Source of the DNA: Cyanobacteria bacterium P01_A01_bin.123 | GTDB lineage: Bacteria > Cyanobacteriota > Cyanobacteriia > Phormidesmidales > Phormidesmidaceae | Length of the DNA: 64,000 bases | Assembly (NCBI GenBank): GCA_039815185.1 | Contig: JBCBZT010000039.1 | Span: 8,876 to 72,875 of the forward strand | Reading direction: 5' to 3' | Part shown: positions 1 to 64,000 of the stretch, piece by piece | Numbering within the stretch: position 1 is the stretch's first letter | How the letters are laid out: each line of letters starts with the position of its first letter | The notes under the pieces: generated by a model | The model's input: only the letters and a program-made list of their open reading frames with translations | The model's database searches: none | Told to the model about the DNA's origin: nothing | Made by a program: the position numbers and the translations under genes

Positions 1-59
1 CGTCCGAGACCCAAGATAGCGCGGGTTTTTCACCGTTAGATCGCTGCTATCTTTACGGC

Positions 60-1028
60 ATGAAGACGACGCGCGCATTAAAATCGATTCCCCTAGCCGT
101 TGGACTTTCCACCACTTTGGCTTCATGTACTGGTGTGCTCGGGGGGCCACTGGTGCTTGAGATTCAGCCGATTCAGGTTTGCAATAATTCAGGCACGACT
201 TGTGCCGGGATGGATTTGTTTGCAGCGGCTACCCAAAAAATTTGGGCTCAAGCCGACATCGAAGTGGTGTTTCTTAGCCCTAACAAGCTGTTTGCCAGTG
301 ATTTGCTGGTGATTGACAATAATCCCAATTTGCTGGATTCAGAATTTTATCAAATGTCTTTCACTGGCGGAGCTGGAGCCTTTGGGCGTCATCCAGATTC
401 TAGCCGCAATGAGGGCCCGATTAATTTATGGTTTGTCGATGAAATTGAATCTAGCCTAGGCAGAGCGTTTGGGTTAGCTTGGGTGGGGTCAAACGGCGTT
501 TTGATCAGTGACGATATTCTAGATTTCAATGGCGGTATTGGCCGCATTGATACCATCGCTCACGAGATTGGGCACAACTTGGGATTACGGCATACCACGT
601 TTGGAGCAGGTGGGGCAAACAACTTGATGACATCCGGTTTGGTACGGGCAGTTCCTAGCAGTACTGATGATATTGCCCCCGACGGTGCCGCACTAGATCA
701 ACTCAACTCGTCCCAAATCAATGAGGCTCGCGACAGTTCCCTACTGAGGGACAATACAGGAAGTTCGATCATCAGCGGCATTATTGATCTACTCTTGAGT
801 CCTGATGATGATCCGCTTTTAGATCAAGGTCAAACTGCTGCGGTTACTATCGATCAAAGTTATGGCAGTTATCGTTCAGCTCCAGCTCAGCCCCCGGCTA
901 AAGCGATTCCAGAAACCGGGTTCTCGGGATGGGTGTGGGCAGGCATCGCAATTGTGGGGGGGTGGGGTGTTTGTTGCAGGCCTCGTGGGGCATCGCCGCA
1001 GCGTTCAAATCGCCCACCGCTGGATTAA
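60..1028 (+). CDS. Secreted metzincin-type zinc metalloprotease with lipobox and PEP-CTERM-like tail
   Basis: HEIGHNLGLRH (HExxHxxGxxH) followed by a Met-turn (NNLMTSG); N-terminal LASC lipobox; C-terminal IPE + hydrophobic stretch + basic residues. Confidence 0.75.
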   Translation: MKTTRALKSIPLAVGLSTTLASCTGVLGGPLVLEIQPIQVCNNSGTTCAGMDLFAAATQKIWAQADIEVVFLSPNKLFASDLLVIDNNPNLLDSEFYQMSFTGGAGAFGRHPDSSRNEGPINLWFVDEIESSLGRAFGLAWVGSNGVLISDDILDFNGGIGRIDTIAHEIGHNLGLRHTTFGAGGANNLMTSGLVRAVPSSTDDIAPDGAALDQLNSSQINEARDSSLLRDNTGSSIISGIIDLLLSPDDDPLLDQGQTAAVTIDQSYGSYRSAPAQPPAKAIPETGFSGWVWAGIAIVGGWGVCCRPRGASPQRSNRPPLD

Positions 1029-1048
1029 CCCTTGGGAGGACTTGAGTC

Positions 1049-1693
1049 ATGCGAATCTTGGCCATTGGGCTAGTGACAGGTGTTGCCGTGGCGCTACTCG
1101 TTGGGGTTTTGATCCAAAATGGCGTGGCTAATTTAACGCCGCCCACCCCTGAAGCCACCCCTGAAATGGTGACAGATCCATCTGAAGCGCCACCAGAGAC
1201 AGGTGATGATGTGATGCCGTTACCGCCGACCGAGCAAACGGTGGTCTCTGCAAGTGGGCAATATATTTTGGAGATTACCGCCTCAGATGGGTGGGATTCA
1301 ACGAGTGCGATCGCGGCCTTGTATCGCAATAGTGCTCATCAAGACGAGCGAGAATTGCTCTGGCAGCGATCGCTGCCCCAAAGCTATGGCCCCAAATATG
1401 CCGTAGTCAGCAATCAAGGGCAGGTGGTGATGCTCGACGAATGGATCAATGTCGCCAGCCCCTATGCCGTTATGGTGTTTGACCAAAATGACAATCTGCT
1501 GTCTCAAACCAGCTTTGACCGTTTACAAACGCTCCTAGCGGTTCCCCGGCGTCAGATTGTTGACCAGGCGATGCAGGGCTGGTGGATTTCTGCTCCTCCC
1601 AAATTAAATACCGAATCAGCTGCGGTCACGGTTAAAACCGCTGGCAAACAACTGATCATCGATTTAACGACGGGTGAACTGACGGCACTCTAA
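1049..1693 (+). CDS. Hypothetical membrane-anchored protein
   Basis: 214-aa ORF with N-terminal hydrophobic helix and Pro-rich linker; GGGAGG upstream. Confidence 0.65.
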   Translation: MRILAIGLVTGVAVALLVGVLIQNGVANLTPPTPEATPEMVTDPSEAPPETGDDVMPLPPTEQTVVSASGQYILEITASDGWDSTSAIAALYRNSAHQDERELLWQRSLPQSYGPKYAVVSNQGQVVMLDEWINVASPYAVMVFDQNDNLLSQTSFDRLQTLLAVPRRQIVDQAMQGWWISAPPKLNTESAAVTVKTAGKQLIIDLTTGELTAL

Positions 1694-1708
1694 GCCACCC
1701 ACCTGTCA

Positions 1709-3197
<1,489 letters not shown>

Positions 3198-3271
3198 TGA
3201 TCGGCATCGTAGCATGAGCCTAAGCTGCACAGACAGAGTTATTAAAAGTTGACGGTTTGTATGGCGTTGTT

Positions 3272-5347
3272 TTAAGGATTAGGAACTTCCTTCTCTTCTG
3301 GTTCAGCCAGTTCCTCGGGTTCTGGGTCTGAGACTACATTATCAACCGCCACAGTCAAGTTGTAAGCAATCGGTTGCGCTGCGGTAGACACCACAGCAAT
3401 CTCGTAATACCCCGTCTGAGTTAATCGGCCTGACCAAGTTGTTTCGGCTGAATCAGCTAACAAGAAGGGAGTCGCATCATCAGGCCGAGGCACATACAGT
3501 GAAAACTGCGTAGACTCGCCAGGGGCTTGCAAATTAACGCGCATGAGCTGTCCTTCACTCAGGCTGAGCACATAGACCATGCCTTGGCCTGGATCAAGCC
3601 GCCCCTCGGTTTGCGTCCGATAGGCACCGGATTCAAAGGTGAGTTCACTCAGTCGCTCATCATTTTCCATGGCCCGGACCTGATCTTCAGCAATGCCGTG
3701 CCAGATTTGGCCAATGGGTTGATTAATGAAGTCTGCGGTGGCTTGGTCGGGAAATAGATGCAGAAATTTGGCATCAGTGAGGTCATTGAGGGCACGGCTG
3801 CTGACGTAAAGCGCATTGACTCGGGTTTGCCACTGTTCGCGATCGCCCACACCGTAGTTCCCCAGATTTTGACGGGCCGGCGTGCTGAGATTTTGCTCCA
3901 TGATGTCGAGCATTTCCGCCGCAATCGTATCCCAGCGAAAGCGTAGCTCAGCGTCTTCAGGGCTATCGGTTAGGGTTTTGCCCTGGAGATCGGGGTAGCG
4001 GCTGTAAAAAATCTGATCAATCAGCGGTACGAAATACTCGCGGCTAATCCCCAGGTTTTCTCGCCGTTCTCTTAAGGTGTGCTGACGCGCTTGTTCTTCC
4101 GCGCTCACAGCTGAACCATCGGTCGTTTCTTCGGTGCGATCGCCGATGCCCCCCGGTTGCCATTGTCCCGACACCCACCACACCAAGCCCACGGCCCCAA
4201 TCAACACGAGCAGCCCAAAGATTGCTTGTAAAAAGCCAGCACCAGAAGGCGATCGCGCTCCATTAATCGGCGTAACAGGATATTGGCTTACTTCTGAAAG
4301 ATCAGGGGCAGCGGGATCATAAGTGAGGGGGGCAGGGGGGGATGGACGAGGGGGGGGTGGGGTAAAACTAGACGGTGCCACAGGTGCAGCCGGGCTTACG
4401 GCTACGGTGGCCGCAGTTGTGGGGATGACGCCGTTGCCTGAGGTGGGTTTTTCAGAGGGGTTACCGACAATCGGTGGGGAAAAGCCTAAGGCCTGCATAA
4501 CTTCAGTTGCAGATTGAAAGCGATCGCTGGGTCGAGCTGCCAACATCCGATCGAGTACATCACCGAAGCGTGGACTCAAACTCACCTGGGGTCGCCAATT
4601 CCAAGCCTGATTGCGACGGTCATAGAGCTCATAGGGATCTTGACCACTGAGTAACACCAAAGCTGTGGCAGCTAGCGCATAGAAATCGCTAGCGGGGGTG
4701 GCCTCTCCTGCACTGAGCTGTTCCTCTGGGGCGTAGCCAACTTTGCCCAAACGAGTCAAGACTGGATTTGAATCGGCACCCGGTAAGGTATGACTCAGCT
4801 GATAGTTAACGTTAGCGACCAGCTTTTTGACGCCGCCAAAGTCAATCAGCACAGGCAACTCGTCAACATTGCGCAAAATAATATTGTCAGGAGAAATATC
4901 CCGATGTATCACACCAACACTGTGGATGTAATCGAGCACAGGTAGTAGGTGATAAAAGAGCTGCTTAACTTCCATTTCAGTAAAGCAGCCCCCATACCCC
5001 CGGCGGGTATTAAGCAGCTCCAAATAGGTCGGCCCCTCAACATAGTCTTGGACTAAAAAGAGACGTCCCTTAGTTGCAGTTTGCACCCGCAATAGCTCCC
5101 GAAACCGAGGAATTTGAGGATGTTGAAGTTGATATAGCACCCCGGCTTCTCGTTCAAACAGCTGTTGAGCCTTTTGCAGCGCTGCAGCCCCTTCAACCTG
5201 GGGGACAAATTCCTTCAGCACGCACAGCTCATTAAAGCGGTGGTTATCTTCTGCCAGATAGGTATGGCCAAATCCCCCTCGGCCCAGCTCTTTAAGCAGG
5301 CGATAGCGAGACCCGAGCGGTGGCCCTGCCTGAATATCTGGCATCAT
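3272..5347 (-). CDS. Membrane Ser/Thr protein kinase (Pkn2 type)
   Basis: LGRGGFG, VLKE, HRDISPDN, DFG, GYAPEE motifs; Pro-rich linker, TM helix, extracytoplasmic C-terminal domain. Confidence 0.93.
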   Translation of the reverse strand: MMPDIQAGPPLGSRYRLLKELGRGGFGHTYLAEDNHRFNELCVLKEFVPQVEGAAALQKAQQLFEREAGVLYQLQHPQIPRFRELLRVQTATKGRLFLVQDYVEGPTYLELLNTRRGYGGCFTEMEVKQLFYHLLPVLDYIHSVGVIHRDISPDNIILRNVDELPVLIDFGGVKKLVANVNYQLSHTLPGADSNPVLTRLGKVGYAPEEQLSAGEATPASDFYALAATALVLLSGQDPYELYDRRNQAWNWRPQVSLSPRFGDVLDRMLAARPSDRFQSATEVMQALGFSPPIVGNPSEKPTSGNGVIPTTAATVAVSPAAPVAPSSFTPPPPRPSPPAPLTYDPAAPDLSEVSQYPVTPINGARSPSGAGFLQAIFGLLVLIGAVGLVWWVSGQWQPGGIGDRTEETTDGSAVSAEEQARQHTLRERRENLGISREYFVPLIDQIFYSRYPDLQGKTLTDSPEDAELRFRWDTIAAEMLDIMEQNLSTPARQNLGNYGVGDREQWQTRVNALYVSSRALNDLTDAKFLHLFPDQATADFINQPIGQIWHGIAEDQVRAMENDERLSELTFESGAYRTQTEGRLDPGQGMVYVLSLSEGQLMRVNLQAPGESTQFSLYVPRPDDATPFLLADSAETTWSGRLTQTGYYEIAVVSTAAQPIAYNLTVAVDNVVSDPEPEELAEPEEKEVPNP

Positions 5348-5547
5348 AAAGGTTGTCTCCTCACGCTTAATTCACAGGCGGTTCTTTAGAGGATAGTTCA
5401 GCCTAGCCCAGCCATCATCGTAGCGAATTGAAAAACTTCTAAAGAATTAAGACGTTAAAATACAGAATGGCTTTCGACTGACTCACTCCTGACGTCTTAA
5501 TTCTGTATTCCTTCGCTATCGGTGTTTTCTGGATTAAGTCAAACACC

Positions 5548-6492
5548 TTAATCTGCTAACTGAATACTGTTGGGGATTAATTGCGCAGTCCAGATACCCA
5601 AATCGGGGTCGGGGATATGTTGGCGCAGTTTAGCTGCGATCGCGGCGGCAGCATCAGCCGTTTCAGCCAGGGTAAATACGGTTGGCCCAGAACCCGACAT
5701 TAGCGTGCCGATACCCCCTAAACTCATTAAAACTTCTTTCAGGTGTGCCACTTGGGGATGGGCAGACAGCACCACTTTTTCGAGATCGTTCGATAGATCT
5801 TGTCCAATGGTGGCTCCGGCTTGATCAATAATGGCGCTGACAATATCACTAGAGCGAATAGACTGTTGGCGAGCCCGCATCTGATCAAGGTCTTGGATGT
5901 ATTGATCACCAAATTGCTGACGATAGGTTTGGTAGGCCCAAGGGGTAGAAACGGACAGGCTATGATATTTTGCCAGCACTACCGATAAATTATCCAGACT
6001 TTTGAGTGGGTCGAGGGCTTCCCCTCGACCGGTGGCGATCGCGGTACCGCCCACCACACAAAAGGGAACATCAGACCCTAATTTGGCACCCAGGGCTTGC
6101 AATTCACTTTGGGTTAAGCCCAGTTTCCACAGCATATCTAAGCCCACCAGAACGGCTGCTGCATTGGTGGATCCACCTGCTAAGCCAGCCCCCACGGGAA
6201 TTTGTTTCTCAATGGTGATTTCGACACCCCCAAATTTGGTTAGCACATTGGGAAAGGTTTGGGCGAGTAACGCAGCAGCACGATAGGCCAGATTGGATGC
6301 ATCGGTTGGCACTAGGGGATGATCACAGCGGATGCGAATATCGTCGGTGCCCAGACTGCGCACCGTGACTCGATCGCACAGGTTAACACTCTGCATAACC
6401 ATGACGAGTTCATGATAGCCATCGCGGCGATCGCCCACGATCTCTAAATACAAGTTGATCTTGGCCGCTGCCAGCAATGAATATAGACGCAT
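5548..6492 (-). CDS. ispE: 4-diphosphocytidyl-2-C-methyl-D-erythritol kinase
   Basis: AKINLYL, IPVGAGLAGGSTNAAA, LGSDVPF, MSGSGPT. Confidence 0.96.
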   Translation of the reverse strand: MRLYSLLAAAKINLYLEIVGDRRDGYHELVMVMQSVNLCDRVTVRSLGTDDIRIRCDHPLVPTDASNLAYRAAALLAQTFPNVLTKFGGVEITIEKQIPVGAGLAGGSTNAAAVLVGLDMLWKLGLTQSELQALGAKLGSDVPFCVVGGTAIATGRGEALDPLKSLDNLSVVLAKYHSLSVSTPWAYQTYRQQFGDQYIQDLDQMRARQQSIRSSDIVSAIIDQAGATIGQDLSNDLEKVVLSAHPQVAHLKEVLMSLGGIGTLMSGSGPTVFTLAETADAAAAIAAKLRQHIPDPDLGIWTAQLIPNSIQLAD

Positions 6493-6496
6493 AACG

Positions 6497-7321
6497 CTAA
6501 AAGCTGCCTTCCCCCTGAATTCTATTACTCAATACCACCCAATTTTCGACACTCAGGTTTTCAGCCCGTACCTCTGGCGCCAGCCCTAGGGTTGTGAACA
6601 GTGCTGCCAAGCGATCGCGTTCGACAATGTCTCTTATATTATTGCGCAGCATCTTACGACGACTGGCAAATCCTGCCTGCACCAGTTGGGCCAGCAACCT
6701 AGGATCATCGGCAGCAGGGATAAAGCGCCGGGGACGGAGTCTGACCACTGCTGAAGTCACCTTGGGTGGCGGATAAAATGCCTGAGGCGGCACCTCACAA
6801 ATCCATTCGCACTCAGCTAAATACTGCATCCGTACTGACATGGCGCCATAGGTTTTAGATCCGGGTGGTGCACAAAGGCGATCGGCGACTTCTCGCTGCA
6901 CCAGCAACACAATTGCCTCAAACGGCAAAAGCGGCGGTTGATTGATGCCCCCCACCAATTTTTCCAAAATTGGCCCGGTAATGTAATAAGGGATATTTGC
7001 AACGACTTTATTGGGTTCGGCGATCGCGTTGTGACCCAATGCACCGAGTAAATCTAGGGTCAAAAAATCAGTCTCTAATAAATGGAACCCTGGATGGGCA
7101 GCAAATTTTTGCCGCAGCAGTTTGCACAAGTCACGATCGACTTCCACGGCAATGACCGTTTCAGCCTGGTGCAACAGGCGCTCGGTGAGTACCCCTTGGC
7201 CAGGCCCAATTTCCAACACGCGATCGCCGTCCTGCAGCTGAGCTGAACTGACAATCTGCGCCAGTACAGCCTGACTCGTGAGCCAATGTTGCCCAAAGCG
7301 TTTGCGGGGTCGAGCAGCCAT
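6497..7321 (-). CDS. rsmA: 16S rRNA adenine dimethyltransferase RsmA/KsgA
   Basis: KRFGQHWL, VLEIGPGQG, VANIPYYIT, FYPPPKVTSAVV. Confidence 0.96.
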   Translation of the reverse strand: MAARPRKRFGQHWLTSQAVLAQIVSSAQLQDGDRVLEIGPGQGVLTERLLHQAETVIAVEVDRDLCKLLRQKFAAHPGFHLLETDFLTLDLLGALGHNAIAEPNKVVANIPYYITGPILEKLVGGINQPPLLPFEAIVLLVQREVADRLCAPPGSKTYGAMSVRMQYLAECEWICEVPPQAFYPPPKVTSAVVRLRPRRFIPAADDPRLLAQLVQAGFASRRKMLRNNIRDIVERDRLAALFTTLGLAPEVRAENLSVENWVVLSNRIQGEGSF

Positions 7322-7759
7322 GGCAACAACCTCTCAAGATAGTTATTTTCCACAATACCCCCGTCCACGATCAGCCCTATCAATCTTCTGGGTTGGCGGA
7401 TCCCATAGAAAGGGGGTCTGACCACATTTACGGTAACGTAGGCTACTTATTGAGCTGAGATAGCAGAAAATTGCGGTAAATACTGAATTATAAAGAAGGG
7501 AGTATCCGTATTTACTCTCAAGTGCCCTACAGAATCCTTAAATCCTAGTGGCCCAAAAACCAATTTTTCGGTGGGAAATACCCAAGTGGTTTTAGCCTCA
7601 AACTCGTTAGATTTATAGCGTCATCGATTTTCAACCTGAGGTCAAAATATTTGACCTGTCTGAATAGGTTTACCTCAATCACTTGAGAAAGCCGGAAGAA
7701 TTTAAAGTTCGTTTTTTGACATCAAACGCTACCGCACAGACCACTACAAGGAGAATTCC

Positions 7760-8509
7760 ATGAAGTTTAACCGCGTCACTGCATTTGTGACCGTTGCCAC
7801 AGCCGCAGCCAGTTTCTTTTATGGTGGCGCTGCCAACGCAATGAATCTAAGAAGTGATTTGCAAAGCACTTTCAGCCAGTATGTTAACCAAGAGGGTGCA
7901 TTACTCAATGATGCTGGCCTTCAGCAACTGGATGCCCAATCTCTGTTTTGGAACGGAGTTGATCCCATCGATGTCTTCTTCGTGAATGAGGGTGCAGCTT
8001 TTAAGAGTCAGCTTGATTACAGCATCAATGGCGATGCATCGGTTACCCTCTTCGACAATATTTCTTCCCAAAACAGCGTCTTGCCAGAAGGTGACGGCGT
8101 GCTTGCGTTGGGTGAAGGGAAGCGGGTTGGTGAATTCGACGGCCCGACTCAAATCGATTTCTTCCTCAAAGCTGACGGCTACGATAATCCCGACGGGTAT
8201 GTTTATGGGGCAGACGCCTCAGCTAACCCCGATGGTTTGCAGCACATGGTGGCCTTTAACTACTATGACGATGTTGCCGATGAATACTGGACGATCATCG
8301 GTTTTGAGGATCTCTACGGTGAATTGGGGGCCAAAGATGCACCCAACCAAAATTCTGACCGTGACTTCAATGACGTTGTTTTCGCCGTTCGCGGTGTTCA
8401 AGGGGAGACCGTCGTGAAAACGCCTGAACCTTCTGCCATGCTGGCCTTTGTCGGCCTTGGTTTGGCGGGTGGTTTGAAGCAAATCCGTCGCAAGAAGACC
8501 GTTGCATAA
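7760..8509 (+). CDS. PEP-CTERM sorting-domain protein (DUF4114-like acidic domain)
   Basis: Signal peptide, IGFEDLYG...SDRDFNDVVF motif, C-terminal TPEPSAM + TM + RRKK; AAGGAG RBS. Confidence 0.88.
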   Translation: MKFNRVTAFVTVATAAASFFYGGAANAMNLRSDLQSTFSQYVNQEGALLNDAGLQQLDAQSLFWNGVDPIDVFFVNEGAAFKSQLDYSINGDASVTLFDNISSQNSVLPEGDGVLALGEGKRVGEFDGPTQIDFFLKADGYDNPDGYVYGADASANPDGLQHMVAFNYYDDVADEYWTIIGFEDLYGELGAKDAPNQNSDRDFNDVVFAVRGVQGETVVKTPEPSAMLAFVGLGLAGGLKQIRRKKTVA

Positions 8510-8558
8510 GATCGTCGACCATCGGGTTAGACCGACCTCTTAAGTGACCAATTTATGG

Positions 8559-8600
8559 CGTAATAAGGCATATCCCAGTGGGATATGCCTTATTACGTTT
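8559..8600 (+). terminator. Intrinsic terminator-like hairpin
   Basis: Perfect 19-bp inverted repeat CGTAATAAGGCATATCCCA/TGGGATATGCCTTATTACG followed by TTT, 50 nt after the stop codon. Confidence 0.75.
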
Positions 8601-8603
8601 ATG

Positions 8604-8707
8604 TAGGCGCTGGGCAGATTGCTTCATGCACCTGGTACCGCTGGGATGCTCAACACACAAGCAATCTGGTTCGCTGTAGCGCACAAAGCTTTGTGGCTAC
8701 GGCCATA
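8604..8707 (+). repeat. ~105-bp dispersed double-hairpin repeat, copy 1
   Basis: Near-identical to 21926-22030 (reverse) and 29861-29965. Confidence 0.9.
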
Positions 8708-8717
8708 ACATCTTGAT

Positions 8718-9292
8718 CTATTCATCATCTTCAAATACGGGTGACCAAATACTATCTACCGCCATCTGCCAACCGGGCAAAAGGTCTGGCAACGTCAAAA
8801 TATCCCCCTCCTGAAGCATCAGTACCGCTTGGCTCGGACGATACACCTCCAGCTGATGAATCCTAGGGTCAACCAGTACCCAACTTCAGTGCCCAACTCA
8901 AGAAATGCTTGAATTTTCTGCCGCAGGTTTTCCATCGAATCCGTTTTTGATTTCACCTCAAAGGCAAGATCGGGCACGAGCTGGGCAAAGTCTTCAGTTG
9001 TCCGCCTGAGCCGAGAGGCTCGAATAAATGATGCATCAGGGGCACGCACGTCTTGACTCGCATTGGGTAGAACAAAGCCTGCACTCGAAGCTGCAACCCG
9101 TCCAAGTCGCCGAGGATTCACCCACGTCCATAGTTGCGCCACGATCGCCGCCACAACCTCGTCAGATTCATATCCGGACGGGCTCATAATTGTAATTTCT
9201 CCATCAACCAGTTCCATTTGCCAATCGGGATGCTCAGCCTGGAGCGTTTCTAAATCTTTAATTTTCATGCCTACCTTAGCTTTGAAGACCAT
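8718..9292 (-). pseudogene. Uma2-family endonuclease-fold gene with a 1-nt frameshift
   Basis: MELVDGEITIMSP, APDASF, PDLAFEVKS; adding one G at ~8879-8881 restores GVLVDP...LTLPDLLPGW...WSPVFEDDE* ending at 8718. Confidence 0.8.
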
Positions 9293-9335
9293 CAAGCTTT
9301 TTCCTAAGGTGCAACATTCCAATCATAGGAGAAGC

Positions 9336-11285
9336 TCACTGGGGTGTATTTTGCAGATAGTCATCATAGCGGTGTTGCAATTGCTCAACAGTGAGGGCTT
9401 GGGTCCAATATTCAACCAGGGCATGGCCAAAGGCCCAAGCGGTGCGATCGCTGCGGGATGAGTTTTCTCGCAGTAGGGGCCAAAGTTTGAGCAAGTCAAA
9501 GGCGGGAAAGGCATTGCCGCCGTGTTCATCATCGGGCAGCTCGGGCGGGCTGAGTAGAGTGTAAAGATCGTAGGCCATCTGGAGTTTGCCAATTACAATG
9601 GGCAATTGCTCCACGGGAACTTGCTCAGCTAGCACATAAGCCAGGGCGGGTGACCCGGTTGTCAGGGTAGAGATAAATTGTAGAACGGGGCTTTTAAGCA
9701 AAGCGGTCAATCCTTGGGTGGTAGACATTTGCACCCTGTAGCGATCGATGATGCGGGCAGCGGCAAAGATGCGGGACTGGCGATCGCGCAAAAACCGAGC
9801 CAACCGTTGCTGTTTGGCTGGGTCAATTAATTCCACCAATGCCATCGACAAGGCATCTGCGTTCCAAGCCTCGCGGGGGGGCTGAGCTTGCCGGGTAACC
9901 AGGGGTAAAACGCGGGTACAGATTGGGCTGAACTGTTCAATTCGATATTGGGTGGCCTCGCGGATCGAAATCTCTTTGGGGCGATCGCCCCCTTGCCAAT
10001 CGTAGGGGGGATGCCATTCTCGGACGGGTCTCAATCGGTCCACCTGGGTAATCACGGCAACAACCGGAACCGCTGGCGCTTGCCGTTGCCAATCCTTGAG
10101 AAAGTCCACATCCATTTGTAAGGCTGGATCAAGGGCCGGGGTCAGTATCAACAGCAGATCCACTTGGGCGGCAAAATCGAGCACTTGTTCACGAAAGTCG
10201 CTGCGGTTGACCTGCTCATAACCGGGGGTGTCCCAAAGGGTTAAGGCCTCACCAGTAGGAACTTGCCACTGGTAACGCTGAATTTGGTCGGTACTGGGCA
10301 AGACATCTACCGCTGCTCGTTCAGATTGAAACAGCGTGTTGATCAAACTGCTTTTTCCCGCACCTGTACGACCCACCAGTAACAAATTGACCGGCTTTTG
10401 TTCAACAGCTTCAACGGGCTCTGCCTGGTCAAAAATAACCTGCAGGGTTTGAGTTTTTGCCTCCGGTAGTGGCGGTGAGTCCTCGTCAATATCGAGGGAT
10501 GGCAAGGTGCCGCTGTAGAGGGCGATCGCTTGGCGGGCTAAGTTACGCAGAGCGGCTTCGCGCATCAGGTGGCTGAGATTCAGCATCAGCTGCTGCGTGG
10601 CGCGATCGCTGCTTCCCTGACTGGCTTGCTTAGCTAAGGCCGCAGCGGGGTTAATCAACCATTGCGCCCAATTCCAAACCTGCAACAATCGACGGGCAGA
10701 AGGCTCTAGTTTTTGGTATAGCTCATAGCCCTGGTAGGCTTGGCCCACGGTCATTTGCCCCAATACGGGGGACAGTTTCTGCATCCACTGATCCAGGTCA
10801 TCTACGGTGCCGCGAATCAAGGCGTAAGCCTGGGGCACATAAATGTTCAGCAGTGGATACTTGACTGCGGGATGGTAGACGTGAGCGATCGCCGTGACAA
10901 GCTGCTGACACCGTTGCCAAAATTGTGGCCAGTCTTGCCACAGGGGGGCATCGTCTTTAGCCGCGCTCAGAACAGCTTTGATCGCGATTTCCGCTTCGCG
11001 GGTCGCGTCTGTCGCAGATGCATCGGAGACGGTCTCAGCCTCGGGCAAGGTCGCGGTCAGTTCTTGATTTGCGGCTGCGATCGCTGATTCTAGCTGAGCC
11101 GTTACCGGCTTTGTCCAGCGGACGAGCAGCCACCGCCAGCCCACCAGTGCCAAGACGACCAGCGCCCAAATCCAATTCAACCCCCAGGTGTGGATTTGCC
11201 ACCCCGCTGCCACCAGCAGGAAACTGCCGATAACAACTAGCGGTAAGGCGAGTATCCCCCACTGTAAAAGGGTTAAACGCATCAA
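9336..11285 (-). CDS. Membrane-anchored GTPase family protein (Era/MMR_HSR1-like G domain)
   Basis: GRTGAGKSS (G1), DTPG (G3), TQVD (G4-like); two N-terminal TM helices. Confidence 0.85.
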   Translation of the reverse strand: MMRLTLLQWGILALPLVVIGSFLLVAAGWQIHTWGLNWIWALVVLALVGWRWLLVRWTKPVTAQLESAIAAANQELTATLPEAETVSDASATDATREAEIAIKAVLSAAKDDAPLWQDWPQFWQRCQQLVTAIAHVYHPAVKYPLLNIYVPQAYALIRGTVDDLDQWMQKLSPVLGQMTVGQAYQGYELYQKLEPSARRLLQVWNWAQWLINPAAALAKQASQGSSDRATQQLMLNLSHLMREAALRNLARQAIALYSGTLPSLDIDEDSPPLPEAKTQTLQVIFDQAEPVEAVEQKPVNLLLVGRTGAGKSSLINTLFQSERAAVDVLPSTDQIQRYQWQVPTGEALTLWDTPGYEQVNRSDFREQVLDFAAQVDLLLILTPALDPALQMDVDFLKDWQRQAPAVPVVAVITQVDRLRPVREWHPPYDWQGGDRPKEISIREATQYRIEQFSPICTRVLPLVTRQAQPPREAWNADALSMALVELIDPAKQQRLARFLRDRQSRIFAAARIIDRYRVQMSTTQGLTALLKSPVLQFISTLTTGSPALAYVLAEQVPVEQLPIVIGKLQMAYDLYTLLSPPELPDDEHGGNAFPAFDLLKLWPLLRENSSRSDRTAWAFGHALVEYWTQALTVEQLQHRYDDYLQNTPQ

Positions 11286-11935
11286 TCTCCTTGGCTATCT
11301 GGAATACCGAGGTCGTCTGCTGCTTCAAAATCTAGAAACTCTGACTCGGCTTTGGGCAACAGGTCTTGTCCAGTTTCTTCTGGGTCTTCCCGAGATTCAA
11401 CCCCCGCCCCTGTTTGACAAACAACAGGCAACCCTGCCCCTTTGAGCCCCCGTAAGATGCGTTCAGGCGTTTCAGGAAACAACACAAACAGTGGATAGGT
11501 AGCCTCTGCGGCCTCGTTGAGCAGATGGCGGTGGCGGGCAGGCATTAGCCACTCATAACCCCGATCGATCAAAATTTGGGTTTGCCGCCAGCGACTCAGC
11601 AGGGCAGAAAAATCTTCTTGGGGACGGTGGATAAATACAAACACTTCAATCCCAGTTTTGATCTTCCACTCAGGGTCACACATCAAAAGCACAACGTCAC
11701 TGGGTAAGGGCACCACCTCCCCAGCTGTGATCGGCATCCCAAGGTGGTTAGTTTGGACAGTCGGTTGCCGAACGCGAATGTTGGGTAGCGGAATTGGAAT
11801 GATGCTTTCAGACGGTCGCCGCATGCTGGGCAACAGCTCTAAATAAGAACGGTACTGCTTGAGCAACTCGATCGCGCCTCGGTAGTGGCTACAGGTGGCT
11901 AACAGCGTTTCGTATTGACTCTGTCTAACCGACAT
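11282..11935 (-). CDS. Hypothetical protein, translationally coupled to the GTPase gene
   Basis: 217-aa ORF whose stop overlaps the next start by 4 nt. Confidence 0.7.
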   Translation of the reverse strand: MSVRQSQYETLLATCSHYRGAIELLKQYRSYLELLPSMRRPSESIIPIPLPNIRVRQPTVQTNHLGMPITAGEVVPLPSDVVLLMCDPEWKIKTGIEVFVFIHRPQEDFSALLSRWRQTQILIDRGYEWLMPARHRHLLNEAAEATYPLFVLFPETPERILRGLKGAGLPVVCQTGAGVESREDPEETGQDLLPKAESEFLDFEAADDLGIPDSQGD

Positions 11936-12268
11936 AAACTTTGCAAGTGTCTACGCTTCCAGTGTTCCCCACATTGTAACGAAATGGTTCAGAGTACGGA
12001 TTGGAGCATACTCTCCCCAATGGGGGTGTTAACCCAACGGTCGATATTGGCGTTGAAATTGACCCTTTATGTAGGTTTTAGGAAAGGGACGATGGCATAA
12101 TCAAATCCTCAATTAATCAGCTCACCAACCGTATCAGCTGCAACAAAAATTAGGAGGGTTCATCTCTGCTGCATGGTAGCATCGGGCCAACGCGGTGGGA
12201 TGGTCAATCGTGCTCTCACCACAGTTCTTAAGGTCGGTCGTCAATTGCACTAAGGGTGAGGGAGTATT

Positions 12269-12700
12269 ATGCCGTCAGATAAATTTAGTGATGCGGAACG
12301 GACTTTTTTAGAAAAGGTGATGCAGAAGGCTAGCCTCCCAGACATTTATGATGCAAGGGATCTAACAATCGTTGTATTTCGCACCATGCGAGATTTGATG
12401 ACAACAGATGCTTCCGATCGCACTCAGGCTGCTTTCAAAGACGAAGAGATTGCCCAACTTTGGAAAGATGACAATCCTATCGTGGCGTTTCTGAGTCGAT
12501 TTCGCCCCCCCCTTGAAATTGATACCGAAACGTTTTTGCGCCGAATTAAGCAAGAAGGTGGGGTTCCTAAAGACGTCTCAGCTGAAGCTGTGGTGATTGC
12601 TGTATTTTCGACTGCGAGAGAAGAGCTTTCACCAGCGCAAGTTCAAGAGATTTCCAACAGTCTTCCCGATGGCCTAAAAGTCATGTGGGAGCAGATTTAG
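12269..12700 (+). CDS. DUF2267-like protein
   Basis: FLEKV...DARD...VFRTMRD and FLRRIKQE...AVF...LPDGLKVMW pattern; GGGAG RBS. Confidence 0.7.
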   Translation: MPSDKFSDAERTFLEKVMQKASLPDIYDARDLTIVVFRTMRDLMTTDASDRTQAAFKDEEIAQLWKDDNPIVAFLSRFRPPLEIDTETFLRRIKQEGGVPKDVSAEAVVIAVFSTAREELSPAQVQEISNSLPDGLKVMWEQI

Positions 12701-12725
12701 AAGCTTCTGCTCGGGTTTCAGGTGG

Positions 12726-14957
12726 TCATAATTGAGGCTCTAGCGTACAGCAGCAATGGGCTTCAAGGTGCTGTATAACCTTGGAGAAGAGTTCATCCCG
12801 TCGAAACGGCTTACCGATAAAATCATCACATCCGGCATCTAAGATTGCCTGACGTTGTTCTTGAAAGGCGCTAGCTGTAATGGCAATCACAACGGGTTTA
12901 GGCAATCGGGTTTGCTGCTTGATCTGACGAGTAGCGATATAGCCATCCATAACAGGCATACGCATATCCATCAAAATTAAGTCTGGGTGCCAGCTTTGCC
13001 ATATCTCGATGGCTTCTTGACCATTTTGGGCTTCCTTGACCACAAAGCTTGGGGCAGAGAAAATCTTGTTCAAAATCAGACGGTTAACGGCAGCGTCATC
13101 AACAACTAGAATGCGATAGGGTCGTTGCCCGGGGCGCAGTTCAGCAGTCTGGTTAAAGACAGGGGACTTGACGCTAAGGGGAGAATAGATGGGGAAAACT
13201 GGAATCGTGACGCTAAAGGTTGAACCTTGGTTGAATTGACTGCGAACTTCGATTTTTCCACCCATAAACTTGACAAGGCCATGGCTGATGGCAAGACCCA
13301 AACCATTCCCTTCAAGGGATTGTAATCCTGCTTGCGTTTGGTTGAAGGCCGTAAATAAAGCATCCATTTCTGATTTAGCAATGCCAGGGCCAGTATCGAT
13401 TACGTCAAAGGTCAGCCAATATTGTTCAGAATGCGCCAAGTCTAAATTTAGTGCCTTCAATTCAGATGATTCAGAGGACTTAGCCTGGACCTGAACCTGT
13501 CCTGACTGTGTAAATTTAACTGCATTGCCAATCAAATTAATCAGGATTTGGCTCAGCTTACCTTCATCGACCCGAATCCATTGCGGCAGTTCGAGAGACC
13601 GTTCAACAATCAGATTTATCCCTTTGGCCTCAGATTTGAGCTTAAATATATTTTCTAAATTGGTAAGCAAAGCATCCAGATCAACATTTTGCTCATTGAG
13701 GCGGGCTTGACCTGATTCAATCCTGGAGATTTCTAGAATGTCATTGATGAGTTTGAGCAGATGCTCACCGCTGCGATTAATAATGTTGACTGACTCATGG
13801 TGATCAGCAGATAGGGTTGTATCGCTTTGAATCTGCTGGGCAAACCCTAAAACTGCATTCAGCGGAGTCCGCAATTCGTGACTCATGTGGGCCAAAAATT
13901 GGCTTTTAGCACGATTCGCGGCATCAGCAGCTTCTTTCGCTTGTTGCAGTTCGTTGGCCTGCTGCTGAGTTTGATGAAGTAACGCTTCAGACTGCCCCAG
14001 CAACTGCTTCACAAAATGCATATAGTTATTAAAAGTCTGGGCCAAGGTGCCAATTTCATCTTGAGTTGTGATGGGCACGTGTAGATCGAAGTTGGCATCT
14101 CGAATCGACTGCTGTGCCGTCTGGGTCATGACTTGCATCGGACGAAGGATCATGCGGTTGAACATAATCACTAGCAACAACGCGATCGCACCAGATACCA
14201 ACGCGCTACCCACAAGACTTTGTATCTGAGTAACCAGAGCACTCCTCATCAAGGCTTCTGCTTCTGCTTGTTCTTCTTCGGTGACTTGGGCAAGGGCGAT
14301 GACTTTTTCGAGTAGGCTATCTAAGTCTGTAATAAAATCGCTTTGGTTAAGTCTCGCCATCCCTAATCTCAGCAGCTCCAAGTCCTCTGGCTGGAGATTC
14401 GCTGGATTCACTTGCTCTAGCAGCATCTCTACCCGATGCATATAGTCAGTTATCGCCGCTTCATGGTCTGCCAAAATCGCGCTCCCGATGGCGGCTTCCT
14501 TGTCAGTCACTCCAGGATGGTTGTCCTCAGCGATCGCGAGCTCATCTGAATCTGTGAAGGCCTGCCAATTTTGCTTGAACGCGCCATAATCTTTGGCAAA
14601 GTGGAGGAGTTCTGCTTCGATTTGTGGGCCGGGATCTTCCACCGTTGTGATTGCTAAGGCAGCTTCTAGCTGCTTTGACAGCTGCCGCGTGTGGAGTAAA
14701 AGCTCAACCAAACTTCCTTGCAAATTAATGATGTAGTTTAGGTCATCATTAACTTCTTCATGGATAGTGTGGGCTCTGTGCATAACCCGATTAGAGGTCA
14801 GAACCCCAATCGTGATGCCAGTCATCATGAGTACAAATGCAAACCCATATCCAGCCGACATCTTTTGACTCAAAGGCCAGTGCCCAAACCGTCTTCCCAG
14901 GCTTGTCTTAGTCAGGGCGTGCATGAATTGGCTGTAAAGGGATTTACCCATACCCAT
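12726..14957 (-). CDS. Hybrid sensor histidine kinase (TM-HAMP-HisKA-HATPase-REC)
   Basis: [36 protein letters not shown]; receiver motifs LVVDD/LMDMRMP/KP. Confidence 0.95.
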
Positions 14958-15062
14958 TATCTAGAGTCTACATAGGATTTTCTCTATATATATTATTCAC
15001 GCTGAAACGATAAACATCGGTCTGCTTCAGCAAATCCTCATTTGGTTATGAGTTATGCCGCT

Positions 15063-15818
15063 TTAGACGGCTAGGAACTTTTGAATCACGCTGTTGCTCA
15101 ACTCACTGGTCGGGCCAGAGGCAACGATTCCCCCCTTTTGCATGGCGTAGTAGTAGTCAGCTTGACGCACAAAGTGGAGATGTTGTTCAACTAACAAGAC
15201 GGAAATCCCAGTAGTTTCGATGATGCGCCGCACGGCGGCTTCAATATCGAGAATGATAGAGGGCTGAATCCCTTCGGTGGGTTCGTCGAGCACCAGCAAT
15301 TTGGGGTTGCCCATCAGCGCCCGAGCGATCGCCAGTTGTTGCTGCTGTCCACCGCTGAGATCACCGCCCATGCGGGACAACATCGTCCTGAGCACGGGGA
15401 ACAGTTCAAAGACTTCTTCGGGAATGGTTTTGTCGTTGCCCTTGCGACCCTGGGGCCGCGCTTCCATACCCAACAGCAGGTTTTCGGCTACCGTCACGCG
15501 GGGAATGACTTCGCGGCCTTGGGGGACATAGGCAATGCCCAGTCGGGCTCGGCGATCGGGGGAAAGGGTATTGATTGAAAGCCCTTCGTATTGAATATCG
15601 CCGCTGCGCGATCGCACCAATCCCATAATATTTTTCAGCAGTGTGGTTTTGCCCACACCATTGCGACCAATCAGGCACACCATCTGCCCCTGGGGCACCC
15701 TCAAATCCACATCGCGCAGAATGTGACTTTCCCCATAGTAAAAATTGAGGCCTGAGACTTTTAGCGTCGGCACCGTGGTAGCAGTATCCATCGGCATTGC
15801 AGCAGCAGTGGCAGTCAT
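15063..15818 (-). CDS. urtE: Urea ABC transporter ATP-binding subunit UrtE
   Basis: GRNGVGKT, LSGGQQQQL, LDEPTEGIQP; last gene of the urt cluster. Confidence 0.95.
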   Translation of the reverse strand: MTATAAAMPMDTATTVPTLKVSGLNFYYGESHILRDVDLRVPQGQMVCLIGRNGVGKTTLLKNIMGLVRSRSGDIQYEGLSINTLSPDRRARLGIAYVPQGREVIPRVTVAENLLLGMEARPQGRKGNDKTIPEEVFELFPVLRTMLSRMGGDLSGGQQQQLAIARALMGNPKLLVLDEPTEGIQPSIILDIEAAVRRIIETTGISVLLVEQHLHFVRQADYYYAMQKGGIVASGPTSELSNSVIQKFLAV

Positions 15819-15822
15819 CGCA

Positions 15823-16950
15823 TTAGGAAGGGATAAAGTTCTTCAGGGCATCGGCTTCTAAACGCTGCACCGCCTCTGGAGGCAGATTCAGCAGATTCAG
15901 CAGGTATTGGTACTCCCGTGCTTCGGTAGCATTGATATCGCCAGAGCTGATGACTTCGTAGCTCAGCTTCAGTACAGTTTCTCGTTGAGCATCGGTTTTG
16001 AGCTGGGGCACCAGTTCTTCGAGCGGCAGGCGTTTGCCCAGATAGTTTTTGAGTTCTTCTCGCAAGTCAGCTTGTAAGGCTGGGTCATCGGCAAACCGCT
16101 GACTCAACCGAGTTAAAATCGCCGCTTCTTCATCAGGGGTAAATTGCTGATCAGCCCAGGCCATCGTCACTGCGATCCGCAAAATCAGCATTTGATCGGG
16201 GGTGAGGCTGGCTTCTTGCCCCAGATACACCTCAATCACGCGGGGATCGTTTTGCACTTCGTCCATGGTGCCTTCACACAGCACACTGCCTTCGTGCAGC
16301 ACGGTGACCTGGCGGGCAATTTGTCGAACAAACTCCATGTCGTGTTCAATCACAACAATGGAGTGGCTTTCGGCCAAAGCTAATAGCAGTTCGCCAGTTT
16401 GCGCTGTTTCTTCGTCGGTTAAGCCCGCAACGGGTTCATCGACCAGTAATAGATCGGGAGACTGGGCCACTAACATGCCAATTTCTAACCACTGCTTTTC
16501 CCCATGGGACAGCAACCCGGAGGGCATGTCGGCTTTGGCGCTGAGGCCAATGGTTTCTAGCAATCCGCCTATGGTACGTTTTTCGGCGGGGGGCGTTTTT
16601 GTAAACAGGGTGGTCAGGACGTTTTTGTCTCGATTACAGGAGAGTTCTAGGTTTTCACGGGGGGTGAGGTTGAGATAAACCCGGGGAGTTTGAAACTTGC
16701 GACCAATCCCTAAGCGCGCAATCTCGTGCTCTTTTTGCCGACTCAGATCTTTGCCTTTGAAACGAGCGACGCCTGTGGTCGGCTGGACTTTGCCCGTAAT
16801 CACATCTAAAAAGGTGGTTTTGCCTGCCCCGTTGGGGCCAATAATCACCCGCAGCTCGCCCTCATTCATGGAAAAGTTGAGGTTGTTGAGGGCTTTGAAG
16901 CCATCAAAGCTGACGGTAACGTTGTCGATTTCTAAAATCTTGTTGCCCAT
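15823..16950 (-). CDS. urtD: Urea ABC transporter ATP-binding subunit UrtD with ~125-aa C-terminal extension
   Basis: GPNGAGKT, GRKFQTP, LSHGEKQWLEIGM, DPRVIEVYLG, then an extra helical domain. Confidence 0.93.
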   Translation of the reverse strand: MGNKILEIDNVTVSFDGFKALNNLNFSMNEGELRVIIGPNGAGKTTFLDVITGKVQPTTGVARFKGKDLSRQKEHEIARLGIGRKFQTPRVYLNLTPRENLELSCNRDKNVLTTLFTKTPPAEKRTIGGLLETIGLSAKADMPSGLLSHGEKQWLEIGMLVAQSPDLLLVDEPVAGLTDEETAQTGELLLALAESHSIVVIEHDMEFVRQIARQVTVLHEGSVLCEGTMDEVQNDPRVIEVYLGQEASLTPDQMLILRIAVTMAWADQQFTPDEEAAILTRLSQRFADDPALQADLREELKNYLGKRLPLEELVPQLKTDAQRETVLKLSYEVISSGDINATEAREYQYLLNLLNLPPEAVQRLEADALKNFIPS

Positions 16951-16979
16951 TTTGGATTTTGGATTTTGGATTTTGGATT
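16949..16979. repeat. Heptamer tandem repeat (ATTTTGG)x4, STRR-like
   Basis: attttggattttggattttggattttggatt between urtC and urtD. Confidence 0.8.
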
Positions 16980-17001
16980 ATGAAATCCTGGGTGCAAAAA
17001 G

Positions 17002-18177
17002 CTACTTTTTATCGACCAGCGTTTGCTGCTCTTGTTGAATGTTGGGATCTAGCTCTAGGCTGGGATAGGTGGTGACAGCTTGAGGGCGGCCAGACAGCGA
17101 TCGCAGCTGGTCTTTGGCGTCATAGCGCAACCAGCCAATAATGCCGTTAGGTAAGGCAGTAACGACTAGCAAAAACAGTGCGCCTTGAAAAAATAACCAG
17201 ACCTCTGGAAATTTTTCACTCAGCAAGCTGCGGGCTAAGTTCACCAACACGGCGCCTAAAATGGCCCCGACAAGCGTGGCCCGTCCGCCCACGGCGACCC
17301 AAATTACCATCTCAATCGAAAAGGCAATATCCATGAATTGGGGTGAGACGATACCTGACTGGACGGTGTAGAGAGCACCCGCAATCCCCGCGATCGCACC
17401 CGAAACGGCAAATACCAACACCTTAAACCCAGTGGGGTCATAGCCTGAAAACCGCACCCGATTTTCATCATCACGGATGGCAATCAGCATACGGCCAAAC
17501 CGTCCGCTCGTCAGCCAGCGACAGAGGGTGTAGATCAACACCAAAAACACCACCGACAAAATATAAAATACGAACTGCATTTCGGAGCTGCCCACCTGGT
17601 TGCCAAATAGCAGCGCAGTATCCGTCTTCAGACCGTTGGTGCCGTTAATCAGTTTTTGTTGACCGTTGAAAAAGTTAAAAAAGACCACCAGGGCTGCCTG
17701 GGTCAAAATTGAGAAGTAAACCCCACGAATTCGATTGCGAAACACTAAATAGCCCAAGACCCCAGCCACAATGCTGGGAATTAGGACAACAGCCGCCAAG
17801 GTAAATGGGAAAGAAGAAAACGGATGCCAAAACCAGGGCAACTCCGTCACACCATACAGCGTAAAAAACTCGGGTAACTGCCCCGGATCAATGGAGCTGA
17901 GCTGGAGGTACATGGCAAAGCCGTACCCGCCTAGTGCAAAGAATATGCCGTGGCCCAGACTTAACAGGCCGGTAAATCCCCAAATTAGGTCAATCCCTAG
18001 GGCAACAATCCCCAAGGACAAAAAGCGGCCAATCAGCCCTAGGCGAAAGCCAGAAATCATGAGCGGCAAAATTAGCACCATCAACAGGGCGATCGCTAAC
18101 ACAATGCCTATCTCAATTAGCAGAGCATTGTTTTTTTGCGGTGCTTTCTTGGGTTTTGCAATTCGATCAGTTGCCAT
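17002..18177 (-). CDS. urtC: Urea ABC transporter permease UrtC
   Basis: DLIWGFTGLLSLGHG, GVYFSILTQA, AIRDDENRVRFSGY, SIEMVIWVAVGGR. Confidence 0.95.
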   Translation of the reverse strand: MATDRIAKPKKAPQKNNALLIEIGIVLAIALLMVLILPLMISGFRLGLIGRFLSLGIVALGIDLIWGFTGLLSLGHGIFFALGGYGFAMYLQLSSIDPGQLPEFFTLYGVTELPWFWHPFSSFPFTLAAVVLIPSIVAGVLGYLVFRNRIRGVYFSILTQAALVVFFNFFNGQQKLINGTNGLKTDTALLFGNQVGSSEMQFVFYILSVVFLVLIYTLCRWLTSGRFGRMLIAIRDDENRVRFSGYDPTGFKVLVFAVSGAIAGIAGALYTVQSGIVSPQFMDIAFSIEMVIWVAVGGRATLVGAILGAVLVNLARSLLSEKFPEVWLFFQGALFLLVVTALPNGIIGWLRYDAKDQLRSLSGRPQAVTTYPSLELDPNIQQEQQTLVDKK

Positions 18178-18258
18178 TTCTTCTGCCTAAACCTCGTCCC
18201 CATCCAGATCCATTTTTTTTCTAAACCAAAGCATTCAACTTGCCAAATTAAATGGGGT

Positions 18259-19440
18259 TTACAACTCCACAGCTCGCCCCTTCTGGGGAAAGATTCCCGC
18301 CGGACGCACCTGCAAAAACGCGATAATCAACGCAAATACCATCACCTTTGCCATGCTGGTCGTGGCAAAAAAGGTGAAAAAGTCGACGACGGGTTTGAGC
18401 GCTTCCATGGGCATCAACATCAACGATAGAGTACCGGAACCGACCAAATAGGTGACAATGCCAATCACCAAGGCAGCCACAATGCTGCCCACGAGTTTGC
18501 CAACCCCACCCACAACGACGACCATAAAGGCATCCACGATGTAGTTACCGCCTAAGTTAGGGCCAACAGACCCCAATAGGGTCACAGCGCATCCGGCAAT
18601 GCCGGCCAATCCTGAGCCGAGAGCAAAGGTGAGGGCATCGACCCGATCAGTGGGGATACCCAGGCAAGCACTCATGCCGCGATTTTGAGTCACTGCCCGT
18701 ATCCGCAGACCCCAGCTTGACTTCTGCAAAAACCAGTACAAGCTCACCATACATACCACCGTCAAACCAATGATGAACAGGCGTGCGTAGGGAAATTGCA
18801 GCGTTGAGCCCAAGGCTAAACCGCCGCGTAGCCAACTGGGAGCAGTCACATCTACGTTGCGGGCACCGAACCAAAGTTTTGATATCGCATCTCCGGCATT
18901 TTGATTTAGCAAAACACCAATGACTAAGGCGATCGCCCCAGACAAAGAGACTAAAATCGCCGTCGCCAGGGTTTGAATCTGCGACCAGTCAGTAAAGCGC
19001 CTGAGTACCCAGCGCCCACCAAAATAGAGCACGCAAAAGAGGACAAGCCCAACCACCATGGCCCAGTTCACGCTGCGAACAAACTGACGCAAAATTAAGC
19101 TCACACCCCAGGTTGCCAGCAGCGTTTCTAAAGGTCGTCCGTAAAGATAGCGAATCACACTGCGTTCTAAAGCAATACCCACCAGCGCCGCCACCAGAAA
19201 CGAGAGGGGCAGGGCTGCAAAAATATAAAAATCCAGGGCTGATTCTCCCAAGGCTTTGAAGCCATTTTGCACCACATAGGTGGTGTAAGCCCCCAACATC
19301 ATCATTTCCCCATGGGCCATGTTGATGACGCCCATTAACCCAAACACAATCGCCAGCCCCAAGGCCACAATTAACAGCACCGCACCAATGCTAATGCCGT
19401 TAAAGAGCCCTCCAACTAAGCCCTCTATCACAGCGGTCAC
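18259..19440 (-). CDS. urtB: Urea ABC transporter permease UrtB
   Basis: FGLMGVINMAHGE, YLYGRPLETLLATWG, RPAGIFPQKGR. Confidence 0.95.
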   Translation of the reverse strand: MTAVIEGLVGGLFNGISIGAVLLIVALGLAIVFGLMGVINMAHGEMMMLGAYTTYVVQNGFKALGESALDFYIFAALPLSFLVAALVGIALERSVIRYLYGRPLETLLATWGVSLILRQFVRSVNWAMVVGLVLFCVLYFGGRWVLRRFTDWSQIQTLATAILVSLSGAIALVIGVLLNQNAGDAISKLWFGARNVDVTAPSWLRGGLALGSTLQFPYARLFIIGLTVVCMVSLYWFLQKSSWGLRIRAVTQNRGMSACLGIPTDRVDALTFALGSGLAGIAGCAVTLLGSVGPNLGGNYIVDAFMVVVVGGVGKLVGSIVAALVIGIVTYLVGSGTLSLMLMPMEALKPVVDFFTFFATTSMAKVMVFALIIAFLQVRPAGIFPQKGRAVEL

Positions 19441-19695
19441 CTACATACACACAATGTTTATTTTTGAAGGCAGATAAGCCTGTTCATACCATCAAGTCCG
19501 TTTAATCCATCAATGGTATTGGAGTCAAGTGACCCAAAACTGTTCACTTCAAACTCGATTAGAGCCGCAATAACGCCAGTGTTGACTTGTCAGGTCAAGG
19601 GTGATTCACATTCAGCAGTAAAGGGGATCCAAGGCGAGACCTGCCTCAAATCCCCCACCTTCGACTTAGGCTAAGGCAGTTACATTAGCCTGAGC

Positions 19696-21021
19696 TTAAG
19701 CTTCTTCGTACTTACCGCCCTTTTCAGGATCAGACCAGTCGCAGGCAAATCCGATAGTATCGGGTACGTACTGGTTCCAGGGCACCGGATCGATGGGGCC
19801 ATCAGTAGACCAAACAATCTCAAACAGACCATCATCACGCACTTCACCCATGCGCACCGTCTTGGAGATGTGGTGATTGGTATTCATCGTCACCAACCCT
19901 TCTGGTGCATCAAAGGTTTGGCCGTAAGCGGCTTCCCGCACAGCAGCCAAGTCAGTTGTTCCCGCTTGCTCTACGGCTTGCTTCCACAAATAAACCATAA
20001 TATAAGCGGCTTCCATGGGGTCATTGGTGACCCGCTCATCGCCATATTCGGTTTTGAAGTCTGCAACCCACTTCTCGTTTTCGGGGCTTTCAACCGTCTG
20101 GAAGTAGTTCCAAGCAGCGTAGTGGCCCACAAGGAACTCTTTACCGATTTGACGCACTTCTTCTTCTGCAATACTCACCGACATCACGGGGTATTTGTCT
20201 GGCCCCATGCCAGCGCCCTGAAGCTGCTTAAACAGGGCCACGTTGCTGTCACCGTTGAGACTGTTGAAGATAACGCCACCATCGGGGAGCGCTGCCTTAA
20301 TCTTGGTGATGATCGGGGTAACTTCGGAATTCCCCAGGGGTAGATAATCTTCGCCGACTGTTTCGCCACCCAGAGCCGTCAGTTGCTCTTTAATAATGGT
20401 ATTAGCGGTACGCGGGAAAACATAGTCAGAGCCCACCAGGAAGAATTGCTTCCCTTTGTTTTCCAGTAGCCATTCCACCGCAGGCTCAATCTGCTGGTTA
20501 GGAGCGGCACCCGTATAGAAAATGTTTTTAGAGCACTCTTGACCTTCGTACTGCACGGGATACCAGAGCATGTGGTCTTTTTGCTCAAACACGGGCAGGA
20601 CTGCCTTGCGGCTGGCTGAAGTCCAGCAACCGAAAACAGTAGCGACCTGATCTTGATCGATCAACTTTTCGGCTTTCTCAGCAAAGGTGGGCCAGTCAGA
20701 AGCTCCATCTTCTACGATGGCTTCTATCTGCTGGCCTAGCACACCACCCGCTTCGTTAATTTCTTTAATAGCAAGTTGTTCAGCCTCCACCACTGTGGTT
20801 TCACTAATGGCCATTGTGCCACTTAGTGAGTGGAGAATCCCCACTTTGATCGTGTCACCCCCGCCTGCGTCAGCTGCTTCTGGCGCTTCCGTCTCCTCAG
20901 CGCCAGAATCCGTTGCAGCGGTTTCATCCGTACTGCTAGTACAAGCCTTGAGCAGCATACTCGTGCCCAAAGTTGCAGAACCGTATAAAAGAAACTTCCG
21001 TCTATTGAATCGTGATGTCAT
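19696..21021 (-). CDS. urtA: Urea ABC transporter substrate-binding protein UrtA
   Basis: Twin-Arg/lipoprotein leader (RRKFL...LKAC), [30 protein letters not shown]. Confidence 0.96.
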
Positions 21022-21151
21022 TGAATTCTCTCACTCCCAAGTCAAGCCACTATCGTATTTGCGTTCAAACCATAGGCCCATCCAAAGCCGCAAATCTTCC
21101 CGAGTAAAAACTCAGTTTTTTTTAACTCAGATGTAGTCTAGATGCACAGCG

Positions 21152-21193
21152 ATATTAGGGTTAGGGTACAACAAGAATTGTGCTCAACTATAC
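21152..21193 (-). promoter_or_regulatory. NtcA-activated promoter of urtA (putative)
   Basis: Minus strand GTA-tagttgag-CAC (one mismatch to GTA-N8-TAC), a 22-nt spacer, then TAATAT (TAN3T). Confidence 0.75.
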
Positions 21194-21271
21194 ATTTTTG
21201 CCTCAATAGCGGTTTTTTGACAACAAATCTTAGCTCTGAGCCTCTGTGAATATGCTGAAACGAGGGCACAT

Positions 21272-21892
21272 CTAAATTACTGGGGTCGATTCCACAAATC
21301 CGTGAAATTGAATAAAGTCGGTAATGGTGTCTAGGCCCTGTTGGGTTTTGAGGTTGGTAAAGACAAAAGGCTTGTCGCCGCGCATTTTGCGAGCATCCCG
21401 CTCCATCACCGACAGATCTGCGCCGACTAGGGGGGCGAGGTCGATTTTGTTGATAATCAACAGATCAGATTTGGTGATGCCGGGGCCGCCCTTGCGGGGA
21501 ATTTTCTCTCCAGCGGCAACATCAATCACGTAGAGGGTGAGATCGACCAGTTCTGGGCTAAAAGTAGAGGCCAGGTTATCTCCTCCGCTTTCCACAAAGA
21601 TGACATCAAGGGCGGTGAGGCGGGCTTCTAATTCCTCAATGGCTACCAAGTTAATAGAGGCGTCTTCTCGAATCGCCGTGTGAGGACAGCCGCCGGTTTC
21701 AACGCCAATGATGCGATCGCGCTCTAATGCCTCACTCCGCACCAAAAATTGGGCATCTTCTTGGGTATAAATATCGTTGGTGACCACTGCGATCTGATAG
21801 CGATCGCGCATTGCTTTACACAACGCATCGACTAACGCAGTTTTGCCCGATCCCACTGGCCCCGCAATACCAACGCGAAAAGGAGAGACCAT
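21272..21892 (-). CDS. ureG: Urease accessory GTPase UreG
   Basis: [26 protein letters not shown]; start moved to MVSPFRVG because the longer ORF begins inside a repeat. Confidence 0.96.
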
Positions 21893-21925
21893 AGATGTCT
21901 TGGTTCCAATCATTATGCCTGCCAG

Positions 21926-22030
21926 TATAGCCGTAGCCACAAAACTTTGTGCGCTACGGCGAGCCAGATTGCTTGTGTGTTGAGCATCCCAGCGATACTC
22001 GGTGCATTAAGCAATCTGGCCAGCGCTATA
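21926..22030 (-). repeat. ~105-bp dispersed double-hairpin repeat, copy 2
   Basis: Reverse complement of the copies at 8604 and 29861; lies between ureF and ureG. Confidence 0.9.
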
Positions 22031-22038
22031 TAAACTTG

Positions 22039-22740
22039 TTAGCTTCTAAATAATCGGCTGTAGAGCGTTTCATGCTGCATGCTGGCGATCGCGAAGCCCC
22101 AACCACGGCTGGACAGCGCGTCATCGGGGAGGATCAAAATTTCGTCAGCAGCGGTTTCTAACTGGGCGGTGAGGTCGATTAAGAGCCGCTGCCCTGTGGT
22201 TTGGCCCAGGGGAACCAGCTTAACGGCGGCGTTGATTAAATTTGTCGCCCAGCTTTGTAAGTAGCCCAGAAGCGCTGCGAATTCACTGATTTGCCAATGG
22301 GCAGCGGTCAGACCAAAGGCAACGGCAAAGTTCCAAGACTCAGCAGGTTGGTTGGGCTGAGCAGTCAGTAACTGAGGGGCGAGTTCGGGGTAAAGCTGGG
22401 TCATGAGGCGAATCAGCGATCGCCCCATTTGCCAGCTTTGGGCTCGCAGTTCAGCCGTTTCTCGAGTCGCTGATAACCAGTGATTCCAGTGGGCCAGCAT
22501 TTCCCTGTCTTGATTCACCATGGCCCGGTGGCTGCGCACCATCACGGCTGCTTCGATACGAATCGAACCGCCGGTTAATGCTTGGCCCAACCAATGATGA
22601 ACCTCGGCAGCCGTACGAATCATTGCTCTTTGCACCAAGGTTTCTAACCCCTCTGAATAGGTGTAAGCACCTACCGGTAGGGTTGGACTGGCCAGTTGCA
22701 GCAGTTTGAGTAGTGCCGCAGCATCAGGAGGTATGGACAT
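22039..22740 (-). CDS. ureF: Urease accessory protein UreF
   Basis: LLQLASPTLPVGAYTYSEGLE; C-terminal HETLYSRLFRS. Confidence 0.95.
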   Translation of the reverse strand: MSIPPDAAALLKLLQLASPTLPVGAYTYSEGLETLVQRAMIRTAAEVHHWLGQALTGGSIRIEAAVMVRSHRAMVNQDREMLAHWNHWLSATRETAELRAQSWQMGRSLIRLMTQLYPELAPQLLTAQPNQPAESWNFAVAFGLTAAHWQISEFAALLGYLQSWATNLINAAVKLVPLGQTTGQRLLIDLTAQLETAADEILILPDDALSSRGWGFAIASMQHETLYSRLFRS

Positions 22741-22823
22741 AGGTGGGGAGGCGTTATTTCGGATTTGTGTTTTTGGCTTTTGGATTGTGCTGCTATTGGA
22801 TTGTGCTTCGAGTTGCCGTTGCC

Positions 22824-23306
22824 TCAGTGGGCGTGGACATGGGGATGATGGCTCGGGAGGGCGGTATTTCCATAGGCACCGGCTTCAGGGTTAAACGGAG
22901 TGGTGTCGTGGGTTACGCTCAACCCCAGCTGCACCAGCATCGTTTCTAAAACTGGGTCGGGGGCTAATCGTAGGTGGTTGAGGGCAACTTCTAGAGCGAC
23001 ATGACGGTTGCCTAGGTGATAGGCACCGCGTAATAAATCTAGCGGGGTAGACGCAGTGACGGTCAGAACGGGTTCGGGTTTCGCCAAGATTTTGATCCGA
23101 ATGCGATCGCAGTCTGGAACCAACACATCTCCGTTGTGTAAAACCGTCCCTCGGGGCAATTGCAGGTGTACGGGTTGGCCGTCGTCGGTGGTGAAGCGAT
23201 GGCGCGATCGCGTCCGTTGTTCTGCCGTCAATGACAGCGTTAATAATTGGGTATCGAGAGCCGTTTCAGCCCCCGAGTGAGCTAAGCGACGGGTCAAAAC
23301 CAACAT
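22824..23306 (-). CDS. ureE: Urease accessory protein UreE
   Basis: [23 protein letters not shown], His-rich tail. Confidence 0.95.
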
Positions 23307-23440
23307 ATGCAGCGTCCTCAAGACGACCGTAAGCTGGCCCTGATTGTATCGCAGTCAGGGTTCTAAACTTTGCCCAAGTCTAGACCTAGAGATTTTTCTA
23401 ACCGAAACTGTTAGATCCCAAGTTGGACTTGAGATGGGAT

Positions 23441-24196
23441 TCAACCAAACCGATAGCCAAAGCCTCGTAGGGTAGTGACATATCTAGGTTTACTCGGATC
23501 AGGCTCAATTTTTTCTCGCAGCCAGCGGATATGGACATCTACCGTTTTGCGATCGCCCATAAACTCGGGGCCCCAAATCTGTTCAATCAGCTGCTCTCGT
23601 GACCAAACCCGTTTGGGATGCTGCATAAACAGTTCTAAAATCCGAAATTCTTTGGGTGACAGGTTTACTTCGTGGTCACCCACCGTTACCCGGAGTTCAT
23701 TTTGAAACAGCGTAATATCTTCGAATGTCGTCACGGGTTTAAGCTCACTACGTTGATTAGCTTGGTGACGACGGAGCAAGGCCCGGCAGCGAGCAATCAA
23801 CTCTCCCATCCCAAAAGGTTTAGCCAGATAATCATCCGCACCCACCTCTAAGCCCACCACCCGGTCAGTTTCGCTACTTTTGGCACTTAAAATCAATATC
23901 GGAATATTAATGTCGCGACGACGAGCCAATCGACACAGGTCTAACCCATCAATGCCAGGCAGCATCAAATCTACGATGGCAAGATCTACCCGCGATTCAT
24001 ATTGATGTGGATCAACAGCCGGACATAAAAACTCTACAGCGGCAGTGCCTCCTTCAGCCGTGGTAACCTCATAGCCTTCTTCAGTTAGGGCTAAGGCAAC
24101 GGCATCGCGAATCAGATCTTCGTCCTCTACGATTAATATTCGTTTGTTGTGGAGAGACACCACCGATTGGTAAGACGCTTCTACAGAGACAATCAT
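23441..24196 (-). CDS. OmpR/PhoB-family response regulator, SphR-like
   Basis: Receiver plus winged helix; C-terminal KTVDVHIRWLREKIE...RGFGYRFG resembles cyanobacterial SphR/PhoB. Confidence 0.85.
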   Translation of the reverse strand: MIVSVEASYQSVVSLHNKRILIVEDEDLIRDAVALALTEEGYEVTTAEGGTAAVEFLCPAVDPHQYESRVDLAIVDLMLPGIDGLDLCRLARRRDINIPILILSAKSSETDRVVGLEVGADDYLAKPFGMGELIARCRALLRRHQANQRSELKPVTTFEDITLFQNELRVTVGDHEVNLSPKEFRILELFMQHPKRVWSREQLIEQIWGPEFMGDRKTVDVHIRWLREKIEPDPSKPRYVTTLRGFGYRFG

Positions 24197-24543
24197 TTAG
24201 TTTTGGTAATCTAAAATATCTAGATGTCTAAACGTAATGCGTTAACGTGAAATCTCAACTGATTGGGAATCAGACCCTCTGCTTTGACCCAATGTCTCTC
24301 AACTTATCGAGAGAAAATCATCCGCACCGAGACCGTCAGCAGCGACGCCCCAAAGATTTGCTTGAGCAAAGCTCTGGCTGCTAAATCGCAAACCTTAATC
24401 ACAGCAGCCGATGAGGATAACGCCCGCGCAGATCAGCAGCGCCGCGTTAATGGACACATAACCCTACTGATAGTAAGGCCAGGCACCTAGAGGAATCCAC
24501 GATCATCATCGGGAAGACGGCTTAAGGCTTCACGAAGCTAGCG

Positions 24544-25527
24544 TTAAGGTTTGGTAAACTCGGCATCATTTCTCGGCAAAACCTCCGTATGCATGCGGTT
24601 AGACAGGGATTGTCGGTGACGCTGTAGGGCGATGAGTTGTTGTTGGAAATTCAGCATTTGCTGCTTGTAGTAATCGCGCTCAGCGGCTAACGTCTGGCAA
24701 CGTTGGCGGAGATGGCTGTGCTGCCTCAATTGCTCCGTGAGTTCTGCTTCCAGTACATCTACTTTGAGCTGGGTGGTCTTTACCTCATGAAACAGCTCAA
24801 ACATAATGGCTTGAGGGGAAGATGCCAATGCTAAAGCTTCTGTTTCATCCACATCATCGCAATTGCGCCCAAGACTCGTTTGATCACTTGGATGCCAAGA
24901 CTGATCTGCCTCATTGATATCCGCAAGACTGACATTATTTGAGGATGAAGCCTCCAGCGTTAAATTAAGCGGTTGTAACGACGCTTCCATGCGCGTCAAA
25001 TGGAGTTGATGTTGGGTGACGGTTTGTTCAATGTCTTGAACAGATTGACAAATGCTGTTTAACTGAGTGCCTAAATTAACCGTTAACATTCTGGCTGCAT
25101 AAACCTCAGCTTCGAGATCGACGCGGGGCTGATGGCTCGGCTGGGCCATGTGCCTCTCTCCACCACAGCGCTGCTGGAGCTGCAACAAGTAGTTTTGGAT
25201 GTCGATCTCGCTCCGCTGGAGCAAGATCTTAAGCCTTGTCAGAGACCGATACTGTCGGTCTAGGACACTATCAATAGCCGCAGCAAACTCATGGAGCATC
25301 CGAGTCTGCCAATGGTGCTTTTGGGTGAGTTGATGCTGTAAAAGGGCGATCGCTTTTTGCTGGGCATTGGCAAAATTCTCGGTCTTGGCCAATTGAGACT
25401 CGACAAATTGCTGCGACTGAACTCGCAATCGCAGTTCAGCCAATGAATACATGGCTTGATCGAGGGCTTGCTGAAGGTGACAAATGCGCTTCACAAGCCT
25501 GAAATCGAGGGATGCTTCTTGGGTCAT
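24544..25527 (-). CDS. Hypothetical coiled-coil protein
   Basis: 327-aa Q/L/E-rich heptad-like ORF. Confidence 0.65.
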   Translation of the reverse strand: MTQEASLDFRLVKRICHLQQALDQAMYSLAELRLRVQSQQFVESQLAKTENFANAQQKAIALLQHQLTQKHHWQTRMLHEFAAAIDSVLDRQYRSLTRLKILLQRSEIDIQNYLLQLQQRCGGERHMAQPSHQPRVDLEAEVYAARMLTVNLGTQLNSICQSVQDIEQTVTQHQLHLTRMEASLQPLNLTLEASSSNNVSLADINEADQSWHPSDQTSLGRNCDDVDETEALALASSPQAIMFELFHEVKTTQLKVDVLEAELTEQLRQHSHLRQRCQTLAAERDYYKQQMLNFQQQLIALQRHRQSLSNRMHTEVLPRNDAEFTKP

Positions 25528-25847
25528 AAAACCAGAGACAAACGGTGGATGATACAGCCCTGCGTTTGGTTAATCTATCAGAGTTGAGCAGAAATCGCTG
25601 ATTCAGCGAACCATCTTGAGCAAAAAATGATGTGCTCAAAACATCGATCAAGCGTTACAACAGATGCCAGCTTAAAAACGATACGAAAATGAATTCCTCA
25701 ATAGCTTTGATCAAGCCGTTTAGTCCTGATGGTTCAGATGTATCAATCGCCAATCGATTTCTCCAAGCCTTAAATTTCTGACAATCAATCTTGCATCAAA
25801 AATTAAACAAATCTTAAGTTCCTGCTGTTAGCCTTCAACCAGTCTGT

Positions 25848-26363
25848 GTGGTGCTAGCAGAGAGTAAAAAGATTGTGCCTCTTTTAACCGCGTTTTTGGT
25901 TTTATTGATTGGAGATTTCATCGCTACATTTTTATACCACGTTCCCGAACATGTCTTTGGCAAGCTTCACGCCGTGGTTCACCATAGCCCCCAACGCAGT
26001 TTTATCCGTTACGCGGTCTTAAATCGCCACCCCATAGCCCTAGTTAGCGGTTTTCTGGGGGCGTTTCCCTACTTAGTCATCATCCCACTTCTTTGGCAAC
26101 TTTCCCCTATGGGCTTGGTGCTGGGCTTGGTACTCGCCGAACTCCATGTGATCTGGCGACATTGCTTCTCCCGACCGACGCCAATGTGGCTTCAGGTCGC
26201 CTGTCGGTATCTTTTTGTTACCACGCCAGAGCGTCATTGGCTGCATCATAGCAATGCCAATTTGGCCTATGGTGACGTGTTTACGTTTTACGATAAGCCC
26301 GCTCAAACCTGGCTCAAAATGTTGAGGCACTGGCGACGACGTTATCGGTTACGGCGGGCTTGA
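25848..26363 (+). CDS. Sterol desaturase/fatty-acid hydroxylase family protein
   Basis: His boxes YHVPEH, HAVVHH, HVIWRH, HWLHH with TM segments. Confidence 0.8.
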   Translation: MVLAESKKIVPLLTAFLVLLIGDFIATFLYHVPEHVFGKLHAVVHHSPQRSFIRYAVLNRHPIALVSGFLGAFPYLVIIPLLWQLSPMGLVLGLVLAELHVIWRHCFSRPTPMWLQVACRYLFVTTPERHWLHHSNANLAYGDVFTFYDKPAQTWLKMLRHWRRRYRLRRA

Positions 26364-26464
26364 TTGGAGCTACCCCCAGATTTGGAATTTGTCCCTCAAG
26401 ATGCTTCAAAACAGGTTGTGCTCGTGTTACGGGGGACAATTGTGGATCTGGATGGGGGTAATGT

Positions 26465-27517
26465 CTAGAGCATCGGGCTCAAAACCGCAATTAACTGTTC
26501 AATTTGAGCGTCTGTACCCACGGTGATTCGTAATTTATCGTCTAGCCCTGGCTGTTTGAAGTAGCGGACTAAAATTCCTTGGGCTTTAAGGGCTAAGTAC
26601 AGTGCTTCGGCATTTCTTGCTGGCGGTGTTGCTAGAACAAAGTTGCCTTGGGAAGGCAAAACGGCAAAGTCTAGCTGGGTTAGCGCCGTGGTAAGTAAGT
26701 CGCGCGATCGCTTGACGCGCTCAGCACAGGCATTTTTATAAGCCTGGTCAGCCATGGCTGCGGCACCCACCCGCAGGGCGATCGCGTCCATGTTATAGCT
26801 ATCTTTTACCTTAAACAAAGGGTTGATCAAACCGGGCTGGGCAATGGCAAAGCCCAAACGCAACCCCGCCAGCGAATAGCCCTTCGACAGGGTTCGCAGC
26901 ACGATCACATTCTCAAATTCTTGCACTAGCGGCAGGGCAGTGGTTTCAGCAAAATCCACGTAGGCTTCGTCAATCACGACTATCCCGGCTGTCCGTTTGG
27001 CCAGGTGTCGCAGGTCTGCTAAGGGCACAGCATGCCCTGTAGGGCTATTGGGTGTCGCAATCAGCGTCAGGGCTGCTTGGGTTGCCACGAGCTCCTCAAT
27101 GGGTAGGTGAAAGTCTGGGCCATAGGGAATTTCAATCGTGTGGGCGGGCTGAAACGAAGCCAGGGTGGGATACAGCACATAGGTGGGTGTGGGATAGGCA
27201 ATGGGGCGATCGCGCCCTTCCACACAGGCTCGCATCAGCAGGGTCAACAGTTCATCGCTGCCGTTGCCTAGTAAAAGCCAGGTTTCAGGGACACCTAAGG
27301 CTTGACTCACTGCCTGACAAAAGTTGCGGCCATAGGGGTCTGGATAGCGCCTTAGCCACTCACCGTCGAGGGTTTGCAGCACTGCGATCGCTCGGGGTGA
27401 GGGCGGATACGGGTTTTCATTGGTGTTGAGTTTGAGTACTGGTGCGCCGGGTGGGGGCTGCTCACCAGGCATGTAGCCGGGTGTCGCGTCAATGGCGGGG
27501 CGAAAATAGGACATCAT
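26465..27517 (-). CDS. hisC: Histidinol-phosphate aminotransferase
   Basis: KLNTNENPY, GNGSDE, PNSPTG, DEAY, RTLSKGYSLAGLRLG, RITVG. Confidence 0.92.
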   Translation of the reverse strand: MMSYFRPAIDATPGYMPGEQPPPGAPVLKLNTNENPYPPSPRAIAVLQTLDGEWLRRYPDPYGRNFCQAVSQALGVPETWLLLGNGSDELLTLLMRACVEGRDRPIAYPTPTYVLYPTLASFQPAHTIEIPYGPDFHLPIEELVATQAALTLIATPNSPTGHAVPLADLRHLAKRTAGIVVIDEAYVDFAETTALPLVQEFENVIVLRTLSKGYSLAGLRLGFAIAQPGLINPLFKVKDSYNMDAIALRVGAAAMADQAYKNACAERVKRSRDLLTTALTQLDFAVLPSQGNFVLATPPARNAEALYLALKAQGILVRYFKQPGLDDKLRITVGTDAQIEQLIAVLSPML

Positions 27518-27720
27518 ATCGGTCTTGAGAGGAATCTAAAATCAATAAACCCGAACGAGGACTCCGACGTTAGGATAGTCATGGTGTTCTGAAGCTTTGT
27601 GTTGGGAAACACTTGGCAGCAGTCTGCCCCGTAATCATTTCAACCACTCTATCGATGATCAACCGCGCCGGCATCAACAAAGCTGCTTCTGAGCCTGGGT
27701 CCTCTCCTATTGTTCGTTCG

Positions 27721-29658
27721 ATGCAGTCTACCAAACCAAAACGGATCCGCTCTAAACTGGGTCGCAGTAGCTTCAGTGCCGCAGCGACTGGGCTATTGAC
27801 AACGGGGTGGCTGTTGATTCAAACCCTAGCGCCCCTGCCTTCCCTGGCCCAAACTGCCGACACTGAAGATCCAGATGAGCTGACCTACAGCGGATTGCTG
27901 GAAAAAATTGATCAAGGGCAAGTTCAGCGGGTTGAGATTGATCCCACCCGTCAGGTTGCCCTGGTTGAGTTAGAGGGACAAGCAGAAGATGAGCCCGATC
28001 AGCGGGTAGATTTATTCGCGAGCGATCGCAACCCTGAGTTAGTCGAACGGTTGCGGGAGAATGATGTTGATTTTGACGTAGTCGCCTCTTCGGATAACAG
28101 TGCCCTCACCTGGCTAGCCACTAACTCACTGTTGGCCTTGATTGTCATTTTTGCCCTACTGATGATTTTGCGGCGATCGGCCAATGCTTCTGGTGGTGCC
28201 ATGAACTTTGGCCGTTCCAAAGCAAAGTTTCAAATGGAAGCCAAGACCGGCGTGTTGTTCGATGATGTTGCAGGCATTGAAGAAGCCAAAGAAGAGCTTC
28301 AAGAAGTCGTCACCTTTTTAAAGAAGCCTGAACGCTTCACCGCTATTGGGGCGCGGATTCCCAAAGGGGTCCTGCTGATTGGCCCACCAGGAACGGGTAA
28401 GACACTGCTGGCTAAAGCGATCGCGGGTGAAGCCGGGGTTCCGTTTTTTAGCATCTCTGGTTCTGAATTTGTGGAGATGTTTGTCGGCGTTGGCGCTTCT
28501 CGCGTCCGCGATCTGTTTAAAAAAGCAAAAGAAAGCGCCCCCTGTATTGTCTTTATTGATGAAATCGACGCTGTGGGGCGGCAGCGCGGTACCGGTATCG
28601 GCGGCGGCAATGATGAACGCGAACAAACCCTCAACCAGTTGTTGACCGAGATGGACGGGTTTGAAGGCAACAGCGGCATCATCGTGATTGCTGCGACCAA
28701 CCGACCCGACGTATTGGATTCGGCATTGCTGCGACCCGGTCGTTTCGATCGTCAAGTGGGTGTTGATTTACCCACCTACAAAGGGCGACTGGGAATTTTG
28801 CAGGTTCATGCCCGCGACAAGAAAATTTCTGAAGAGGTCTCCATCGAAGAAATCGCCCGACGCACTCCGGGTTTCTCCGGCGCTGACTTGGCAAACTTGC
28901 TCAACGAATCGGCAATCTTGACTGCCCGCCGCCGTAAAGATGCCGTCACCATGCTAGAAGTCAACGATGCGATCGATCGCATCACCGTAGGTATGGCCAA
29001 AACTCCCCTGCTAGACAGCTATAAAAAGCGGCTAATTGCCTATCATGAAGTCGGCCATGCCTTAATCGGTGTGCTGCTCGACCATTGTGAACCCCTCGAT
29101 AAGGTGACCATTATTCCCCGTTCTGGAGGCTTGGGCGGTTTCACCAAGTTCGTTCCCAATGAAAGCCGTTTGGATGATGGGTTGCAAAGTCGAGCCGAAA
29201 TTATCGATAACATCACCATGACCCTGGGGGGACGGGCTGCAGAAGAAGAAGTCTTTGGCCACGACGAAGTCACCTTTGGGGCCCAGGGCGATATTCAATC
29301 CGTAGCAGCCTTAGCCCGTCGCATGGTGGCTCGCTATGGCATGTCTGACCTCGGCCCATTAGCTTTAGAAACCTCGGGTGGCGAGGTGTTCTTGGGGCGC
29401 GATCTAATGCCCCGCTCGGAATATTCTGAAGCCGTGGCGACTAAGATCGACAAGCAAGTCCGTGCGATCGCATTCCATTGCCACGCCCAAGCCCGTGAGA
29501 TCTTGCACCAAAATCGTCCGTTGATGGATAAGCTGGTAGACCTGCTGCTCGACATCGAAACTATGGATGGAGATGACTTCCGCAAGGTTGTTAGCGAGTT
29601 TACCCAGATTCCTGAAGAGACCTTGGCTAAGCGAGAGTTGGCTAAACAGACCAGCTAG
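27721..29658 (+). CDS. ftsH: ATP-dependent zinc metalloprotease FtsH (start uncertain, ORF open from 27613)
   Basis: [26 protein letters not shown]...RPGRFDR, HEVGH, two TM helices. Confidence 0.96.
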
Positions 29659-29793
29659 AGCAGACAAGCGAAACGCAATGCATCAATAAGAACTGGCAAT
29701 CGTTAATCGGCGATCGCGGTGAGTTCTGTCTGCCCTCGCAATTGTGCTGTCCTTAATCGTTGGACCGTGGTTCTACTAATCCTGCAGGGTGTC

Positions 29794-29827
29794 AGATCCC
29801 TGGGTTTTCCGAAAAACCCAGGGATCT
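29794..29827. repeat. Perfect 15-bp inverted repeat, possible terminator
   Basis: AGATCCCTGGGTTTT-ccga-AAAACCCAGGGATCT downstream of ftsH. Confidence 0.65.
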
Positions 29828-29860
29828 CTTAGCTCAGACATCATCAAAAATGCTGTGAAT

Positions 29861-29965
29861 TATGGCGCTGGCCAAATTGCTTAATGCACCAGGTAGCGCT
29901 GGGATACTCAATACATAAGCAATCTGGCTCGCCGTAGCGCACAAAGTTTTGTGGCTACGGCTATA
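29861..29965 (+). repeat. ~105-bp dispersed double-hairpin repeat, copy 3
   Basis: Near-identical to 8604-8707 and 21926-22030. Confidence 0.9.
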
Positions 29966-30024
29966 AAAACGGGTACCGCTCGCCACACTTGGGCTTAGAT
30001 GCAGCAGAGCTTGAGCATGGTCGT

Positions 30025-30093
30025 AGAAACCGGGTTTCTCATGCTGAGCGCTGAGTGCCCCATTGACACCCCTTGCTCAGAAACCCGGTTTCT
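30025..30093. repeat. Inverted pair of 15-bp REP-like near-palindromes
   Basis: AGAAACCGGGTTTCT (30025-30039) and its exact reverse complement (30079-30093). Confidence 0.7.
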
Positions 30094-30279
30094 GCAAGGG
30101 GCGACGATCAGCAGGGACTAAAGTCATAATTACCCGTAGCGAGTAACCTACAGTCTCCGAAATCATGTCTACGATCGGTGTGGACTCTACAGACAACCCC
30201 ATCACATCAGGAGACAGGATGACGGCTACACTGCATCAAACTTCGCAACAATCCTGAACACTTTGAACAACCCAGCCCG

Positions 30280-30519
30280 ATGCAGCAGATGGCTTTAACA
30301 CTGATGTTGCTGGCGATTGAACCCCGACTGCTAGACATGAAGCAGGCGATTCAGCGCCCGAGCGATCCAGACTTCGATCGCTACTATGTTTCGTCGCACA
30401 TGGACTATTTGACCCACGCCCGCGATCGCCTTGTCGATCTTGCTGCCATGCCAGGGCCAATTTACACCATTGGGCTAATCGAAGCTTATCCGAAATTCCC
30501 CATTCAGCTCATTCGTTAA
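30280..30519 (+). CDS. Small hypothetical protein or gene remnant
   Basis: 79-aa ORF with natural-looking composition, no recognisable motif. Confidence 0.35.
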   Translation: MQQMALTLMLLAIEPRLLDMKQAIQRPSDPDFDRYYVSSHMDYLTHARDRLVDLAAMPGPIYTIGLIEAYPKFPIQLIR

Positions 30520-30641
30520 TCTTGGATAACCCTATCTCTCGCTTAAGTTGTCCTTAGCTATCGTGGCTAAAATAGCTGATAAGGCCTGCTGACCTTGAAT
30601 GTTGGATTAGGCGTAGACAGCGATCAGGGTGGCAACAGAGC

Positions 30642-31940
30642 ATGGTGTTAGATCTTTCTCAGTTTTACCAAGCGTGTAGTCCCAGTAAATCTCTCAGTTT
30701 TGACCAGGGCGATCAGGGATATTACATTGATTTTTCCCCCGTCCGGGGCGGCAGTATTATTCAAGAATTAGGACGCACAATTACGCGACTTGCCCCCGAT
30801 AGCCCGACCTGTCAACTGTTTACTGGACATGTCGGCTGTGGTAAATCAACAGAGTTGATCTGCCTAAAAACCCTGGTGGAACAGAACAACTTTCACGTGG
30901 TTTATTTTGAATCGAGTGAAGATTTAGATTTAGCCGATGTGGATGTGACTGACATTTTGCTGGCGATCGCGCGTCAAGTCAGCGAGAGTTTAGAGTCCAT
31001 TGAGATTAATTTAGACCTGCCCTATTTCCATCAACTTTTTCAATCCATTGGGGATATCTTTAAACCCGCATTAGCGATCGCAGACCATCAGTTTTCCAAC
31101 ACCATCGCGGAGATTACCGCCCGCACTAAAAACAGCCCAAAACTGCGGAGTCAACTGCGACAGTATTTAGAACCCCGCACTAACGGTATCTTAAATGCTT
31201 TAAATCAAGAATTGCTAGAACCTGCGATCGCAACCTTAAAACAGCGAGGCAAACAGGGATTGTTGGTGATCATTGACAATCTTGATCGGATTGATAACAC
31301 CCCAGGGGTAGCCGGTCGTCATCAACCCAGCTACCTATTTATTGACCGAGGGGAACAGCTGAAAAAGCTTAACTGTCATGTTGTTTATACCCTGCCTTTA
31401 GAATTAGTTTTCTCTAGCGATTTAGGCCTGATTACTAATCGTTTTGGTGTGGTGCCCAAAGTATTAGCAATGGTACCTGTCCGTCACCGAGATGGACAGC
31501 TCAGTCCTGAAGGCATGGTGCTGCTGCGACAATTGGTACTGGCGCGCGCTTTTCCCGGAATTGCTCCCGAACAGCGTTTAGCGTGGCTGGATCAGGTATT
31601 TGATGCCCCAGAGACCCTGGATCGGTTGTGTAGCGTTAGCGGCGGCCATGTCCGTAACCTACTGGTGCTGCTGTATCGCTGTTTGCAACGAGAAGATCCG
31701 CCTTTATCGCGGACTTGCGTTGAGCAAATTCTTCAACAACGCCGCAGTGAATTATTGCTGGCGCTGTCGGTGCCAGAAATCAAATCACTCCAGCGGGTAA
31801 TGGCGGAAAAACACATTCGCCACGACCCTAGTGAACAAATGCTGTTACACAGCATGTTCGTTTTTGAATATCGCAATGGGGGTGAGAGCTGGTTTGATAT
31901 CAACCCCATTCTGGCAGAGTCCCCGGAGTTTCAACCATGA
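30642..31940 (+). CDS. Stand-alone P-loop ATPase, paralog A1 (AAA/KAP/STAND-like)
   Basis: Walker A GHVGCGKST, Walker B LVIIDNLD, SGGHVR, C-terminal WFDINP. Confidence 0.88.
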   Translation: MVLDLSQFYQACSPSKSLSFDQGDQGYYIDFSPVRGGSIIQELGRTITRLAPDSPTCQLFTGHVGCGKSTELICLKTLVEQNNFHVVYFESSEDLDLADVDVTDILLAIARQVSESLESIEINLDLPYFHQLFQSIGDIFKPALAIADHQFSNTIAEITARTKNSPKLRSQLRQYLEPRTNGILNALNQELLEPAIATLKQRGKQGLLVIIDNLDRIDNTPGVAGRHQPSYLFIDRGEQLKKLNCHVVYTLPLELVFSSDLGLITNRFGVVPKVLAMVPVRHRDGQLSPEGMVLLRQLVLARAFPGIAPEQRLAWLDQVFDAPETLDRLCSVSGGHVRNLLVLLYRCLQREDPPLSRTCVEQILQQRRSELLLALSVPEIKSLQRVMAEKHIRHDPSEQMLLHSMFVFEYRNGGESWFDINPILAESPEFQP

Positions 31941-34885
31941 GTGATGACGATTCATCCCAAGGATCAATTCCAGAATCAGATCCAGAATTGAGCCAGTGGT
32001 CAACAGAAAATGATGCCGCTTTAACCGCCCTCATCCGAGCGATTCAGCTATCAGCGGGCCAATTTTCGCTGATTTTAGCCCACTGCAACTATGGCGATCT
32101 GCGCGATCGCGTCATCCAACATCTCAGTCAACGCAATGATCTGGGGCTGACTTTCTTGCACTTGCCCCCCGACGTCAGCTCCCTGTTAACCACGCTGAAA
32201 GAGGCCGACCCTGAAACCCTAGACGCCAAAGAAGGCTCAAATAATAACCCCAGCGCCTTGATGGTGCTGGGGTTAGAGGCGGTTGATCAGCTGCAAATCT
32301 TGCTCAGCACTGCCAATCGAGCCCGAGAAGAATTTCGTAAATCTTTTCCCTTTGCGATGGTGTTATGGGTCAACGACGCCATTTTAAGGCAATTGATTCG
32401 CCGGGCTCCTGATTTAGAAAACTGGGCAACGCCGATCCATTTCACAGTGACACCGCCGGCGTTGCTGAAGCTGCTACAACGCACCACCGACGATGTGTTT
32501 GCCAGAGTCATGGAAGCCGGGGCGGGGCGATTTGTCAATGCAGCCAATTTATACCCCGATGGCGAAGAGAAACAACGCATTAATGCCCTGGAAGCCGCCC
32601 TGCGCGAGCTAAAACTGCGCCAGATTCAACCGGAAGCTGCACTCCAGGCCAGCTTAGAATTCGTCCTGGGACAAGACACTTGGGATCAGCCCGAGACTGC
32701 TCTGGCACATTACGAACACAGCCTCGCAATTTGGCCCCCCGACCAAAATCGCTCTCGTCAAGGGTGTGTGCTGTTTTACCTAGGGCTGTGGTGGCGGGCT
32801 CAGGCGGTGCGTCACCGAGAGCAATATACCGAAGCTTGTGAACAATCGCTAGACTATTTTCGCCAAGCGATTGGCGTCTTTCGCAGCAGCGATCGATTTG
32901 ATTTAGAAGCCCGTTTTATCAACGCCTTAGCAGAAGTTTTGCAACGGCTGGAACGATGGGATGAACTGGCGGATGTCGCCAAGCGGGGCTTAACCCTGCA
33001 CCAACAAGGCGTATCCCTAGCATCTCTGGCAGCTGGACAGATGGATCAAAGCGTCCGCTTAGCCCATGACTACGGCATGATGGCCGATGTGGCGCTATCT
33101 CAGCAGCAGTGGTCTGTCGCTCAAACTCACGCCGAACAAGCCTTAGAGATCTTAAATCAAGTCAATCAGGCGATCGCCAATCATGCTGGACCTCGCCCCG
33201 ATGCTTCCCTCGATTGGGCTCGGGCCTACCACCGCCAACAGTATCACTTTAGTTTGGCCCGAGCGTTGTTGGGCATGGGCCAATATCACGGAGCCATTAC
33301 CCAGCTTGAAATCGCTCAACACCTAGGCAACCCCAAATATGATCCCCAGCTCTACATTCGCATTTCTCGCCAGCTCCAATTGCTCTACTACCGTCAAAAG
33401 CGCTATTTAGAAGCCTTTCAGATTCGCCAAATTTACCGCACCGTCGAACAGCAGTATGGTCTGCGAGCCTTTATCGGGGCCGGGCGGTTGCAGCCCCACC
33501 AAGTGGTGCAAAGTCCAGCCCTAGCTGTGCCCGATCAACCCGATGACATCCCCCCTGAAATCGTTGCCTCTGGGCGTCAACCCGACGTGGAACGGCTAGT
33601 ACATCGCATGTATCGACCTGACTATAAACTCACCGTAATCTACGGTCAGTCTGGGGTAGGCAAAAGTTCCATGATTGAAGCAGGGTTAATCCCGGCGTTG
33701 CAGCAACAGGTGATTGACAGCCGCGAAGTCGTACCCGTACTGCTGCAAATCTACGCCCATTGGGTGAAGCAGTTGGGGGCTCAGCTGGCGATCGCTTCCC
33801 ATCCTGACGACACCAACCCCGTAGATCTGCCGTCGTTAGACGCTCAAGCCACAATTTTGGCCCAACTACAAACCAATGCTGACCACAATCGATTAACCGT
33901 CCTGATTTTTGATCAGTTTGAGGATTTTTTTGCCACGACGGCCAGCCAAGCTTCTCATCGCCCGTTCTACAAGTTTTTAGGACAGTGCTTGGCCCTCCCT
34001 TACATCAAAGTGGTGCTGTCTTTACGTGAAGACTACATCCACCATCTGCTGGTATTCAATCGCCTAGTCAACCTAGATATTATCGACAATAACATCCTCG
34101 ATAAAGCCATCCTTTATCACATTGGCAACTTCACCAAATCCGATGCCCGCCAACTGATTCAGCAGTTGACCCACCAGGCCCAGTTCCATCTAGAACCTGC
34201 TTTGATCGATCGCCTAGTGTATGATTTGGCTGAGGCATCCGAAGAAGTCCGCCCAATTGAACTGCAGGTTTTGGGGAACCAACTCCAAACCGAAAACATC
34301 ACGACTCTAGCCCAGTACGAGACCTTTGCCAATGGAGATCGCAGCTCCAAAGAAGTCATCGTCGAACGCTACCTCGACGCAGTGATCAAAGACTGTGGTC
34401 CCGAAAATCGCCGCGCCGCTGAACTGGTGCTTTACTGGCTGACCGACGAAGCCGAGACCCGCCCCCTACGCACCAAAGCTGAATTGGCCACCAACTTAGA
34501 CTCTGAAGCCCATCGCCTCGATTTGGTACTCAAGATTCTGGTTCACTCCGGAATTGTGTTGCTATTGCCGGCTCACCCGATCGAACGCTATCAGTTGGTT
34601 CATGACTATCTGGTAACTCTAATTCGTCGCCAACGCGGGGCTAAGCTGCTCCAAGAAATTGCCATCCTGCGTCAGCAAGAAGCCGATAGCCGATCTGCAC
34701 TAATGCGTCAGATAAGAAATAGGCTAAGAATAACTATAGTAGGCAGTATACTAGCGCTTTTTCTTGGAGTTTTGGTTGTAGCACTAGCTCTAGAAATTCA
34801 ATCTCTGAGAAATGAAGTTCGGGCTGACAAAATAAGAATCAAGGAACTTGAAAGAATACTTGATCACCTCCAAAATGAGCAATAA
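31937..34885 (+). CDS. NLR-like protein B1: degenerate N-domain, TPR-like helices, nSTAND1-type NTPase, TM helix, short coiled coil, no WD40
   Basis: GQSGVGKSS, LIFDQFED, SLRED, PIELQ, YQLVHDYL; ATGA overlap with A1. Confidence 0.82.
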   Translation: MSDDDSSQGSIPESDPELSQWSTENDAALTALIRAIQLSAGQFSLILAHCNYGDLRDRVIQHLSQRNDLGLTFLHLPPDVSSLLTTLKEADPETLDAKEGSNNNPSALMVLGLEAVDQLQILLSTANRAREEFRKSFPFAMVLWVNDAILRQLIRRAPDLENWATPIHFTVTPPALLKLLQRTTDDVFARVMEAGAGRFVNAANLYPDGEEKQRINALEAALRELKLRQIQPEAALQASLEFVLGQDTWDQPETALAHYEHSLAIWPPDQNRSRQGCVLFYLGLWWRAQAVRHREQYTEACEQSLDYFRQAIGVFRSSDRFDLEARFINALAEVLQRLERWDELADVAKRGLTLHQQGVSLASLAAGQMDQSVRLAHDYGMMADVALSQQQWSVAQTHAEQALEILNQVNQAIANHAGPRPDASLDWARAYHRQQYHFSLARALLGMGQYHGAITQLEIAQHLGNPKYDPQLYIRISRQLQLLYYRQKRYLEAFQIRQIYRTVEQQYGLRAFIGAGRLQPHQVVQSPALAVPDQPDDIPPEIVASGRQPDVERLVHRMYRPDYKLTVIYGQSGVGKSSMIEAGLIPALQQQVIDSREVVPVLLQIYAHWVKQLGAQLAIASHPDDTNPVDLPSLDAQATILAQLQTNADHNRLTVLIFDQFEDFFATTASQASHRPFYKFLGQCLALPYIKVVLSLREDYIHHLLVFNRLVNLDIIDNNILDKAILYHIGNFTKSDARQLIQQLTHQAQFHLEPALIDRLVYDLAEASEEVRPIELQVLGNQLQTENITTLAQYETFANGDRSSKEVIVERYLDAVIKDCGPENRRAAELVLYWLTDEAETRPLRTKAELATNLDSEAHRLDLVLKILVHSGIVLLLPAHPIERYQLVHDYLVTLIRRQRGAKLLQEIAILRQQEADSRSALMRQIRNRLRITIVGSILALFLGVLVVALALEIQSLRNEVRADKIRIKELERILDHLQNEQ
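33050..34710 (+). repeat. ~1.65-kb diverged direct repeat, copy 1 (TPR-NTPase core of B1)
   Basis: Colinear with ~39282-40945; differences mostly at synonymous positions. Confidence 0.9.
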
Positions 34886-35242
34886 ATTCTTTAGACTAAT
34901 CCTATTGGTTTTCCATATATTTGAGCAGATAGATAATACTAAAAATAGTCTAACCGTATGTATCAAGTTAATTTGAGGCAGGGTTTCATCAAGGGCGGCG
35001 GGACTCGTTTCGTTAATGGTTGCAGTAACATCGAGGTCGTCGCGATGGGCACTGCCGAGGTTCAGAGTGTTGATTGGATTAGTTGCTAAGGCATCGGGGG
35101 CCGAAGTTGCGTCTTGGGTTTGGTTAACGTTGATGGCGGTGTTGGCGAGATTGGTTTGGCGCAGGTCGTTGGCCTCGGGTGTGGCGTAAGCGTAGGGTGA
35201 GATTGCAACATTGGCGACTAAGGCGAGTGTGAGGTGTTTCAT
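34790..35242 (-). CDS. Small putative secreted low-complexity protein (3' end uncertain)
   Basis: GGAG upstream of the ATG, signal-peptide-like MKHLTLALVANVAISPYAYA, T/N/D/A-rich body; the tail runs into AT-rich DNA and overlaps B1. Confidence 0.5.
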   Translation of the reverse strand: MKHLTLALVANVAISPYAYATPEANDLRQTNLANTAINVNQTQDATSAPDALATNPINTLNLGSAHRDDLDVTATINETSPAALDETLPQINLIHTVRLFLVLSICSNIWKTNRISLKNLLLILEVIKYSFKFLDSYFVSPNFISQRLNF

Positions 35243-35510
35243 GGTTTGGACTCCGGTAGGGCGGGTGAACTGTTCGCCTTGAGTCTTATGATCTAGCGGA
35301 TTGCTGAGAGGCCTGTGACTGGAAAATAAGTACGGCTTAATAGCAAGCTAAGAATGCCCTATGTGTTTAGGCACGAAGGGGAATACGGTATCGAGGCGAA
35401 ATTTGCAACCCATGATCAATTGTGCAGTTACATTTTTTGAGGCATCTGCTACTCTACGGCTTACTTGAGATAAAAATAAAGAGCAGATTGAAAAATCCTT
35501 GAGGTACATT

Positions 35511-36824
35511 TTGATAGACTTGCAGAGTTTCTTCTCCGCCAGCAATCCTAGCAAGGCTCTATCCATAAGCGACCCTGAGGATCAGATGTACTATATTGAT
35601 TTCTCCTCAGTGCGAGGCGGTCAGCTTACTGAGGCCTTAGAACGAACAATAGTAAGGCTTTCTCCAAATGAGCCGACCTGCCAACTATTCAGTGGCCATA
35701 TTGGTTGTGGTAAGTCAACAGAATTACTTCGTCTTAAGTCAAATTTAGAACTACAAGGGTTCTATGTCGTTTATTTTGAGTCCACTGATTATTTAGATAT
35801 GGCAGATGTCGATATCACAGATATTCTGCTAGCCATTATTCGCCGAGTTAGCGAAAGTTTGGAGGAAATAGGGATCAGACTCAGCTCCAATTATTTTAGT
35901 CACATTTTAAATGAAATATCAGATCTCCTGAATGTACCGATTTCATCGTCCAGCACAATGAATATTTCTACAGGAATCTCAGAGGTTGGAAGACGGGCTC
36001 GGGTTAGTCCAAAAATCCGGAGTCAATTAAGACAATATCTAGAACCCAGAACCAACAGTATTTTGGAAGCTATAAACGTTCTACTACGGTATGCCACTGA
36101 AAAGCTTATGCGGCAAGGTAAAAAGGGAATTGCTATTCTTATTGACAATTTAGACCGTATTGATTCTCGCTCAACCATTGCAGGACGTTCACAACCAGAA
36201 TATATTTTTATTGATCGGGGAGAGCAATTAAGAGCATTGGATTGCCACTTAGTATATACGGTACCAATATCTGTTATTTTCTCCAATGACGGTGAAACGT
36301 TGAAGAATCGATTGGGCGGCGGTATTCGTCCTAAAGTTCTACCAATGATTCCTGTAAAACATCGAGATGGTAGCCGTCATGAGGAGGGTATGTCTCTGTT
36401 AAGACAGATGGTTCTAGCACGAGCATTTCCGAGAGCTAACACAGCACAGCGTTTCAACTTAATCTATGAGATTTTTGATTCTCCTGAAACCTTAGACCGT
36501 CTTTGCTTCATAAGCGGCGGTCACGTGCGGAACTTGTTGGGACTACTCTATCGCTGCCTACAAGAAGAAGATCCCCCATTTTCGAGATCCCTACTAGAAA
36601 AGATGATTCGAGAGACACGAGATGTATTAGTACTGTCAATTTCTGAAAGAGAGTGGAAATTTTTAATAGAGGTAGTGAAGACCCAGATTGTAAGCAGCGA
36701 TAAAGATCTTTGGACTCTTCTAAGAAGTCTATTTCTATTTGAATATCGAGATCAGCAAGGGAGCTGGTTTGACATAAATCCAGTTCTAATAGAAACAGAG
36801 AAATTCAAGTCTTTTCAACTATAG
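35511..36824 (+). CDS. Stand-alone P-loop ATPase, paralog A2
   Basis: GHIGCGKST, ILIDNLD, SGGHVR, WFDINP; colinear with A1; GAGG 6 nt before the TTG at 35511. Confidence 0.88.
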   Translation: MIDLQSFFSASNPSKALSISDPEDQMYYIDFSSVRGGQLTEALERTIVRLSPNEPTCQLFSGHIGCGKSTELLRLKSNLELQGFYVVYFESTDYLDMADVDITDILLAIIRRVSESLEEIGIRLSSNYFSHILNEISDLLNVPISSSSTMNISTGISEVGRRARVSPKIRSQLRQYLEPRTNSILEAINVLLRYATEKLMRQGKKGIAILIDNLDRIDSRSTIAGRSQPEYIFIDRGEQLRALDCHLVYTVPISVIFSNDGETLKNRLGGGIRPKVLPMIPVKHRDGSRHEEGMSLLRQMVLARAFPRANTAQRFNLIYEIFDSPETLDRLCFISGGHVRNLLGLLYRCLQEEDPPFSRSLLEKMIRETRDVLVLSISEREWKFLIEVVKTQIVSSDKDLWTLLRSLFLFEYRDQQGSWFDINPVLIETEKFKSFQL

Positions 36825-36838
36825 ATGCGTTATTAAAA

Positions 36839-38188
36839 GTGGTTGACAATCGATTCCTTGAAGTCTTTAATCCTGTAAATGTCGTAAATGACGACCGCTA
36901 CTATGTTGACTTTTCTCTGGTGACAGGTGAAAGAGTTCTTGAACCAATGAGAAGAACCATTTGCCTTAGCAAGCCAGATAGCTTTACTAGCCAACTGATT
37001 ACAGGTTATGGTGGTTGCGGCAAATCAACAGAGTTAATAAATCTAAAGTCAAAACTCATCCGAGATGGGTTCTATGTTGTTTACTTTAGATTTGAGCGCC
37101 AGCTAAATGAAGTAGATGTAAGGCCAACTGATATTATTTTATTAAGCATTGCTTATCGAGTCATTCAAAGCTTAAAAAGAGACTTCGAAATTAACCTTGA
37201 ACCTAATTTTTTCATAAGAATATGTATCTGGTTAGCGGATGTTCTTTTGGGCATATTTCGTCTTCAGTTGAATTTTGAAGTGGAGCGGGAAATCCCAAAG
37301 GTGGGCAAAGTTAAGATTTCGATTAAACCAAAAGATACTACTAGGAATCTAAGTAAACTCGAATTTTGGGATCGCATTAAACCTTCCTCAAATAATATTT
37401 TAGACTTCGTCAATGAGATTCTTCATAGGGCTACTGGCAAGCTAAAACAGCTTAATAAGAAAGGCCTTGTTGTTATTGTAGACAACCTAGATCACCTGGA
37501 CAAATCGACAGATTTATCTCTACTAGAACAGGTATTTATTGACAGGAATGAACCTTTAAGCCAACTAAAATGCCATATTATTTATACACTCCCAATTTCA
37601 TTAATTTATTCCAAGAAATATGAATCTTTAAAGAGACTAGGTGGTGGCATTGATCCAAAGATATTAAGGATAGTTCCTGTGCAACTTCGCGACGGCAGCG
37701 AGAATTTAGAGGGAATTAAACTTCTTAAGCAAGTAATTCTTTCAAGAGCATTTCCACACGTTCATGTCGATAAACGCTATAGCCTTATTAGCCAACTATT
37801 TGACAATCCAGAAAGCCTAACCAGACTATGCAGAATAAGTGGTGGAAAGGTACAAAAACTTTTGGAAATTCTTAATAATTGTCTGCAAAGAGTATACCCA
37901 AAAATTCTCGTCAAAGGAGATATAGAATATGAAATAAAGCAATATTGCAATAGGCTCTTATTTAGAATGACAGAGGAAGAACGAAAGATAGTTTGTCAGA
38001 TACTACAGAACATTGATCCAGAGATTGCGTTAGAAAAGCGTGAACTTCTTTTGTATGGAATTCAAAAGGGACTTATCCTGGAATATAAAGATCGTTATAA
38101 GGGAAGTTGGTTTGGCCTTGACCCAACTTTTTTAGAGATCGAGGAGTTTCAAGCTATAGTCAAATCAAAAAACTCTAAACATGAGTAG
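36839..38188 (+). CDS. Stand-alone P-loop ATPase, divergent paralog A3
   Basis: GYGGCGKST, VIVDNLD, SGGKVQ, WFGLDP; colinear with A1/A2. Confidence 0.85.
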   Translation: MVDNRFLEVFNPVNVVNDDRYYVDFSLVTGERVLEPMRRTICLSKPDSFTSQLITGYGGCGKSTELINLKSKLIRDGFYVVYFRFERQLNEVDVRPTDIILLSIAYRVIQSLKRDFEINLEPNFFIRICIWLADVLLGIFRLQLNFEVEREIPKVGKVKISIKPKDTTRNLSKLEFWDRIKPSSNNILDFVNEILHRATGKLKQLNKKGLVVIVDNLDHLDKSTDLSLLEQVFIDRNEPLSQLKCHIIYTLPISLIYSKKYESLKRLGGGIDPKILRIVPVQLRDGSENLEGIKLLKQVILSRAFPHVHVDKRYSLISQLFDNPESLTRLCRISGGKVQKLLEILNNCLQRVYPKILVKGDIEYEIKQYCNRLLFRMTEEERKIVCQILQNIDPEIALEKRELLLYGIQKGLILEYKDRYKGSWFGLDPTFLEIEEFQAIVKSKNSKHE

Positions 38189-41100
38189 ATTGCAATCTAC
38201 AAGAGAAGATGACTCTCACAGCGTGTTTGACAAAAAAACGCTACATACCTTGATAAGGACAATTTCATTCTCAGTCAATCAGTTTTCTCTTATCATTTTA
38301 CGCTGCAATTATCAAGAACTGGGTGCAAAAATACTGGAGAGGCTGAAAGGAGTTGATGACCTTAGTATTCAGGAAATAATTCTGCCGGTATCCGCTACAA
38401 CTCTTTACACCACGATCCAGACAGAATTCAGGAAAATAGAATCACAGCCTTCTGCACTAATAATTTTAGGATTAGAAGGCATTAAATCATTAGATGACTT
38501 ATTAGTTTCTGCCAACCAAGTTAGGGACGAATTTCGAAAAAGCTTTTCTTGTCCTGTGATTTTATTATGTGACGATGAGGCTTTGCAGAAGTTAGTAAGG
38601 CTAGCTCCCGATTTCTATAATTGGGCAACACTTATACAAGTCAATATTTCCACGCCAATATTATACAAATTTATGCGGACAAAAGCGGATAATATTTTTG
38701 CTTTGGCTTCCGAAATAGACTTGAAAAACTTTCAGAATAGAAAGCTTATATATTCAGAAGAAATAGCACGGCAAAAGAAAGAAATTGAGTACGCCTATTC
38801 TGATTTTCAGGATCATTATGCGAATTCTAATCCAGAAATTGTAGCGATCCTAGACTTTACTTGCGGACTAGAACTTCATGCCAACAACTTAACTTCTGAT
38901 GCTCTAGAGAAATATTCAAACAGTTTGGACTTCTGGCGGGAAAAGGACTCAGAGAGATTAGGTGTCTTGCTATTCTATATGGGGATTTGCTACTACCATC
39001 ATGCTCTTAATCAGCATGAGATTACTAGATTCTCTGAGCAAGCAAAGAACTGCTTTAAAGGCTGTTTGACAACATTCGAACAGGGGAAGCATCTTGACCT
39101 AGTGTCAAAATACATCGGGCAAGTTGGCAAAGCCTTGGAGCGAATGGAGGCTTGGGAAGACCTGGAGATACTTGCATCAAGGGCATTGAGCCTCCATAGT
39201 ACTCTCTACAATTCAGCATATTTAGGAGGAGGTAGCGATTCCCTATCTAAAGTCGCACTATATCAAGCACAATGGGAAAATAGCATACGTCTGGCTCACG
39301 ATCACGGCATGTTAGCCAATGTGGCGCTGTCTCAGCAGCAGTGGTCTGTTGCTCAAACCCATGCTGAGCAGGCTCTAGATATTTTGAATCAGGTCAACCA
39401 AGCGGCCGCCCCTGGGATTCCGTCACAAACTAATGGATCTTTGAATTGGGATAGAGCTTACTACTGCCAGCAGTATCACTTTAGTTTAGCCCAGGCGCTG
39501 TCGGGCATGGGACAGTACCACGAGGCCATTACCCAACTTGAAATTGCTCAACACTTGGGTAATCTCGAATATGACCCCCAGCTCTACATCCGCATTTCTC
39601 GCCGGTTGCAGCTGCTCTACTATAGCCAAAAACGCTATTTAGAAGCCTTTCAAATGCGCCAAATCTACCGCACTGTCGAACAACAGTACGGTCTGCGAGC
39701 CTTTACTGGCGCTGGACGGTTGCGGCCTCGTAAAACGTTGCACAGTCCAGCGCTAGACGTCCCCGATCAACCCGATGACATTCCCCCCGAAATTGTTGCC
39801 TCTGGGCGTCAACCCGATGTGGAACGGTTGGTGCATCGCATGTATCGGCCCGACTATAAACTCACCGTGATCTATGGCCAGTCTGGGGTTGGTAAAAGCT
39901 CCATGATTGAAGCAGGGCTGATTCCGGCGTTGCAGCGCCAGGTGATTGACAGTCGTGAAGTCGTGCCTGTGCTCCAGCAAATTTATGCTCATTGGCTCAA
40001 GCAGTTGGAGGTTCAGCTGGTGCTCGCATCCCATCCTAAGGGTGCCAAACAGGCCTCAAAAACACCCTACCTAGACACGCCAGCGGCGATTTTGGCCCAA
40101 CTCCAAACCAATGCCGATCGCAATCAACTGACGGTCCTGATTTTTGACCAGTTTGAGGAATTTTTTGTCACGACAGCTAGCCAACCTCACCATCGCCAGT
40201 TTTACGAGTTCTTAGGACAGTGCTTGGCCTTACCCTATGTCAAAGTCATCCTGTCTTTGCGCGAAGACTATATTCACCACCTGCTGGCTTTCAATCGCCT
40301 TGTCAATCTAGACATTATCGACAACAACATTCTCGATAAGTCCATCCTCTACCGCATTGGCAACTTCACCAAGCCCGACGCCCGCCGGCTGATTCAGCAG
40401 TTGACCTACCAAGCGCAATTTCCTTTAGAACCTACTTTGGTAGAGCGTCTGGTGGAAGATTTGGCTGGAGGCTCTGAGGAAGTTCGCCCGATTGAGCTGC
40501 AAATGCTAGGGGAGCAGCTCCAAACCGAAAACATCACAACCTTAGCCCAGTACGAGACCTTTGCCAACCGCGAACGCAGTTCAAAAGAAGTGATTGTCGA
40601 TCGCTATCTCGACTCAGTCATCAAAGACTGTGGCCCCGAAAATCGTCGTGCTGCCGAGATGGTCCTCTACTGGCTCACCGACGAAGCCGAAACCCGTCCC
40701 CTGCGCACCAAAGCTGAACTGGCCACCAATTTAGGCTCTGAAGCCCATCGCCTCGATTTGGTACTCAAGATTTTGGTTCACTCCGGGATTGCCTTGCTGC
40801 TGCCCGCCCACCCGATCGAACGCTATCAGCTGGTTCACGACTATCTAGTAGCCCTGATTCGCCGCCAGCGTGGGGCCAAACTGCTCCAAGAAATTGCCAT
40901 ACTGCGCCGGCAAGAAGCGGATAACCGCTTTGCCCTAGTCCGTCAAAAACGTCTGCTGCGAAACGGCGGTATTGTGCTTGCCATCAGTTTGGGAGTGATG
41001 TCGATTCTAGGCACCTTAGCTAGCCGGATTCAAACCCAAAATCAGCTAATCCAGTTGAGATTAGATGCCAGTAATGCCCTCGAACTTTACGAAATTTCTC

Positions 41101-43091
41101 AAACGGAGGGGTTGCTCGCTGCCCTGGAAGCAGCCCAAAACCTACGCAAACTAGACGCAACCGAGCAAGCTAGGATCGTAGCGATGGTGCTACAGCAGAT
41201 GCTGAATCAATTTACTCAAGACCACACCTTCATTACCGACCAGAATGAAATTTTGGCCCTTAGTGTTAGCCCAGACGACACCTTACTGATCACGGCGGAT
41301 GCCGAAGGATTTGTCAAACTTTGGACGATAGCCGGAGAATTAAAGCACACGCTGCCGCGCCAAGACGGTTCTATTTGGGGGGTCGAGTTTAGCGCCGATG
41401 GCAAAACTTTTGCAATCGCGGGCACCAATGGGCAGGTCTCCCACTGGGATTTAAACGGCAAGCAGATTACCCAGTGGTCAGCCCACAGCGATAGTGGCGT
41501 CGCGAGTTTGGCCTATCATCCCAATGGCGATCGCATCGCCACTGCTGGGGCAGACGGCAGTGTCAAGGTGTGGGATACTGATGGCAACTTAGCCAAGGCC
41601 TGGATCGCCTCCACTGAAGGTGAGGTGATTGCCAACCTGAGCTTTAGCCCTGACGGCAATTATCTGGCAACCGCAGGCTACGATGGCCAAGTGCAAGTTT
41701 GGAATATTGAAGGCCAACTCGTTCATCGTTTTGATCATGCTGAAGCAGTGTTGGACTTGAGTTTTCATCCCCGGGGTAATCAACTGGCCAGCGTTGATCA
41801 AGTCGGCAATATTTACCTGTGGGATTTGGAACAAGGGGAGTTGCTGCAAACAATGGGGGAAGGCAGTCAACCGCTGGCCGCAGTTCGCTTTACCGAGGAC
41901 GGCAACCAACTGGTGGTTGCGGGTGATTTGGGCATTGTGCAACTTTGGGATATACGTGGCTACAAACTGACAGATTTAGTCGGCCATCAAAGTTGGGTTT
42001 GGGCCCTTGATCGCCGACCTAATGGTCAATTTATCTCCGCTGATATCAGTGGCAAAGTCCAAATCTGGGATGTGACCGATCGGGCTCAGGCGCGCTGGTC
42101 TGCCTACGACGCGATCGCGTGGAGTGTTAACTTTAGCCCCGATGGCCAAACATTGCTGACTGCTGGGGAAACCGGGATAGCCACTCGCTGGGATTTAAAC
42201 GGCGATCGCTTGACTCAATACGAAGGGCACGGGGCCGTCACGATTGGTGATCTAGCCCCCCAACAAAACATTTACTGGGCTGAATTTAGTGCCGACGGCG
42301 ATCGAGTGGTTACCGCCGGTCAAGACGGCACTGCTCGGGTTTGGTCTTTAACAGGGCAAGAACTAGCGCTGCTCAATCACGAAGAAGCCGTCGTCAACAC
42401 GGCCACTATTAGCCCAAATGGTGACTCCATCGCAACTGGCGACGGCTTAGGCGACGTCCGGCTATGGAGCATCAATGGAGAGTTACAACAAACCTTAGAA
42501 GCCCATTCAGAGAGGGTTTTAAGCGTCCGCTTTAGCCCCGATGGTCAGTATTTAGCAACCGCCAGTAGCGATCGCACCGCGCAGATTTGGGATCTTCAAA
42601 CTCAAAAACCCATCGTTCAGCTCGAAGGCCATCAAGACACGGTATCTTGGGTTGCTTTTAGTCCCGATGGTCAGGCCGTGGTCACCGCCAGTCACGATGG
42701 CACCGCCCGCCTTTGGGATCTGCAAGGCAATCTGATCACCGAACTGATTGGTCATTCCCGCCGAATTACCTGGGTAGGGTTTAGTCCCAAAGGCAATTAC
42801 ATCGCCACTGCCAGTGCTGATAATCGAGTAATTCTATGGCGCTATCAGGGCAGCCAAACCCATCAAATGCGACAGTTCACCGGCTATGCGGGCGAGGTCT
42901 TTAGTGCCTCATTTAGCCCCGACGAACAAACCATTGCGGTTTCAGATAGTACGGGAACCATCACGCTATGGCCCATCGAAAACCTCGATATGCTAATTGA
43001 GCGCGGGTGCGATTGGGTCCGCCAGTTCAATGCCCCCAAGGGTAAAGAACGTTCCGAACTTAGCAGTGTCTTGGCTGAATGTAGTCAATAG
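38181..43091 (+). CDS. NLR-like protein B2: degenerate N-domain, TPR-like helices, nSTAND1-type NTPase, TM helix, 14 WD40 repeats
   Basis: GQSGVGKSS, LIFDQFEE, YQLVHDYL, TM GGIVLAISLGVMSILGTLA, 14 counted repeats of the FSPDG...ATAS.D...WD type; 8-nt overlap with A3. Confidence 0.9.
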   Translation: MSRLQSTREDDSHSVFDKKTLHTLIRTISFSVNQFSLIILRCNYQELGAKILERLKGVDDLSIQEIILPVSATTLYTTIQTEFRKIESQPSALIILGLEGIKSLDDLLVSANQVRDEFRKSFSCPVILLCDDEALQKLVRLAPDFYNWATLIQVNISTPILYKFMRTKADNIFALASEIDLKNFQNRKLIYSEEIARQKKEIEYAYSDFQDHYANSNPEIVAILDFTCGLELHANNLTSDALEKYSNSLDFWREKDSERLGVLLFYMGICYYHHALNQHEITRFSEQAKNCFKGCLTTFEQGKHLDLVSKYIGQVGKALERMEAWEDLEILASRALSLHSTLYNSAYLGGGSDSLSKVALYQAQWENSIRLAHDHGMLANVALSQQQWSVAQTHAEQALDILNQVNQAAAPGIPSQTNGSLNWDRAYYCQQYHFSLAQALSGMGQYHEAITQLEIAQHLGNLEYDPQLYIRISRRLQLLYYSQKRYLEAFQMRQIYRTVEQQYGLRAFTGAGRLRPRKTLHSPALDVPDQPDDIPPEIVASGRQPDVERLVHRMYRPDYKLTVIYGQSGVGKSSMIEAGLIPALQRQVIDSREVVPVLQQIYAHWLKQLEVQLVLASHPKGAKQASKTPYLDTPAAILAQLQTNADRNQLTVLIFDQFEEFFVTTASQPHHRQFYEFLGQCLALPYVKVILSLREDYIHHLLAFNRLVNLDIIDNNILDKSILYRIGNFTKPDARRLIQQLTYQAQFPLEPTLVERLVEDLAGGSEEVRPIELQMLGEQLQTENITTLAQYETFANRERSSKEVIVDRYLDSVIKDCGPENRRAAEMVLYWLTDEAETRPLRTKAELATNLGSEAHRLDLVLKILVHSGIALLLPAHPIERYQLVHDYLVALIRRQRGAKLLQEIAILRRQEADNRFALVRQKRLLRNGGIVLAISLGVMSILGTLASRIQTQNQLIQLRLDASNALELYEISQTEGLLAALEAAQNLRKLDATEQARIVAMVLQQMLNQFTQDHTFITDQNEILALSVSPDDTLLITADAEGFVKLWTIAGELKHTLPRQDGSIWGVEFSADGKTFAIAGTNGQVSHWDLNGKQITQWSAHSDSGVASLAYHPNGDRIATAGADGSVKVWDTDGNLAKAWIASTEGEVIANLSFSPDGNYLATAGYDGQVQVWNIEGQLVHRFDHAEAVLDLSFHPRGNQLASVDQVGNIYLWDLEQGELLQTMGEGSQPLAAVRFTEDGNQLVVAGDLGIVQLWDIRGYKLTDLVGHQSWVWALDRRPNGQFISADISGKVQIWDVTDRAQARWSAYDAIAWSVNFSPDGQTLLTAGETGIATRWDLNGDRLTQYEGHGAVTIGDLAPQQNIYWAEFSADGDRVVTAGQDGTARVWSLTGQELALLNHEEAVVNTATISPNGDSIATGDGLGDVRLWSINGELQQTLEAHSERVLSVRFSPDGQYLATASSDRTAQIWDLQTQKPIVQLEGHQDTVSWVAFSPDGQAVVTASHDGTARLWDLQGNLITELIGHSRRITWVGFSPKGNYIATASADNRVILWRYQGSQTHQMRQFTGYAGEVFSASFSPDEQTIAVSDSTGTITLWPIENLDMLIERGCDWVRQFNAPKGKERSELSSVLAECSQ
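39282..40945 (+). repeat. ~1.65-kb diverged direct repeat, copy 2 (TPR-NTPase core of B2)
   Basis: Colinear with ~33050-34710, offset ~6.23 kb. Confidence 0.9.
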
Positions 43092-43345
43092 CAGGGTGCG
43101 TAAAACCTTTTCTAACTAGATCAACAGCAACCCCTACCCCTGAGGGCAATTGAGGCTGAGTTCCTTAAGAGGACAAGGTTCTAAAGGGCGCTTGCTGTTG
43201 TGAGTTGCCTACCATGAGCCCTAACCAGATGACTCAATCTACCGAGTATCACCCTATTACTCAGCCTACAGACAATCTGGTTCGCAGCCGCAGACGAAGC
43301 ATTACCTCGGCTGCTGTATAATTTGCTTATCATTCTAGAGGTTTT

Positions 43346-43561
43346 TTGATGAAGACCTTGATGCCCCTTACTCTAACAGCCATCACCCTAGGATTTGTCT
43401 CTGCCGTTGCCAATCCGGCCCAACTCAAACTCGTATCAACCCGCATAGAAACCGAGCGGCAGTTCTCATGGGTTTACCAACCACCGATTGGAGGCGAGCG
43501 TAGCGGTCAGCAAGGTACCCGATTTGAGTCTCGTCCTGCAGATTGGGTCGAACAGATTTAG
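43346..43561 (+). CDS. Small putative secreted peptide
   Basis: GAGG upstream; signal-peptide-like MKTLMPLTLTAITLGFVSAVA; 71 aa. Confidence 0.5.
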   Translation: MMKTLMPLTLTAITLGFVSAVANPAQLKLVSTRIETERQFSWVYQPPIGGERSGQQGTRFESRPADWVEQI

Positions 43562-43650
43562 ACTCTCGATGGGTGTCTTTAGAAACTGGGTTTCTCACCG
43601 ATGCAACAACACAATCAAGCTTTTGGCAAAAATACCCCAGTGCTTGCACC

Positions 43651-44544
43651 TCAACGTTTTACACCCGTTGTAGCAATGCCCTGAATAAATTGCCGCTGCC
43701 CCACCAGAAACAGACCCACTACGGGAATTGTGGCAATGACCACTGCCGCCATCAACAGCGGCCAATCATTGGTGAACTGCTCTTGAAACGCCGCCAAGGC
43801 CAACTGCACCGTTTGCAACTCGGGGCGAGTCGTAAACACTAGGGGTTTGAACAAATCGTTCCACTCGCCAATAAACGTAAATAGAAACAACGTCACTAAG
43901 GCCGGGCGGGCCAGCGGTAAGAGGACTTGCCAAAGAATTTGTAGCCGATTGGCCCCGTCTAAGGCAGCCGCTTCTTCTAGTTCAACGGGCAGCGTTTGAA
44001 AATACTGACGCATCAAGAAAATGCCAAACCCATTGGCCGCTGTCGGCAAAATCAGTGCTCCATAGGTGTTAATCAAGTGGCCCCACTTCAGCACCAAGAA
44101 AATAGGAATCACCAGCAACTGAAAGGGAATCACTAGCGTGGCCAGGATGGCCAGCAACAATCCCTGTCGCCCTCGAAAGGATAGCCTTGCTAACACATAC
44201 CCAGCTAAGGCAGAAGTCGTAATCTGTAGGCCTGTTACCGCGATCGCTACCAGCGTCGAATTGGCAAACGCCAGTAAAAAATTACCTTGTGCCCAAGCCA
44301 TTCGATAGCTGTCCAACGACCAGGCTGAAATAGGCGCGATCGCCCCCGTCTGAGTAATTCCAGCAGGAGAGAAAGAAACCCACAACACCATTGCCAAGGG
44401 CCACAAAACGACCCCCGCCCCAATGACCAGCAGGCCGACTATTCCCCAGCGTTTTCCCTGAGCCAACCGGGAAAATGGTTCAGGTGTTGGCCCCAGTGAA
44501 TCCACAGTAGGCAAATTCTCACTGGTTACGATAGGGAATGGCAT
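43651..44544 (-). CDS. Carbohydrate ABC transporter permease
   Basis: EAA motif ELEEAAALDGA, FANSTLVA, WNDLFKPLV, multiple TM helices. Confidence 0.92.
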   Translation of the reverse strand: MPFPIVTSENLPTVDSLGPTPEPFSRLAQGKRWGIVGLLVIGAGVVLWPLAMVLWVSFSPAGITQTGAIAPISAWSLDSYRMAWAQGNFLLAFANSTLVAIAVTGLQITTSALAGYVLARLSFRGRQGLLLAILATLVIPFQLLVIPIFLVLKWGHLINTYGALILPTAANGFGIFLMRQYFQTLPVELEEAAALDGANRLQILWQVLLPLARPALVTLFLFTFIGEWNDLFKPLVFTTRPELQTVQLALAAFQEQFTNDWPLLMAAVVIATIPVVGLFLVGQRQFIQGIATTGVKR

Positions 44545-44778
44545 AGATGACTCAATGCGAGTTTGGCAAAACTAATGCTATAACGATAGCCAATCAAGAT
44601 AACCGATAGGAATGAGAAGCAATGGTCAATCTTGGCAGTTAAACCCTAGACTGTGTAAAGTGTGAATTTAGGTATCATACTTTTGAGGAATTCCAGATTG
44701 AACTAAAACTCCATATCCTCAGGGGTTTATCCGTAACTACTGTATGAAAACACTTGTAAAGCAGGGATAGTTAAAAAC

Positions 44779-45474
44779 ATGCCGCAGCTTGAAGCCAGCC
44801 CCGTGATTGACTTCCAGAGTGAAGCATACAAAGACGCTTACAGTCGAATCAACGCCATCGTGATCGAAGGTGAGCTGGAAGCCAACGCCAACTACAAGCA
44901 GCTGGCTGAGAGCCTGGCTGAGAGTAAGGACGAACTTCTAAAGCTTGCCAAGATGGAAAATCGGCATATGAAAGGGTTTCAGGCCTGTGGTCGCAACTTA
45001 GACGTAACCCCAGACATGACCTTTGCAAAAGCGTTTTTTGCCTCACTTCACAACAATTTTCAAACGGCTTGGCAGGAGGGACGCATCGTCACCTGTTTGC
45101 TGATTCAGTCCTTAATCATTGAAACCTTTGCCATTTCTGCTTACAACATTTATATCCCAGTGGCAGATGACTTTGCCCGCAAAATTACTGAGGGCGTGGT
45201 CAAAGACGAATATTTGCACCTCAACTTCGGCGAAGAATGGCTGAAGGCCAACTTTGAGTCAGCCAAGACAGAACTTGAAGCAGCCAACCGCCAAAACCTG
45301 CCCTTGGTTTGGAAAATGCTGAATCAAGTTGAGCAAGATGCTGAAATCTTAGGCATGGAAAAGGAAGCCCTGGTCGAAGATTTTATGATTACTTACGGCG
45401 AAGCCTTGGCCAACATTGGCTTTAGCAGCCGTGATGTGATGCGACTCTCTGCCCAAGGTTTGGCAACAGTCTAG
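44779..45474 (+). CDS. ado: Aldehyde deformylating oxygenase
   Basis: [33 protein letters not shown]. Confidence 0.97.
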
Positions 45475-45666
45475 ATCGGGTTGCCTCAGCATCGATTGCA
45501 CCATAGCCATGCAGTCTGTGCACTTAGCAATCCCAGTAATTGCGCCCCCATTGGCTTGATTGCCCGCCTTTGAGTGGTAATGGGCTTGCCAAGGCGGGGG
45601 CGTCACTGGATGATGGCTTTATTCATTAAGTTACCTGGATACAGCCAGGGTTCGTAGTCACACCTA

Positions 45667-46692
45667 ATGTTCGGTTTAATCGGTCACCTTACAAGTTTAG
45701 ACCACGCCCAAGCGGTGGCGCGGGATTTAGGATATCCGGAGTACGCGGATCAGGGCTTAGATTTTTGGTGCAGTGCCCCTCCCCAAATCGTAGATACGAT
45801 TCGGGTTAAGAGTGCGACCGGCCAAGAAATTGAAGGTCGTTATGTGGAATCGTGCTTTTTGCCTGAAATGCTAGCCGCTAGGCGTATCAAAGCCGCAACC
45901 CGCAAGATTATCAATGCCATGGCCCATGCCCAAAAAAACGGTGTAGATATCACGGCTTTGGGAGGGTTTTCATCGATCATTTTTGAAAATTTCAACCTGA
46001 ACCAGATCACTCGGGTTCGTAACGTCGCCTTAGACTTTCGACGATTCACCACAGGCAACACCCACACTGCATACATTATTTGCCGTCAGGTCGAACAAGC
46101 CGCAGCCAAGCTGGGTATTAACTTATCAGACGCCATCGTAGCTGTCTGTGGGGCAACGGGGGATATTGGCAGCGCCGTGTGCCAATGGCTGAATGCCCGG
46201 GCTGACCTCAAAGATTTGTTGTTGATTGCCCGCAACCAAGCCCGGTTACAAGTGCTCCAGGAAAAGTTAGGGCGCGGTAAGGCGATGAGCTTAGAAGCTG
46301 CCCTGCCCCAAGCCGATATTGTGGTTTGGGTCGCCAGTATGCCCAAAGGGGTCGCCATCGACCCGCAAACGCTTAAGCAGCCGTGCTTAATGATCGACGG
46401 CGGCTACCCCAAAAATTTAGCCAGCCAACTAGACTGGCCCGGTATCCATGTCCTCAACGGGGGGATCGTTGAGCATTCCCTGGATATCGACTGGCGAATT
46501 ATGAGCATTGTCAACATGGATGTACCTGCCCGTCAGCTATTTGCCTGCTTTGCTGAGTCTATGTTGCTAGAGTTTGAAAAGTGGTACACCAACTTCTCTT
46601 GGGGACGTAATCAAATTACCCTAGAAAAAATGGAACAAATTGGCCAAGCCTCTGTAAAGCACGGCTTCCGCCCTTTATTAATTAATAGCTAG
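45667..46692 (+). CDS. aar: Long-chain acyl-ACP reductase
   Basis: [44 protein letters not shown]; follows ado. Confidence 0.97.
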
Positions 46693-46722
46693 TGTTGATT
46701 GATAGCTAATTTCCTTAAGCCC

Positions 46723-47706
46723 ATGCCTCCCGTTGAACGCCGCCCCATTTTGCTGGATTTTGAGAAGCCCCTGGCAGAACTGGAGGCACGCATCGCCCAA
46801 ATTCGAGAATTGGCTGAGAATAACGAAGTTGATGTATCAGCCCAAATTCATCAGCTTGAAGCTCGGGCTAATCAACTTCGCCAAGAAATTTTTACCAGCC
46901 TGACCCCAGCCCAAAGGCTTCAGGTCGCCCGCCATCCCCGTCGGCCCAGCACATTAGACTACATCCAGGCAATTTGTGAAGAGTGGATTGAACTCCACGG
47001 CGATCGCAGAACAGGGAGAGACGACCCGGCAATGGTGACCGGCATTGCTCGTTTGGATAATCGGCCCGTGGTGCTAATTGGGCACCAAAAAGGACGCGAT
47101 ACCAAAGATAATGTGATCCGTAACTTTGGCATGGCGTCTCCTGGGGGATATCGTAAGGCACTGCGGCTGATGAATCATGCCAACCGCTTCAATATGCCAA
47201 TTCTGACCTTCATCGATACCCCAGGCGCTTTTCCAGGATATGAAGCTGAAGAAATGGGTCAAGGGGAGGCCATTGCCTATAACTTACGGGAGATGTTTGC
47301 CCTAGACGTACCGATTATTTGTACGGTAATTGGGGAAGGTGGTTCAGGGGGAGCCTTAGGCATTGGCGTCGGCGATCGCCTGTTGATGTTTGAACATTCA
47401 GTCTACACCGTGGCCAGTCCCGAAGCCTGTGCAGCAATCCTTTGGAAGGATGCAGGGCGTTCAGCCCAAGCAGCCGAGGCACTTAAAATTACGGCTTGGG
47501 ATCTTAAGGGGCTAGGCATTCTTGACCAACTCTTACCCGAACCCATTGGCGGTGCACATGCTAATCCCTTAAAAACCGCCGCTAACTTGAAATCAGCTTT
47601 GCTGCAAAATCTCAATGCCCTGTTGGCCCTATCTCCAGATCAGCTGCGTCAACAGCGCTACGATAAGTTTCGACAAATTGGTGTGTTTACTGAAGCGGTT
47701 GCCTAG
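46723..47706 (+). CDS. accA: Acetyl-CoA carboxylase carboxyltransferase alpha subunit
   Basis: [43 protein letters not shown]. Confidence 0.97.
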
Positions 47707-48009
47707 GGGCGCTTTAACGTTATGCTGACCAAGGGATCGCTGCAATTAGGGGGCTAATTGGCTAAGATCTCCCCAGATTCGTTAACATTTGTTAACATAA
47801 TGAGAGGCATACAGCAGATATCGCGGCTATGGAAGCCTCTGGTGCATGATTTTCTAAATCGTTTTTAAGGTTCCTTTAATAGCTCCCTCGGTTTGGAGTG
47901 ATTCCATTTTATTTAGGCAACGTGGTTCAGGTCAGTCAGGTTAGCAAACTGACTTTGCACTCAGCTTAGGTTTTACTTGCTGGCTCAATCAAGCAGATAT
48001 CAAACTTTC

Positions 48010-48735
48010 ATGACTACCTCCACAAATCGTCGTGTTCTGATCACCGGAGCAAGCAGCGGAATTGGCAAAGAAACAGCCCTGACCTTTGCTAAGGCTGGCT
48101 ATGATTTAATTTTGGTCGCCCGCTCCATGGAAAAATTGCAGGCGATCGCTGATGAAGCGCAAAGTTACGGAGTGCAGGCTACAGTCCACACCCTTGATTT
48201 GGCGCAAGTAGAACAGGTTAAATCCCAAGTGCAAGCTCTGATGGCCCACAATGGTTTTATCGATATCTTGGTTAACAGCGCTGGCATGGGATATACCCAA
48301 CCGCTTGCAGAAACCCCTCTGAACGACTGGCAACGGGTCATAGATCTGAATCTAACCAGTGTTTTTCAATGCATCCAGGCAGTGTTGCCCAGCATGCGCG
48401 ATCGCGGCCAAGGCGTCATCATCAATGTTGCTTCCGTTGCTGCCCATTCAGCTTTCCCCGATTGGGGGGCTTACAGCGTTAGTAAAGCTGGGTTAGTGAG
48501 TCTATCGCGCATTTTAAGCGCAGAAGAGCGGGGCAATGGCATTCGGGTCATCACCATTACCCCTGGCGCAGTAAATACACCCATCTGGGATACTGACACC
48601 GTTCAAGCCGACTTTGACCGCAGCAGTATGCTAACGCCGGATATTGTGGCCAATTCGATTGTCCACGCAGCCACCTTGCCCCAGCACGCCGTGATTGAAG
48701 AATTAACGTTAATGCCTAGCGGCGGAGCCCTTTAA
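48010..48735 (+). CDS. SDR-family oxidoreductase
   Basis: TGASSGIG, YSVSK (YxxxK), PGAVNT. Confidence 0.93.
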   Translation: MTTSTNRRVLITGASSGIGKETALTFAKAGYDLILVARSMEKLQAIADEAQSYGVQATVHTLDLAQVEQVKSQVQALMAHNGFIDILVNSAGMGYTQPLAETPLNDWQRVIDLNLTSVFQCIQAVLPSMRDRGQGVIINVASVAAHSAFPDWGAYSVSKAGLVSLSRILSAEERGNGIRVITITPGAVNTPIWDTDTVQADFDRSSMLTPDIVANSIVHAATLPQHAVIEELTLMPSGGAL

Positions 48736-48828
48736 CCCTTCCCTCGGTGATGACTACAGCAATCTGGCAGTTTTTGCTGCCTGGATTTTTCGACTGCAAT
48801 TTTTGAAGATTTCAACCCTAATTAAACT

Positions 48829-49575
48829 ATGACTATCGCATCCTCAAACGGTACCAACGGAACTCGCGCGGCCGGTCAACTCAACGATCATGACCGCCCT
48901 GTCGCCGTGGCTGAAAAAGCTACGCTAGTCCGCCCCGACCGCAGCAAGACTCACAGTTCGGCGGCTAAGCCTGACACTACCGAAAATACCGATAGTGAAG
49001 ACTCTGCCAAGGAAGCTATGATGGCGTCTGTCCGTACGATGCTCTTATCCGTTGGTGAAGACCCTGATCGGGAAGGATTGCTTAAAACTCCAAAACGGGT
49101 GGCTGAAGCCATGCGTTTTCTCACCAGCGGCTATGAGCAGTCGTTAGAAGAACTCGTAAACAATGCCATTTTTGATGAAGGTCACAATGAAATGGTGTTA
49201 GTGCGCGACATCAATGCATTCAGCCTTTGTGAGCACCACATGCTGCCCTTTATGGGGCGAGTCCATGTGGCTTATATTCCCAACCAAAGGGTTGTTGGCT
49301 TGAGCAAGCTAGCCCGCATTGTTGAGATGTACTCGCGGCGGTTGCAGGTGCAAGAGCGGTTGACCCGCCAAGTAGCAGAGGCCATTCAAGAAATTCTAGA
49401 CCCCCGTGGCGTAGCAGTCGTGATGGAAGCAAGCCACATGTGCATGGTCATGCGCGGGGTTCAAAAACCGGGCTCTTGGACGGTGACCAGCGCGATGCTG
49501 GGTGCGTTCCAGGATGATTCTAAGACTCGTGATGAGTTTCTCAGCCTAATTCGCCATCAACCGTCGTTTTTCTAA
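48829..49575 (+). CDS. folE: GTP cyclohydrolase I
   Basis: [45 protein letters not shown]. Confidence 0.97.
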
Positions 49576-49733
49576 GGCGTGTCATCAATTAAACGCGAAA
49601 AGCTTTATGGCTAGACTCGACTAAACGAACTAAGGGCTGTCACCGCTGTTCTAAAAACAGTGGACAATCTAATTGATGACAGCCCCTAGACGCAGCGGTG
49701 GCAAAAATGTCATTGTATGCTGTACATCGGGAC

Positions 49734-50402
49734 CTAAACCAACCCAGCGTGTTGGAGGGTTGCAAAGAGTTGCTGAACCTTTGACAAGTTTTTATCTCCA
49801 GGTGATCGTTCTAGGCCGCTAGAGAGATCAATGCCATCAGGATGGGTTTGATCGAGGGCACTCAGGATATTGTCTGGATTGAGACCCCCAGCTAAAAACC
49901 AGGGCTGCCCAGGTCGAAATGTTTGTAAGCTAGGCCAGTCTAGGGTTTTACCAGTCCCCCCGAGCTGGTCTGGATGATAGGCATCGAGCAAAAAGCCATC
50001 CACGATATCTTCATAGGCAGCAATTTGCTGGAGGCTTTCAGGGGTCTTGACGCGTAAGGCTTTAATTATCTCTACGTTAGGCAGGGCTGTGCGGAGCTGT
50101 TGGCAAAAATCGGGCGATTCGCTGCCGTGGAGTTGGATGGCACTTAAGCCTGCGATCGCGACCGTTGATTCAATTACGGGCAAAGGGGCATTGGCAAAAA
50201 CGCCGACAAACGTCACTGGGATAGCTCTAGCCTCATCGGCTACTACCGTATCCACAATGGTGCGAATTTGTACAGGACTGACGTAGCGTGGGGAAGCCTC
50301 CACGCAGATAAATCCTAGCGCGGTGGCGCCAAGTTGCGCGATCGCGCGGGCCTGCTCAGCCTGAGCAATGCCACAAATTTTCACCCGCAGTGTTTGTTTC
50401 AA
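49734..50402 (-). CDS. trpF: Phosphoribosylanthranilate isomerase
   Basis: VKICGI, QLHGSE, GGTGKT, LAGGLNPDN, DLSSGLE. Confidence 0.95.
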   Translation of the reverse strand: MKQTLRVKICGIAQAEQARAIAQLGATALGFICVEASPRYVSPVQIRTIVDTVVADEARAIPVTFVGVFANAPLPVIESTVAIAGLSAIQLHGSESPDFCQQLRTALPNVEIIKALRVKTPESLQQIAAYEDIVDGFLLDAYHPDQLGGTGKTLDWPSLQTFRPGQPWFLAGGLNPDNILSALDQTHPDGIDLSSGLERSPGDKNLSKVQQLFATLQHAGLV

Positions 50403-50520
50403 AATTTCAACCTACTGTTAACTCTGTTGAACAAAGACCAAGCAATGTTCCGTGGCTCCCTATAATCCTGATTGACAGCCCTCTTTAAACAACCACTGAC
50501 ATAGATTTGGGAGATACCTC

Positions 50521-50796
50521 TTGCTTTATTCAAGCTTTTTACTGGCTGCTTATACCACCCCTACAACCCCGGAGTGGTCTCTTAAGGTGGCTTTGATTAT
50601 GATTACCTGCAACCTCTTTGTGATTGCCATTGGCCGATATGCGATTCAAAAGCCAGGGGCTGGCCCAGCTTTGCCATTTAGCCTACCGGGTTTGTTTGAG
50701 GGATTTGGTGTCCCTGAGTTGCTGGCCACAACTAGCTTAGGTCATGTGCTGGGGGCTGGGATGATTCTTGGTTTGGGTAACGCAGGGTTACTGTAG
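50521..50796 (+). CDS. psaK: Photosystem I subunit PsaK
   Basis: WSLKVALIMITCNLF...ELLATTSLGHVLGAGMILGL; GGGAG RBS. Confidence 0.92.
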   Translation: MLYSSFLLAAYTTPTTPEWSLKVALIMITCNLFVIAIGRYAIQKPGAGPALPFSLPGLFEGFGVPELLATTSLGHVLGAGMILGLGNAGLL

Positions 50797-50865
50797 GCCG
50801 GGCTAATCTTTTAGGGAAAACCAGCGATTTACAAATCATCTGGTTTTCTCTCCAATAAGTTTTCA

Positions 50866-50907
50866 ACGAGTCAGCCCAAATTGTGTTTACAATTTGGGCT
50901 GACTCGT
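50866..50907. terminator. Perfect 19-bp inverted repeat downstream of psaK
   Basis: ACGAGTCAGCCCAAATTGT-gttt-ACAATTTGGGCTGACTCGT. Confidence 0.6.
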
Positions 50908-51194
50908 CGCTATGCTATGGATCTCGGCCCTCAACAAACTCTAGCTCTGATCGATACTGGTGTAACTGTGCTCAAAATTGGGTTCTTAGGGGTCGCAATT
51001 ACCCGGCTATGGCGAAACTCAAACCCATACCCTGTGCTACCCCGATGTAGAACAGGAGTCAATGTTGAAGGCAAGCTCAGTACAATAGAGAAAGATTTGA
51101 GTTTCTTGACGGCCCCTCGCCTGCAGAATGAACCCAGTTAAGGGTTAGGTCATTGGTTCGGGGTTGCTGCGTTGTATTCAGTGAGAGTCGATTT

Positions 51195-52397
51195 ATGCAG
51201 TCTCGTTGGCGCGTGGGGTCGCTATTTGGCATTCCCCTTTATGTGGATTCTTCCTGGTTCTTGGTGCTGATTTTGGTCACCTTTCTCTATGGGAGCAATC
51301 CGGCTTGGCAATCGACGTTTGGGTTGGGGCCAGCCTGGATAGCCAGTTTTTCCCTAGCATTGCTGTTGTTTGCATCGGTGCTATTACATGAGTTGGGCCA
51401 TAGTTTTGCAGCGATTTCCCAAGGCATCACGGTTAACTCCATTACTCTCTTTTTGTTTGGGGGAATTGCCTCAATTGATAGAGAGTCTAAAACGCCGGGA
51501 CAAGCCCTCCAGGTCGCGATCGCGGGCCCACTCGTTAGCTTTGGCCTGTATCTGACGTTAACCCTATTTCTCAAGACCGTAACGCTGCCAGAACTGGGGG
51601 AAACGCTGCTCTACAACGTGGCCCAAACCAATCTAGTGTTGACGCTATTTAACTTGATTCCGGGCTTACCTCTCGATGGTGGTCAAGTGCTCAAGGCGTT
51701 GGTGTGGCAGGTGACCGGGAGTCGGATTCAAGGGGTTCGCTGGGCTGCTCGGGTAGGTCAGATTTTGGGGTGGAGTGCGATCGCGGCGGGGCTCTTGGCT
51801 TACTTGGGGGCCCAGCGGTTCGACTTCTTGTGGATTGCTTTGCTGGGGTGGTTTGCAGTACGTAATGCGGGGGCTTACAATCGGCTCTCAGATTTACAAG
51901 AAGCGATCGCGGCGCTGAATGCCCAAGACGCCATGGTGCGAGAGTTTCGAGTGGTTGATGCTAATCTCACGCTGCGCCAATTTGCCGATGACTATTTGCT
52001 TCAGGAAGGACGACCCCCCGTGTATTTTGCGGCGTCAGACGGGCGCTACCGGGGGTTAGTGTCGATTGATGATTTGCGGGCGGTGGAGCGTAGCCAGTGG
52101 GAGACTTTGACGCTACAAAGTATTGCTAAACCCCTGACCAGCATTCCTGCTGTACGAGAATCCACCACACTGCAAACGGTGATCACTAGCCTGGAAGCCC
52201 AGCAACTCACACGGATTACAGTGTTGACACCTGCCGACGCAGTAGCTGGCATCATTGATCGAGGGGACATTGTGCGCGCGATCGCAAAAAATCTCAACCT
52301 TAAATTATCTGAGGCTATCATTCAGCGCATCAAAGAAGAAGGCACCTATCCCCCAGGACTACAACTGCAAACAATTGCCGAATCGGTAGGCGATTAG
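51195..52397 (+). CDS. Site-2 protease (M50) with CBS-like domains
   Basis: LHELGH, IAGPLVS, FNLIPGLPLDGG, CBS-like C-terminus. Confidence 0.93.
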   Translation: MQSRWRVGSLFGIPLYVDSSWFLVLILVTFLYGSNPAWQSTFGLGPAWIASFSLALLLFASVLLHELGHSFAAISQGITVNSITLFLFGGIASIDRESKTPGQALQVAIAGPLVSFGLYLTLTLFLKTVTLPELGETLLYNVAQTNLVLTLFNLIPGLPLDGGQVLKALVWQVTGSRIQGVRWAARVGQILGWSAIAAGLLAYLGAQRFDFLWIALLGWFAVRNAGAYNRLSDLQEAIAALNAQDAMVREFRVVDANLTLRQFADDYLLQEGRPPVYFAASDGRYRGLVSIDDLRAVERSQWETLTLQSIAKPLTSIPAVRESTTLQTVITSLEAQQLTRITVLTPADAVAGIIDRGDIVRAIAKNLNLKLSEAIIQRIKEEGTYPPGLQLQTIAESVGD

Positions 52398-52457
52398 GGG
52401 GCGACTTAGCTGCATGAAGGGATAATCTTCGTCAGGTGTTGCGTTAAAAACGCTACG

Positions 52458-53570
52458 CTACGAGCAAGGTTCTGCACTCCACTCTTCAGTACCGCGTCCG
52501 GGGCGACAGGAGGTTTGAACGCCAATCCAGTCTACTTGCCACTCTTCTCCGGCGGGGACGAACTCCAGACGATAGCGCAAACTGCGTATGGAGTCGTCTG
52601 GTAGATTCTCTAAAATTAGGGTGACTGCGCGACTGTTGTTGCCTTGCTCAATCACGACGGATTCGCGGTAGTCGCCTTCCATGGGTTCTTTGCTGCCAAA
52701 GGCTTCGAGGGCGATTTGGCTTGGATCTGGCCCAATGGACGATACGCCATCAGGCAGGTCGGTCGGCGCATAAAGGCTGCGATCACTAGGGCTGCTCAAT
52801 ATACTGGGGTCAATGATTTGGGGTTCATCTGAATCAAGGTCTTTCAACGTCTCGGTCAGTTCTGCCGATGCCTTGTCTGTCGTGGCTGACGGATTTTCCC
52901 CAGGGTTAGGCGATGATTGCTTGGTTTCCTTTGAGGCATCATTTTGAGGGTTAGCCGCGACACGACCCAGATCAAACTGACTCACTAAGTCGAGATTGCC
53001 CCCGTCAAATTCGTAAGTGCGTACTGCTTCTAAGGTTGGGCAACAGGGGGGATCATCCGCTGCTTGTGTTAGCAAATTCACCTGCACTTGGCCTTCGCTA
53101 AATCGAATGGATTGCACCTGGACGCGATCGCCCAAGTAGGCGACCGAAACGGGTCTAAAGCGATCGCCTTGCTGGGTAGCCAAGGCTAGATAAACGGAAA
53201 TCGTGGTTCCGGTGCTAACGCTAATCAAACTGGCAGTGGCGGTAGTGCCATCTTTTAAGTCTCCCAGGGTAGTGGGGCTGGGGGGATCAAGAAATTCCAC
53301 CCGCCGGCCATCAGCGTTGTCAAACCGACCGTTGACCAACTGCACTAGACCTACATCGGGAATCGTATATTGGGCATTGCGGAGCTGTTCGACCAACTCA
53401 CAATCTGCGGCTTGTCCCCCCGTGGACGCTGCCAATCCCTCACAAGAATAGGCTAGCAGGGGAGAATCACTGGAAACTTGGGATGAGCCCCCGCCACTAC
53501 AACTGGCCAGTCCTAAGCTTATCCCCAAGGTGATCAGACCGACTTGAATCCGCTGATGAAGCATCTGCAT
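52458..53570 (-). CDS. Hypothetical lipoprotein
   Basis: LASC lipobox; DPPCCP and DDSIRSLRYR...CRPGRG...C motifs. Confidence 0.7.
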   Translation of the reverse strand: MQMLHQRIQVGLITLGISLGLASCSGGGSSQVSSDSPLLAYSCEGLAASTGGQAADCELVEQLRNAQYTIPDVGLVQLVNGRFDNADGRRVEFLDPPSPTTLGDLKDGTTATASLISVSTGTTISVYLALATQQGDRFRPVSVAYLGDRVQVQSIRFSEGQVQVNLLTQAADDPPCCPTLEAVRTYEFDGGNLDLVSQFDLGRVAANPQNDASKETKQSSPNPGENPSATTDKASAELTETLKDLDSDEPQIIDPSILSSPSDRSLYAPTDLPDGVSSIGPDPSQIALEAFGSKEPMEGDYRESVVIEQGNNSRAVTLILENLPDDSIRSLRYRLEFVPAGEEWQVDWIGVQTSCRPGRGTEEWSAEPCS

Positions 53571-53696
53571 CCTCCTAGCATGATCAAACGTGTCATACAG
53601 GCTAGTGACTGCCTGCCAAGGTAAAGCCTACTTAAACTGACGCTGAATGACCACAATTGAGCGTGATGATTCACAATCCATAACTCACACAAGTGT

Positions 53697-55265
53697 TCAT
53701 TCACTCCCTGCAAAGCCATAGGCCGTGGCCACATAGTAGTTTTTGATGGTAATGCCAAATCTCTCCACGACAACGACTTCTGGATCGCTGATGCGTTTAA
53801 ATTGAGCGCTCAGTGCTGGGGTAAGCGGGTGCCAATCGTCATAAACCAGCACCGCATCTTGATTGCTCAAATCAGTTTGACCCATCCAAACGTCAAACTG
53901 ATCGCGTCGATCAGACAAGGCATAGACATTCGGATCATTGAGTTGGTAAGCCAGGGCTGAGGCTGAACGATAGTCAGTGGTCGCTAGAAATCCGCCCCGG
54001 GGCAATTGTGCCTGTTGAACAAGCACCACTGGCGCAACGGTTACCCAGCCAAAGGGCATGCGGCTATCGGGGTCAGCAGTTGCCTCGTTGCTTACCAGAG
54101 CCGACAAAGGTAACACCGTCGTATGAATCACAATCAAGCTAATCAGCAACACGCCATAGATTTGCTGCCCCCAGACCCATCGGCGGCGACGCAAGTAAAT
54201 TAGTGGTGCGATCGCGCCCAATGCTTCACCCTCCATAGGTTCAGCAGATCTGTTTAACAGCAATCCCGGCATCAGGGGAAACAGCATGACATAGGCCATG
54301 ATGTTCCAGTAGTAATAGGCAGTCGAAAATAGGGCAATCAAACTGAGACCTACGGTTGGCAAGACAAAAGTCCAAATTGCAACTCGGCTATATAGCGTTT
54401 TGGTTCTGTCAACAGGAAACGACGGTTGTCGTCGATTCAAAATCAATCTGACAATCAGTTCCACCAGCCACGGGGACAGCAACAGGGTTGAAAATAGCCA
54501 AAATCCAATGGGTTCAAAGGGTTTGATTCGTAGCCCAGTTGCACCGCTATTAAGGCTGCGACTGGTGTAATACTCAAATGACTGGTAGTCGTTGGTAATA
54601 TTCCAAATCAAAATTGGCAATAGGCTGATGAGCACAATCGCGATCGCGCCATATAAGCGGCGATCGCGCAGTAGAGGCCATAGGTGGCGATCGCGGATCA
54701 CAACCCCCACAAACGCCAACGCAATAAATAGCGCGTTATACTTCGCTAGCCCAGCCACTCCTAGGGCTAAAGCTGCGCCATAAAGCCGTCGACTCTCTCC
54801 ATGACCATCTTTTACGTAGCTATCTAAAAAGCGAACAAACTGATAGCCAGCGATTAAGCAGGCGCTAATGAGCAGATGATCATTCCAGGCTAGGGCCAGA
54901 AACAGAAAAAACAGTGGCGAAGCCAGCACTACCATGACCATGAGCCAAAAGGCAGGTTTGCCTTGGCGACCGTAGAGATAGCGGCAAATGCGATATTGCG
55001 TATAGAAAAACAGCAGTGTAGTGCATAAATTGGGGAAGCGTAGGGCAAAGCGCGATCGCCTCAGAATCGCACTCATGCTTCCTTGAATCCAGGCCAGTAG
55101 TGGCGGATGATCGTAATAAGACCAATCAAAATGCTGTCCCCACAGCCAATAGTAAGCTTCATCAGGATTGGGAAATGCAGTCAACCAAAACCACAGGCGG
55201 AGTATCCCAAAGCAGGCCAAAAGCGGCCAAACCAAACGCGCGGCTGATTTCTCAGATGTTTGCAA
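53697..55265 (-). CDS. GT39/ArnT-like (GT-C) membrane glycosyltransferase
   Basis: PDEAYYWLW...SYYDHPPL, ALRFP, GLAKY, many TM helices. Confidence 0.88.
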   Translation of the reverse strand: MQTSEKSAARLVWPLLACFGILRLWFWLTAFPNPDEAYYWLWGQHFDWSYYDHPPLLAWIQGSMSAILRRSRFALRFPNLCTTLLFFYTQYRICRYLYGRQGKPAFWLMVMVVLASPLFFLFLALAWNDHLLISACLIAGYQFVRFLDSYVKDGHGESRRLYGAALALGVAGLAKYNALFIALAFVGVVIRDRHLWPLLRDRRLYGAIAIVLISLLPILIWNITNDYQSFEYYTSRSLNSGATGLRIKPFEPIGFWLFSTLLLSPWLVELIVRLILNRRQPSFPVDRTKTLYSRVAIWTFVLPTVGLSLIALFSTAYYYWNIMAYVMLFPLMPGLLLNRSAEPMEGEALGAIAPLIYLRRRRWVWGQQIYGVLLISLIVIHTTVLPLSALVSNEATADPDSRMPFGWVTVAPVVLVQQAQLPRGGFLATTDYRSASALAYQLNDPNVYALSDRRDQFDVWMGQTDLSNQDAVLVYDDWHPLTPALSAQFKRISDPEVVVVERFGITIKNYYVATAYGFAGSE

Positions 55266-55411
55266 TGACTAACTCCAAGGCCTGACATAGAACCTGATTA
55301 GCATACCGCCCTATGGGGTTCCACCTGGCGATAATCTCAGCTGGCTGCGCCTAAAAAAATTCGCGATCGCCGCCTATGGCCTCTACTGCGCGATCGCACG
55401 CTACAAGCATT

Positions 55412-56629
55412 TCAAGACAGGGCTTGGTAACGGAAACGCTCAGCCTGAGAACGGGGCAGTTTATCTGCAATCAGTTTCACCAATTGGTTAGGGGTTGTTG
55501 GATGATGAATGGCCATGATCTCATCCACAATGACCCGAGCCATTGGGCCGATGTCGTCAATGAGATATTGCCGGCATTTTTCGATAAAAACATCTGTCAA
55601 CGCAGTGGTATTGGGGCAATAGGGCAGTTCAAACGTGCCACTCTGTTGAACGCTCTGGCGAAATCGGCTCGCCTCTGACGGCTCAGGAATTTGATCGGCC
55701 ACCAGCGCAATGAACTGACTGAAGGTTTTGGGGCGGTGCAGCTCGATAATATCGTCTAAAATCACACCCACCATCGGACCAATGTAATACTCAGACAGCT
55801 TGCGCTGACATTGCTCTAAAAGTGCCGGATTCCAGGTTGCGGAGATCGTCTTACCTTTTGCAAGGGGCGCAGGGTGAGGATGGGTTGGATTTGTAAAAAT
55901 AGGGGCTTCAGCCAGCACTACAGCCCTGGGACGCTGAGGATAGGAAACCTTCGATTTAGGTCTATTTGATTTAGGTCGATTAGTCTGAGAGCCATTACCC
56001 TGAAATCGATGAGTTTGTAAGACATTATGCTGCTGCCTACTCCCCTGAGGCATCTGAGAAACCAGCTCCAGCGGGTCTGTCTCCATCGCCAGCGGAAACG
56101 GTATAGCCACGGGCTCAGCCTTCTGTCGCTGCCTGCTCCCCTGAGGCATCTGAGAAACCAGCTCCAACGGATCTATGTCTATTGCAACGGGGTATCGTAT
56201 GGCGATCGGTTCAGCCTGCGGACGATGACGTTCAGGGGTGGGTGCCAGACAAGTTCCAGTTAGGTTGGCTCCTTCTAAATCAGCCTCAGCCATCTGGGCT
56301 TGAAATAACTCTGCATTCCTGAGGTTAGCACTGCTCAGATTTGCCCCCAGCAGTTTAGCCTGACGCAGATTAGCGGACGATAAATTAGCCTCACTCAAAT
56401 ACGCGCCGCTCAGGTCTGCACCACTCAAATCGGTGCCCCTGAGATCAGCGCCGATCAGGCATGAGCGGCTTAAATCAGCACCTTTTAAGTCGGCACCACT
56501 TAGATTAATTTCAAACAGATAACACTTGCTCAGATCTTTACCGCTGAGCGTTGGTATTCGGGTTGGGTTTTCGATCCGCCACTGATTCCATTGCTCTACA
56601 TCCCATTCAAGCAAATGCTGATAATCCAT
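55412..56629 (-). CDS. Pentapeptide-repeat protein with internal 32-aa duplication and duplicated C-terminal helical domain
   Basis: WNQWR leader, A(D/N)Lxx repeats, two IGPM-containing C-terminal units. Confidence 0.85.
   Translation of the reverse strand: MDYQHLLEWDVEQWNQWRIENPTRIPTLSGKDLSKCYLFEINLSGADLKGADLSRSCLIGADLRGTDLSGADLSGAYLSEANLSSANLRQAKLLGANLSSANLRNAELFQAQMAEADLEGANLTGTCLAPTPERHRPQAEPIAIRYPVAIDIDPLELVSQMPQGSRQRQKAEPVAIPFPLAMETDPLELVSQMPQGSRQQHNVLQTHRFQGNGSQTNRPKSNRPKSKVSYPQRPRAVVLAEAPIFTNPTHPHPAPLAKGKTISATWNPALLEQCQRKLSEYYIGPMVGVILDDIIELHRPKTFSQFIALVADQIPEPSEASRFRQSVQQSGTFELPYCPNTTALTDVFIEKCRQYLIDDIGPMARVIVDEIMAIHHPTTPNQLVKLIADKLPRSQAERFRYQALS
56032..56217. repeat. Intragenic tandem duplication, 96-bp period
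   Basis: CTCCCCTGAGGCATCTGAGAAACCAGCTCCA repeated at a 96-nt offset; encodes AEP.AI..P.A...DPLELVSQMPQGSRQ twice. Confidence 0.9.
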
Positions 56630-56901
56630 GGTTGACTCGACTGCGCCTAGGTGAGTTACTCAATGCTTCAAATGCCTATGCTGTTATTTCTGAGACTAGC
56701 CACTAGAATCGACATCTACAAAACAAATACAGGCATCAACCCTGGGGGGTTTTTAGGCATGGATGTGCGGGTATGCATAGCTTCCACTAAAGCTGCATTA
56801 GCATACCCCTCTATTGTTAAGTTATGTAGGCCAACCCACGGTTATACATGCCGTGCGATCTTTTGAAGCTATTTGCGGGTCAGAGGTCGGCCCCAGGAAG
56901 A

Positions 56902-58011
56902 TCAGTGTAGATAGCGCTGACAAATCTCTAAAATACGGCCAGAAGACTTACCGTCGCCGTAGGGATTTACCGCATTGGCCATTTGTTGATAGGCCGCTTC
57001 AGTCCCGAGTAATTCAGCCGCTGCTTGGTAAATCGCTTCTGATCTCGTCCCCACTAGCTTGGCTGTCCCTGCCATCATGGCTTCCGGTCGTTCCGTGGTT
57101 TCGCGCAACACCAGGACGGGTTTGCCCAACCCCGGCGCTTCTTCTTGCAGCCCACCAGAATCAGTCAATAGCAAATGACACCGCTGAATCGCCCCAACTA
57201 AATCACCATAGTCCAAAGGCTCTACTAAAAAGGTTCTGGGATGATCACCCAAAGCGGCTTTCAGCGGTTCTCGTACAGTGGGGTTGCGATGGAGGGGCAA
57301 CAGCAGCGCCGTATCCGGAAAAGTATCCAACACTTTCAAAACGCCCTGAGCAATATTGTGCAAGGGTTCGCCCCAGTTCTCTCGGCGATGAACAGTAGAT
57401 AGGATCACCCGATGAGCCGCCCAATCTAACCCAGGTACAGTGCAGGGGGGATTTTTCCCGGCTACGGTTAATAAAGCGTCAATGACAGTGTTTCCGGTCA
57501 TGTGAATTTCGCCCGTTACCCCCGATCGCTGGACCTTTTCAGCGGAGAGTGGGGTGGGGGCAAAGTGCAGCTGGGCGATTTGAGAAATCAAACGGCGGTT
57601 AGCTTCTTCAGGGAAAGGATTATAAATGTTGTCGGTACGGAGTCCGGCTTCGACATGGCCTACGGGAATCTGTTGATAAAACGCGGCCAGTGCGGCGGCA
57701 AAGGCGGTGGTGGTATCGCCTTGCACCAAGACTAATTGGGGCTTGAGCCGTTTGAATAAATCTTCTAATCCTTGCAAGCTGCGACAAGTAATGTCGGTCA
57801 ATGTTTGCCCATGCTGCATGATGGCAAGGTCTTCATCGGCTTGCAGATCAAACAAGTTCATTACCTGGGCCACCATCTCTCGGTGTTGCCCCGTCAAGAC
57901 AACTTTTGTGTCAAAGGCAGCAGAGTGTTGAAACTTTTGAATCACGGGAGCCAGCTTGATCGCTTCAGGTCGAGTGCCCAAGACGATACACACAGGAAAC
58001 GGCTGAGACAT
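56902..58011 (-). CDS. wecB: UDP-N-acetylglucosamine 2-epimerase (non-hydrolysing)
   Basis: GTRPEAIK, TGQHREM, VQGDTTT, HVEAGLR, HRREN, TDSGGLQEEA. Confidence 0.96.
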   Translation of the reverse strand: MSQPFPVCIVLGTRPEAIKLAPVIQKFQHSAAFDTKVVLTGQHREMVAQVMNLFDLQADEDLAIMQHGQTLTDITCRSLQGLEDLFKRLKPQLVLVQGDTTTAFAAALAAFYQQIPVGHVEAGLRTDNIYNPFPEEANRRLISQIAQLHFAPTPLSAEKVQRSGVTGEIHMTGNTVIDALLTVAGKNPPCTVPGLDWAAHRVILSTVHRRENWGEPLHNIAQGVLKVLDTFPDTALLLPLHRNPTVREPLKAALGDHPRTFLVEPLDYGDLVGAIQRCHLLLTDSGGLQEEAPGLGKPVLVLRETTERPEAMMAGTAKLVGTRSEAIYQAAAELLGTEAAYQQMANAVNPYGDGKSSGRILEICQRYLH

Positions 58012-58116
58012 GATGTGCTAAACCCTTGTTAAAACAGCTTGTGGCGTTGGCAGATGCCCATATAACCCTGGGTAAAAGCGGGTTAGACAGTCCTGTTCCA
58101 CAATATTGGAAAACGG

Positions 58117-59571
58117 TTAAGCGGCTTTCATTTGCTGTCGAATAATATCTCCCAGCAAGGCAATGCCGACTTGAATATCTTCAATGGAGTGGGCAAAGCT
58201 GAGGCGCAAGGCAGGATAGCCCTGTTGATCGGGGAAAAACATCGAACCTGGGCCGACGTAGAGCTTCTTTTTAGCTGCTGCGTGGGCGATCGCGTTGAGG
58301 GACAAATGCTCGGGCAAATGTACCCAAAGGAAAAAGCCCCCATTGGGAATCGTCCATGAAGCTCCAGCCGGGAAATGATCTTCTAAGGCTTGCAGCATCA
58401 CGGCTTGGTTTTGCTGGTTGGTTTCTTTTAATTGATTCAGGCGACGGCGATAGTGGCCAGTGGCCAAGTATTCGCTGACGATCGCTTGGGAAACGACAGA
58501 AACGTGGAAATCGTGGAGCAGCTTGCGTTCTAGCAGCGGTTGATAAGCGTCTCCGGTGACCACCATATAACCGACGCGGATGGCGGGCATCAGGGTTTTA
58601 GAAAAGGTGTTGACGTAGATGACGCGATCGCTGTTATCTAGCGCTTTAATCGGCGGTGGGGAAGGATCAAAAGTCAACCGTTCGTAGGCATTGTCTTCAA
58701 TGATCAGGCAATCGTACTGTTCTGCCAAATTGAGCAGTTGGCGACGATGGCTCAAGTCAGTGGTAATGCCCGTCGGGTTATGCATGGTGCTGATGGTGTA
58801 AATCAGCTTGGGGCGATGGCTGTGTAGATAGTCTTCTAGCAATTCTAGGTTGATGCCGCCTCGGGTCATGGGAATGCCAATCACTCGGGCGTGGGCCTGG
58901 TCTAGCAGGGATAGAAATCCATGAAACGTGGGTGCGCTGACCACGACCCAATCGCCTGGTTCGATAAAGTGCTGCACCAGTAGGGCAAGGGCTTGCATAG
59001 AACCATTGGTGACAATGATATTTTCAGGGGAAGTGCCTAGCCCCAGCTGTACTAAAAGCTGAGTAATTTGTTCGCGAAAGTGGGGCTCTCCTTGGGGATA
59101 GGTGTGATCAAATAATCGATTACCGATGTTTTTGACAGCCCGTCGGGCAATTCGCTGCAGGTCATCCATGCCCGTTGCTTGGGGAAACCCAGACCCCAGG
59201 TTAATGAAGTCTGGGTCGCGTTGGGAGCGCAAAATAGCGTTACTCACATCCAAAAACGACCTGACGCCGTCTTCGGGAATAATCACGGTTTGGGCAGGGG
59301 CAAAGTTGGATTCTACCTTGGGGCGCTTTAGCGGTTGCTGATTGATAAAATACCCAGACCCCTGACGAGCGTGAATCAGCCCATCGGCTTCGAGTACGCT
59401 GTAGGCTTCAATCACCGTGAGTTTGTTCACCTGGACGGTTTGGGCCATTTTGCGAATGGATGGCAAGCGATCGCCTGCCTTTAAACCCCCAGACTGGATT
59501 AGCCCCCGAATGCGATCGCGGATTTGCAGATAGACGGGTTCAGGGGACTGACGATCGAGGGGAATTTTCAT
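58117..59571 (-). CDS. MocR/GntR-family regulator with PLP aminotransferase-like domain
   Basis: YLQIRD...GDRLPSIR wHTH; HNPTG, IEDNAY, TFSKTL; start set at MKIPL. Confidence 0.92.
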   Translation of the reverse strand: MKIPLDRQSPEPVYLQIRDRIRGLIQSGGLKAGDRLPSIRKMAQTVQVNKLTVIEAYSVLEADGLIHARQGSGYFINQQPLKRPKVESNFAPAQTVIIPEDGVRSFLDVSNAILRSQRDPDFINLGSGFPQATGMDDLQRIARRAVKNIGNRLFDHTYPQGEPHFREQITQLLVQLGLGTSPENIIVTNGSMQALALLVQHFIEPGDWVVVSAPTFHGFLSLLDQAHARVIGIPMTRGGINLELLEDYLHSHRPKLIYTISTMHNPTGITTDLSHRRQLLNLAEQYDCLIIEDNAYERLTFDPSPPPIKALDNSDRVIYVNTFSKTLMPAIRVGYMVVTGDAYQPLLERKLLHDFHVSVVSQAIVSEYLATGHYRRRLNQLKETNQQNQAVMLQALEDHFPAGASWTIPNGGFFLWVHLPEHLSLNAIAHAAAKKKLYVGPGSMFFPDQQGYPALRLSFAHSIEDIQVGIALLGDIIRQQMKAA

Positions 59572-59578
59572 GGCAGGT

Positions 59579-60130
59579 TCAACAATCTCGATTTTCAATC
59601 GCACCATCGGGCATGGTGGTGTTGCAGAAGCGGACTTGCATCCGAGCAACCCCCCGCAGATTTGCCCCAGTCATGTCGGCATCTTGTAGGTTGGCGGTAC
59701 CCAGGCGAGCCCCGACAAAAACGGCACCGCGCAGGTTAGCTCCAGTTAGGTCGGCATCATTGAGGTCAGCCTGGGTCAGTACCGCATCGCTCAGATCAGC
59801 CCCGACCAGTTTGGCGCCTGTGAGAATGGCACCATTGAGATCAACTGCCTGGAGCTTAGCACGGCTTAAATCGGCATTATTGAAGTAAGCCAACATTAAG
59901 TTAGAGCCGCTTAAATCAGCGCCTTGCAAATTCGCATCCATCAGTGAGGCGACTTTGAGGTTGACTTTAGTCAGGTCAGCGCCTTGGAGATCGGCGTCGT
60001 TGAGGATGCACACGGGGCAGTCCCGTGTGTCGAGCAACATCTCAACATCTGCGGGAAAAGCCCAAGCAGTCTGGGTCATCCCTAGAAACCCGAGAACGGT
60101 AATGATTAAGATAAGCAGTTTTGATTTCAT
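59579..60130 (-). CDS. Exported/lumenal pentapeptide-repeat protein
   Basis: Signal peptide ending AWA, CPVC, A(D/N)Lxx repeats, C-terminal FCNTTMPDG...C. Confidence 0.88.
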   Translation of the reverse strand: MKSKLLILIITVLGFLGMTQTAWAFPADVEMLLDTRDCPVCILNDADLQGADLTKVNLKVASLMDANLQGADLSGSNLMLAYFNNADLSRAKLQAVDLNGAILTGAKLVGADLSDAVLTQADLNDADLTGANLRGAVFVGARLGTANLQDADMTGANLRGVARMQVRFCNTTMPDGAIENRDC

Positions 60131-60182
60131 AGTGCAGTGTTGTCGCGATCGCCTTACTCGCTTATTTTCTCATCCTTGGGGT

Positions 60183-60225
60183 TGAGACGGAAGGCGAACT
60201 TAGACCTGAGACGAAAGGCGAACTT
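60183..60225. repeat. 19-bp direct repeat x2, 24-bp period
   Basis: TGAGACGGAAGGCGAACTT and TGAGACGAAAGGCGAACTT. Confidence 0.75.
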
Positions 60226-60258
60226 GGGGCTAAGGCACAAGGCAAATGGTGTGCCGGA

Positions 60259-60927
60259 CTAATTCAACATATGGTGCTCGATGGCAAAGCGCACCAATTC
60301 AGCTCGATTATTGGTGTCAGTTTTGCGTAGGAGGTTGCTCACGTATTTTTCAATCGTACGGTGGCTCAGAAAAAGGCGATCGCCGATTTGGGCATTAGAC
60401 AATCCATCGGAAAGCAGCGATAGCACATCTTGTTCTCGAGTTGTGATGTCTACGGGACTTGACTCTACCACTAGGGCTTGAGCAACAGGTTGCGTCCCTT
60501 GAGCAGCAGGTGTCCCCATCGGTTGAGATTGTTGAACCCAAACAGACTGAATCATCTGCATCCGCTCTAGCAGGTTACGGACAATGGCACCTAATTCATC
60601 GAGTTCAAAAGGTTTAGGCAAATAGACGTCACAGCCAAGTTGATACCCTTTAATTCGCGATTGGGTTCCAGTTCGGGCCGTTAAAAACACCACTGGCAAA
60701 AGGCGCAGCATCGGCTTTTGCCTCACTTTCTGGATCAGTTCGTAGCCATCTACCCGAGGCATCGAAATATCAGTAATGATCAAATGGGGTTGATGCTGAT
60801 CAATCAGTGCCAAAGCTTCGTTACCGTCTCTGGCTGCAATCACCAAATAACCCGACAGCGATAAATACTCGCGAATGGATAGGCGAGTCCCTTCGTCATC
60901 ATCGACTACAAGGATTGTTAGCGGCAT
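60259..60927 (-). CDS. NarL/LuxR-family response regulator
   Basis: LVVDDD, DISMP, KP; LuxR HTH TTREQDVL...SNAQIG...TIEKYVSNLLRK. Confidence 0.93.
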   Translation of the reverse strand: MPLTILVVDDDEGTRLSIREYLSLSGYLVIAARDGNEALALIDQHQPHLIITDISMPRVDGYELIQKVRQKPMLRLLPVVFLTARTGTQSRIKGYQLGCDVYLPKPFELDELGAIVRNLLERMQMIQSVWVQQSQPMGTPAAQGTQPVAQALVVESSPVDITTREQDVLSLLSDGLSNAQIGDRLFLSHRTIEKYVSNLLRKTDTNNRAELVRFAIEHHMLN

Positions 60928-61167
60928 AGTCCTACTTTGCCTGCGTCTGCACAACACCAGGATAGGGTGCTATACCAGAGTATTTGCAACCTTGGCAAGG
61001 ATTGTATGTAGAGTTATACATTATTAATTTCCTGGATACAAAAATTTGTATTGCATTGAATCCCATCCGATTTGCAAATTTGAGTATGGCTGCAAATCCT
61101 GCGCCCTCGTAGGGAAAAGGATGGATCTGGATGTGAACAAGGTTTAAGTGAGTTCGAGAGTCTGGTC

Positions 61168-62967
61168 ATGTCCTATTCCGTATTTATCCATGATGCCAAA
61201 ACCGATCGCTGGATTTGGGGGCAAGATCCAGTCGAAATTTTTGAGGTGCATCAGCTTGAGGCCATTATCCCGGCGTTGGCAGCTATCGAGCGGGGGGTAG
61301 AGGCTGGGTTAACGGCCATGGGCTATGTCGGTTATGAAGCAGCTCCGGCGTTTGACTCGGCATTGGTTGTCCAAAATCCGCATCAACCTGCCCCGGGAAC
61401 CTTAAATGCAGATTCACTGCCGCTCCTTTGGTTTGGACTTTATCGCCATCCCCAGTGGTTAACAACAGCGGAATTACTGCAATGGGCTGATGGCCCAAGC
61501 ACTGACGGTTCAGTTCGGGGGTCTTACCATCTCGGTTCTTGGACGCCAACCGTGGATCGACAAGGGTTTGAGCAGGCAATCGCTGACATCAAAGCCGCGA
61601 TCGCCCGAGGAGACACGTACCAGGTGAATTACACCTTTCGCCTGCGAACGTCATTTCAAGGCAATGCTTGGCGACTGTTTACCGATTTGGTGCAGCGGCG
61701 TTCTGGAGACTATGCTGCTTGGCTGGATTTAGGGCGCTATGCGCTGTGTTCTGCCTCTCCAGAGCTGTTCTTTACTCTAGAGGGTGATCAAATTGCCGCT
61801 CGGCCCATGAAGGGAACTCACTCCAGGGGATTAACCCTGGCTACAGATCAGGCCCAGGCCCAGGCGCTGTACCAGTCCCCCAAAAATCGAGCCGAAAATC
61901 TGATGATTGTGGACATGATTCGCAACGACTTAGGCCGGATTGCGGAAGTGGGTAGTGTTGCCGTCCCCAAGCTATTCGAGACTGAACGCTACCCAACCCT
62001 CTGGCAGATGACCTCAACCGTGACGGCCCAAACCAAAGCCCCCTGGCATCAAATCATGGCCAACCTGTTCCCCTGTGCATCGATCACAGGTGCCCCCAAA
62101 GCCCGCACCATGAAGCTCATTACGGCGCTGGAGTCTTCTCCGCGTCAAATTTACACGGGCACCATTGGCTATCTCAGCACCGCGCGCAAGGCACAATTTA
62201 ACGTCGCCATTCGGACAGTGCTGGTTGATCGTGTTGCCCAAACGGCTGAATATGGCGTTGGGAGTGGCATCGTTTGGGATTCAGTCGCTGCCCAAGAATA
62301 TGAAGAATGCCGCCTCAAAACCCAAGTGCTTGCTTCCCTACCCCCAACCTTTTCATTGATCGAGACCTACCGCTGGACACCCCAGGAAGGATTCTTTTTA
62401 CGCGCCTATCACTTGACACGCCTGATGCAGTCGGCAGCGTATTTTGGCTTTTCAGTAACCTCATCTGCTTTAGAAGATGCACTGGACGACTTGGCCAAGA
62501 CGCTAACACCCCACCCCCACCGGGTGAAACTACAGGTCAATGCCCAAGGACAACACATACTAGGGGCCTATCCCTGGTCTCTGCCAGAAGCAACCTTACC
62601 CCGACAAGTCAGGTTTGCGCCAACTCCGATTGACACCCAAAATCCCTTCCTGTATCACAAAACTACCTGCCGCTCAGTCTATGAAACCGCTCAAGCTGCC
62701 TACGCTGACTGCGACGATGTCGTGCTGTGGAACCCAGCCGGAGATGTGACCGAGTCTTGCATTGCTAATGTAGTCGTGCCTGTGAAGGATAAATGGCTAA
62801 CGCCACCGATAGAAAGTGGGCTGTTGGCCGGAACCTTTCGGGCCTGGTTGATTGACCAAGGCAAGTTAGAGATTGCGCCTATTTCCAAAGGGTTACTGGC
62901 AGAGATCGGCCAGTTCTATCTGATTAATGCCTTGCGGGGATGGCAGTCTGCGGTTTTAAAGGCTTAA
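61168..62967 (+). CDS. pabB: Aminodeoxychorismate synthase component I fused to a class-IV aminotransferase/ADC-lyase-like domain
   Basis: GDTYQVN, ASPELFF, RPMKGT, AENLMIVDMIRNDLG, GSGIV; C-terminal HKTT, GLLAGTFR. Confidence 0.9.
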   Translation: MSYSVFIHDAKTDRWIWGQDPVEIFEVHQLEAIIPALAAIERGVEAGLTAMGYVGYEAAPAFDSALVVQNPHQPAPGTLNADSLPLLWFGLYRHPQWLTTAELLQWADGPSTDGSVRGSYHLGSWTPTVDRQGFEQAIADIKAAIARGDTYQVNYTFRLRTSFQGNAWRLFTDLVQRRSGDYAAWLDLGRYALCSASPELFFTLEGDQIAARPMKGTHSRGLTLATDQAQAQALYQSPKNRAENLMIVDMIRNDLGRIAEVGSVAVPKLFETERYPTLWQMTSTVTAQTKAPWHQIMANLFPCASITGAPKARTMKLITALESSPRQIYTGTIGYLSTARKAQFNVAIRTVLVDRVAQTAEYGVGSGIVWDSVAAQEYEECRLKTQVLASLPPTFSLIETYRWTPQEGFFLRAYHLTRLMQSAAYFGFSVTSSALEDALDDLAKTLTPHPHRVKLQVNAQGQHILGAYPWSLPEATLPRQVRFAPTPIDTQNPFLYHKTTCRSVYETAQAAYADCDDVVLWNPAGDVTESCIANVVVPVKDKWLTPPIESGLLAGTFRAWLIDQGKLEIAPISKGLLAEIGQFYLINALRGWQSAVLKA

Positions 62968-63326
62968 GGCAAAAACCGATCAAGGGCAGCTTTGAGTTCT
63001 TCAATTTCATCTTCAATCTTGCCGTCAACCGCGGCGCGACTGACACACTCGGTTAAGTGTTCGTCCAAAATGATTCGGGCAACCCGATCTAGCGCCCCCC
63101 GCACAGCCGCTACCTGCACCAAGACATCCGGACAAGGACGACTCTCCTGCACCATCGTCTTAATGCCGCGAATGTGTCCTTCAATGCGAGCCAGACGATT
63201 AACGATCTTGCGCAGAGACTCTTCTGTATGGACATGTTTGTGAGTGTGCCCTTGGCCGTGGGGATCTTTGTGTACCAAAGGAGCCGGTGTCGCTGAGGCA
63301 TTGATGGGAGTTTCGGAAGCTGTCAT
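62964..63326 (-). CDS. CsoR/RcnR-family metal-sensing repressor (InrS-like)
   Basis: His-rich N-terminus, NRLARIEGH, RPCPDVL, HLTEC. Confidence 0.9.
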   Translation of the reverse strand: MTASETPINASATPAPLVHKDPHGQGHTHKHVHTEESLRKIVNRLARIEGHIRGIKTMVQESRPCPDVLVQVAAVRGALDRVARIILDEHLTECVSRAAVDGKIEDEIEELKAALDRFLP

Positions 63327-63458
63327 ATTGGCAGATTTTGGGAGTAGGAGTTGGGGGGGGTGAGGTAATGGAGTGGTGGGGTGATAGGAAAAGATAAATG
63401 CTCGGTAGGGCTAGCAGGGATGTCGTGTTGGACTGATCAATATCCCCCCATCCCACTA

Positions 63459-63872
63459 TCACTCTCCAACAGAAAATCCTGAAAGCGCTGCCAACTCCTC
63501 CAAAGATTGGACGCCTAGATAGAACTGGCCGCTGATTTCCCAGGTGGGATAGGCCTGAATAGATTTGGCTTGGCAAAGGTCTGGCTGAGCATTTTCGCCG
63601 CTGGGGTCACATTCAACGTAGGGAATGTGATCGACTGCGTCACCAAAACGTTCTTTTTGAGCAGCACAATGGGGACACCAAAATGCCCCATACATTTTGC
63701 TACCTTGGGCAGTTAGATGATCAGCCAGTTGGGCTTGGTAACCTGTGGTTTCGGCAAGGGGGGAAGTGCTACAGCTGACCAAAAAACTGCTTGAGAGGGC
63801 GATCGCACCGGTAAATCTGATCAGTGCTGCACCCAGATGACTAGCGCTCGAAGATTGCAAGGGGATTGTCAT
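63459..63872 (-). CDS. Thioredoxin-like lipoprotein (similar to the Trx domain of cyanobacterial VKOR fusions)
   Basis: LVSC lipobox, MYGAFWCPHC, YVEC, AYPTW. Confidence 0.8.
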   Translation of the reverse strand: MTIPLQSSSASHLGAALIRFTGAIALSSSFLVSCSTSPLAETTGYQAQLADHLTAQGSKMYGAFWCPHCAAQKERFGDAVDHIPYVECDPSGENAQPDLCQAKSIQAYPTWEISGQFYLGVQSLEELAALSGFSVGE

Positions 63873-64000
63873 GAATGACGGTTGTGGCTGCTAGCTCCCA
63901 TGGTAGCGGGGGAAGAAGGGATAGGCAAACATTAGCGCAAACCCCCCGGGTTTTTAATTTAATAACAACAAAACGCAAAGGGGGGGGACCAAAAACGAGA

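Follow-up and report, generated by a model that had tools for sequence, protein, structure and literature searches.

Among the nSTAND1 proteins of predicted conflict systems, N-terminal effector-associated domains (EADs) or effectors pair homotypically with neighboring effector genes, as set out in passages of Kaur, Iyer, Burroughs, and Aravind (eLife 2021, PMC8195603), which carry no description of either the partner ATPase or the N-terminal domain discussed below. The locus analyzed here, part of a 64,000-nucleotide stretch of cyanobacterial DNA (the window), joins a small ATPase (A) to a large, membrane-anchored NLR-like sensor (B). This is an unstudied gene pair, and two copies of it lie side by side.

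ORF calling gave five genes, all on the forward strand, in the order A1-B1 and then A2-A3-B2 (Table 1). Reading of the sequence showed that the A1/B1 junction is an ATGA overlap, that A2 and A3 are separated by a 14-nt gap, and that A3 overlaps B2 by 8 nt, bearing out the two coupled, same-strand modules of the preliminary description. The end assigned to the locus there (43561) is wrong: B2 stops at 43091, and positions 43092 to 43561 are therefore intergenic. Nor are the modules a simple duplication, as the identities are uneven across their parts (A1 and A2, 54%; A3 and either of these, 37 to 39%; B1 and B2, ~30% over the first 380 aa and 80 to 100% over the nSTAND1 part). The locus is flanked by ftsH, an ABC permease, and ado/aar alkane genes. 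Across 22 ado-bearing relatives, the main ado copy never had an A match next to it; in one genome alone, an A match lies ~4.6 kb from a second ado-like copy (62% identical). As noted before, no effector is visible: an effector gene is absent from the window and flanks, and within the window the system has no effector in cis. MoxR, vWA, and VMAP were not found in the five genes and 18 neighbors.

Table 1. Coordinates of genes, domains, and repeats of the locus (numbered from the first letter of the window)
Feature	Position	Strand	Residues or size	Basis or comment
A1	30642..31940	+	432 aa	ORF
B1	31937..34885	+	982 aa	ORF
B1 N-domain	32003-32518	+	aa ~23-194	ORF, model
B1 TPR solenoid	32534-33466	+	aa ~200-510	Model
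B1 nSTAND1	33572-34618	+	aa 546-894	Pfam
B1 hydrophobic helix	34727-34801	+	aa ~931-955	Kyte-Doolittle
Direct repeat copy 1	33072..34710	+	1.64 kb	nSTAND1-coding region of B1; GC 0.52
Low-GC block	34712..39308	+		B1 tail, spacer, A2, A3, first 376 codons of B2; read as inserted cassette
A2	35499..36824	+	441 aa	ORF, TTG start
A3	36839..38188	+	449 aa	ORF, GTG start
B2	38181..43091	+	1636 aa	ORF
B2 N-domain	38184-38750	+	aa 2-190	
Direct repeat copy 2	39304..40945	+		nSTAND1-coding region of B2; GC 0.525
B2 nSTAND1	39804-40850	+	aa 542-890	Pfam
B2 hydrophobic helix	40953-41024	+	aa ~925-948	Kyte-Doolittle
B2 WD40, 14 repeats	41199-42971	+	aa ~1007-1597	

Pfam, motifs, and hydropathy confirmed the architecture first proposed for B, namely, an N-domain, TPR-like helices (in B2, between the N-domain and nSTAND1), a second NTPase, a hydrophobic helix, and, in B2, WD40 repeats. 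nSTAND1 (PF20703) scored 117.0 bits in B1 and 115.8 bits in B2 against a gathering cut-off of 27.1, its motifs are intact in both proteins (Walker A, GQSGVGKSS; Walker B, LTVLIFDQFE; and LVHDYL), and the B paralogues on C15, C104, and C113 of the same genome match it too. The hydrophobic 19-mer that follows reached Kyte-Doolittle values of 2.34 (B1) and 2.02 (B2), and the 14 WD40 units of B2 are spaced ~41 to 42 aa apart over aa 1042 to 1597. B1 ends in a short low-GC tail and, being truncated in comparison with its orthologues, has no WD40 part; B forms ending just after the helix also occur in other genomes. This architecture supports the view of B as a membrane-anchored NLR-like STAND protein with a WD40 sensor. 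Of 119 homologues, 86 have more Lys plus Arg on the N-terminal side of the helix, 21 have equal numbers on both sides, and 12 have fewer, and the WD40 part probably lies on the outer side of the single membrane helix. The helix is absent from 28 of 104 B homologues, so that an outside-sensor topology is not general.

The N-terminal region of B joins a new alpha/beta domain to a TPR solenoid. Eight N-domains gave no meaningful Pfam match at E values up to 5, an atlas search with the N-domain returned unnamed clusters only, and no N-terminal effector or EAD was found on B1 or B2 by Pfam and atlas searches. With regard to a possible catalytically dead P-loop/AAA+ fold, the N-domain secondary structure comprises five beta-alpha units, hhalign gave a probability of 3% against the nucleotide-binding domain of A, and fold searches with a 530-residue model of B1 returned matches filled by the TPR part, not the N-domain.

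The ORFs, motifs, and Pfam searches likewise upheld the earlier account of the A proteins as ~430- to 450-aa P-loop ATPases with intact Walker motifs (GxxGCGKST and DNLD in A1, A2, and A3); Pfam gave only subthreshold or borderline P-loop matches and no effector domain. The AlphaFold model of A1 (pLDDT 95.6) has an AAA+ nucleotide-binding domain, a helical lid, and a C-terminal winged-helix-like domain, which places it in the initiator clade. Against solved chains, there was no sequence-level match at E values up to 1. Foldseek matched the model to ORC1/Cdc6 (E 2.3e-6), and VIA Z scores were 15.6 for TnsC (rmsd 4.1, 288 aligned), 15.0 for Cdc6 (rmsd 3.4, 249 aligned), and 14.4 for PAB2304 (rmsd 5.0, 304 aligned), with a range of 13 to 15.6 across TnsC, Cdc6, ORC, and PAB2304 versus 9.8 to 12.3 for ZAR1, Dark, MalT, Avs3, and CED-4. 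On this model, A is an ORC/Cdc6/TnsC/STAND-like AAA+ ATPase. The KAP profile (PF07693; cut-off, 20) gave 21.8 bits with A1, 18.8 bits with A3, which is below the cut-off, and no match with A2. In KAP proteins, the NTPase domain reportedly contains inserted transmembrane helices; no such helices were found in A1 and A2, which have no 19-mer with a Kyte-Doolittle value above 1.6, and A3 has a single weak hydrophobic stretch at 122 to 126. A3 has its nearest relative, among 5.8 billion clusters, at 43% identity, and in a quick tree with long branches it groups with a TIR-bearing A of a Calothrix plasmid; A3 has no TIR domain itself.

Base composition and close relatives reveal the history of the locus. 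GC content is ~0.52 to 0.53 on both sides of the low-GC block and falls to 0.35 in the B1 tail, 0.47 in the spacer, 0.41 in A2, 0.36 in A3, and 0.39 in the N-terminal 376 codons of B2. The direct repeat copies beside it are 81.4% identical over 1648 columns (blastn; 67 to 90% per 100 bp). The block is absent from close relatives; P0126 and P0519 have one 1639-aa gene that combines the B1 front with the B2 back, and P0127 and P0128 also have an uninterrupted B gene. These comparisons show that a low-GC cassette, with a short tail, A2, A3, and a foreign N-domain on it, interrupted an ancestral A1-B pair; B1 was left truncated, B2 chimeric, and the cassette flanked by diverged nSTAND1 copies. The insertion is recent. 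The nSTAND1, helix, and WD40 parts of B2 are native, and A2, A3, and the B2 N-domain were transferred together as one low-GC block; B1 may be a nonfunctional remnant. In place of the earlier proposal that the locus had expanded into paired modules, the split of one ancestral B gene by an inserted cassette is the better description. Presence of the cassette is a strain-level difference.

Pairing of the two genes extends well beyond this locus. Of the 79 A matches found in 31 related genomes, 63 are followed directly, on the same strand, by an N-domain match, and in 80 loci from other species 70 of 75 A genes (counting only those with at least 1,500 bp downstream) likewise precede an N-domain gene. 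The genome of the window itself holds ~9 A copies and 7 or 8 N-domain genes, mostly side by side, including one A copy with an in-frame TAG and one pair split by a transposase. We modeled A with B, as had been suggested, and the predicted complex of A1 with residues 1 to 530 of B1 placed A1 on the N-domain, with ipSAE values of 0.74, 0.71, and 0.74 and a best value of 0.00 among three controls. Of 157 solved complexes, 116 reach the ipSAE mark, as do 2 of 215 mismatched pairs; these counts are rough, since our own alignments were used. The runs shared at least 91% of contacts, with a partner pLDDT of at least 80. Modeled contacts on B1 fall in the N-domain (27 to 45, 124 to 134, and 147 to 168; the sole residues outside are 223 and 227). 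Among them, R130 is invariant and E132, F133, R134, D147, D159, and W163 are nearly so; contacts on A1 include the P-loop (64 and 65), the Walker B neighborhood (213 to 218), and the lid (338 to 350). A is thus predicted to dock one-to-one on the B N-domain, over its own nucleotide cleft. Co-occurrence, predicted docking, and cotransfer in the low-GC block support the earlier proposal that A and B form a dedicated pair.

Sister modules provide links to effectors. Two other genomes (a Calothrix plasmid and G074) have an extra A paralog with a TIR domain, and 19 picked A fusions include TIR (2), CHAT plus TRADD-N (1), and an alpha/beta hydrolase (1). Effector domains are fused to A and not to B. 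In both of the A/A-TIR/B modules examined, B has two tandem N-domains, an arrangement that occurs in 0 of 70 modules with a single A and in 1 of 120 B homologues; A2-A3-B2 of the window departs from this pattern, combining two A genes with one N-domain. We favor, with moderate confidence, the view that the two modules of the locus belong to an NLR-like (STAND) receptor system built from two proteins, for which the TIR-bearing sister systems make conflict or surveillance (phage, other invaders, or non-self) the likeliest role. The WD40 double propeller of the B2 type would be the sensor and the nSTAND1 NTPase the switch, and the N-terminal module of B (alpha/beta domain plus TPR solenoid) occupies the position that an effector or adaptor has in other STAND proteins. 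Binding of a ligand, together with NTP-driven assembly of B, would cluster or release the docked A molecules, and the ATP-dependent state of A would be the output.

A second reading, which we consider possible but rather unlikely, is that A and B form a core signaling device of filamentous cyanobacteria that reports the state of the envelope or periplasm, possibly in connection with division or filament integrity, the TIR versions being side branches. The A-B system is widespread in large-genome cyanobacteria, and in some families every sampled genome, or almost every one, has A (25 of 26, 10 of 10, 4 of 4, and 3 of 3), compared with 0 of 82 in another. At 51 to 63% identity across orders, A is unusually conserved for a defense gene, and most complete B proteins retain the count of 14 WD40 repeats. 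Immediately upstream of A, and divergent from it, 25 of the 80 related loci carry ftsQ and ftsZ, and the A clade so linked spans Microcoleus, Fischerella, Calothrix, Okeania, and others. Database searches point the same way: PADLOC-DB v2 gave no defense family below E 1e-4 for the locus proteins, returning a weak match of A1 and A2 to the candidate PDC-S20 (E 1e-4) and HEAT-ARM_XIII (3e-23), confined to the B2 WD40 repeats; no PADLOC model of known anti-phage STAND systems (Avs and others) matched, and an NCBIfam search with the locus proteins found nothing. Given these results and no effector in the window, a defense or self/non-self role, as first suggested, is putative. Against a core device, however, A1 lies outside the ftsQ-ftsZ-linked clade, and ftsQ-ftsZ of its own genome has no adjacent A-B pair; five orphan A genes have unrelated housekeeping genes as neighbors. 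Rather than single-copy and invariant, the locus is multicopy (1 to 10 A copies per genome) and variable between close relatives, down to a cassette that differs at the strain level, and A-B copies also occur on plasmids. The pseudogenized and transposon-split copies and the fusions of A to TIR and to CHAT plus TRADD-N likewise favor the surveillance receptor.

We regard it as improbable that A is an assembly or threshold factor for B, in a role like that of the MoxR chaperone in ternary conflict systems, or that A and the N-domain-TPR part form a split STAND unit, A supplying the NTPase for a TPR sensor, ahead of the nSTAND1-WD40 unit. The minimal conserved pair does consist of A and a protein of N-domain plus TPR only (the pairs on C94 and C49 of the same genome and many in relatives), the modeled N-domain covers the nucleotide cleft of A, as a regulator of nucleotide state would be expected to do, and A-TIR modules retain a plain A; however, the predicted fold of A is a full initiator-type AAA+ fold that ends in a winged-helix-like domain, comparable to DNA-acting or self-assembling proteins, and it is A, not B, that carries the effector fusions. 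That the two-module layout is an assembly artifact, or that B1 and A3 are decaying, functionless remnants, is very improbable: although the assembly has 133 contigs and 5.99% contamination, three other B genes of the genome run off contig ends, B1 is shortened, A3 sits on a very long branch, and the contig covering the insert has a depth of 22.1 versus 31 to 32 for the flanks, contigs of a separate assembly (from the probable source run and the same sample, and thus not an independent one) bridge both block edges without differences (34508 to 35200 and 35177 to 40765), all five frames are open with motifs intact, the repeats are too diverged for collapse or confusion, and short B forms are known elsewhere.

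The surveillance receptor that we favor shares parts with several described systems, compared here with portions of the published accounts. The A model matches ORC/Cdc6, TnsC/MuB, and the archaeal PF01637 ATPases (PAB2304 and SSO1545) over most of its length, but A is only 10 to 16% identical to them and has an N-domain protein gene as partner. The MoxR-vWA ternary and iSTAND systems (Kaur et al., eLife 2020, PMC7159879) also combine an NTPase helper with a multidomain sensor/effector, occur in multicellular bacteria, and have membrane-associated versions, but the helper here is an initiator-clade AAA+ protein, not MoxR. With Apaf-1 and the bacterial Apaf-1-like STAND-WD40 proteins (Nature 2026, PMC13581612), the locus shares a central NTPase followed by a double WD40 propeller and the proposed logic of recruiting a second protein through the N-terminal region; in contrast to them, its NTPase is nSTAND1 with no NB-ARC match in Pfam, it has neither CARD nor caspase, a hydrophobic helix lies between NTPase and WD40, and the recruit is an ATPase, not a protease. 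As in the nSTAND1 conflict systems (PMC8195603), B carries a true nSTAND1 domain, beta-propeller repeats make up the C-terminal part of B2, and the distribution is biased toward large-genome cyanobacteria. Unlike those systems, as the passages compared present them, B begins with a domain outside Pfam plus TPR, has a membrane helix between switch and sensor, and pairs with an AAA+ ATPase from its own gene, for which heterotypic docking is predicted.

The five same-strand open reading frames noticed in the preliminary description were all recovered, and its junctions between them (an ATGA overlap, a 14-nt gap and an 8-nt overlap) proved correct, but its end of the locus, placed at 43561, does not hold: the B2 stop lies 470 bp earlier, at 43091. 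Three of the genes encode ORC/Cdc6-like AAA+ ATPases (A1, A2 and A3) and two encode receptor-like proteins (B1 and B2) with an N-terminal alpha/beta domain (the N-domain), TPRs, nSTAND1 and a hydrophobic helix. The flanks are ordinary cyanobacterial genes, which besides those tabulated encode an aldehyde decarbonylase (ado), an acyl-ACP reductase and accA.

Coordinates of the A and B genes and of two flanking genes (positions in the window)
Feature	Coordinates	Strand	Description	Start codon
ftsH	27613-29658		flank gene	
A1	30642-31940	+	ORF, 432 aa	ATG
B1	31937-34885	+	ORF, 982 aa	ATG
A2	35499-36824	+	ORF, 441 aa	TTG
A3	36839-38188	+	ORF, 449 aa	GTG
B2	38181-43091	+	ORF, 1636 aa	ATG
ABC permease	43651-44544	-	flank gene	

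Between ftsH and A1, at 29856-29965, lies a dispersed repeat of ~110 bp that looks MITE-like and is present in >150 copies (75-93% identity) across the contigs of the genome. The spacer between B1 and A2 (34970-35355) is 82% identical to G000:C14:28072-28470, elsewhere in the same genome, which holds a minus-strand 109-aa ORF with a signal-peptide-like start; a minus-strand ORF in the window at 34790-35242 (150 aa) had no Pfam match. Promoter and terminator predictions over 29600-43700 were uninformative (22 and 13 sites, respectively, versus 17.3 and 15.1 expected from shuffles).

Both B proteins matched nSTAND1 far over the Pfam threshold. The predicted fold of B1(1-530) (pLDDT 85.5) consists of an alpha/beta domain of five beta-alpha units (residues 23-194) followed by a TPR solenoid (residues 200-510). 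Foldseek and VIA comparisons of this 530-residue model returned TPR proteins only, the solenoid resembling LGN/Pins and Rap/NprR, so that the N-domain was barely probed by them. The N-domain belongs to no Pfam family, a search at E values up to 5 giving only scattered single matches; hhalign against the nucleotide-binding domain of A and against nSTAND1 gave probabilities of at most 3%, and matches in an atlas search were to unnamed clusters only. C-terminal to nSTAND1, B1 and B2 each carry a strongly hydrophobic helix, which is found in 76/104 B homologues. Because K+R counts are higher on the N-side of this helix in 86/119 homologues, the WD40 part of B is suggested to lie outside the cytoplasm. 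In B2 this part comprises 14 WD40 repeats downstream of the helix. Concerted evolution of the array, of the kind seen in fungal NWD genes, was rejected, as the repeats are only 15-46% identical in pairwise protein comparisons; a tandem-repeat search of the region gave no match.

For the A proteins, Pfam returned only P-loop matches, all weak (AAA_22, ATPase_2, KAP, AAA_16 and NPHP3_N), with no further domain beside the P-loop, and a sequence search of A1 and B1 against solved structures found no chain at E values up to 1. The fold of A1, predicted from an alignment with 94 homologues, was of high quality (pLDDT 95.6, pTM 0.93), and in VIA structural comparison it resembled initiator-clade AAA+ proteins across almost its full length (Z of 15.6 for TnsC, 15.0 for Cdc6, 14.4 for archaeal PAB2304 and 13.9 for SSO1545), whereas Z was lower for NLRs (ZAR1, 12.3; Dark, 11.9; MalT, 11.0; Avs3, 10.2; CED-4, 9.8). 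Foldseek was in agreement (ORC1, E 2.3e-6). Given these structural matches and the lack of any other Pfam domain, A appears to be a bare nucleotide-binding domain with a lid and a winged-helix-like module.

Modeling A with B, as the preliminary description had proposed, predicted a complex of A1 with B1(1-530), with ipSAE values of 0.74, 0.71 and 0.74; of three controls, the best scored 0.00. The mark for this score is reached by 116/157 solved complexes and 2/215 mismatched pairs, counts that are approximate here since our own alignments were used. The runs agreed in at least 91% of contacts, with a partner pLDDT of at least 80. On the B side, all contacts except residues 223 and 227 fall in the N-domain, where they take in all but one of the six conserved polar residues (contacted: R130, E132, R134, D147 and D159); on the A side they involve the P-loop, the neighborhood of Walker B and the lid. 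No similar complex is known to us, so it seems unlikely that the predictor merely reproduced a known one. The model thus supports binding of A1 to the N-domain of B1; purely by inference from it, R130 might act on the nucleotide bound to A.

The genome itself (8.09 Mb, 133 contigs) contains nine A matches and eight B N-region matches, mostly adjoining, with one orphan A (C19). Three more full B genes, on C15, C104 and C113, each run off the contig end within the WD40 part (G000:C15:1-3635, C104:1-3789 and C113:1-3986), so that the count and form of B genes given here are provisional. The copy on C113 has a CHAT-CHASE2 gene upstream in place of A, and an A paralogue at G000:C104:3970-5265 carries an in-frame TAG. 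Because three distant pairs (two on C94, one on C49) have a partner consisting only of N-domain and TPR, the conserved core is A plus an N-domain-TPR protein. A DDE transposase gene separates A from such a partner at G000:C94:72254-76724.

The co-occurrence of A and B claimed in the preliminary description was borne out by the neighborhood surveys. Of 31 related genomes, 23 had A and 25 had the N-domain; 63/79 A matches had a same-strand N-domain match just downstream, and 57/96 N-domain matches had A upstream. A search across other species, run from a 13-row alignment, yielded 80 loci, in which an N-domain gene followed A in 70 of the 75 cases with enough downstream DNA; the neighbors of the other five were unrelated housekeeping genes. 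Complete B genes with nSTAND1 in these loci (n = 55) mostly had 14 WD40 matches, with at least 5 in 49 of them, and the helix was present in 37. In a phylum-wide sample, 51/201 genomes contained A, all of them at least 3.8 Mb in size; by family, the counts were 25/26, 10/10, 4/4 and 3/3 in some and 0/82 in another.

Inspection of 19 picked fused forms of A revealed a C-terminal TIR in two (a Calothrix NIES-4101 plasmid and Nostoc CALU 1950), AAA_16 plus TPR in two, CHAT plus TRADD-N in one and an alpha/beta hydrolase in one (a Desulfococcaceae MAG). On the Calothrix plasmid, A is followed by A-TIR and then by a B whose N-domain is present twice in tandem; another genome (G074) has the same layout, with an A-TIR (TIR_2, E 1.2e-31) and two N-domains in B. 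Since both A/A-TIR/B modules have two N-domains, and since two were found in 0/70 single-A modules and in 1/120 B homologues, the docking domains seem to keep pace in number with the A genes among the observed cases, which include two of the double form (n = 2). The A2-A3-B2 module of the window is an exception, as it combines two A genes with a single N-domain and lacks TIR. A3, whose closest relative is at most 43% identical, groups with the Calothrix A-TIR on a quick tree of A, in which both have long branches. Near the Calothrix module (NIES-4101 plasmid4, 1-1981 and 18550-20091), the record annotates another WD-repeat gene, a TPR gene and reverse-transcriptase genes.

How two modules came to stand side by side is suggested by close relatives, in which single proteins (P0126 and P0519, of 1639 aa, and also P0127 and P0128) match B1 over residues 1 to ~925 (96-100% identity for P0126 within the first 600) and match B2 from the helix on, with 72-100% identity per 50 residues in the WD40 region and 0.56 for the incomplete segment at the end. 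Compared with the P0126/P0519 orthologues, identity is down to 72-74% in blades 3-5, against 90-100% in the remainder. Since these single proteins join the front of B1 to B2 from the helix on, the ancestral state was one A-B pair. Between the two nSTAND1-coding copies lies a low-GC block (34712-39308; 0.35-0.47 versus 0.52-0.53) containing the B1 tail, the spacer, A2, A3 and the first 376 codons of B2, and its breakpoints coincide with domain borders. The nSTAND1 copies, both of native GC, are 81% identical (67-90% per 100 bp); recent gene conversion between them was rejected, as no 100-bp window exceeds 90% identity. Thus, of the paired-module duplication put forward initially, the two modules stand, but they appear to derive from a single pair split by the block. 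To judge from sequence, the window shows a recent, domain-precise cassette exchange in which A2, A3 and their N-domain entered as one and the resident switch and sensor were retained, which fits A and the N-domain as a co-adapted unit.

Contigs assembled separately from the probable source run (X1) bridged both block edges without differences, and none was seen to join B1 directly to the back part of B2. Mean depth was 22.1 over the insert contig (35177-40765) versus 31-32 in the flanking contigs, which could reflect strain mixture or composition bias. Among sequencing runs, the stretch was found in the probable source metagenome alone, and the listing included no RNA run. None of 22 relatives with ado has A beside the main ado copy, so the position is not shared. 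In one relative (G028:C10:281851-288406), ~4.6 kb separate an A3-like A and its short N-domain partner from an additional ado-like copy (62% identical), which may be chance.

We regard the locus as a candidate STAND/NLR-like receptor whose docked AAA+ partner is the product of a gene of its own, a view that keeps this part of the initial interpretation through the pairing and the predicted docking. For the function that we infer for the A-B pair, a possible but doubtful reading is a heterotypic adaptor principle of NLR-like receptors, new to the literature. Each dead docking domain at the B N terminus would hold one ORC/Cdc6-like ATPase, covering its nucleotide cleft, with one N-domain per A and two where a TIR-bearing A has been added; the WD40 double propeller would sense a ligand outside the cytoplasmic membrane, and the signal would be relayed to the inside, where a set of interchangeable ATPase-effector subunits would receive it. 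On this reading, the cassette would represent a naturally occurring swap, by which another docking-domain/ATPase unit was placed on the switch and sensor already there.

The defence role proposed initially fared less well, and a core signaling role is a serious alternative. The suggested search for defence families gave no PADLOC family match, and A matched nothing in NCBIfam; for PDC-S20, a PADLOC candidate family matched weakly by A1 and A2 (E 1e-4), no literature was found. No effector gene is present in cis, as first noted. A is also highly conserved, and in 25/80 loci, from taxa ranging from Microcoleus to Fischerella and Calothrix, ftsQ (POTRA) and ftsZ, identified by Pfam on one example per cluster, lie divergently and directly upstream of A. 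These loci (L042, L051, L066, L069, L073-L077, L080, L082, L083, L085, L088, L089, L091-L094, L099, L100, L102, L104, L106 and L107), from several cyanobacterial families, form one or two clades of the quick tree. A1 of the window falls in another clade, and the ftsQ-ftsZ genes of its own genome (C92) have no adjoining A-B pair. A literature search on ftsQ/ftsZ with divergent WD40/ATPase genes in cyanobacteria found nothing relevant.

Animals, plants and bacteria all rely centrally on STAND/NLR proteins for immunity, and the core question for each family is how sensor, switch and output are wired. The A-B pair occurs in most of the large-genome filamentous cyanobacteria sampled and has no experimental record. 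The window offers a clear natural experiment, in which the docking-domain/ATPase unit appears to have moved between lineages as a block while the switch and sensor stayed, pointing to the parts that must co-evolve. Should the conflict reading be wrong, the pair would be a conserved, unexplored envelope-to-cytoplasm signaling device, possibly tied to cell division.

Several elements have precedents in the accessible text of published work: nSTAND1, including its association with conflict systems in multicellular bacteria (PMC8195603), ternary MoxR-vWA systems and their membrane-associated versions (PMC7159879), cyanobacterial STAND-WD40 Apaf-1-like proteins (mentioned in PMC13581612 and its preprint), DGR-diversified nSTAND1 proteins (PMC10907252) and ORC/Cdc6-like partners in ParA systems (10.64898/2026.10.19.760177). 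The same accessible text, and the titles and abstracts listed by literature searches, yielded no description of the A partner, the N-domain or the pairing; the supplement of PMC13581612, in which 589 STAND clades are given defence scores, may include the families. Compared with these systems, the wiring suggested here, which we found in no paper, would be that of a STAND receptor that spans the membrane and has as its output an AAA+ ATPase encoded by another gene, with a dedicated docking domain holding the ATPase, a docking-domain count that follows the ATPase genes and TIR as optional cargo.

Follow-up and report, generated by a model that had tools for sequence, protein, structure and literature searches.

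The 64,000-nucleotide stretch of cyanobacterial DNA analysed here (the window) contains two tandem A-B operons, which belong to an uncharacterised cyanobacterial family of two-gene STAND (NLR-like) systems that is conserved and common in cyanobacteria. The present arrangement probably arose when an ancestral operon, A1-B(N1-core-helix-WD40), was split by a 6.2-kb unit at the boundary between the core and the hydrophobic helix, which would have left B1 without a sensor and provided B2 with a new head.

The features of the locus are listed in Table 1. The stop of A1 and the start of B1 overlap by 4 nt, and the end of A3 runs 8 nt into the start of B2. The insert contains, in order, the B1 tail, a spacer, part of a small gene of native type, A2, A3, and the N-terminal domain of B2 (N2). 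A single A gene directly upstream of a single B gene is the usual arrangement, being found in all ten relatives' loci that contain an A gene (L011-L013, L017-L021, L023 and L027). Three further B paralogues are present elsewhere in the source genome.

Table 1. Features of the tandem A-B locus (positions in the window).
Feature	Coordinates	Strand	Description
A1	30642..31940	+	432-aa ORC/Cdc6-/STAND-like P-loop ATPase; native partner gene
B1	31937..34885	+	982 aa: N1, core1, low-GC tail; no WD40
Core copy 1 (left direct repeat)	33050..34710	+	Native-type; two HIP1 sites
HIP1-free stretch	33796..41526		Approximately matches the block differing from close strains
Longest exact match of both cores	34501..34537	+	37 nt; partner at 40736-40772; source-run unitigs break here
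Low-GC HIP1-free insert	34711..39281		GC 0.393; 0 HIP1 sites vs 5.1 expected
GC-rich island	34970..35355	-	Truncated copy of native signal-peptide gene
A2	35499..36824	+	441-aa A-family ATPase
A3	36839..38188	+	449-aa divergent A-family ATPase
B2	38181..43091	+	1636 aa: N2, core2, hydrophobic helix, WD40 repeats of native type
Core copy 2 (right direct repeat)	39282..40945	+	Diverged allele of native clade

Members of the B family consist of an N-domain with a degenerate AAA+-like fold and helical repeats, an nSTAND1 NTPase, a hydrophobic helix and, usually, WD40 repeats; there are many paralogues with variable C-terminal modules. B1 is composed of N1 (aa 1-371), core1 (aa 372-924, helical repeats plus nSTAND1) and a 58-aa tail with a hydrophobic helix (Kyte-Doolittle 19-mer mean of 2.91 at aa 934), and B2 of a low-GC N2 (aa 1-367), core2 (aa 368-921), a hydrophobic helix and WD40 repeats. 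Both match the nSTAND1 profile PF20703 (B1, 117 bits, E 1.9e-33, aa 546-894; B2, 115.8 bits, E 4.6e-33, aa 542-890; curated cut-off 27.1 bits), and the P-loop GQSGVGKSS and the Walker B motif LIFDQFE are invariant or nearly so in a 30-row alignment that includes them. WD40 repeats (PF00400, E 4e-93, seven stretches) are found in B2 and are missing from B1. A hydrophobic helix lies between the NTPase and the WD40 repeats in 26 of the 30 members examined. The B N-terminus (aa 1-330) contains no Pfam, NCBIfam or PADLOC domain and no recognised effector or adaptor, and a fold search with the N-domain returned weak AAA+-like and TPR-like matches only (best E 2.3e-4, TM about 0.3). B2 is a single uninterrupted frame; a public gene call, P0126, begins only at Met308.

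The two cores are direct repeats of about 80% nucleotide identity with 462 of 553 amino acids identical. A repeat search recovered the pairs 33043-33178/39275-39410, 33213-33512/39445-39744 and 33837-34136/40072-40371, with a spacing of 6232-6235 nt and identities of 76-83%. In a codon-wise profile the left edge is seen as a rise in amino acid identity from ~0.2-0.5 to ~0.8-1.0 at B1 aa ~368 (nt ~33040 and 39270-39285), and the right edge as a drop past B1 aa 924 (nt 34710 and 40945). B1 and B2 are identical across aa 540-589, and the nucleotide differences between the cores are mostly synonymous, with a dN of 0.10 compared to a dS of 1.0 (Nei-Gojobori, 454 codons). Because the repeat offsets of 6232 and 6235 nt compare with a start-to-start distance of 6244 nt, the repeats lie in the same codon phase and a deletion between them would be in frame. 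The preliminary description of this DNA had claimed colinear repeats with mostly synonymous differences, whose recombination would rebuild an in-frame N1-core-WD40 gene, and it is borne out on each of these points. Its further suggestion, that the core could serve as a hinge for swapping modules, is plausible for the family as a whole, but recombination between the present copies should be rare given their ~80% identity and a longest common exact stretch of 37 nt.

Base composition changes sharply at both junctions of the insert. The 4570 bp from 34712 to 39281 lie within the lowest 0.45% of 15069 genome segments of 4.5 kb for GC content, and the GC3 values of the B1 tail (0.21), A2 (0.35), A3 (0.31) and N2 (0.37) are well below those of the native-like N1 (0.54), core1 (0.57), core2 (0.58) and WD40 region (0.53). 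The octamer HIP1 (GCGATCGC) occurs at 84 sites in the window where 0.9 would be expected, three of them in A1. None lies between 33795 and 41527, a gap of 7739 bp that ranks 17 among 8918 genome gaps and in which 8.6 sites would be expected; core2 has none against 1.9 expected, and both sites in core1 (33170 and 33788) are altered in core2, where they read GCGGCCGC and GTGCTCGC. AT-rich DNA with abrupt edges between the repeats, a GC-rich exception within it, the HIP1-free stretch and the two altered sites had all been pointed out beforehand; the exception is real and lies at about 34970-35355, and the discontinuity is present in the computed GC and HIP1 profiles. The insert has the host-unlike composition and oligomer signature by which horizontally acquired genomic islands are recognised (GC 0.393 against 0.502 for the genome; 0 HIP1 sites against 5.1), and its low-GC part is probably of foreign origin.

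Unsplit alleles of the gene are present in relatives of the source strain (G001, P0122, P0123 and P0124). In G001, a genome of the same genus, contigs L029 and L030 share a 141-base overlap without mismatches and can be read as one gene, whose product has 63% identity to B1 aa 14-825 and 59.5% identity to B2 aa 777-1634, compared with only 30-40% for the WD40 part in other family members. The other three alleles are closer. P0122 (1639 aa) is identical to B1 at 614 of 618 positions across aa 1-618 and to B2 at 648 of 715 positions across aa 922-1636, with 367 of 382 identical from aa 1255 (nt about 41943) onwards; its divergent patches correspond to B1 aa 619-697 (49/79 identical) and B2 aa 1135-1254 (88/120). 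P0123 (1651 aa) and P0124 (1631 aa) are likewise unsplit. In addition, a metagenomic contig from another study (X5) joins position 33795 directly to 40071. Runs X2, X5 and X9 cover 30000-33795 at 95-99% identity, leave 34200-39800 uncovered, and return to high identity only near 41757-42253; such coverage gaps are no proof of absence, and we rely on the bridging X5 contig and the unsplit proteins. The existence of relatives with one unsplit gene (P0122 and the X5 joint) supports the proposal, made in the preliminary description, that a native N1-core-WD40 gene was split into B1 and B2.

The same alleles could be read in the opposite direction, with the split state the older one and the unsplit genes produced by in-frame homologous deletions between the cores. 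Such a history would accommodate the age of the cores (dS about 1.0), their shared codon phase, and the 16 and 34 B2-type residues that P0122 and P0123 carry at 91 informative core sites. However, the four unsplit alleles differ widely in their identity to B1 (63%, 80%, 85% and 93%) and would require separate deletions or one ancient deletion, no allele has a single switch from core1 to core2 (P0122 reverts to B1 type past its patch), and the two copies share an exact match of only 37 nt. The long unsplit form is also the norm in the family, most of the best 120 of 235 matches being 1500-1750 aa long with WD40 repeats. We consider deletion unlikely, and favour an insertion into an unsplit gene.

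Separate trees for the N-domain and the core conflict with each other. In the N-domain tree N2 is placed on a branch of 1.21 outside the clade of B1 and P0122-P0124 (SH-aLRT 100), and an AU test rejects its placement inside that clade (p 0.0076). In the core tree B2 lies within the native allele clade (SH-aLRT 100) as sister to P0123 (99), with 482 of 554 residues of core2 identical to the P0123 core. Core1 is the native-type copy: at the 91 core sites that differ between B1 and B2, P0122 has the B1-type residue at 62. The B2-type residues of P0122 and P0123 are clustered at aa 619-693, and the last six informative sites in P0122, after its return to B1 type, are mixed (1,1,1,2,1,2). Compared at the informative sites with P0122, P0123 and P0124, the cores are mosaic, and since the patches in P0122 differ from both genes in the window, several recombination events are needed.

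These comparisons do not sustain the earlier view that the cassette entered by a crossover in which a native core recombined with a foreign one. The two cores have a high GC content along their entire length and fall in the native clade, and a sliding comparison along either one reveals no change in GC3 or in its distance to G001. A simple exchange with a gene that was foreign throughout therefore does not account for the data; either the incoming gene would have been a mosaic already, or the cores would have been homogenised and then diverged. The associated description of B1 as a native head with a foreign tail, and of B2 as a foreign head with a native WD40 region, agrees with the composition, but the searches reported below found no donor. 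Duplication of the core in situ at the time the strains diverged is ruled out: dS between the cores is ~1.0, whereas only 4 differences in 618 residues separate B1 from P0122, and core2 was thus not duplicated when the strains split.

Another possible history is that B1 and B2 are long-resident tandem paralogues with cores homogenised by gene conversion, and that nothing was split. The genome does contain three more B paralogues, short forms that end in the hydrophobic helix occur elsewhere (for example P0109 and P0079), and the identity between B1 and B2 is limited to their most conserved part. Nonetheless, relatives fuse an N1-type head to a B2-type WD40 region in one gene, A2, A3 and N2 are without cover in the runs from close strains (with the caveat given above for such gaps), and conversion leaves unexplained both a low-GC tail on a native gene and a native WD40 region on a low-GC head. 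We find this history scarcely credible; gene conversion between old paralogues was itself ruled out by the unsplit alleles.

We also considered whether the split could be an artefact of assembly, in which an unsplit chromosomal gene and a separate 6.2-kb circle or second locus (A2-A3-N2-core-tail) were misjoined at the 37-nt match. Contigs assembled from the source run are interrupted precisely at 34508-34530 and at 40743-40765, and the graph is thus compatible with either pairing; breaks at a repeat of this length point to 31-base words (k apparently 31). The piece 35177-40765 has a depth of 22.1 compared to about 32 in its flanks (31-32 in the neighbouring pieces), and the genome is a bin with an estimated contamination of 5.99%. 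Against an artefact, the 37-nt match is flanked by frequent differences and is short enough for ordinary reads to span, and the piece 34508-35200, which would belong to the circle, is at the full depth of 31.1. Furthermore, P0122 agrees with B1 at four of the six informative sites past the 37-mer, as expected for a contiguous core1, and the deposited contig is continuous through the whole region. We consider a misassembly very unlikely. Neither GC bias nor a subpopulation lacking the cassette explains the drop in depth, because neither fits the full depth of 34508-35200, the GC content of which (0.459) is similar to that of 35177-40765 (0.425). No joint corresponding to a 6.2-kb deletion was seen in the source-run contigs, which drop rare variants.

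The GC-rich island within the insert preserves the promoter side of a native signal-peptide gene (109 aa) together with about 92 of its codons, and the island's reading frame continues into low-GC DNA (ORF 34790-35242). It has 82% nucleotide identity across 399 bp to G000:C14:28072-28470, and its protein is conserved with that of L032:6029-6358 to about residue 92, with no match in Pfam, NCBIfam or PADLOC. For N2, the best identity was 35% in species-representative genomes and at most 41% among 5.8 billion proteins; the B1 tail (aa 921-982) had no match at E 10 or better among the same proteins. A plasmid search by DNA and protein gave relatives of at most 38.5% identity, and viral contigs searched with A3 and N2 gave none; family members are present on cyanobacterial plasmids, some of them conjugative, and none of these exceeds 38.5% identity to A3. 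The insert contains no mobility gene (integrase or transposase), tRNA, Rfam family or convincing terminal inverted repeats. Promoter-like sites (22 found, 17.3 in shuffles) and terminator-like sites (13 and 15.1) were not in excess. PADLOC 2.0 and NCBIfam gave no significant match for the genes of the locus, the best PADLOC scores being PDC-S20 (E 1e-4, A1 and A2) and LmuB (E 6e-4, across 20 residues only).

In the favoured scenario the starting point would be one operon, A1-B(N1-core-helix-WD40), as is still present in close strains. A 6.2-kb unit would then have been placed at the core/helix boundary, made up of a low-GC tail with a helix and a coiled coil, a remnant of a small native gene, the A2 and A3 genes, the very divergent N2 and a second core. 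B1 would have retained the native head and core and lost its sensor, and B2 would have gained a new head with two A partners of its own, connected to the old WD40 sensor by the second core, itself of the native clade. The resulting layout corresponds to an insertion-duplication, which one Campbell-type crossover between the gene and a circle would produce. A locus that had been split beforehand in a diverged relative, and was then imported by homologous replacement, would look no different.

In Campbell-type integration, a circular DNA carrying an internal fragment of a gene recombines with it by a single crossover and generates an insertion-duplication. As in that process, direct repeats of a gene segment in the same reading phase flank the insert, the site is unsplit in relatives, the target exists as two copies, one truncated at its 3' end and the other at its 5' end, and the gene would be restored in frame if the repeats recombined. 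The locus departs from that process in the age and divergence of its repeats (dS about 1) and in the way homologous family parts complete both truncated copies in frame; in addition, no circle, integrase or origin is visible.

A2, A3 and N2 are open frames that keep the invariant columns of their alignments; A3 retains every column that is invariant among the 14 rows of an A alignment, the Walker A motif (GCGKST) and DNLD among them. A1 has weak Pfam P-loop matches (AAA_22, ATPase_2, KAP), and its AF2 model (pLDDT 82) resembles ORC/Cdc6, CED-4 and archaeal ATPase folds with E about 1e-5. It is 73% identical to the A gene of G001, 55% to A2 and 38% to A3. The closest relatives of A2 have 60% and 57% identity (L021 and L023), and the best match to A3 in 120 cyanobacterial genomes has 44%. 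A1 is predicted to bind N1: complex prediction with B1 aa 1-371 scored 0.79 compared to 0.01 for the best control, a level that 116 of 157 solved complexes attained, as did 2 of 215 mismatched pairs, with contact agreement between runs of at least 94% and a partner pLDDT of at least 85. The predicted interface involves B1 residues 27-45, 124-134, 147-168 and 223-227, and includes the family-invariant residues N127, R130, E132, F133, R134, D147, D159 and W163. If this pairing holds, the insert leaves every A together with the N-domain that belongs to it.

In multicellular bacteria, nSTAND1 NTPases are components of predicted counter-invader conflict systems (Kaur, Iyer, Burroughs, Aravind eLife 2021 PMC8195603; Dore et al. 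PNAS 2024 PMC10907252). The A-B system may have an immune or signalling function. B resembles these systems in its PF20703 NTPase, in its order of N-terminal module, NTPase and repeat sensor (WD40), and in its many paralogues with variable C-terminal modules in a host lineage of filamentous-type cyanobacteria. It differs in having no recognised effector or EAD adaptor at its N-terminus, in having instead a degenerate AAA+-like domain that is the predicted partner of an ORC/Cdc6-like ATPase encoded upstream, and in the hydrophobic helix that precedes WD40 in most members. A-B pairing is not among the features described for nSTAND1 systems in the parts of these papers available to us (PMC8195603, PMC10907252). 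The antiviral STAND systems Avs and bNACHT follow the same broad scheme of a sensor, a STAND NTPase and an N-terminal output, although PADLOC returned no significant match and no nuclease, protease or TIR effector was detected at the locus.

In plant and fungal NLR clusters, diversity arises from unequal crossing-over and from the shuffling of domains around a conserved NOD. The locus is similar in its conserved NTPase with exchangeable N- and C-terminal modules, in its presence/absence and mosaic alleles within a species, and in its tandem paralogues. Unlike those clusters it is a prokaryotic operon in which separate partner ATPases travel with the N-module, and the foreign base composition of the new module suggests horizontal input and not shuffling within the genome.

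We tentatively offer a model, rather unlikely as it stands, in which A and the N-domain form a matched heterodimer of an active ORC-like ATPase and a degenerate AAA+-like domain. This pair would act as an interchangeable module, for output or control, in an NLR-like receptor that spans the membrane and has its WD40 sensor beyond the hydrophobic helix, and whole A+N modules, some of them horizontally acquired, would be re-plugged onto resident sensors at the borders of the NTPase core in natural populations. If so, the window catches one A+N swap, with the displaced native module kept alongside as a sensor-less copy.

The modularity of bacterial NLR-like (STAND) proteins is known across deep phylogeny, and to our knowledge cases in which the states before and after a module exchange can be seen within one species are scarce. 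At this locus the unsplit and the split allele can be compared directly, together with the discordant histories of the head, the core and the sensor, and the partner ATPases move with the head that they are predicted to bind. The locus yields three testable hypotheses, about which parts of the receptor must co-evolve, where recombination is tolerated, and what role a common, unstudied cyanobacterial two-gene STAND family may play. The finding alters no general principle, and it illustrates how such receptors trade modules.

The 84 sites of the HIP1 octamer GCGATCGC, where 0.9 would be expected, mark the window as cyanobacterial DNA; the bin that holds it comprises 8.09 Mb in 133 contigs, with an estimated completeness of 99.99% and contamination of 5.99%. 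Three genes for homologous, ORC/Cdc6-like P-loop proteins (A1, A2 and A3; A2 and A3 are 55% and 38% identical to A1) accompany two STAND genes, B1 and B2, both of which encode an nSTAND1 domain (PF20703, E about 1e-33), with WD40 repeats only in B2. A1 overlaps B1 by 4 nt and A3 overlaps B2 by 8 nt, suggesting two operons. Between ftsH (27613-29658) and A1, nearly 1 kb (29659-30641) lacks any ORF of at least 80 aa.

Genes and reading frames at the split locus
Feature	Position	Strand	Product or remark
A1	30642-31940	+	432 aa
B1	31937-34885	+	982 aa; nSTAND1, no WD40
Short frame	34790-35242	-	reading frame in the insert
A2	35499-36824	+	441 aa
A3	36839-38188	+	449 aa
B2	38181-43091	+	1636 aa; nSTAND1 and WD40

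The public gene call for B2 (P0126, 1329 aa) begins at internal Met308. The B2 frame is open from 38181 and homology to family N-domains spans the whole head; the low-GC N-terminal domain of B2, N2, is probably missing from the annotation of the deposited record (aa 1-307, 38181-39104, precede the called start). An internal direct repeat in the WD40 region (42498-42725, spacing 126 nt, 71% identical) is as expected for tandem blades. Elsewhere in the genome are three more B-family paralogues with 41-49% identity to the core (C104:1069-3750, C15:675-3608 and C113:840-3944). Each sits a few kb or less from a contig end, which suggests that these repeat-rich genes break the assembly.

The cores of B1 (core1, 33050-34710) and B2 (core2, 39282-40945) are colinear direct repeats with a spacing of 6232-6235 nt and 76-83% identity, sharp borders inside the genes at B1 aa ~368 and aa 924, and mostly synonymous differences (dN 0.10 versus dS 1.0 over 454 codons). 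GC3 is 0.21-0.37 in the 58-aa B1 tail, A2, A3 and N2, versus 0.53-0.58 in the B1 N-terminal domain (N1), both cores and WD40. HIP1 is absent over 7739 bp (33795-41527; 8.6 sites expected), gap rank 17 of 8918 genome-wide, and both HIP1 sites of core1 are degenerate in core2. All that the preliminary description had pointed to is borne out. The 4570-bp interval between the repeats has a GC content of 0.393, as low as only 0.45% of 15069 genome windows; about 35 low-GC islands occur elsewhere in the genome, so the insert is one of a common kind and not a unique anomaly.

The proposal that one ancestral gene was split here is matched by unsplit alleles in relatives at four levels of distance. In a same-genus genome, two contigs overlapping by 141 identical bases read jointly as an A gene followed by one B gene, of which the 5' piece shares 63% identity with B1 aa 14-825, while the 3' piece shares 59.5% with B2 aa 777-1634, over the whole helix-WD40 part; other family members show only 30-40% identity in that part. 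Closer unsplit alleles were found in a large protein collection: P0122 (1639 aa), P0123 (1651 aa) and P0124 (1631 aa). P0122 matches B1 at 614 of 618 residues (aa 1-618) and B2 at 648 of 715 (aa 922-1636), including 367 of 382 over aa 1255-1636. Three further public runs, each from a separate study, have contigs that align at 95-99% identity over A1, N1 and the 5' half of core1 and leave 34200-39800 uncovered. Among them, a 414-nt contig, from a study other than that of the source run, joins 33795 directly to 40071, with 40 unlike letters in between.

At 91 core sites B1 and B2 differ; P0122 agrees with B1 at 62, with B2 at 16 and with neither at 13, so core1 is the resident copy. When separate trees were built, the N-domain and core trees conflicted in the placement of B2. 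In the core tree (42 rows) B2 falls inside the clade of B1, P0122, P0123 and P0124 (SH-aLRT 100), with P0123 as its sister (SH-aLRT 99; 482 of 554 residues identical). In the tree of N-domains, P0122, P0123 and P0124 again cluster with B1 (SH-aLRT 100), and N2 falls outside with a branch length of 1.21 substitutions per site; its inclusion in that clade is rejected by the AU test (p 0.0076), a value weakened by the choice of the tested group after the core result was known. N2 has at most 41% identity to any of 235 matches among 5.8 billion proteins searched, A3 at most 44% in 120 cyanobacterial genomes, and the best relative of A2 is at most 60% identical. B2 is thus a true chimera of an orphan low-GC head with two A genes of its own, a diverged native-clade core, and the native sensor.

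The observation is sound and the main inference holds, with the mechanism clear in part. The splitting of a native gene stands; the single crossover between native and foreign cores by which it was proposed to have occurred is not supported, as it predicts a switch in composition and affinity inside each core and neither is seen. GC3 stays at 0.5-0.7 throughout both cores, and the same-genus gene is slightly nearer core1 than core2 over the entire length (dS 1.65 and 1.73). Moreover, a gene with the foreign look of N2, A2 and A3 would have too little nucleotide identity to the native core for homologous recombination. Three options remain: the incoming gene may already have been a mosaic carrying a native-clade core; the split locus may be old, having arisen in a related lineage before it arrived in this strain as a block; or illegitimate recombination may have made the joints, with selection keeping them because they were in frame at homologous positions. 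Block import fits several facts: B1 and P0122 are near-identical to aa 618 (nt about 33790), cover by other strains stops at 33783-33795, their reads regain high identity only around 41757-42253 and P0122 only from nt about 41943 (B2 aa 1255), and 33796-41526 is free of HIP1. It is complicated by two patches: at B1 aa 619-697, B1 stands apart from B2, P0122, P0123 and P0124, and at B2 aa 1135-1254, P0123 is identical at 104 of 120 residues versus 88 of 120 for P0122. The locus has thus undergone repeated recombination.

The native sequence of B1 stops at aa 924, and the last 58 residues form a tail for which the homology search detected no homologue. At the site of the hydrophobic helix in 26 of 30 family members, the tail has a 19-mer that is strongly hydrophobic (Kyte-Doolittle mean 2.91), and short forms ending shortly past such a helix are known elsewhere in the family. 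We infer that the tail is the C-terminus of a short-form member of the family and not accidental read-through. The GC-rich exception reported within the insert is present at 34970-35355 and is 82% identical over 399 bp to a native gene on another contig (C14:28072-28470). The product of that gene (minus strand, 6029-6358 of its extracted locus, L032) is a protein of 109 aa that begins like a signal peptide and has no assigned family; the window copy stops after about 92 codons, whereupon the frame reads into low-GC DNA. This identity is close to that between the cores, which argues that the cassette took up native-lineage DNA at about the time the cores diverged.

Contigs of the source run tile the deposited sequence with zero differences. 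Its short-word contigs break at a 37-mer shared by the cores, and on the graph alone an unsplit gene plus a 6.2-kb circle would fit as well as the deposited phase. The deposited phase is favoured, since the exact repeat is only these 37 nt, the piece 34508-35200 is at full depth, and P0122 has B1-type residues downstream of the 37-mer. Depth over 35177-40765 is 22.1, versus 31.8, 31.1 and 32.2 in the pieces around it, a difference that GC content by itself does not obviously explain (0.425, versus 0.459 in the 31.1-depth piece); population heterogeneity at the locus is possible. The core had also been proposed as a module-swapping hinge. A deletion between the repeats would indeed be in frame, but homologous recombination between copies about 80% identical, with a longest exact match of 37 nt, is expected to be rare; no joint of a 6.2-kb deletion was found in the source run contigs, which drop rare variants.

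The swapping of modules around a conserved NTPase is well known from plant and fungal NLRs. In other cyanobacteria the N-domain and nSTAND1 core are joined to TPR, protein kinase, CHASE2 or Roc/COR-like C-termini (P0020, P0043, P0045, P0029 and others), making the core/C-terminus border a frequent point of module exchange. On a mobilizable Calothrix plasmid record (L033, locus 6983-14490), the genes after an A-family gene encode a hypothetical protein of 698 aa and, separately, a WD40 protein of 1301 aa, possibly another form of split in the B architecture. Comparative genomics defined the nSTAND1 proteins as components of conflict systems predicted in multicellular bacteria (PMC8195603), and they have been discussed as sensors diversified through retroelements and domain shuffling (PMC10907252). 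The available portions of the full-text nSTAND1 literature, these two papers included, describe neither pairing with an upstream ORC-like ATPase, nor a hydrophobic helix ahead of WD40, nor a within-species split of such a gene.

The fold matches of the A1 model (pLDDT 82) are to ORC/Cdc6, CED-4 and archaeal STAND-like ATPases (E about 1e-5, TM about 0.4). The N1 model (pLDDT 83) gives weak matches to AAA+ subunits (RFC, ORC3, TnsC) and TPR proteins (best E 2.3e-4, TM about 0.3), and no Walker A motif is present in the N1 sequence; as a lead only, N1 may be a degenerate AAA+-like domain with helical repeats. Binding of A1 to B1 aa 1-371 is predicted with a score of 0.79 (best control 0.01). Among solved complexes 116 of 157 attain this level, and among mismatched pairs 2 of 215, these rates being approximate as custom alignments served as input. 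Contact agreement among runs is at least 94%, partner pLDDT at least 85, and the predicted interface takes in invariant N-domain residues. The left repeat border lies just 3' of the predicted A-binding region, so that the predicted binding makes sense of the anatomy: A1 stays with N1, and A2 and A3 stay with N2. The system may serve defence, kin recognition or signalling; PADLOC returned nothing significant for the genes of the locus. By analogy with other STAND families, in which these roles are established, the WD40 part would sense a ligand, the nSTAND1 core would act as an oligomerising switch, and the N-domain with its A partner would relay the signal onward. After the split, the old sensor would signal via a new A/N2 module, and B1 would be left without a sensor.
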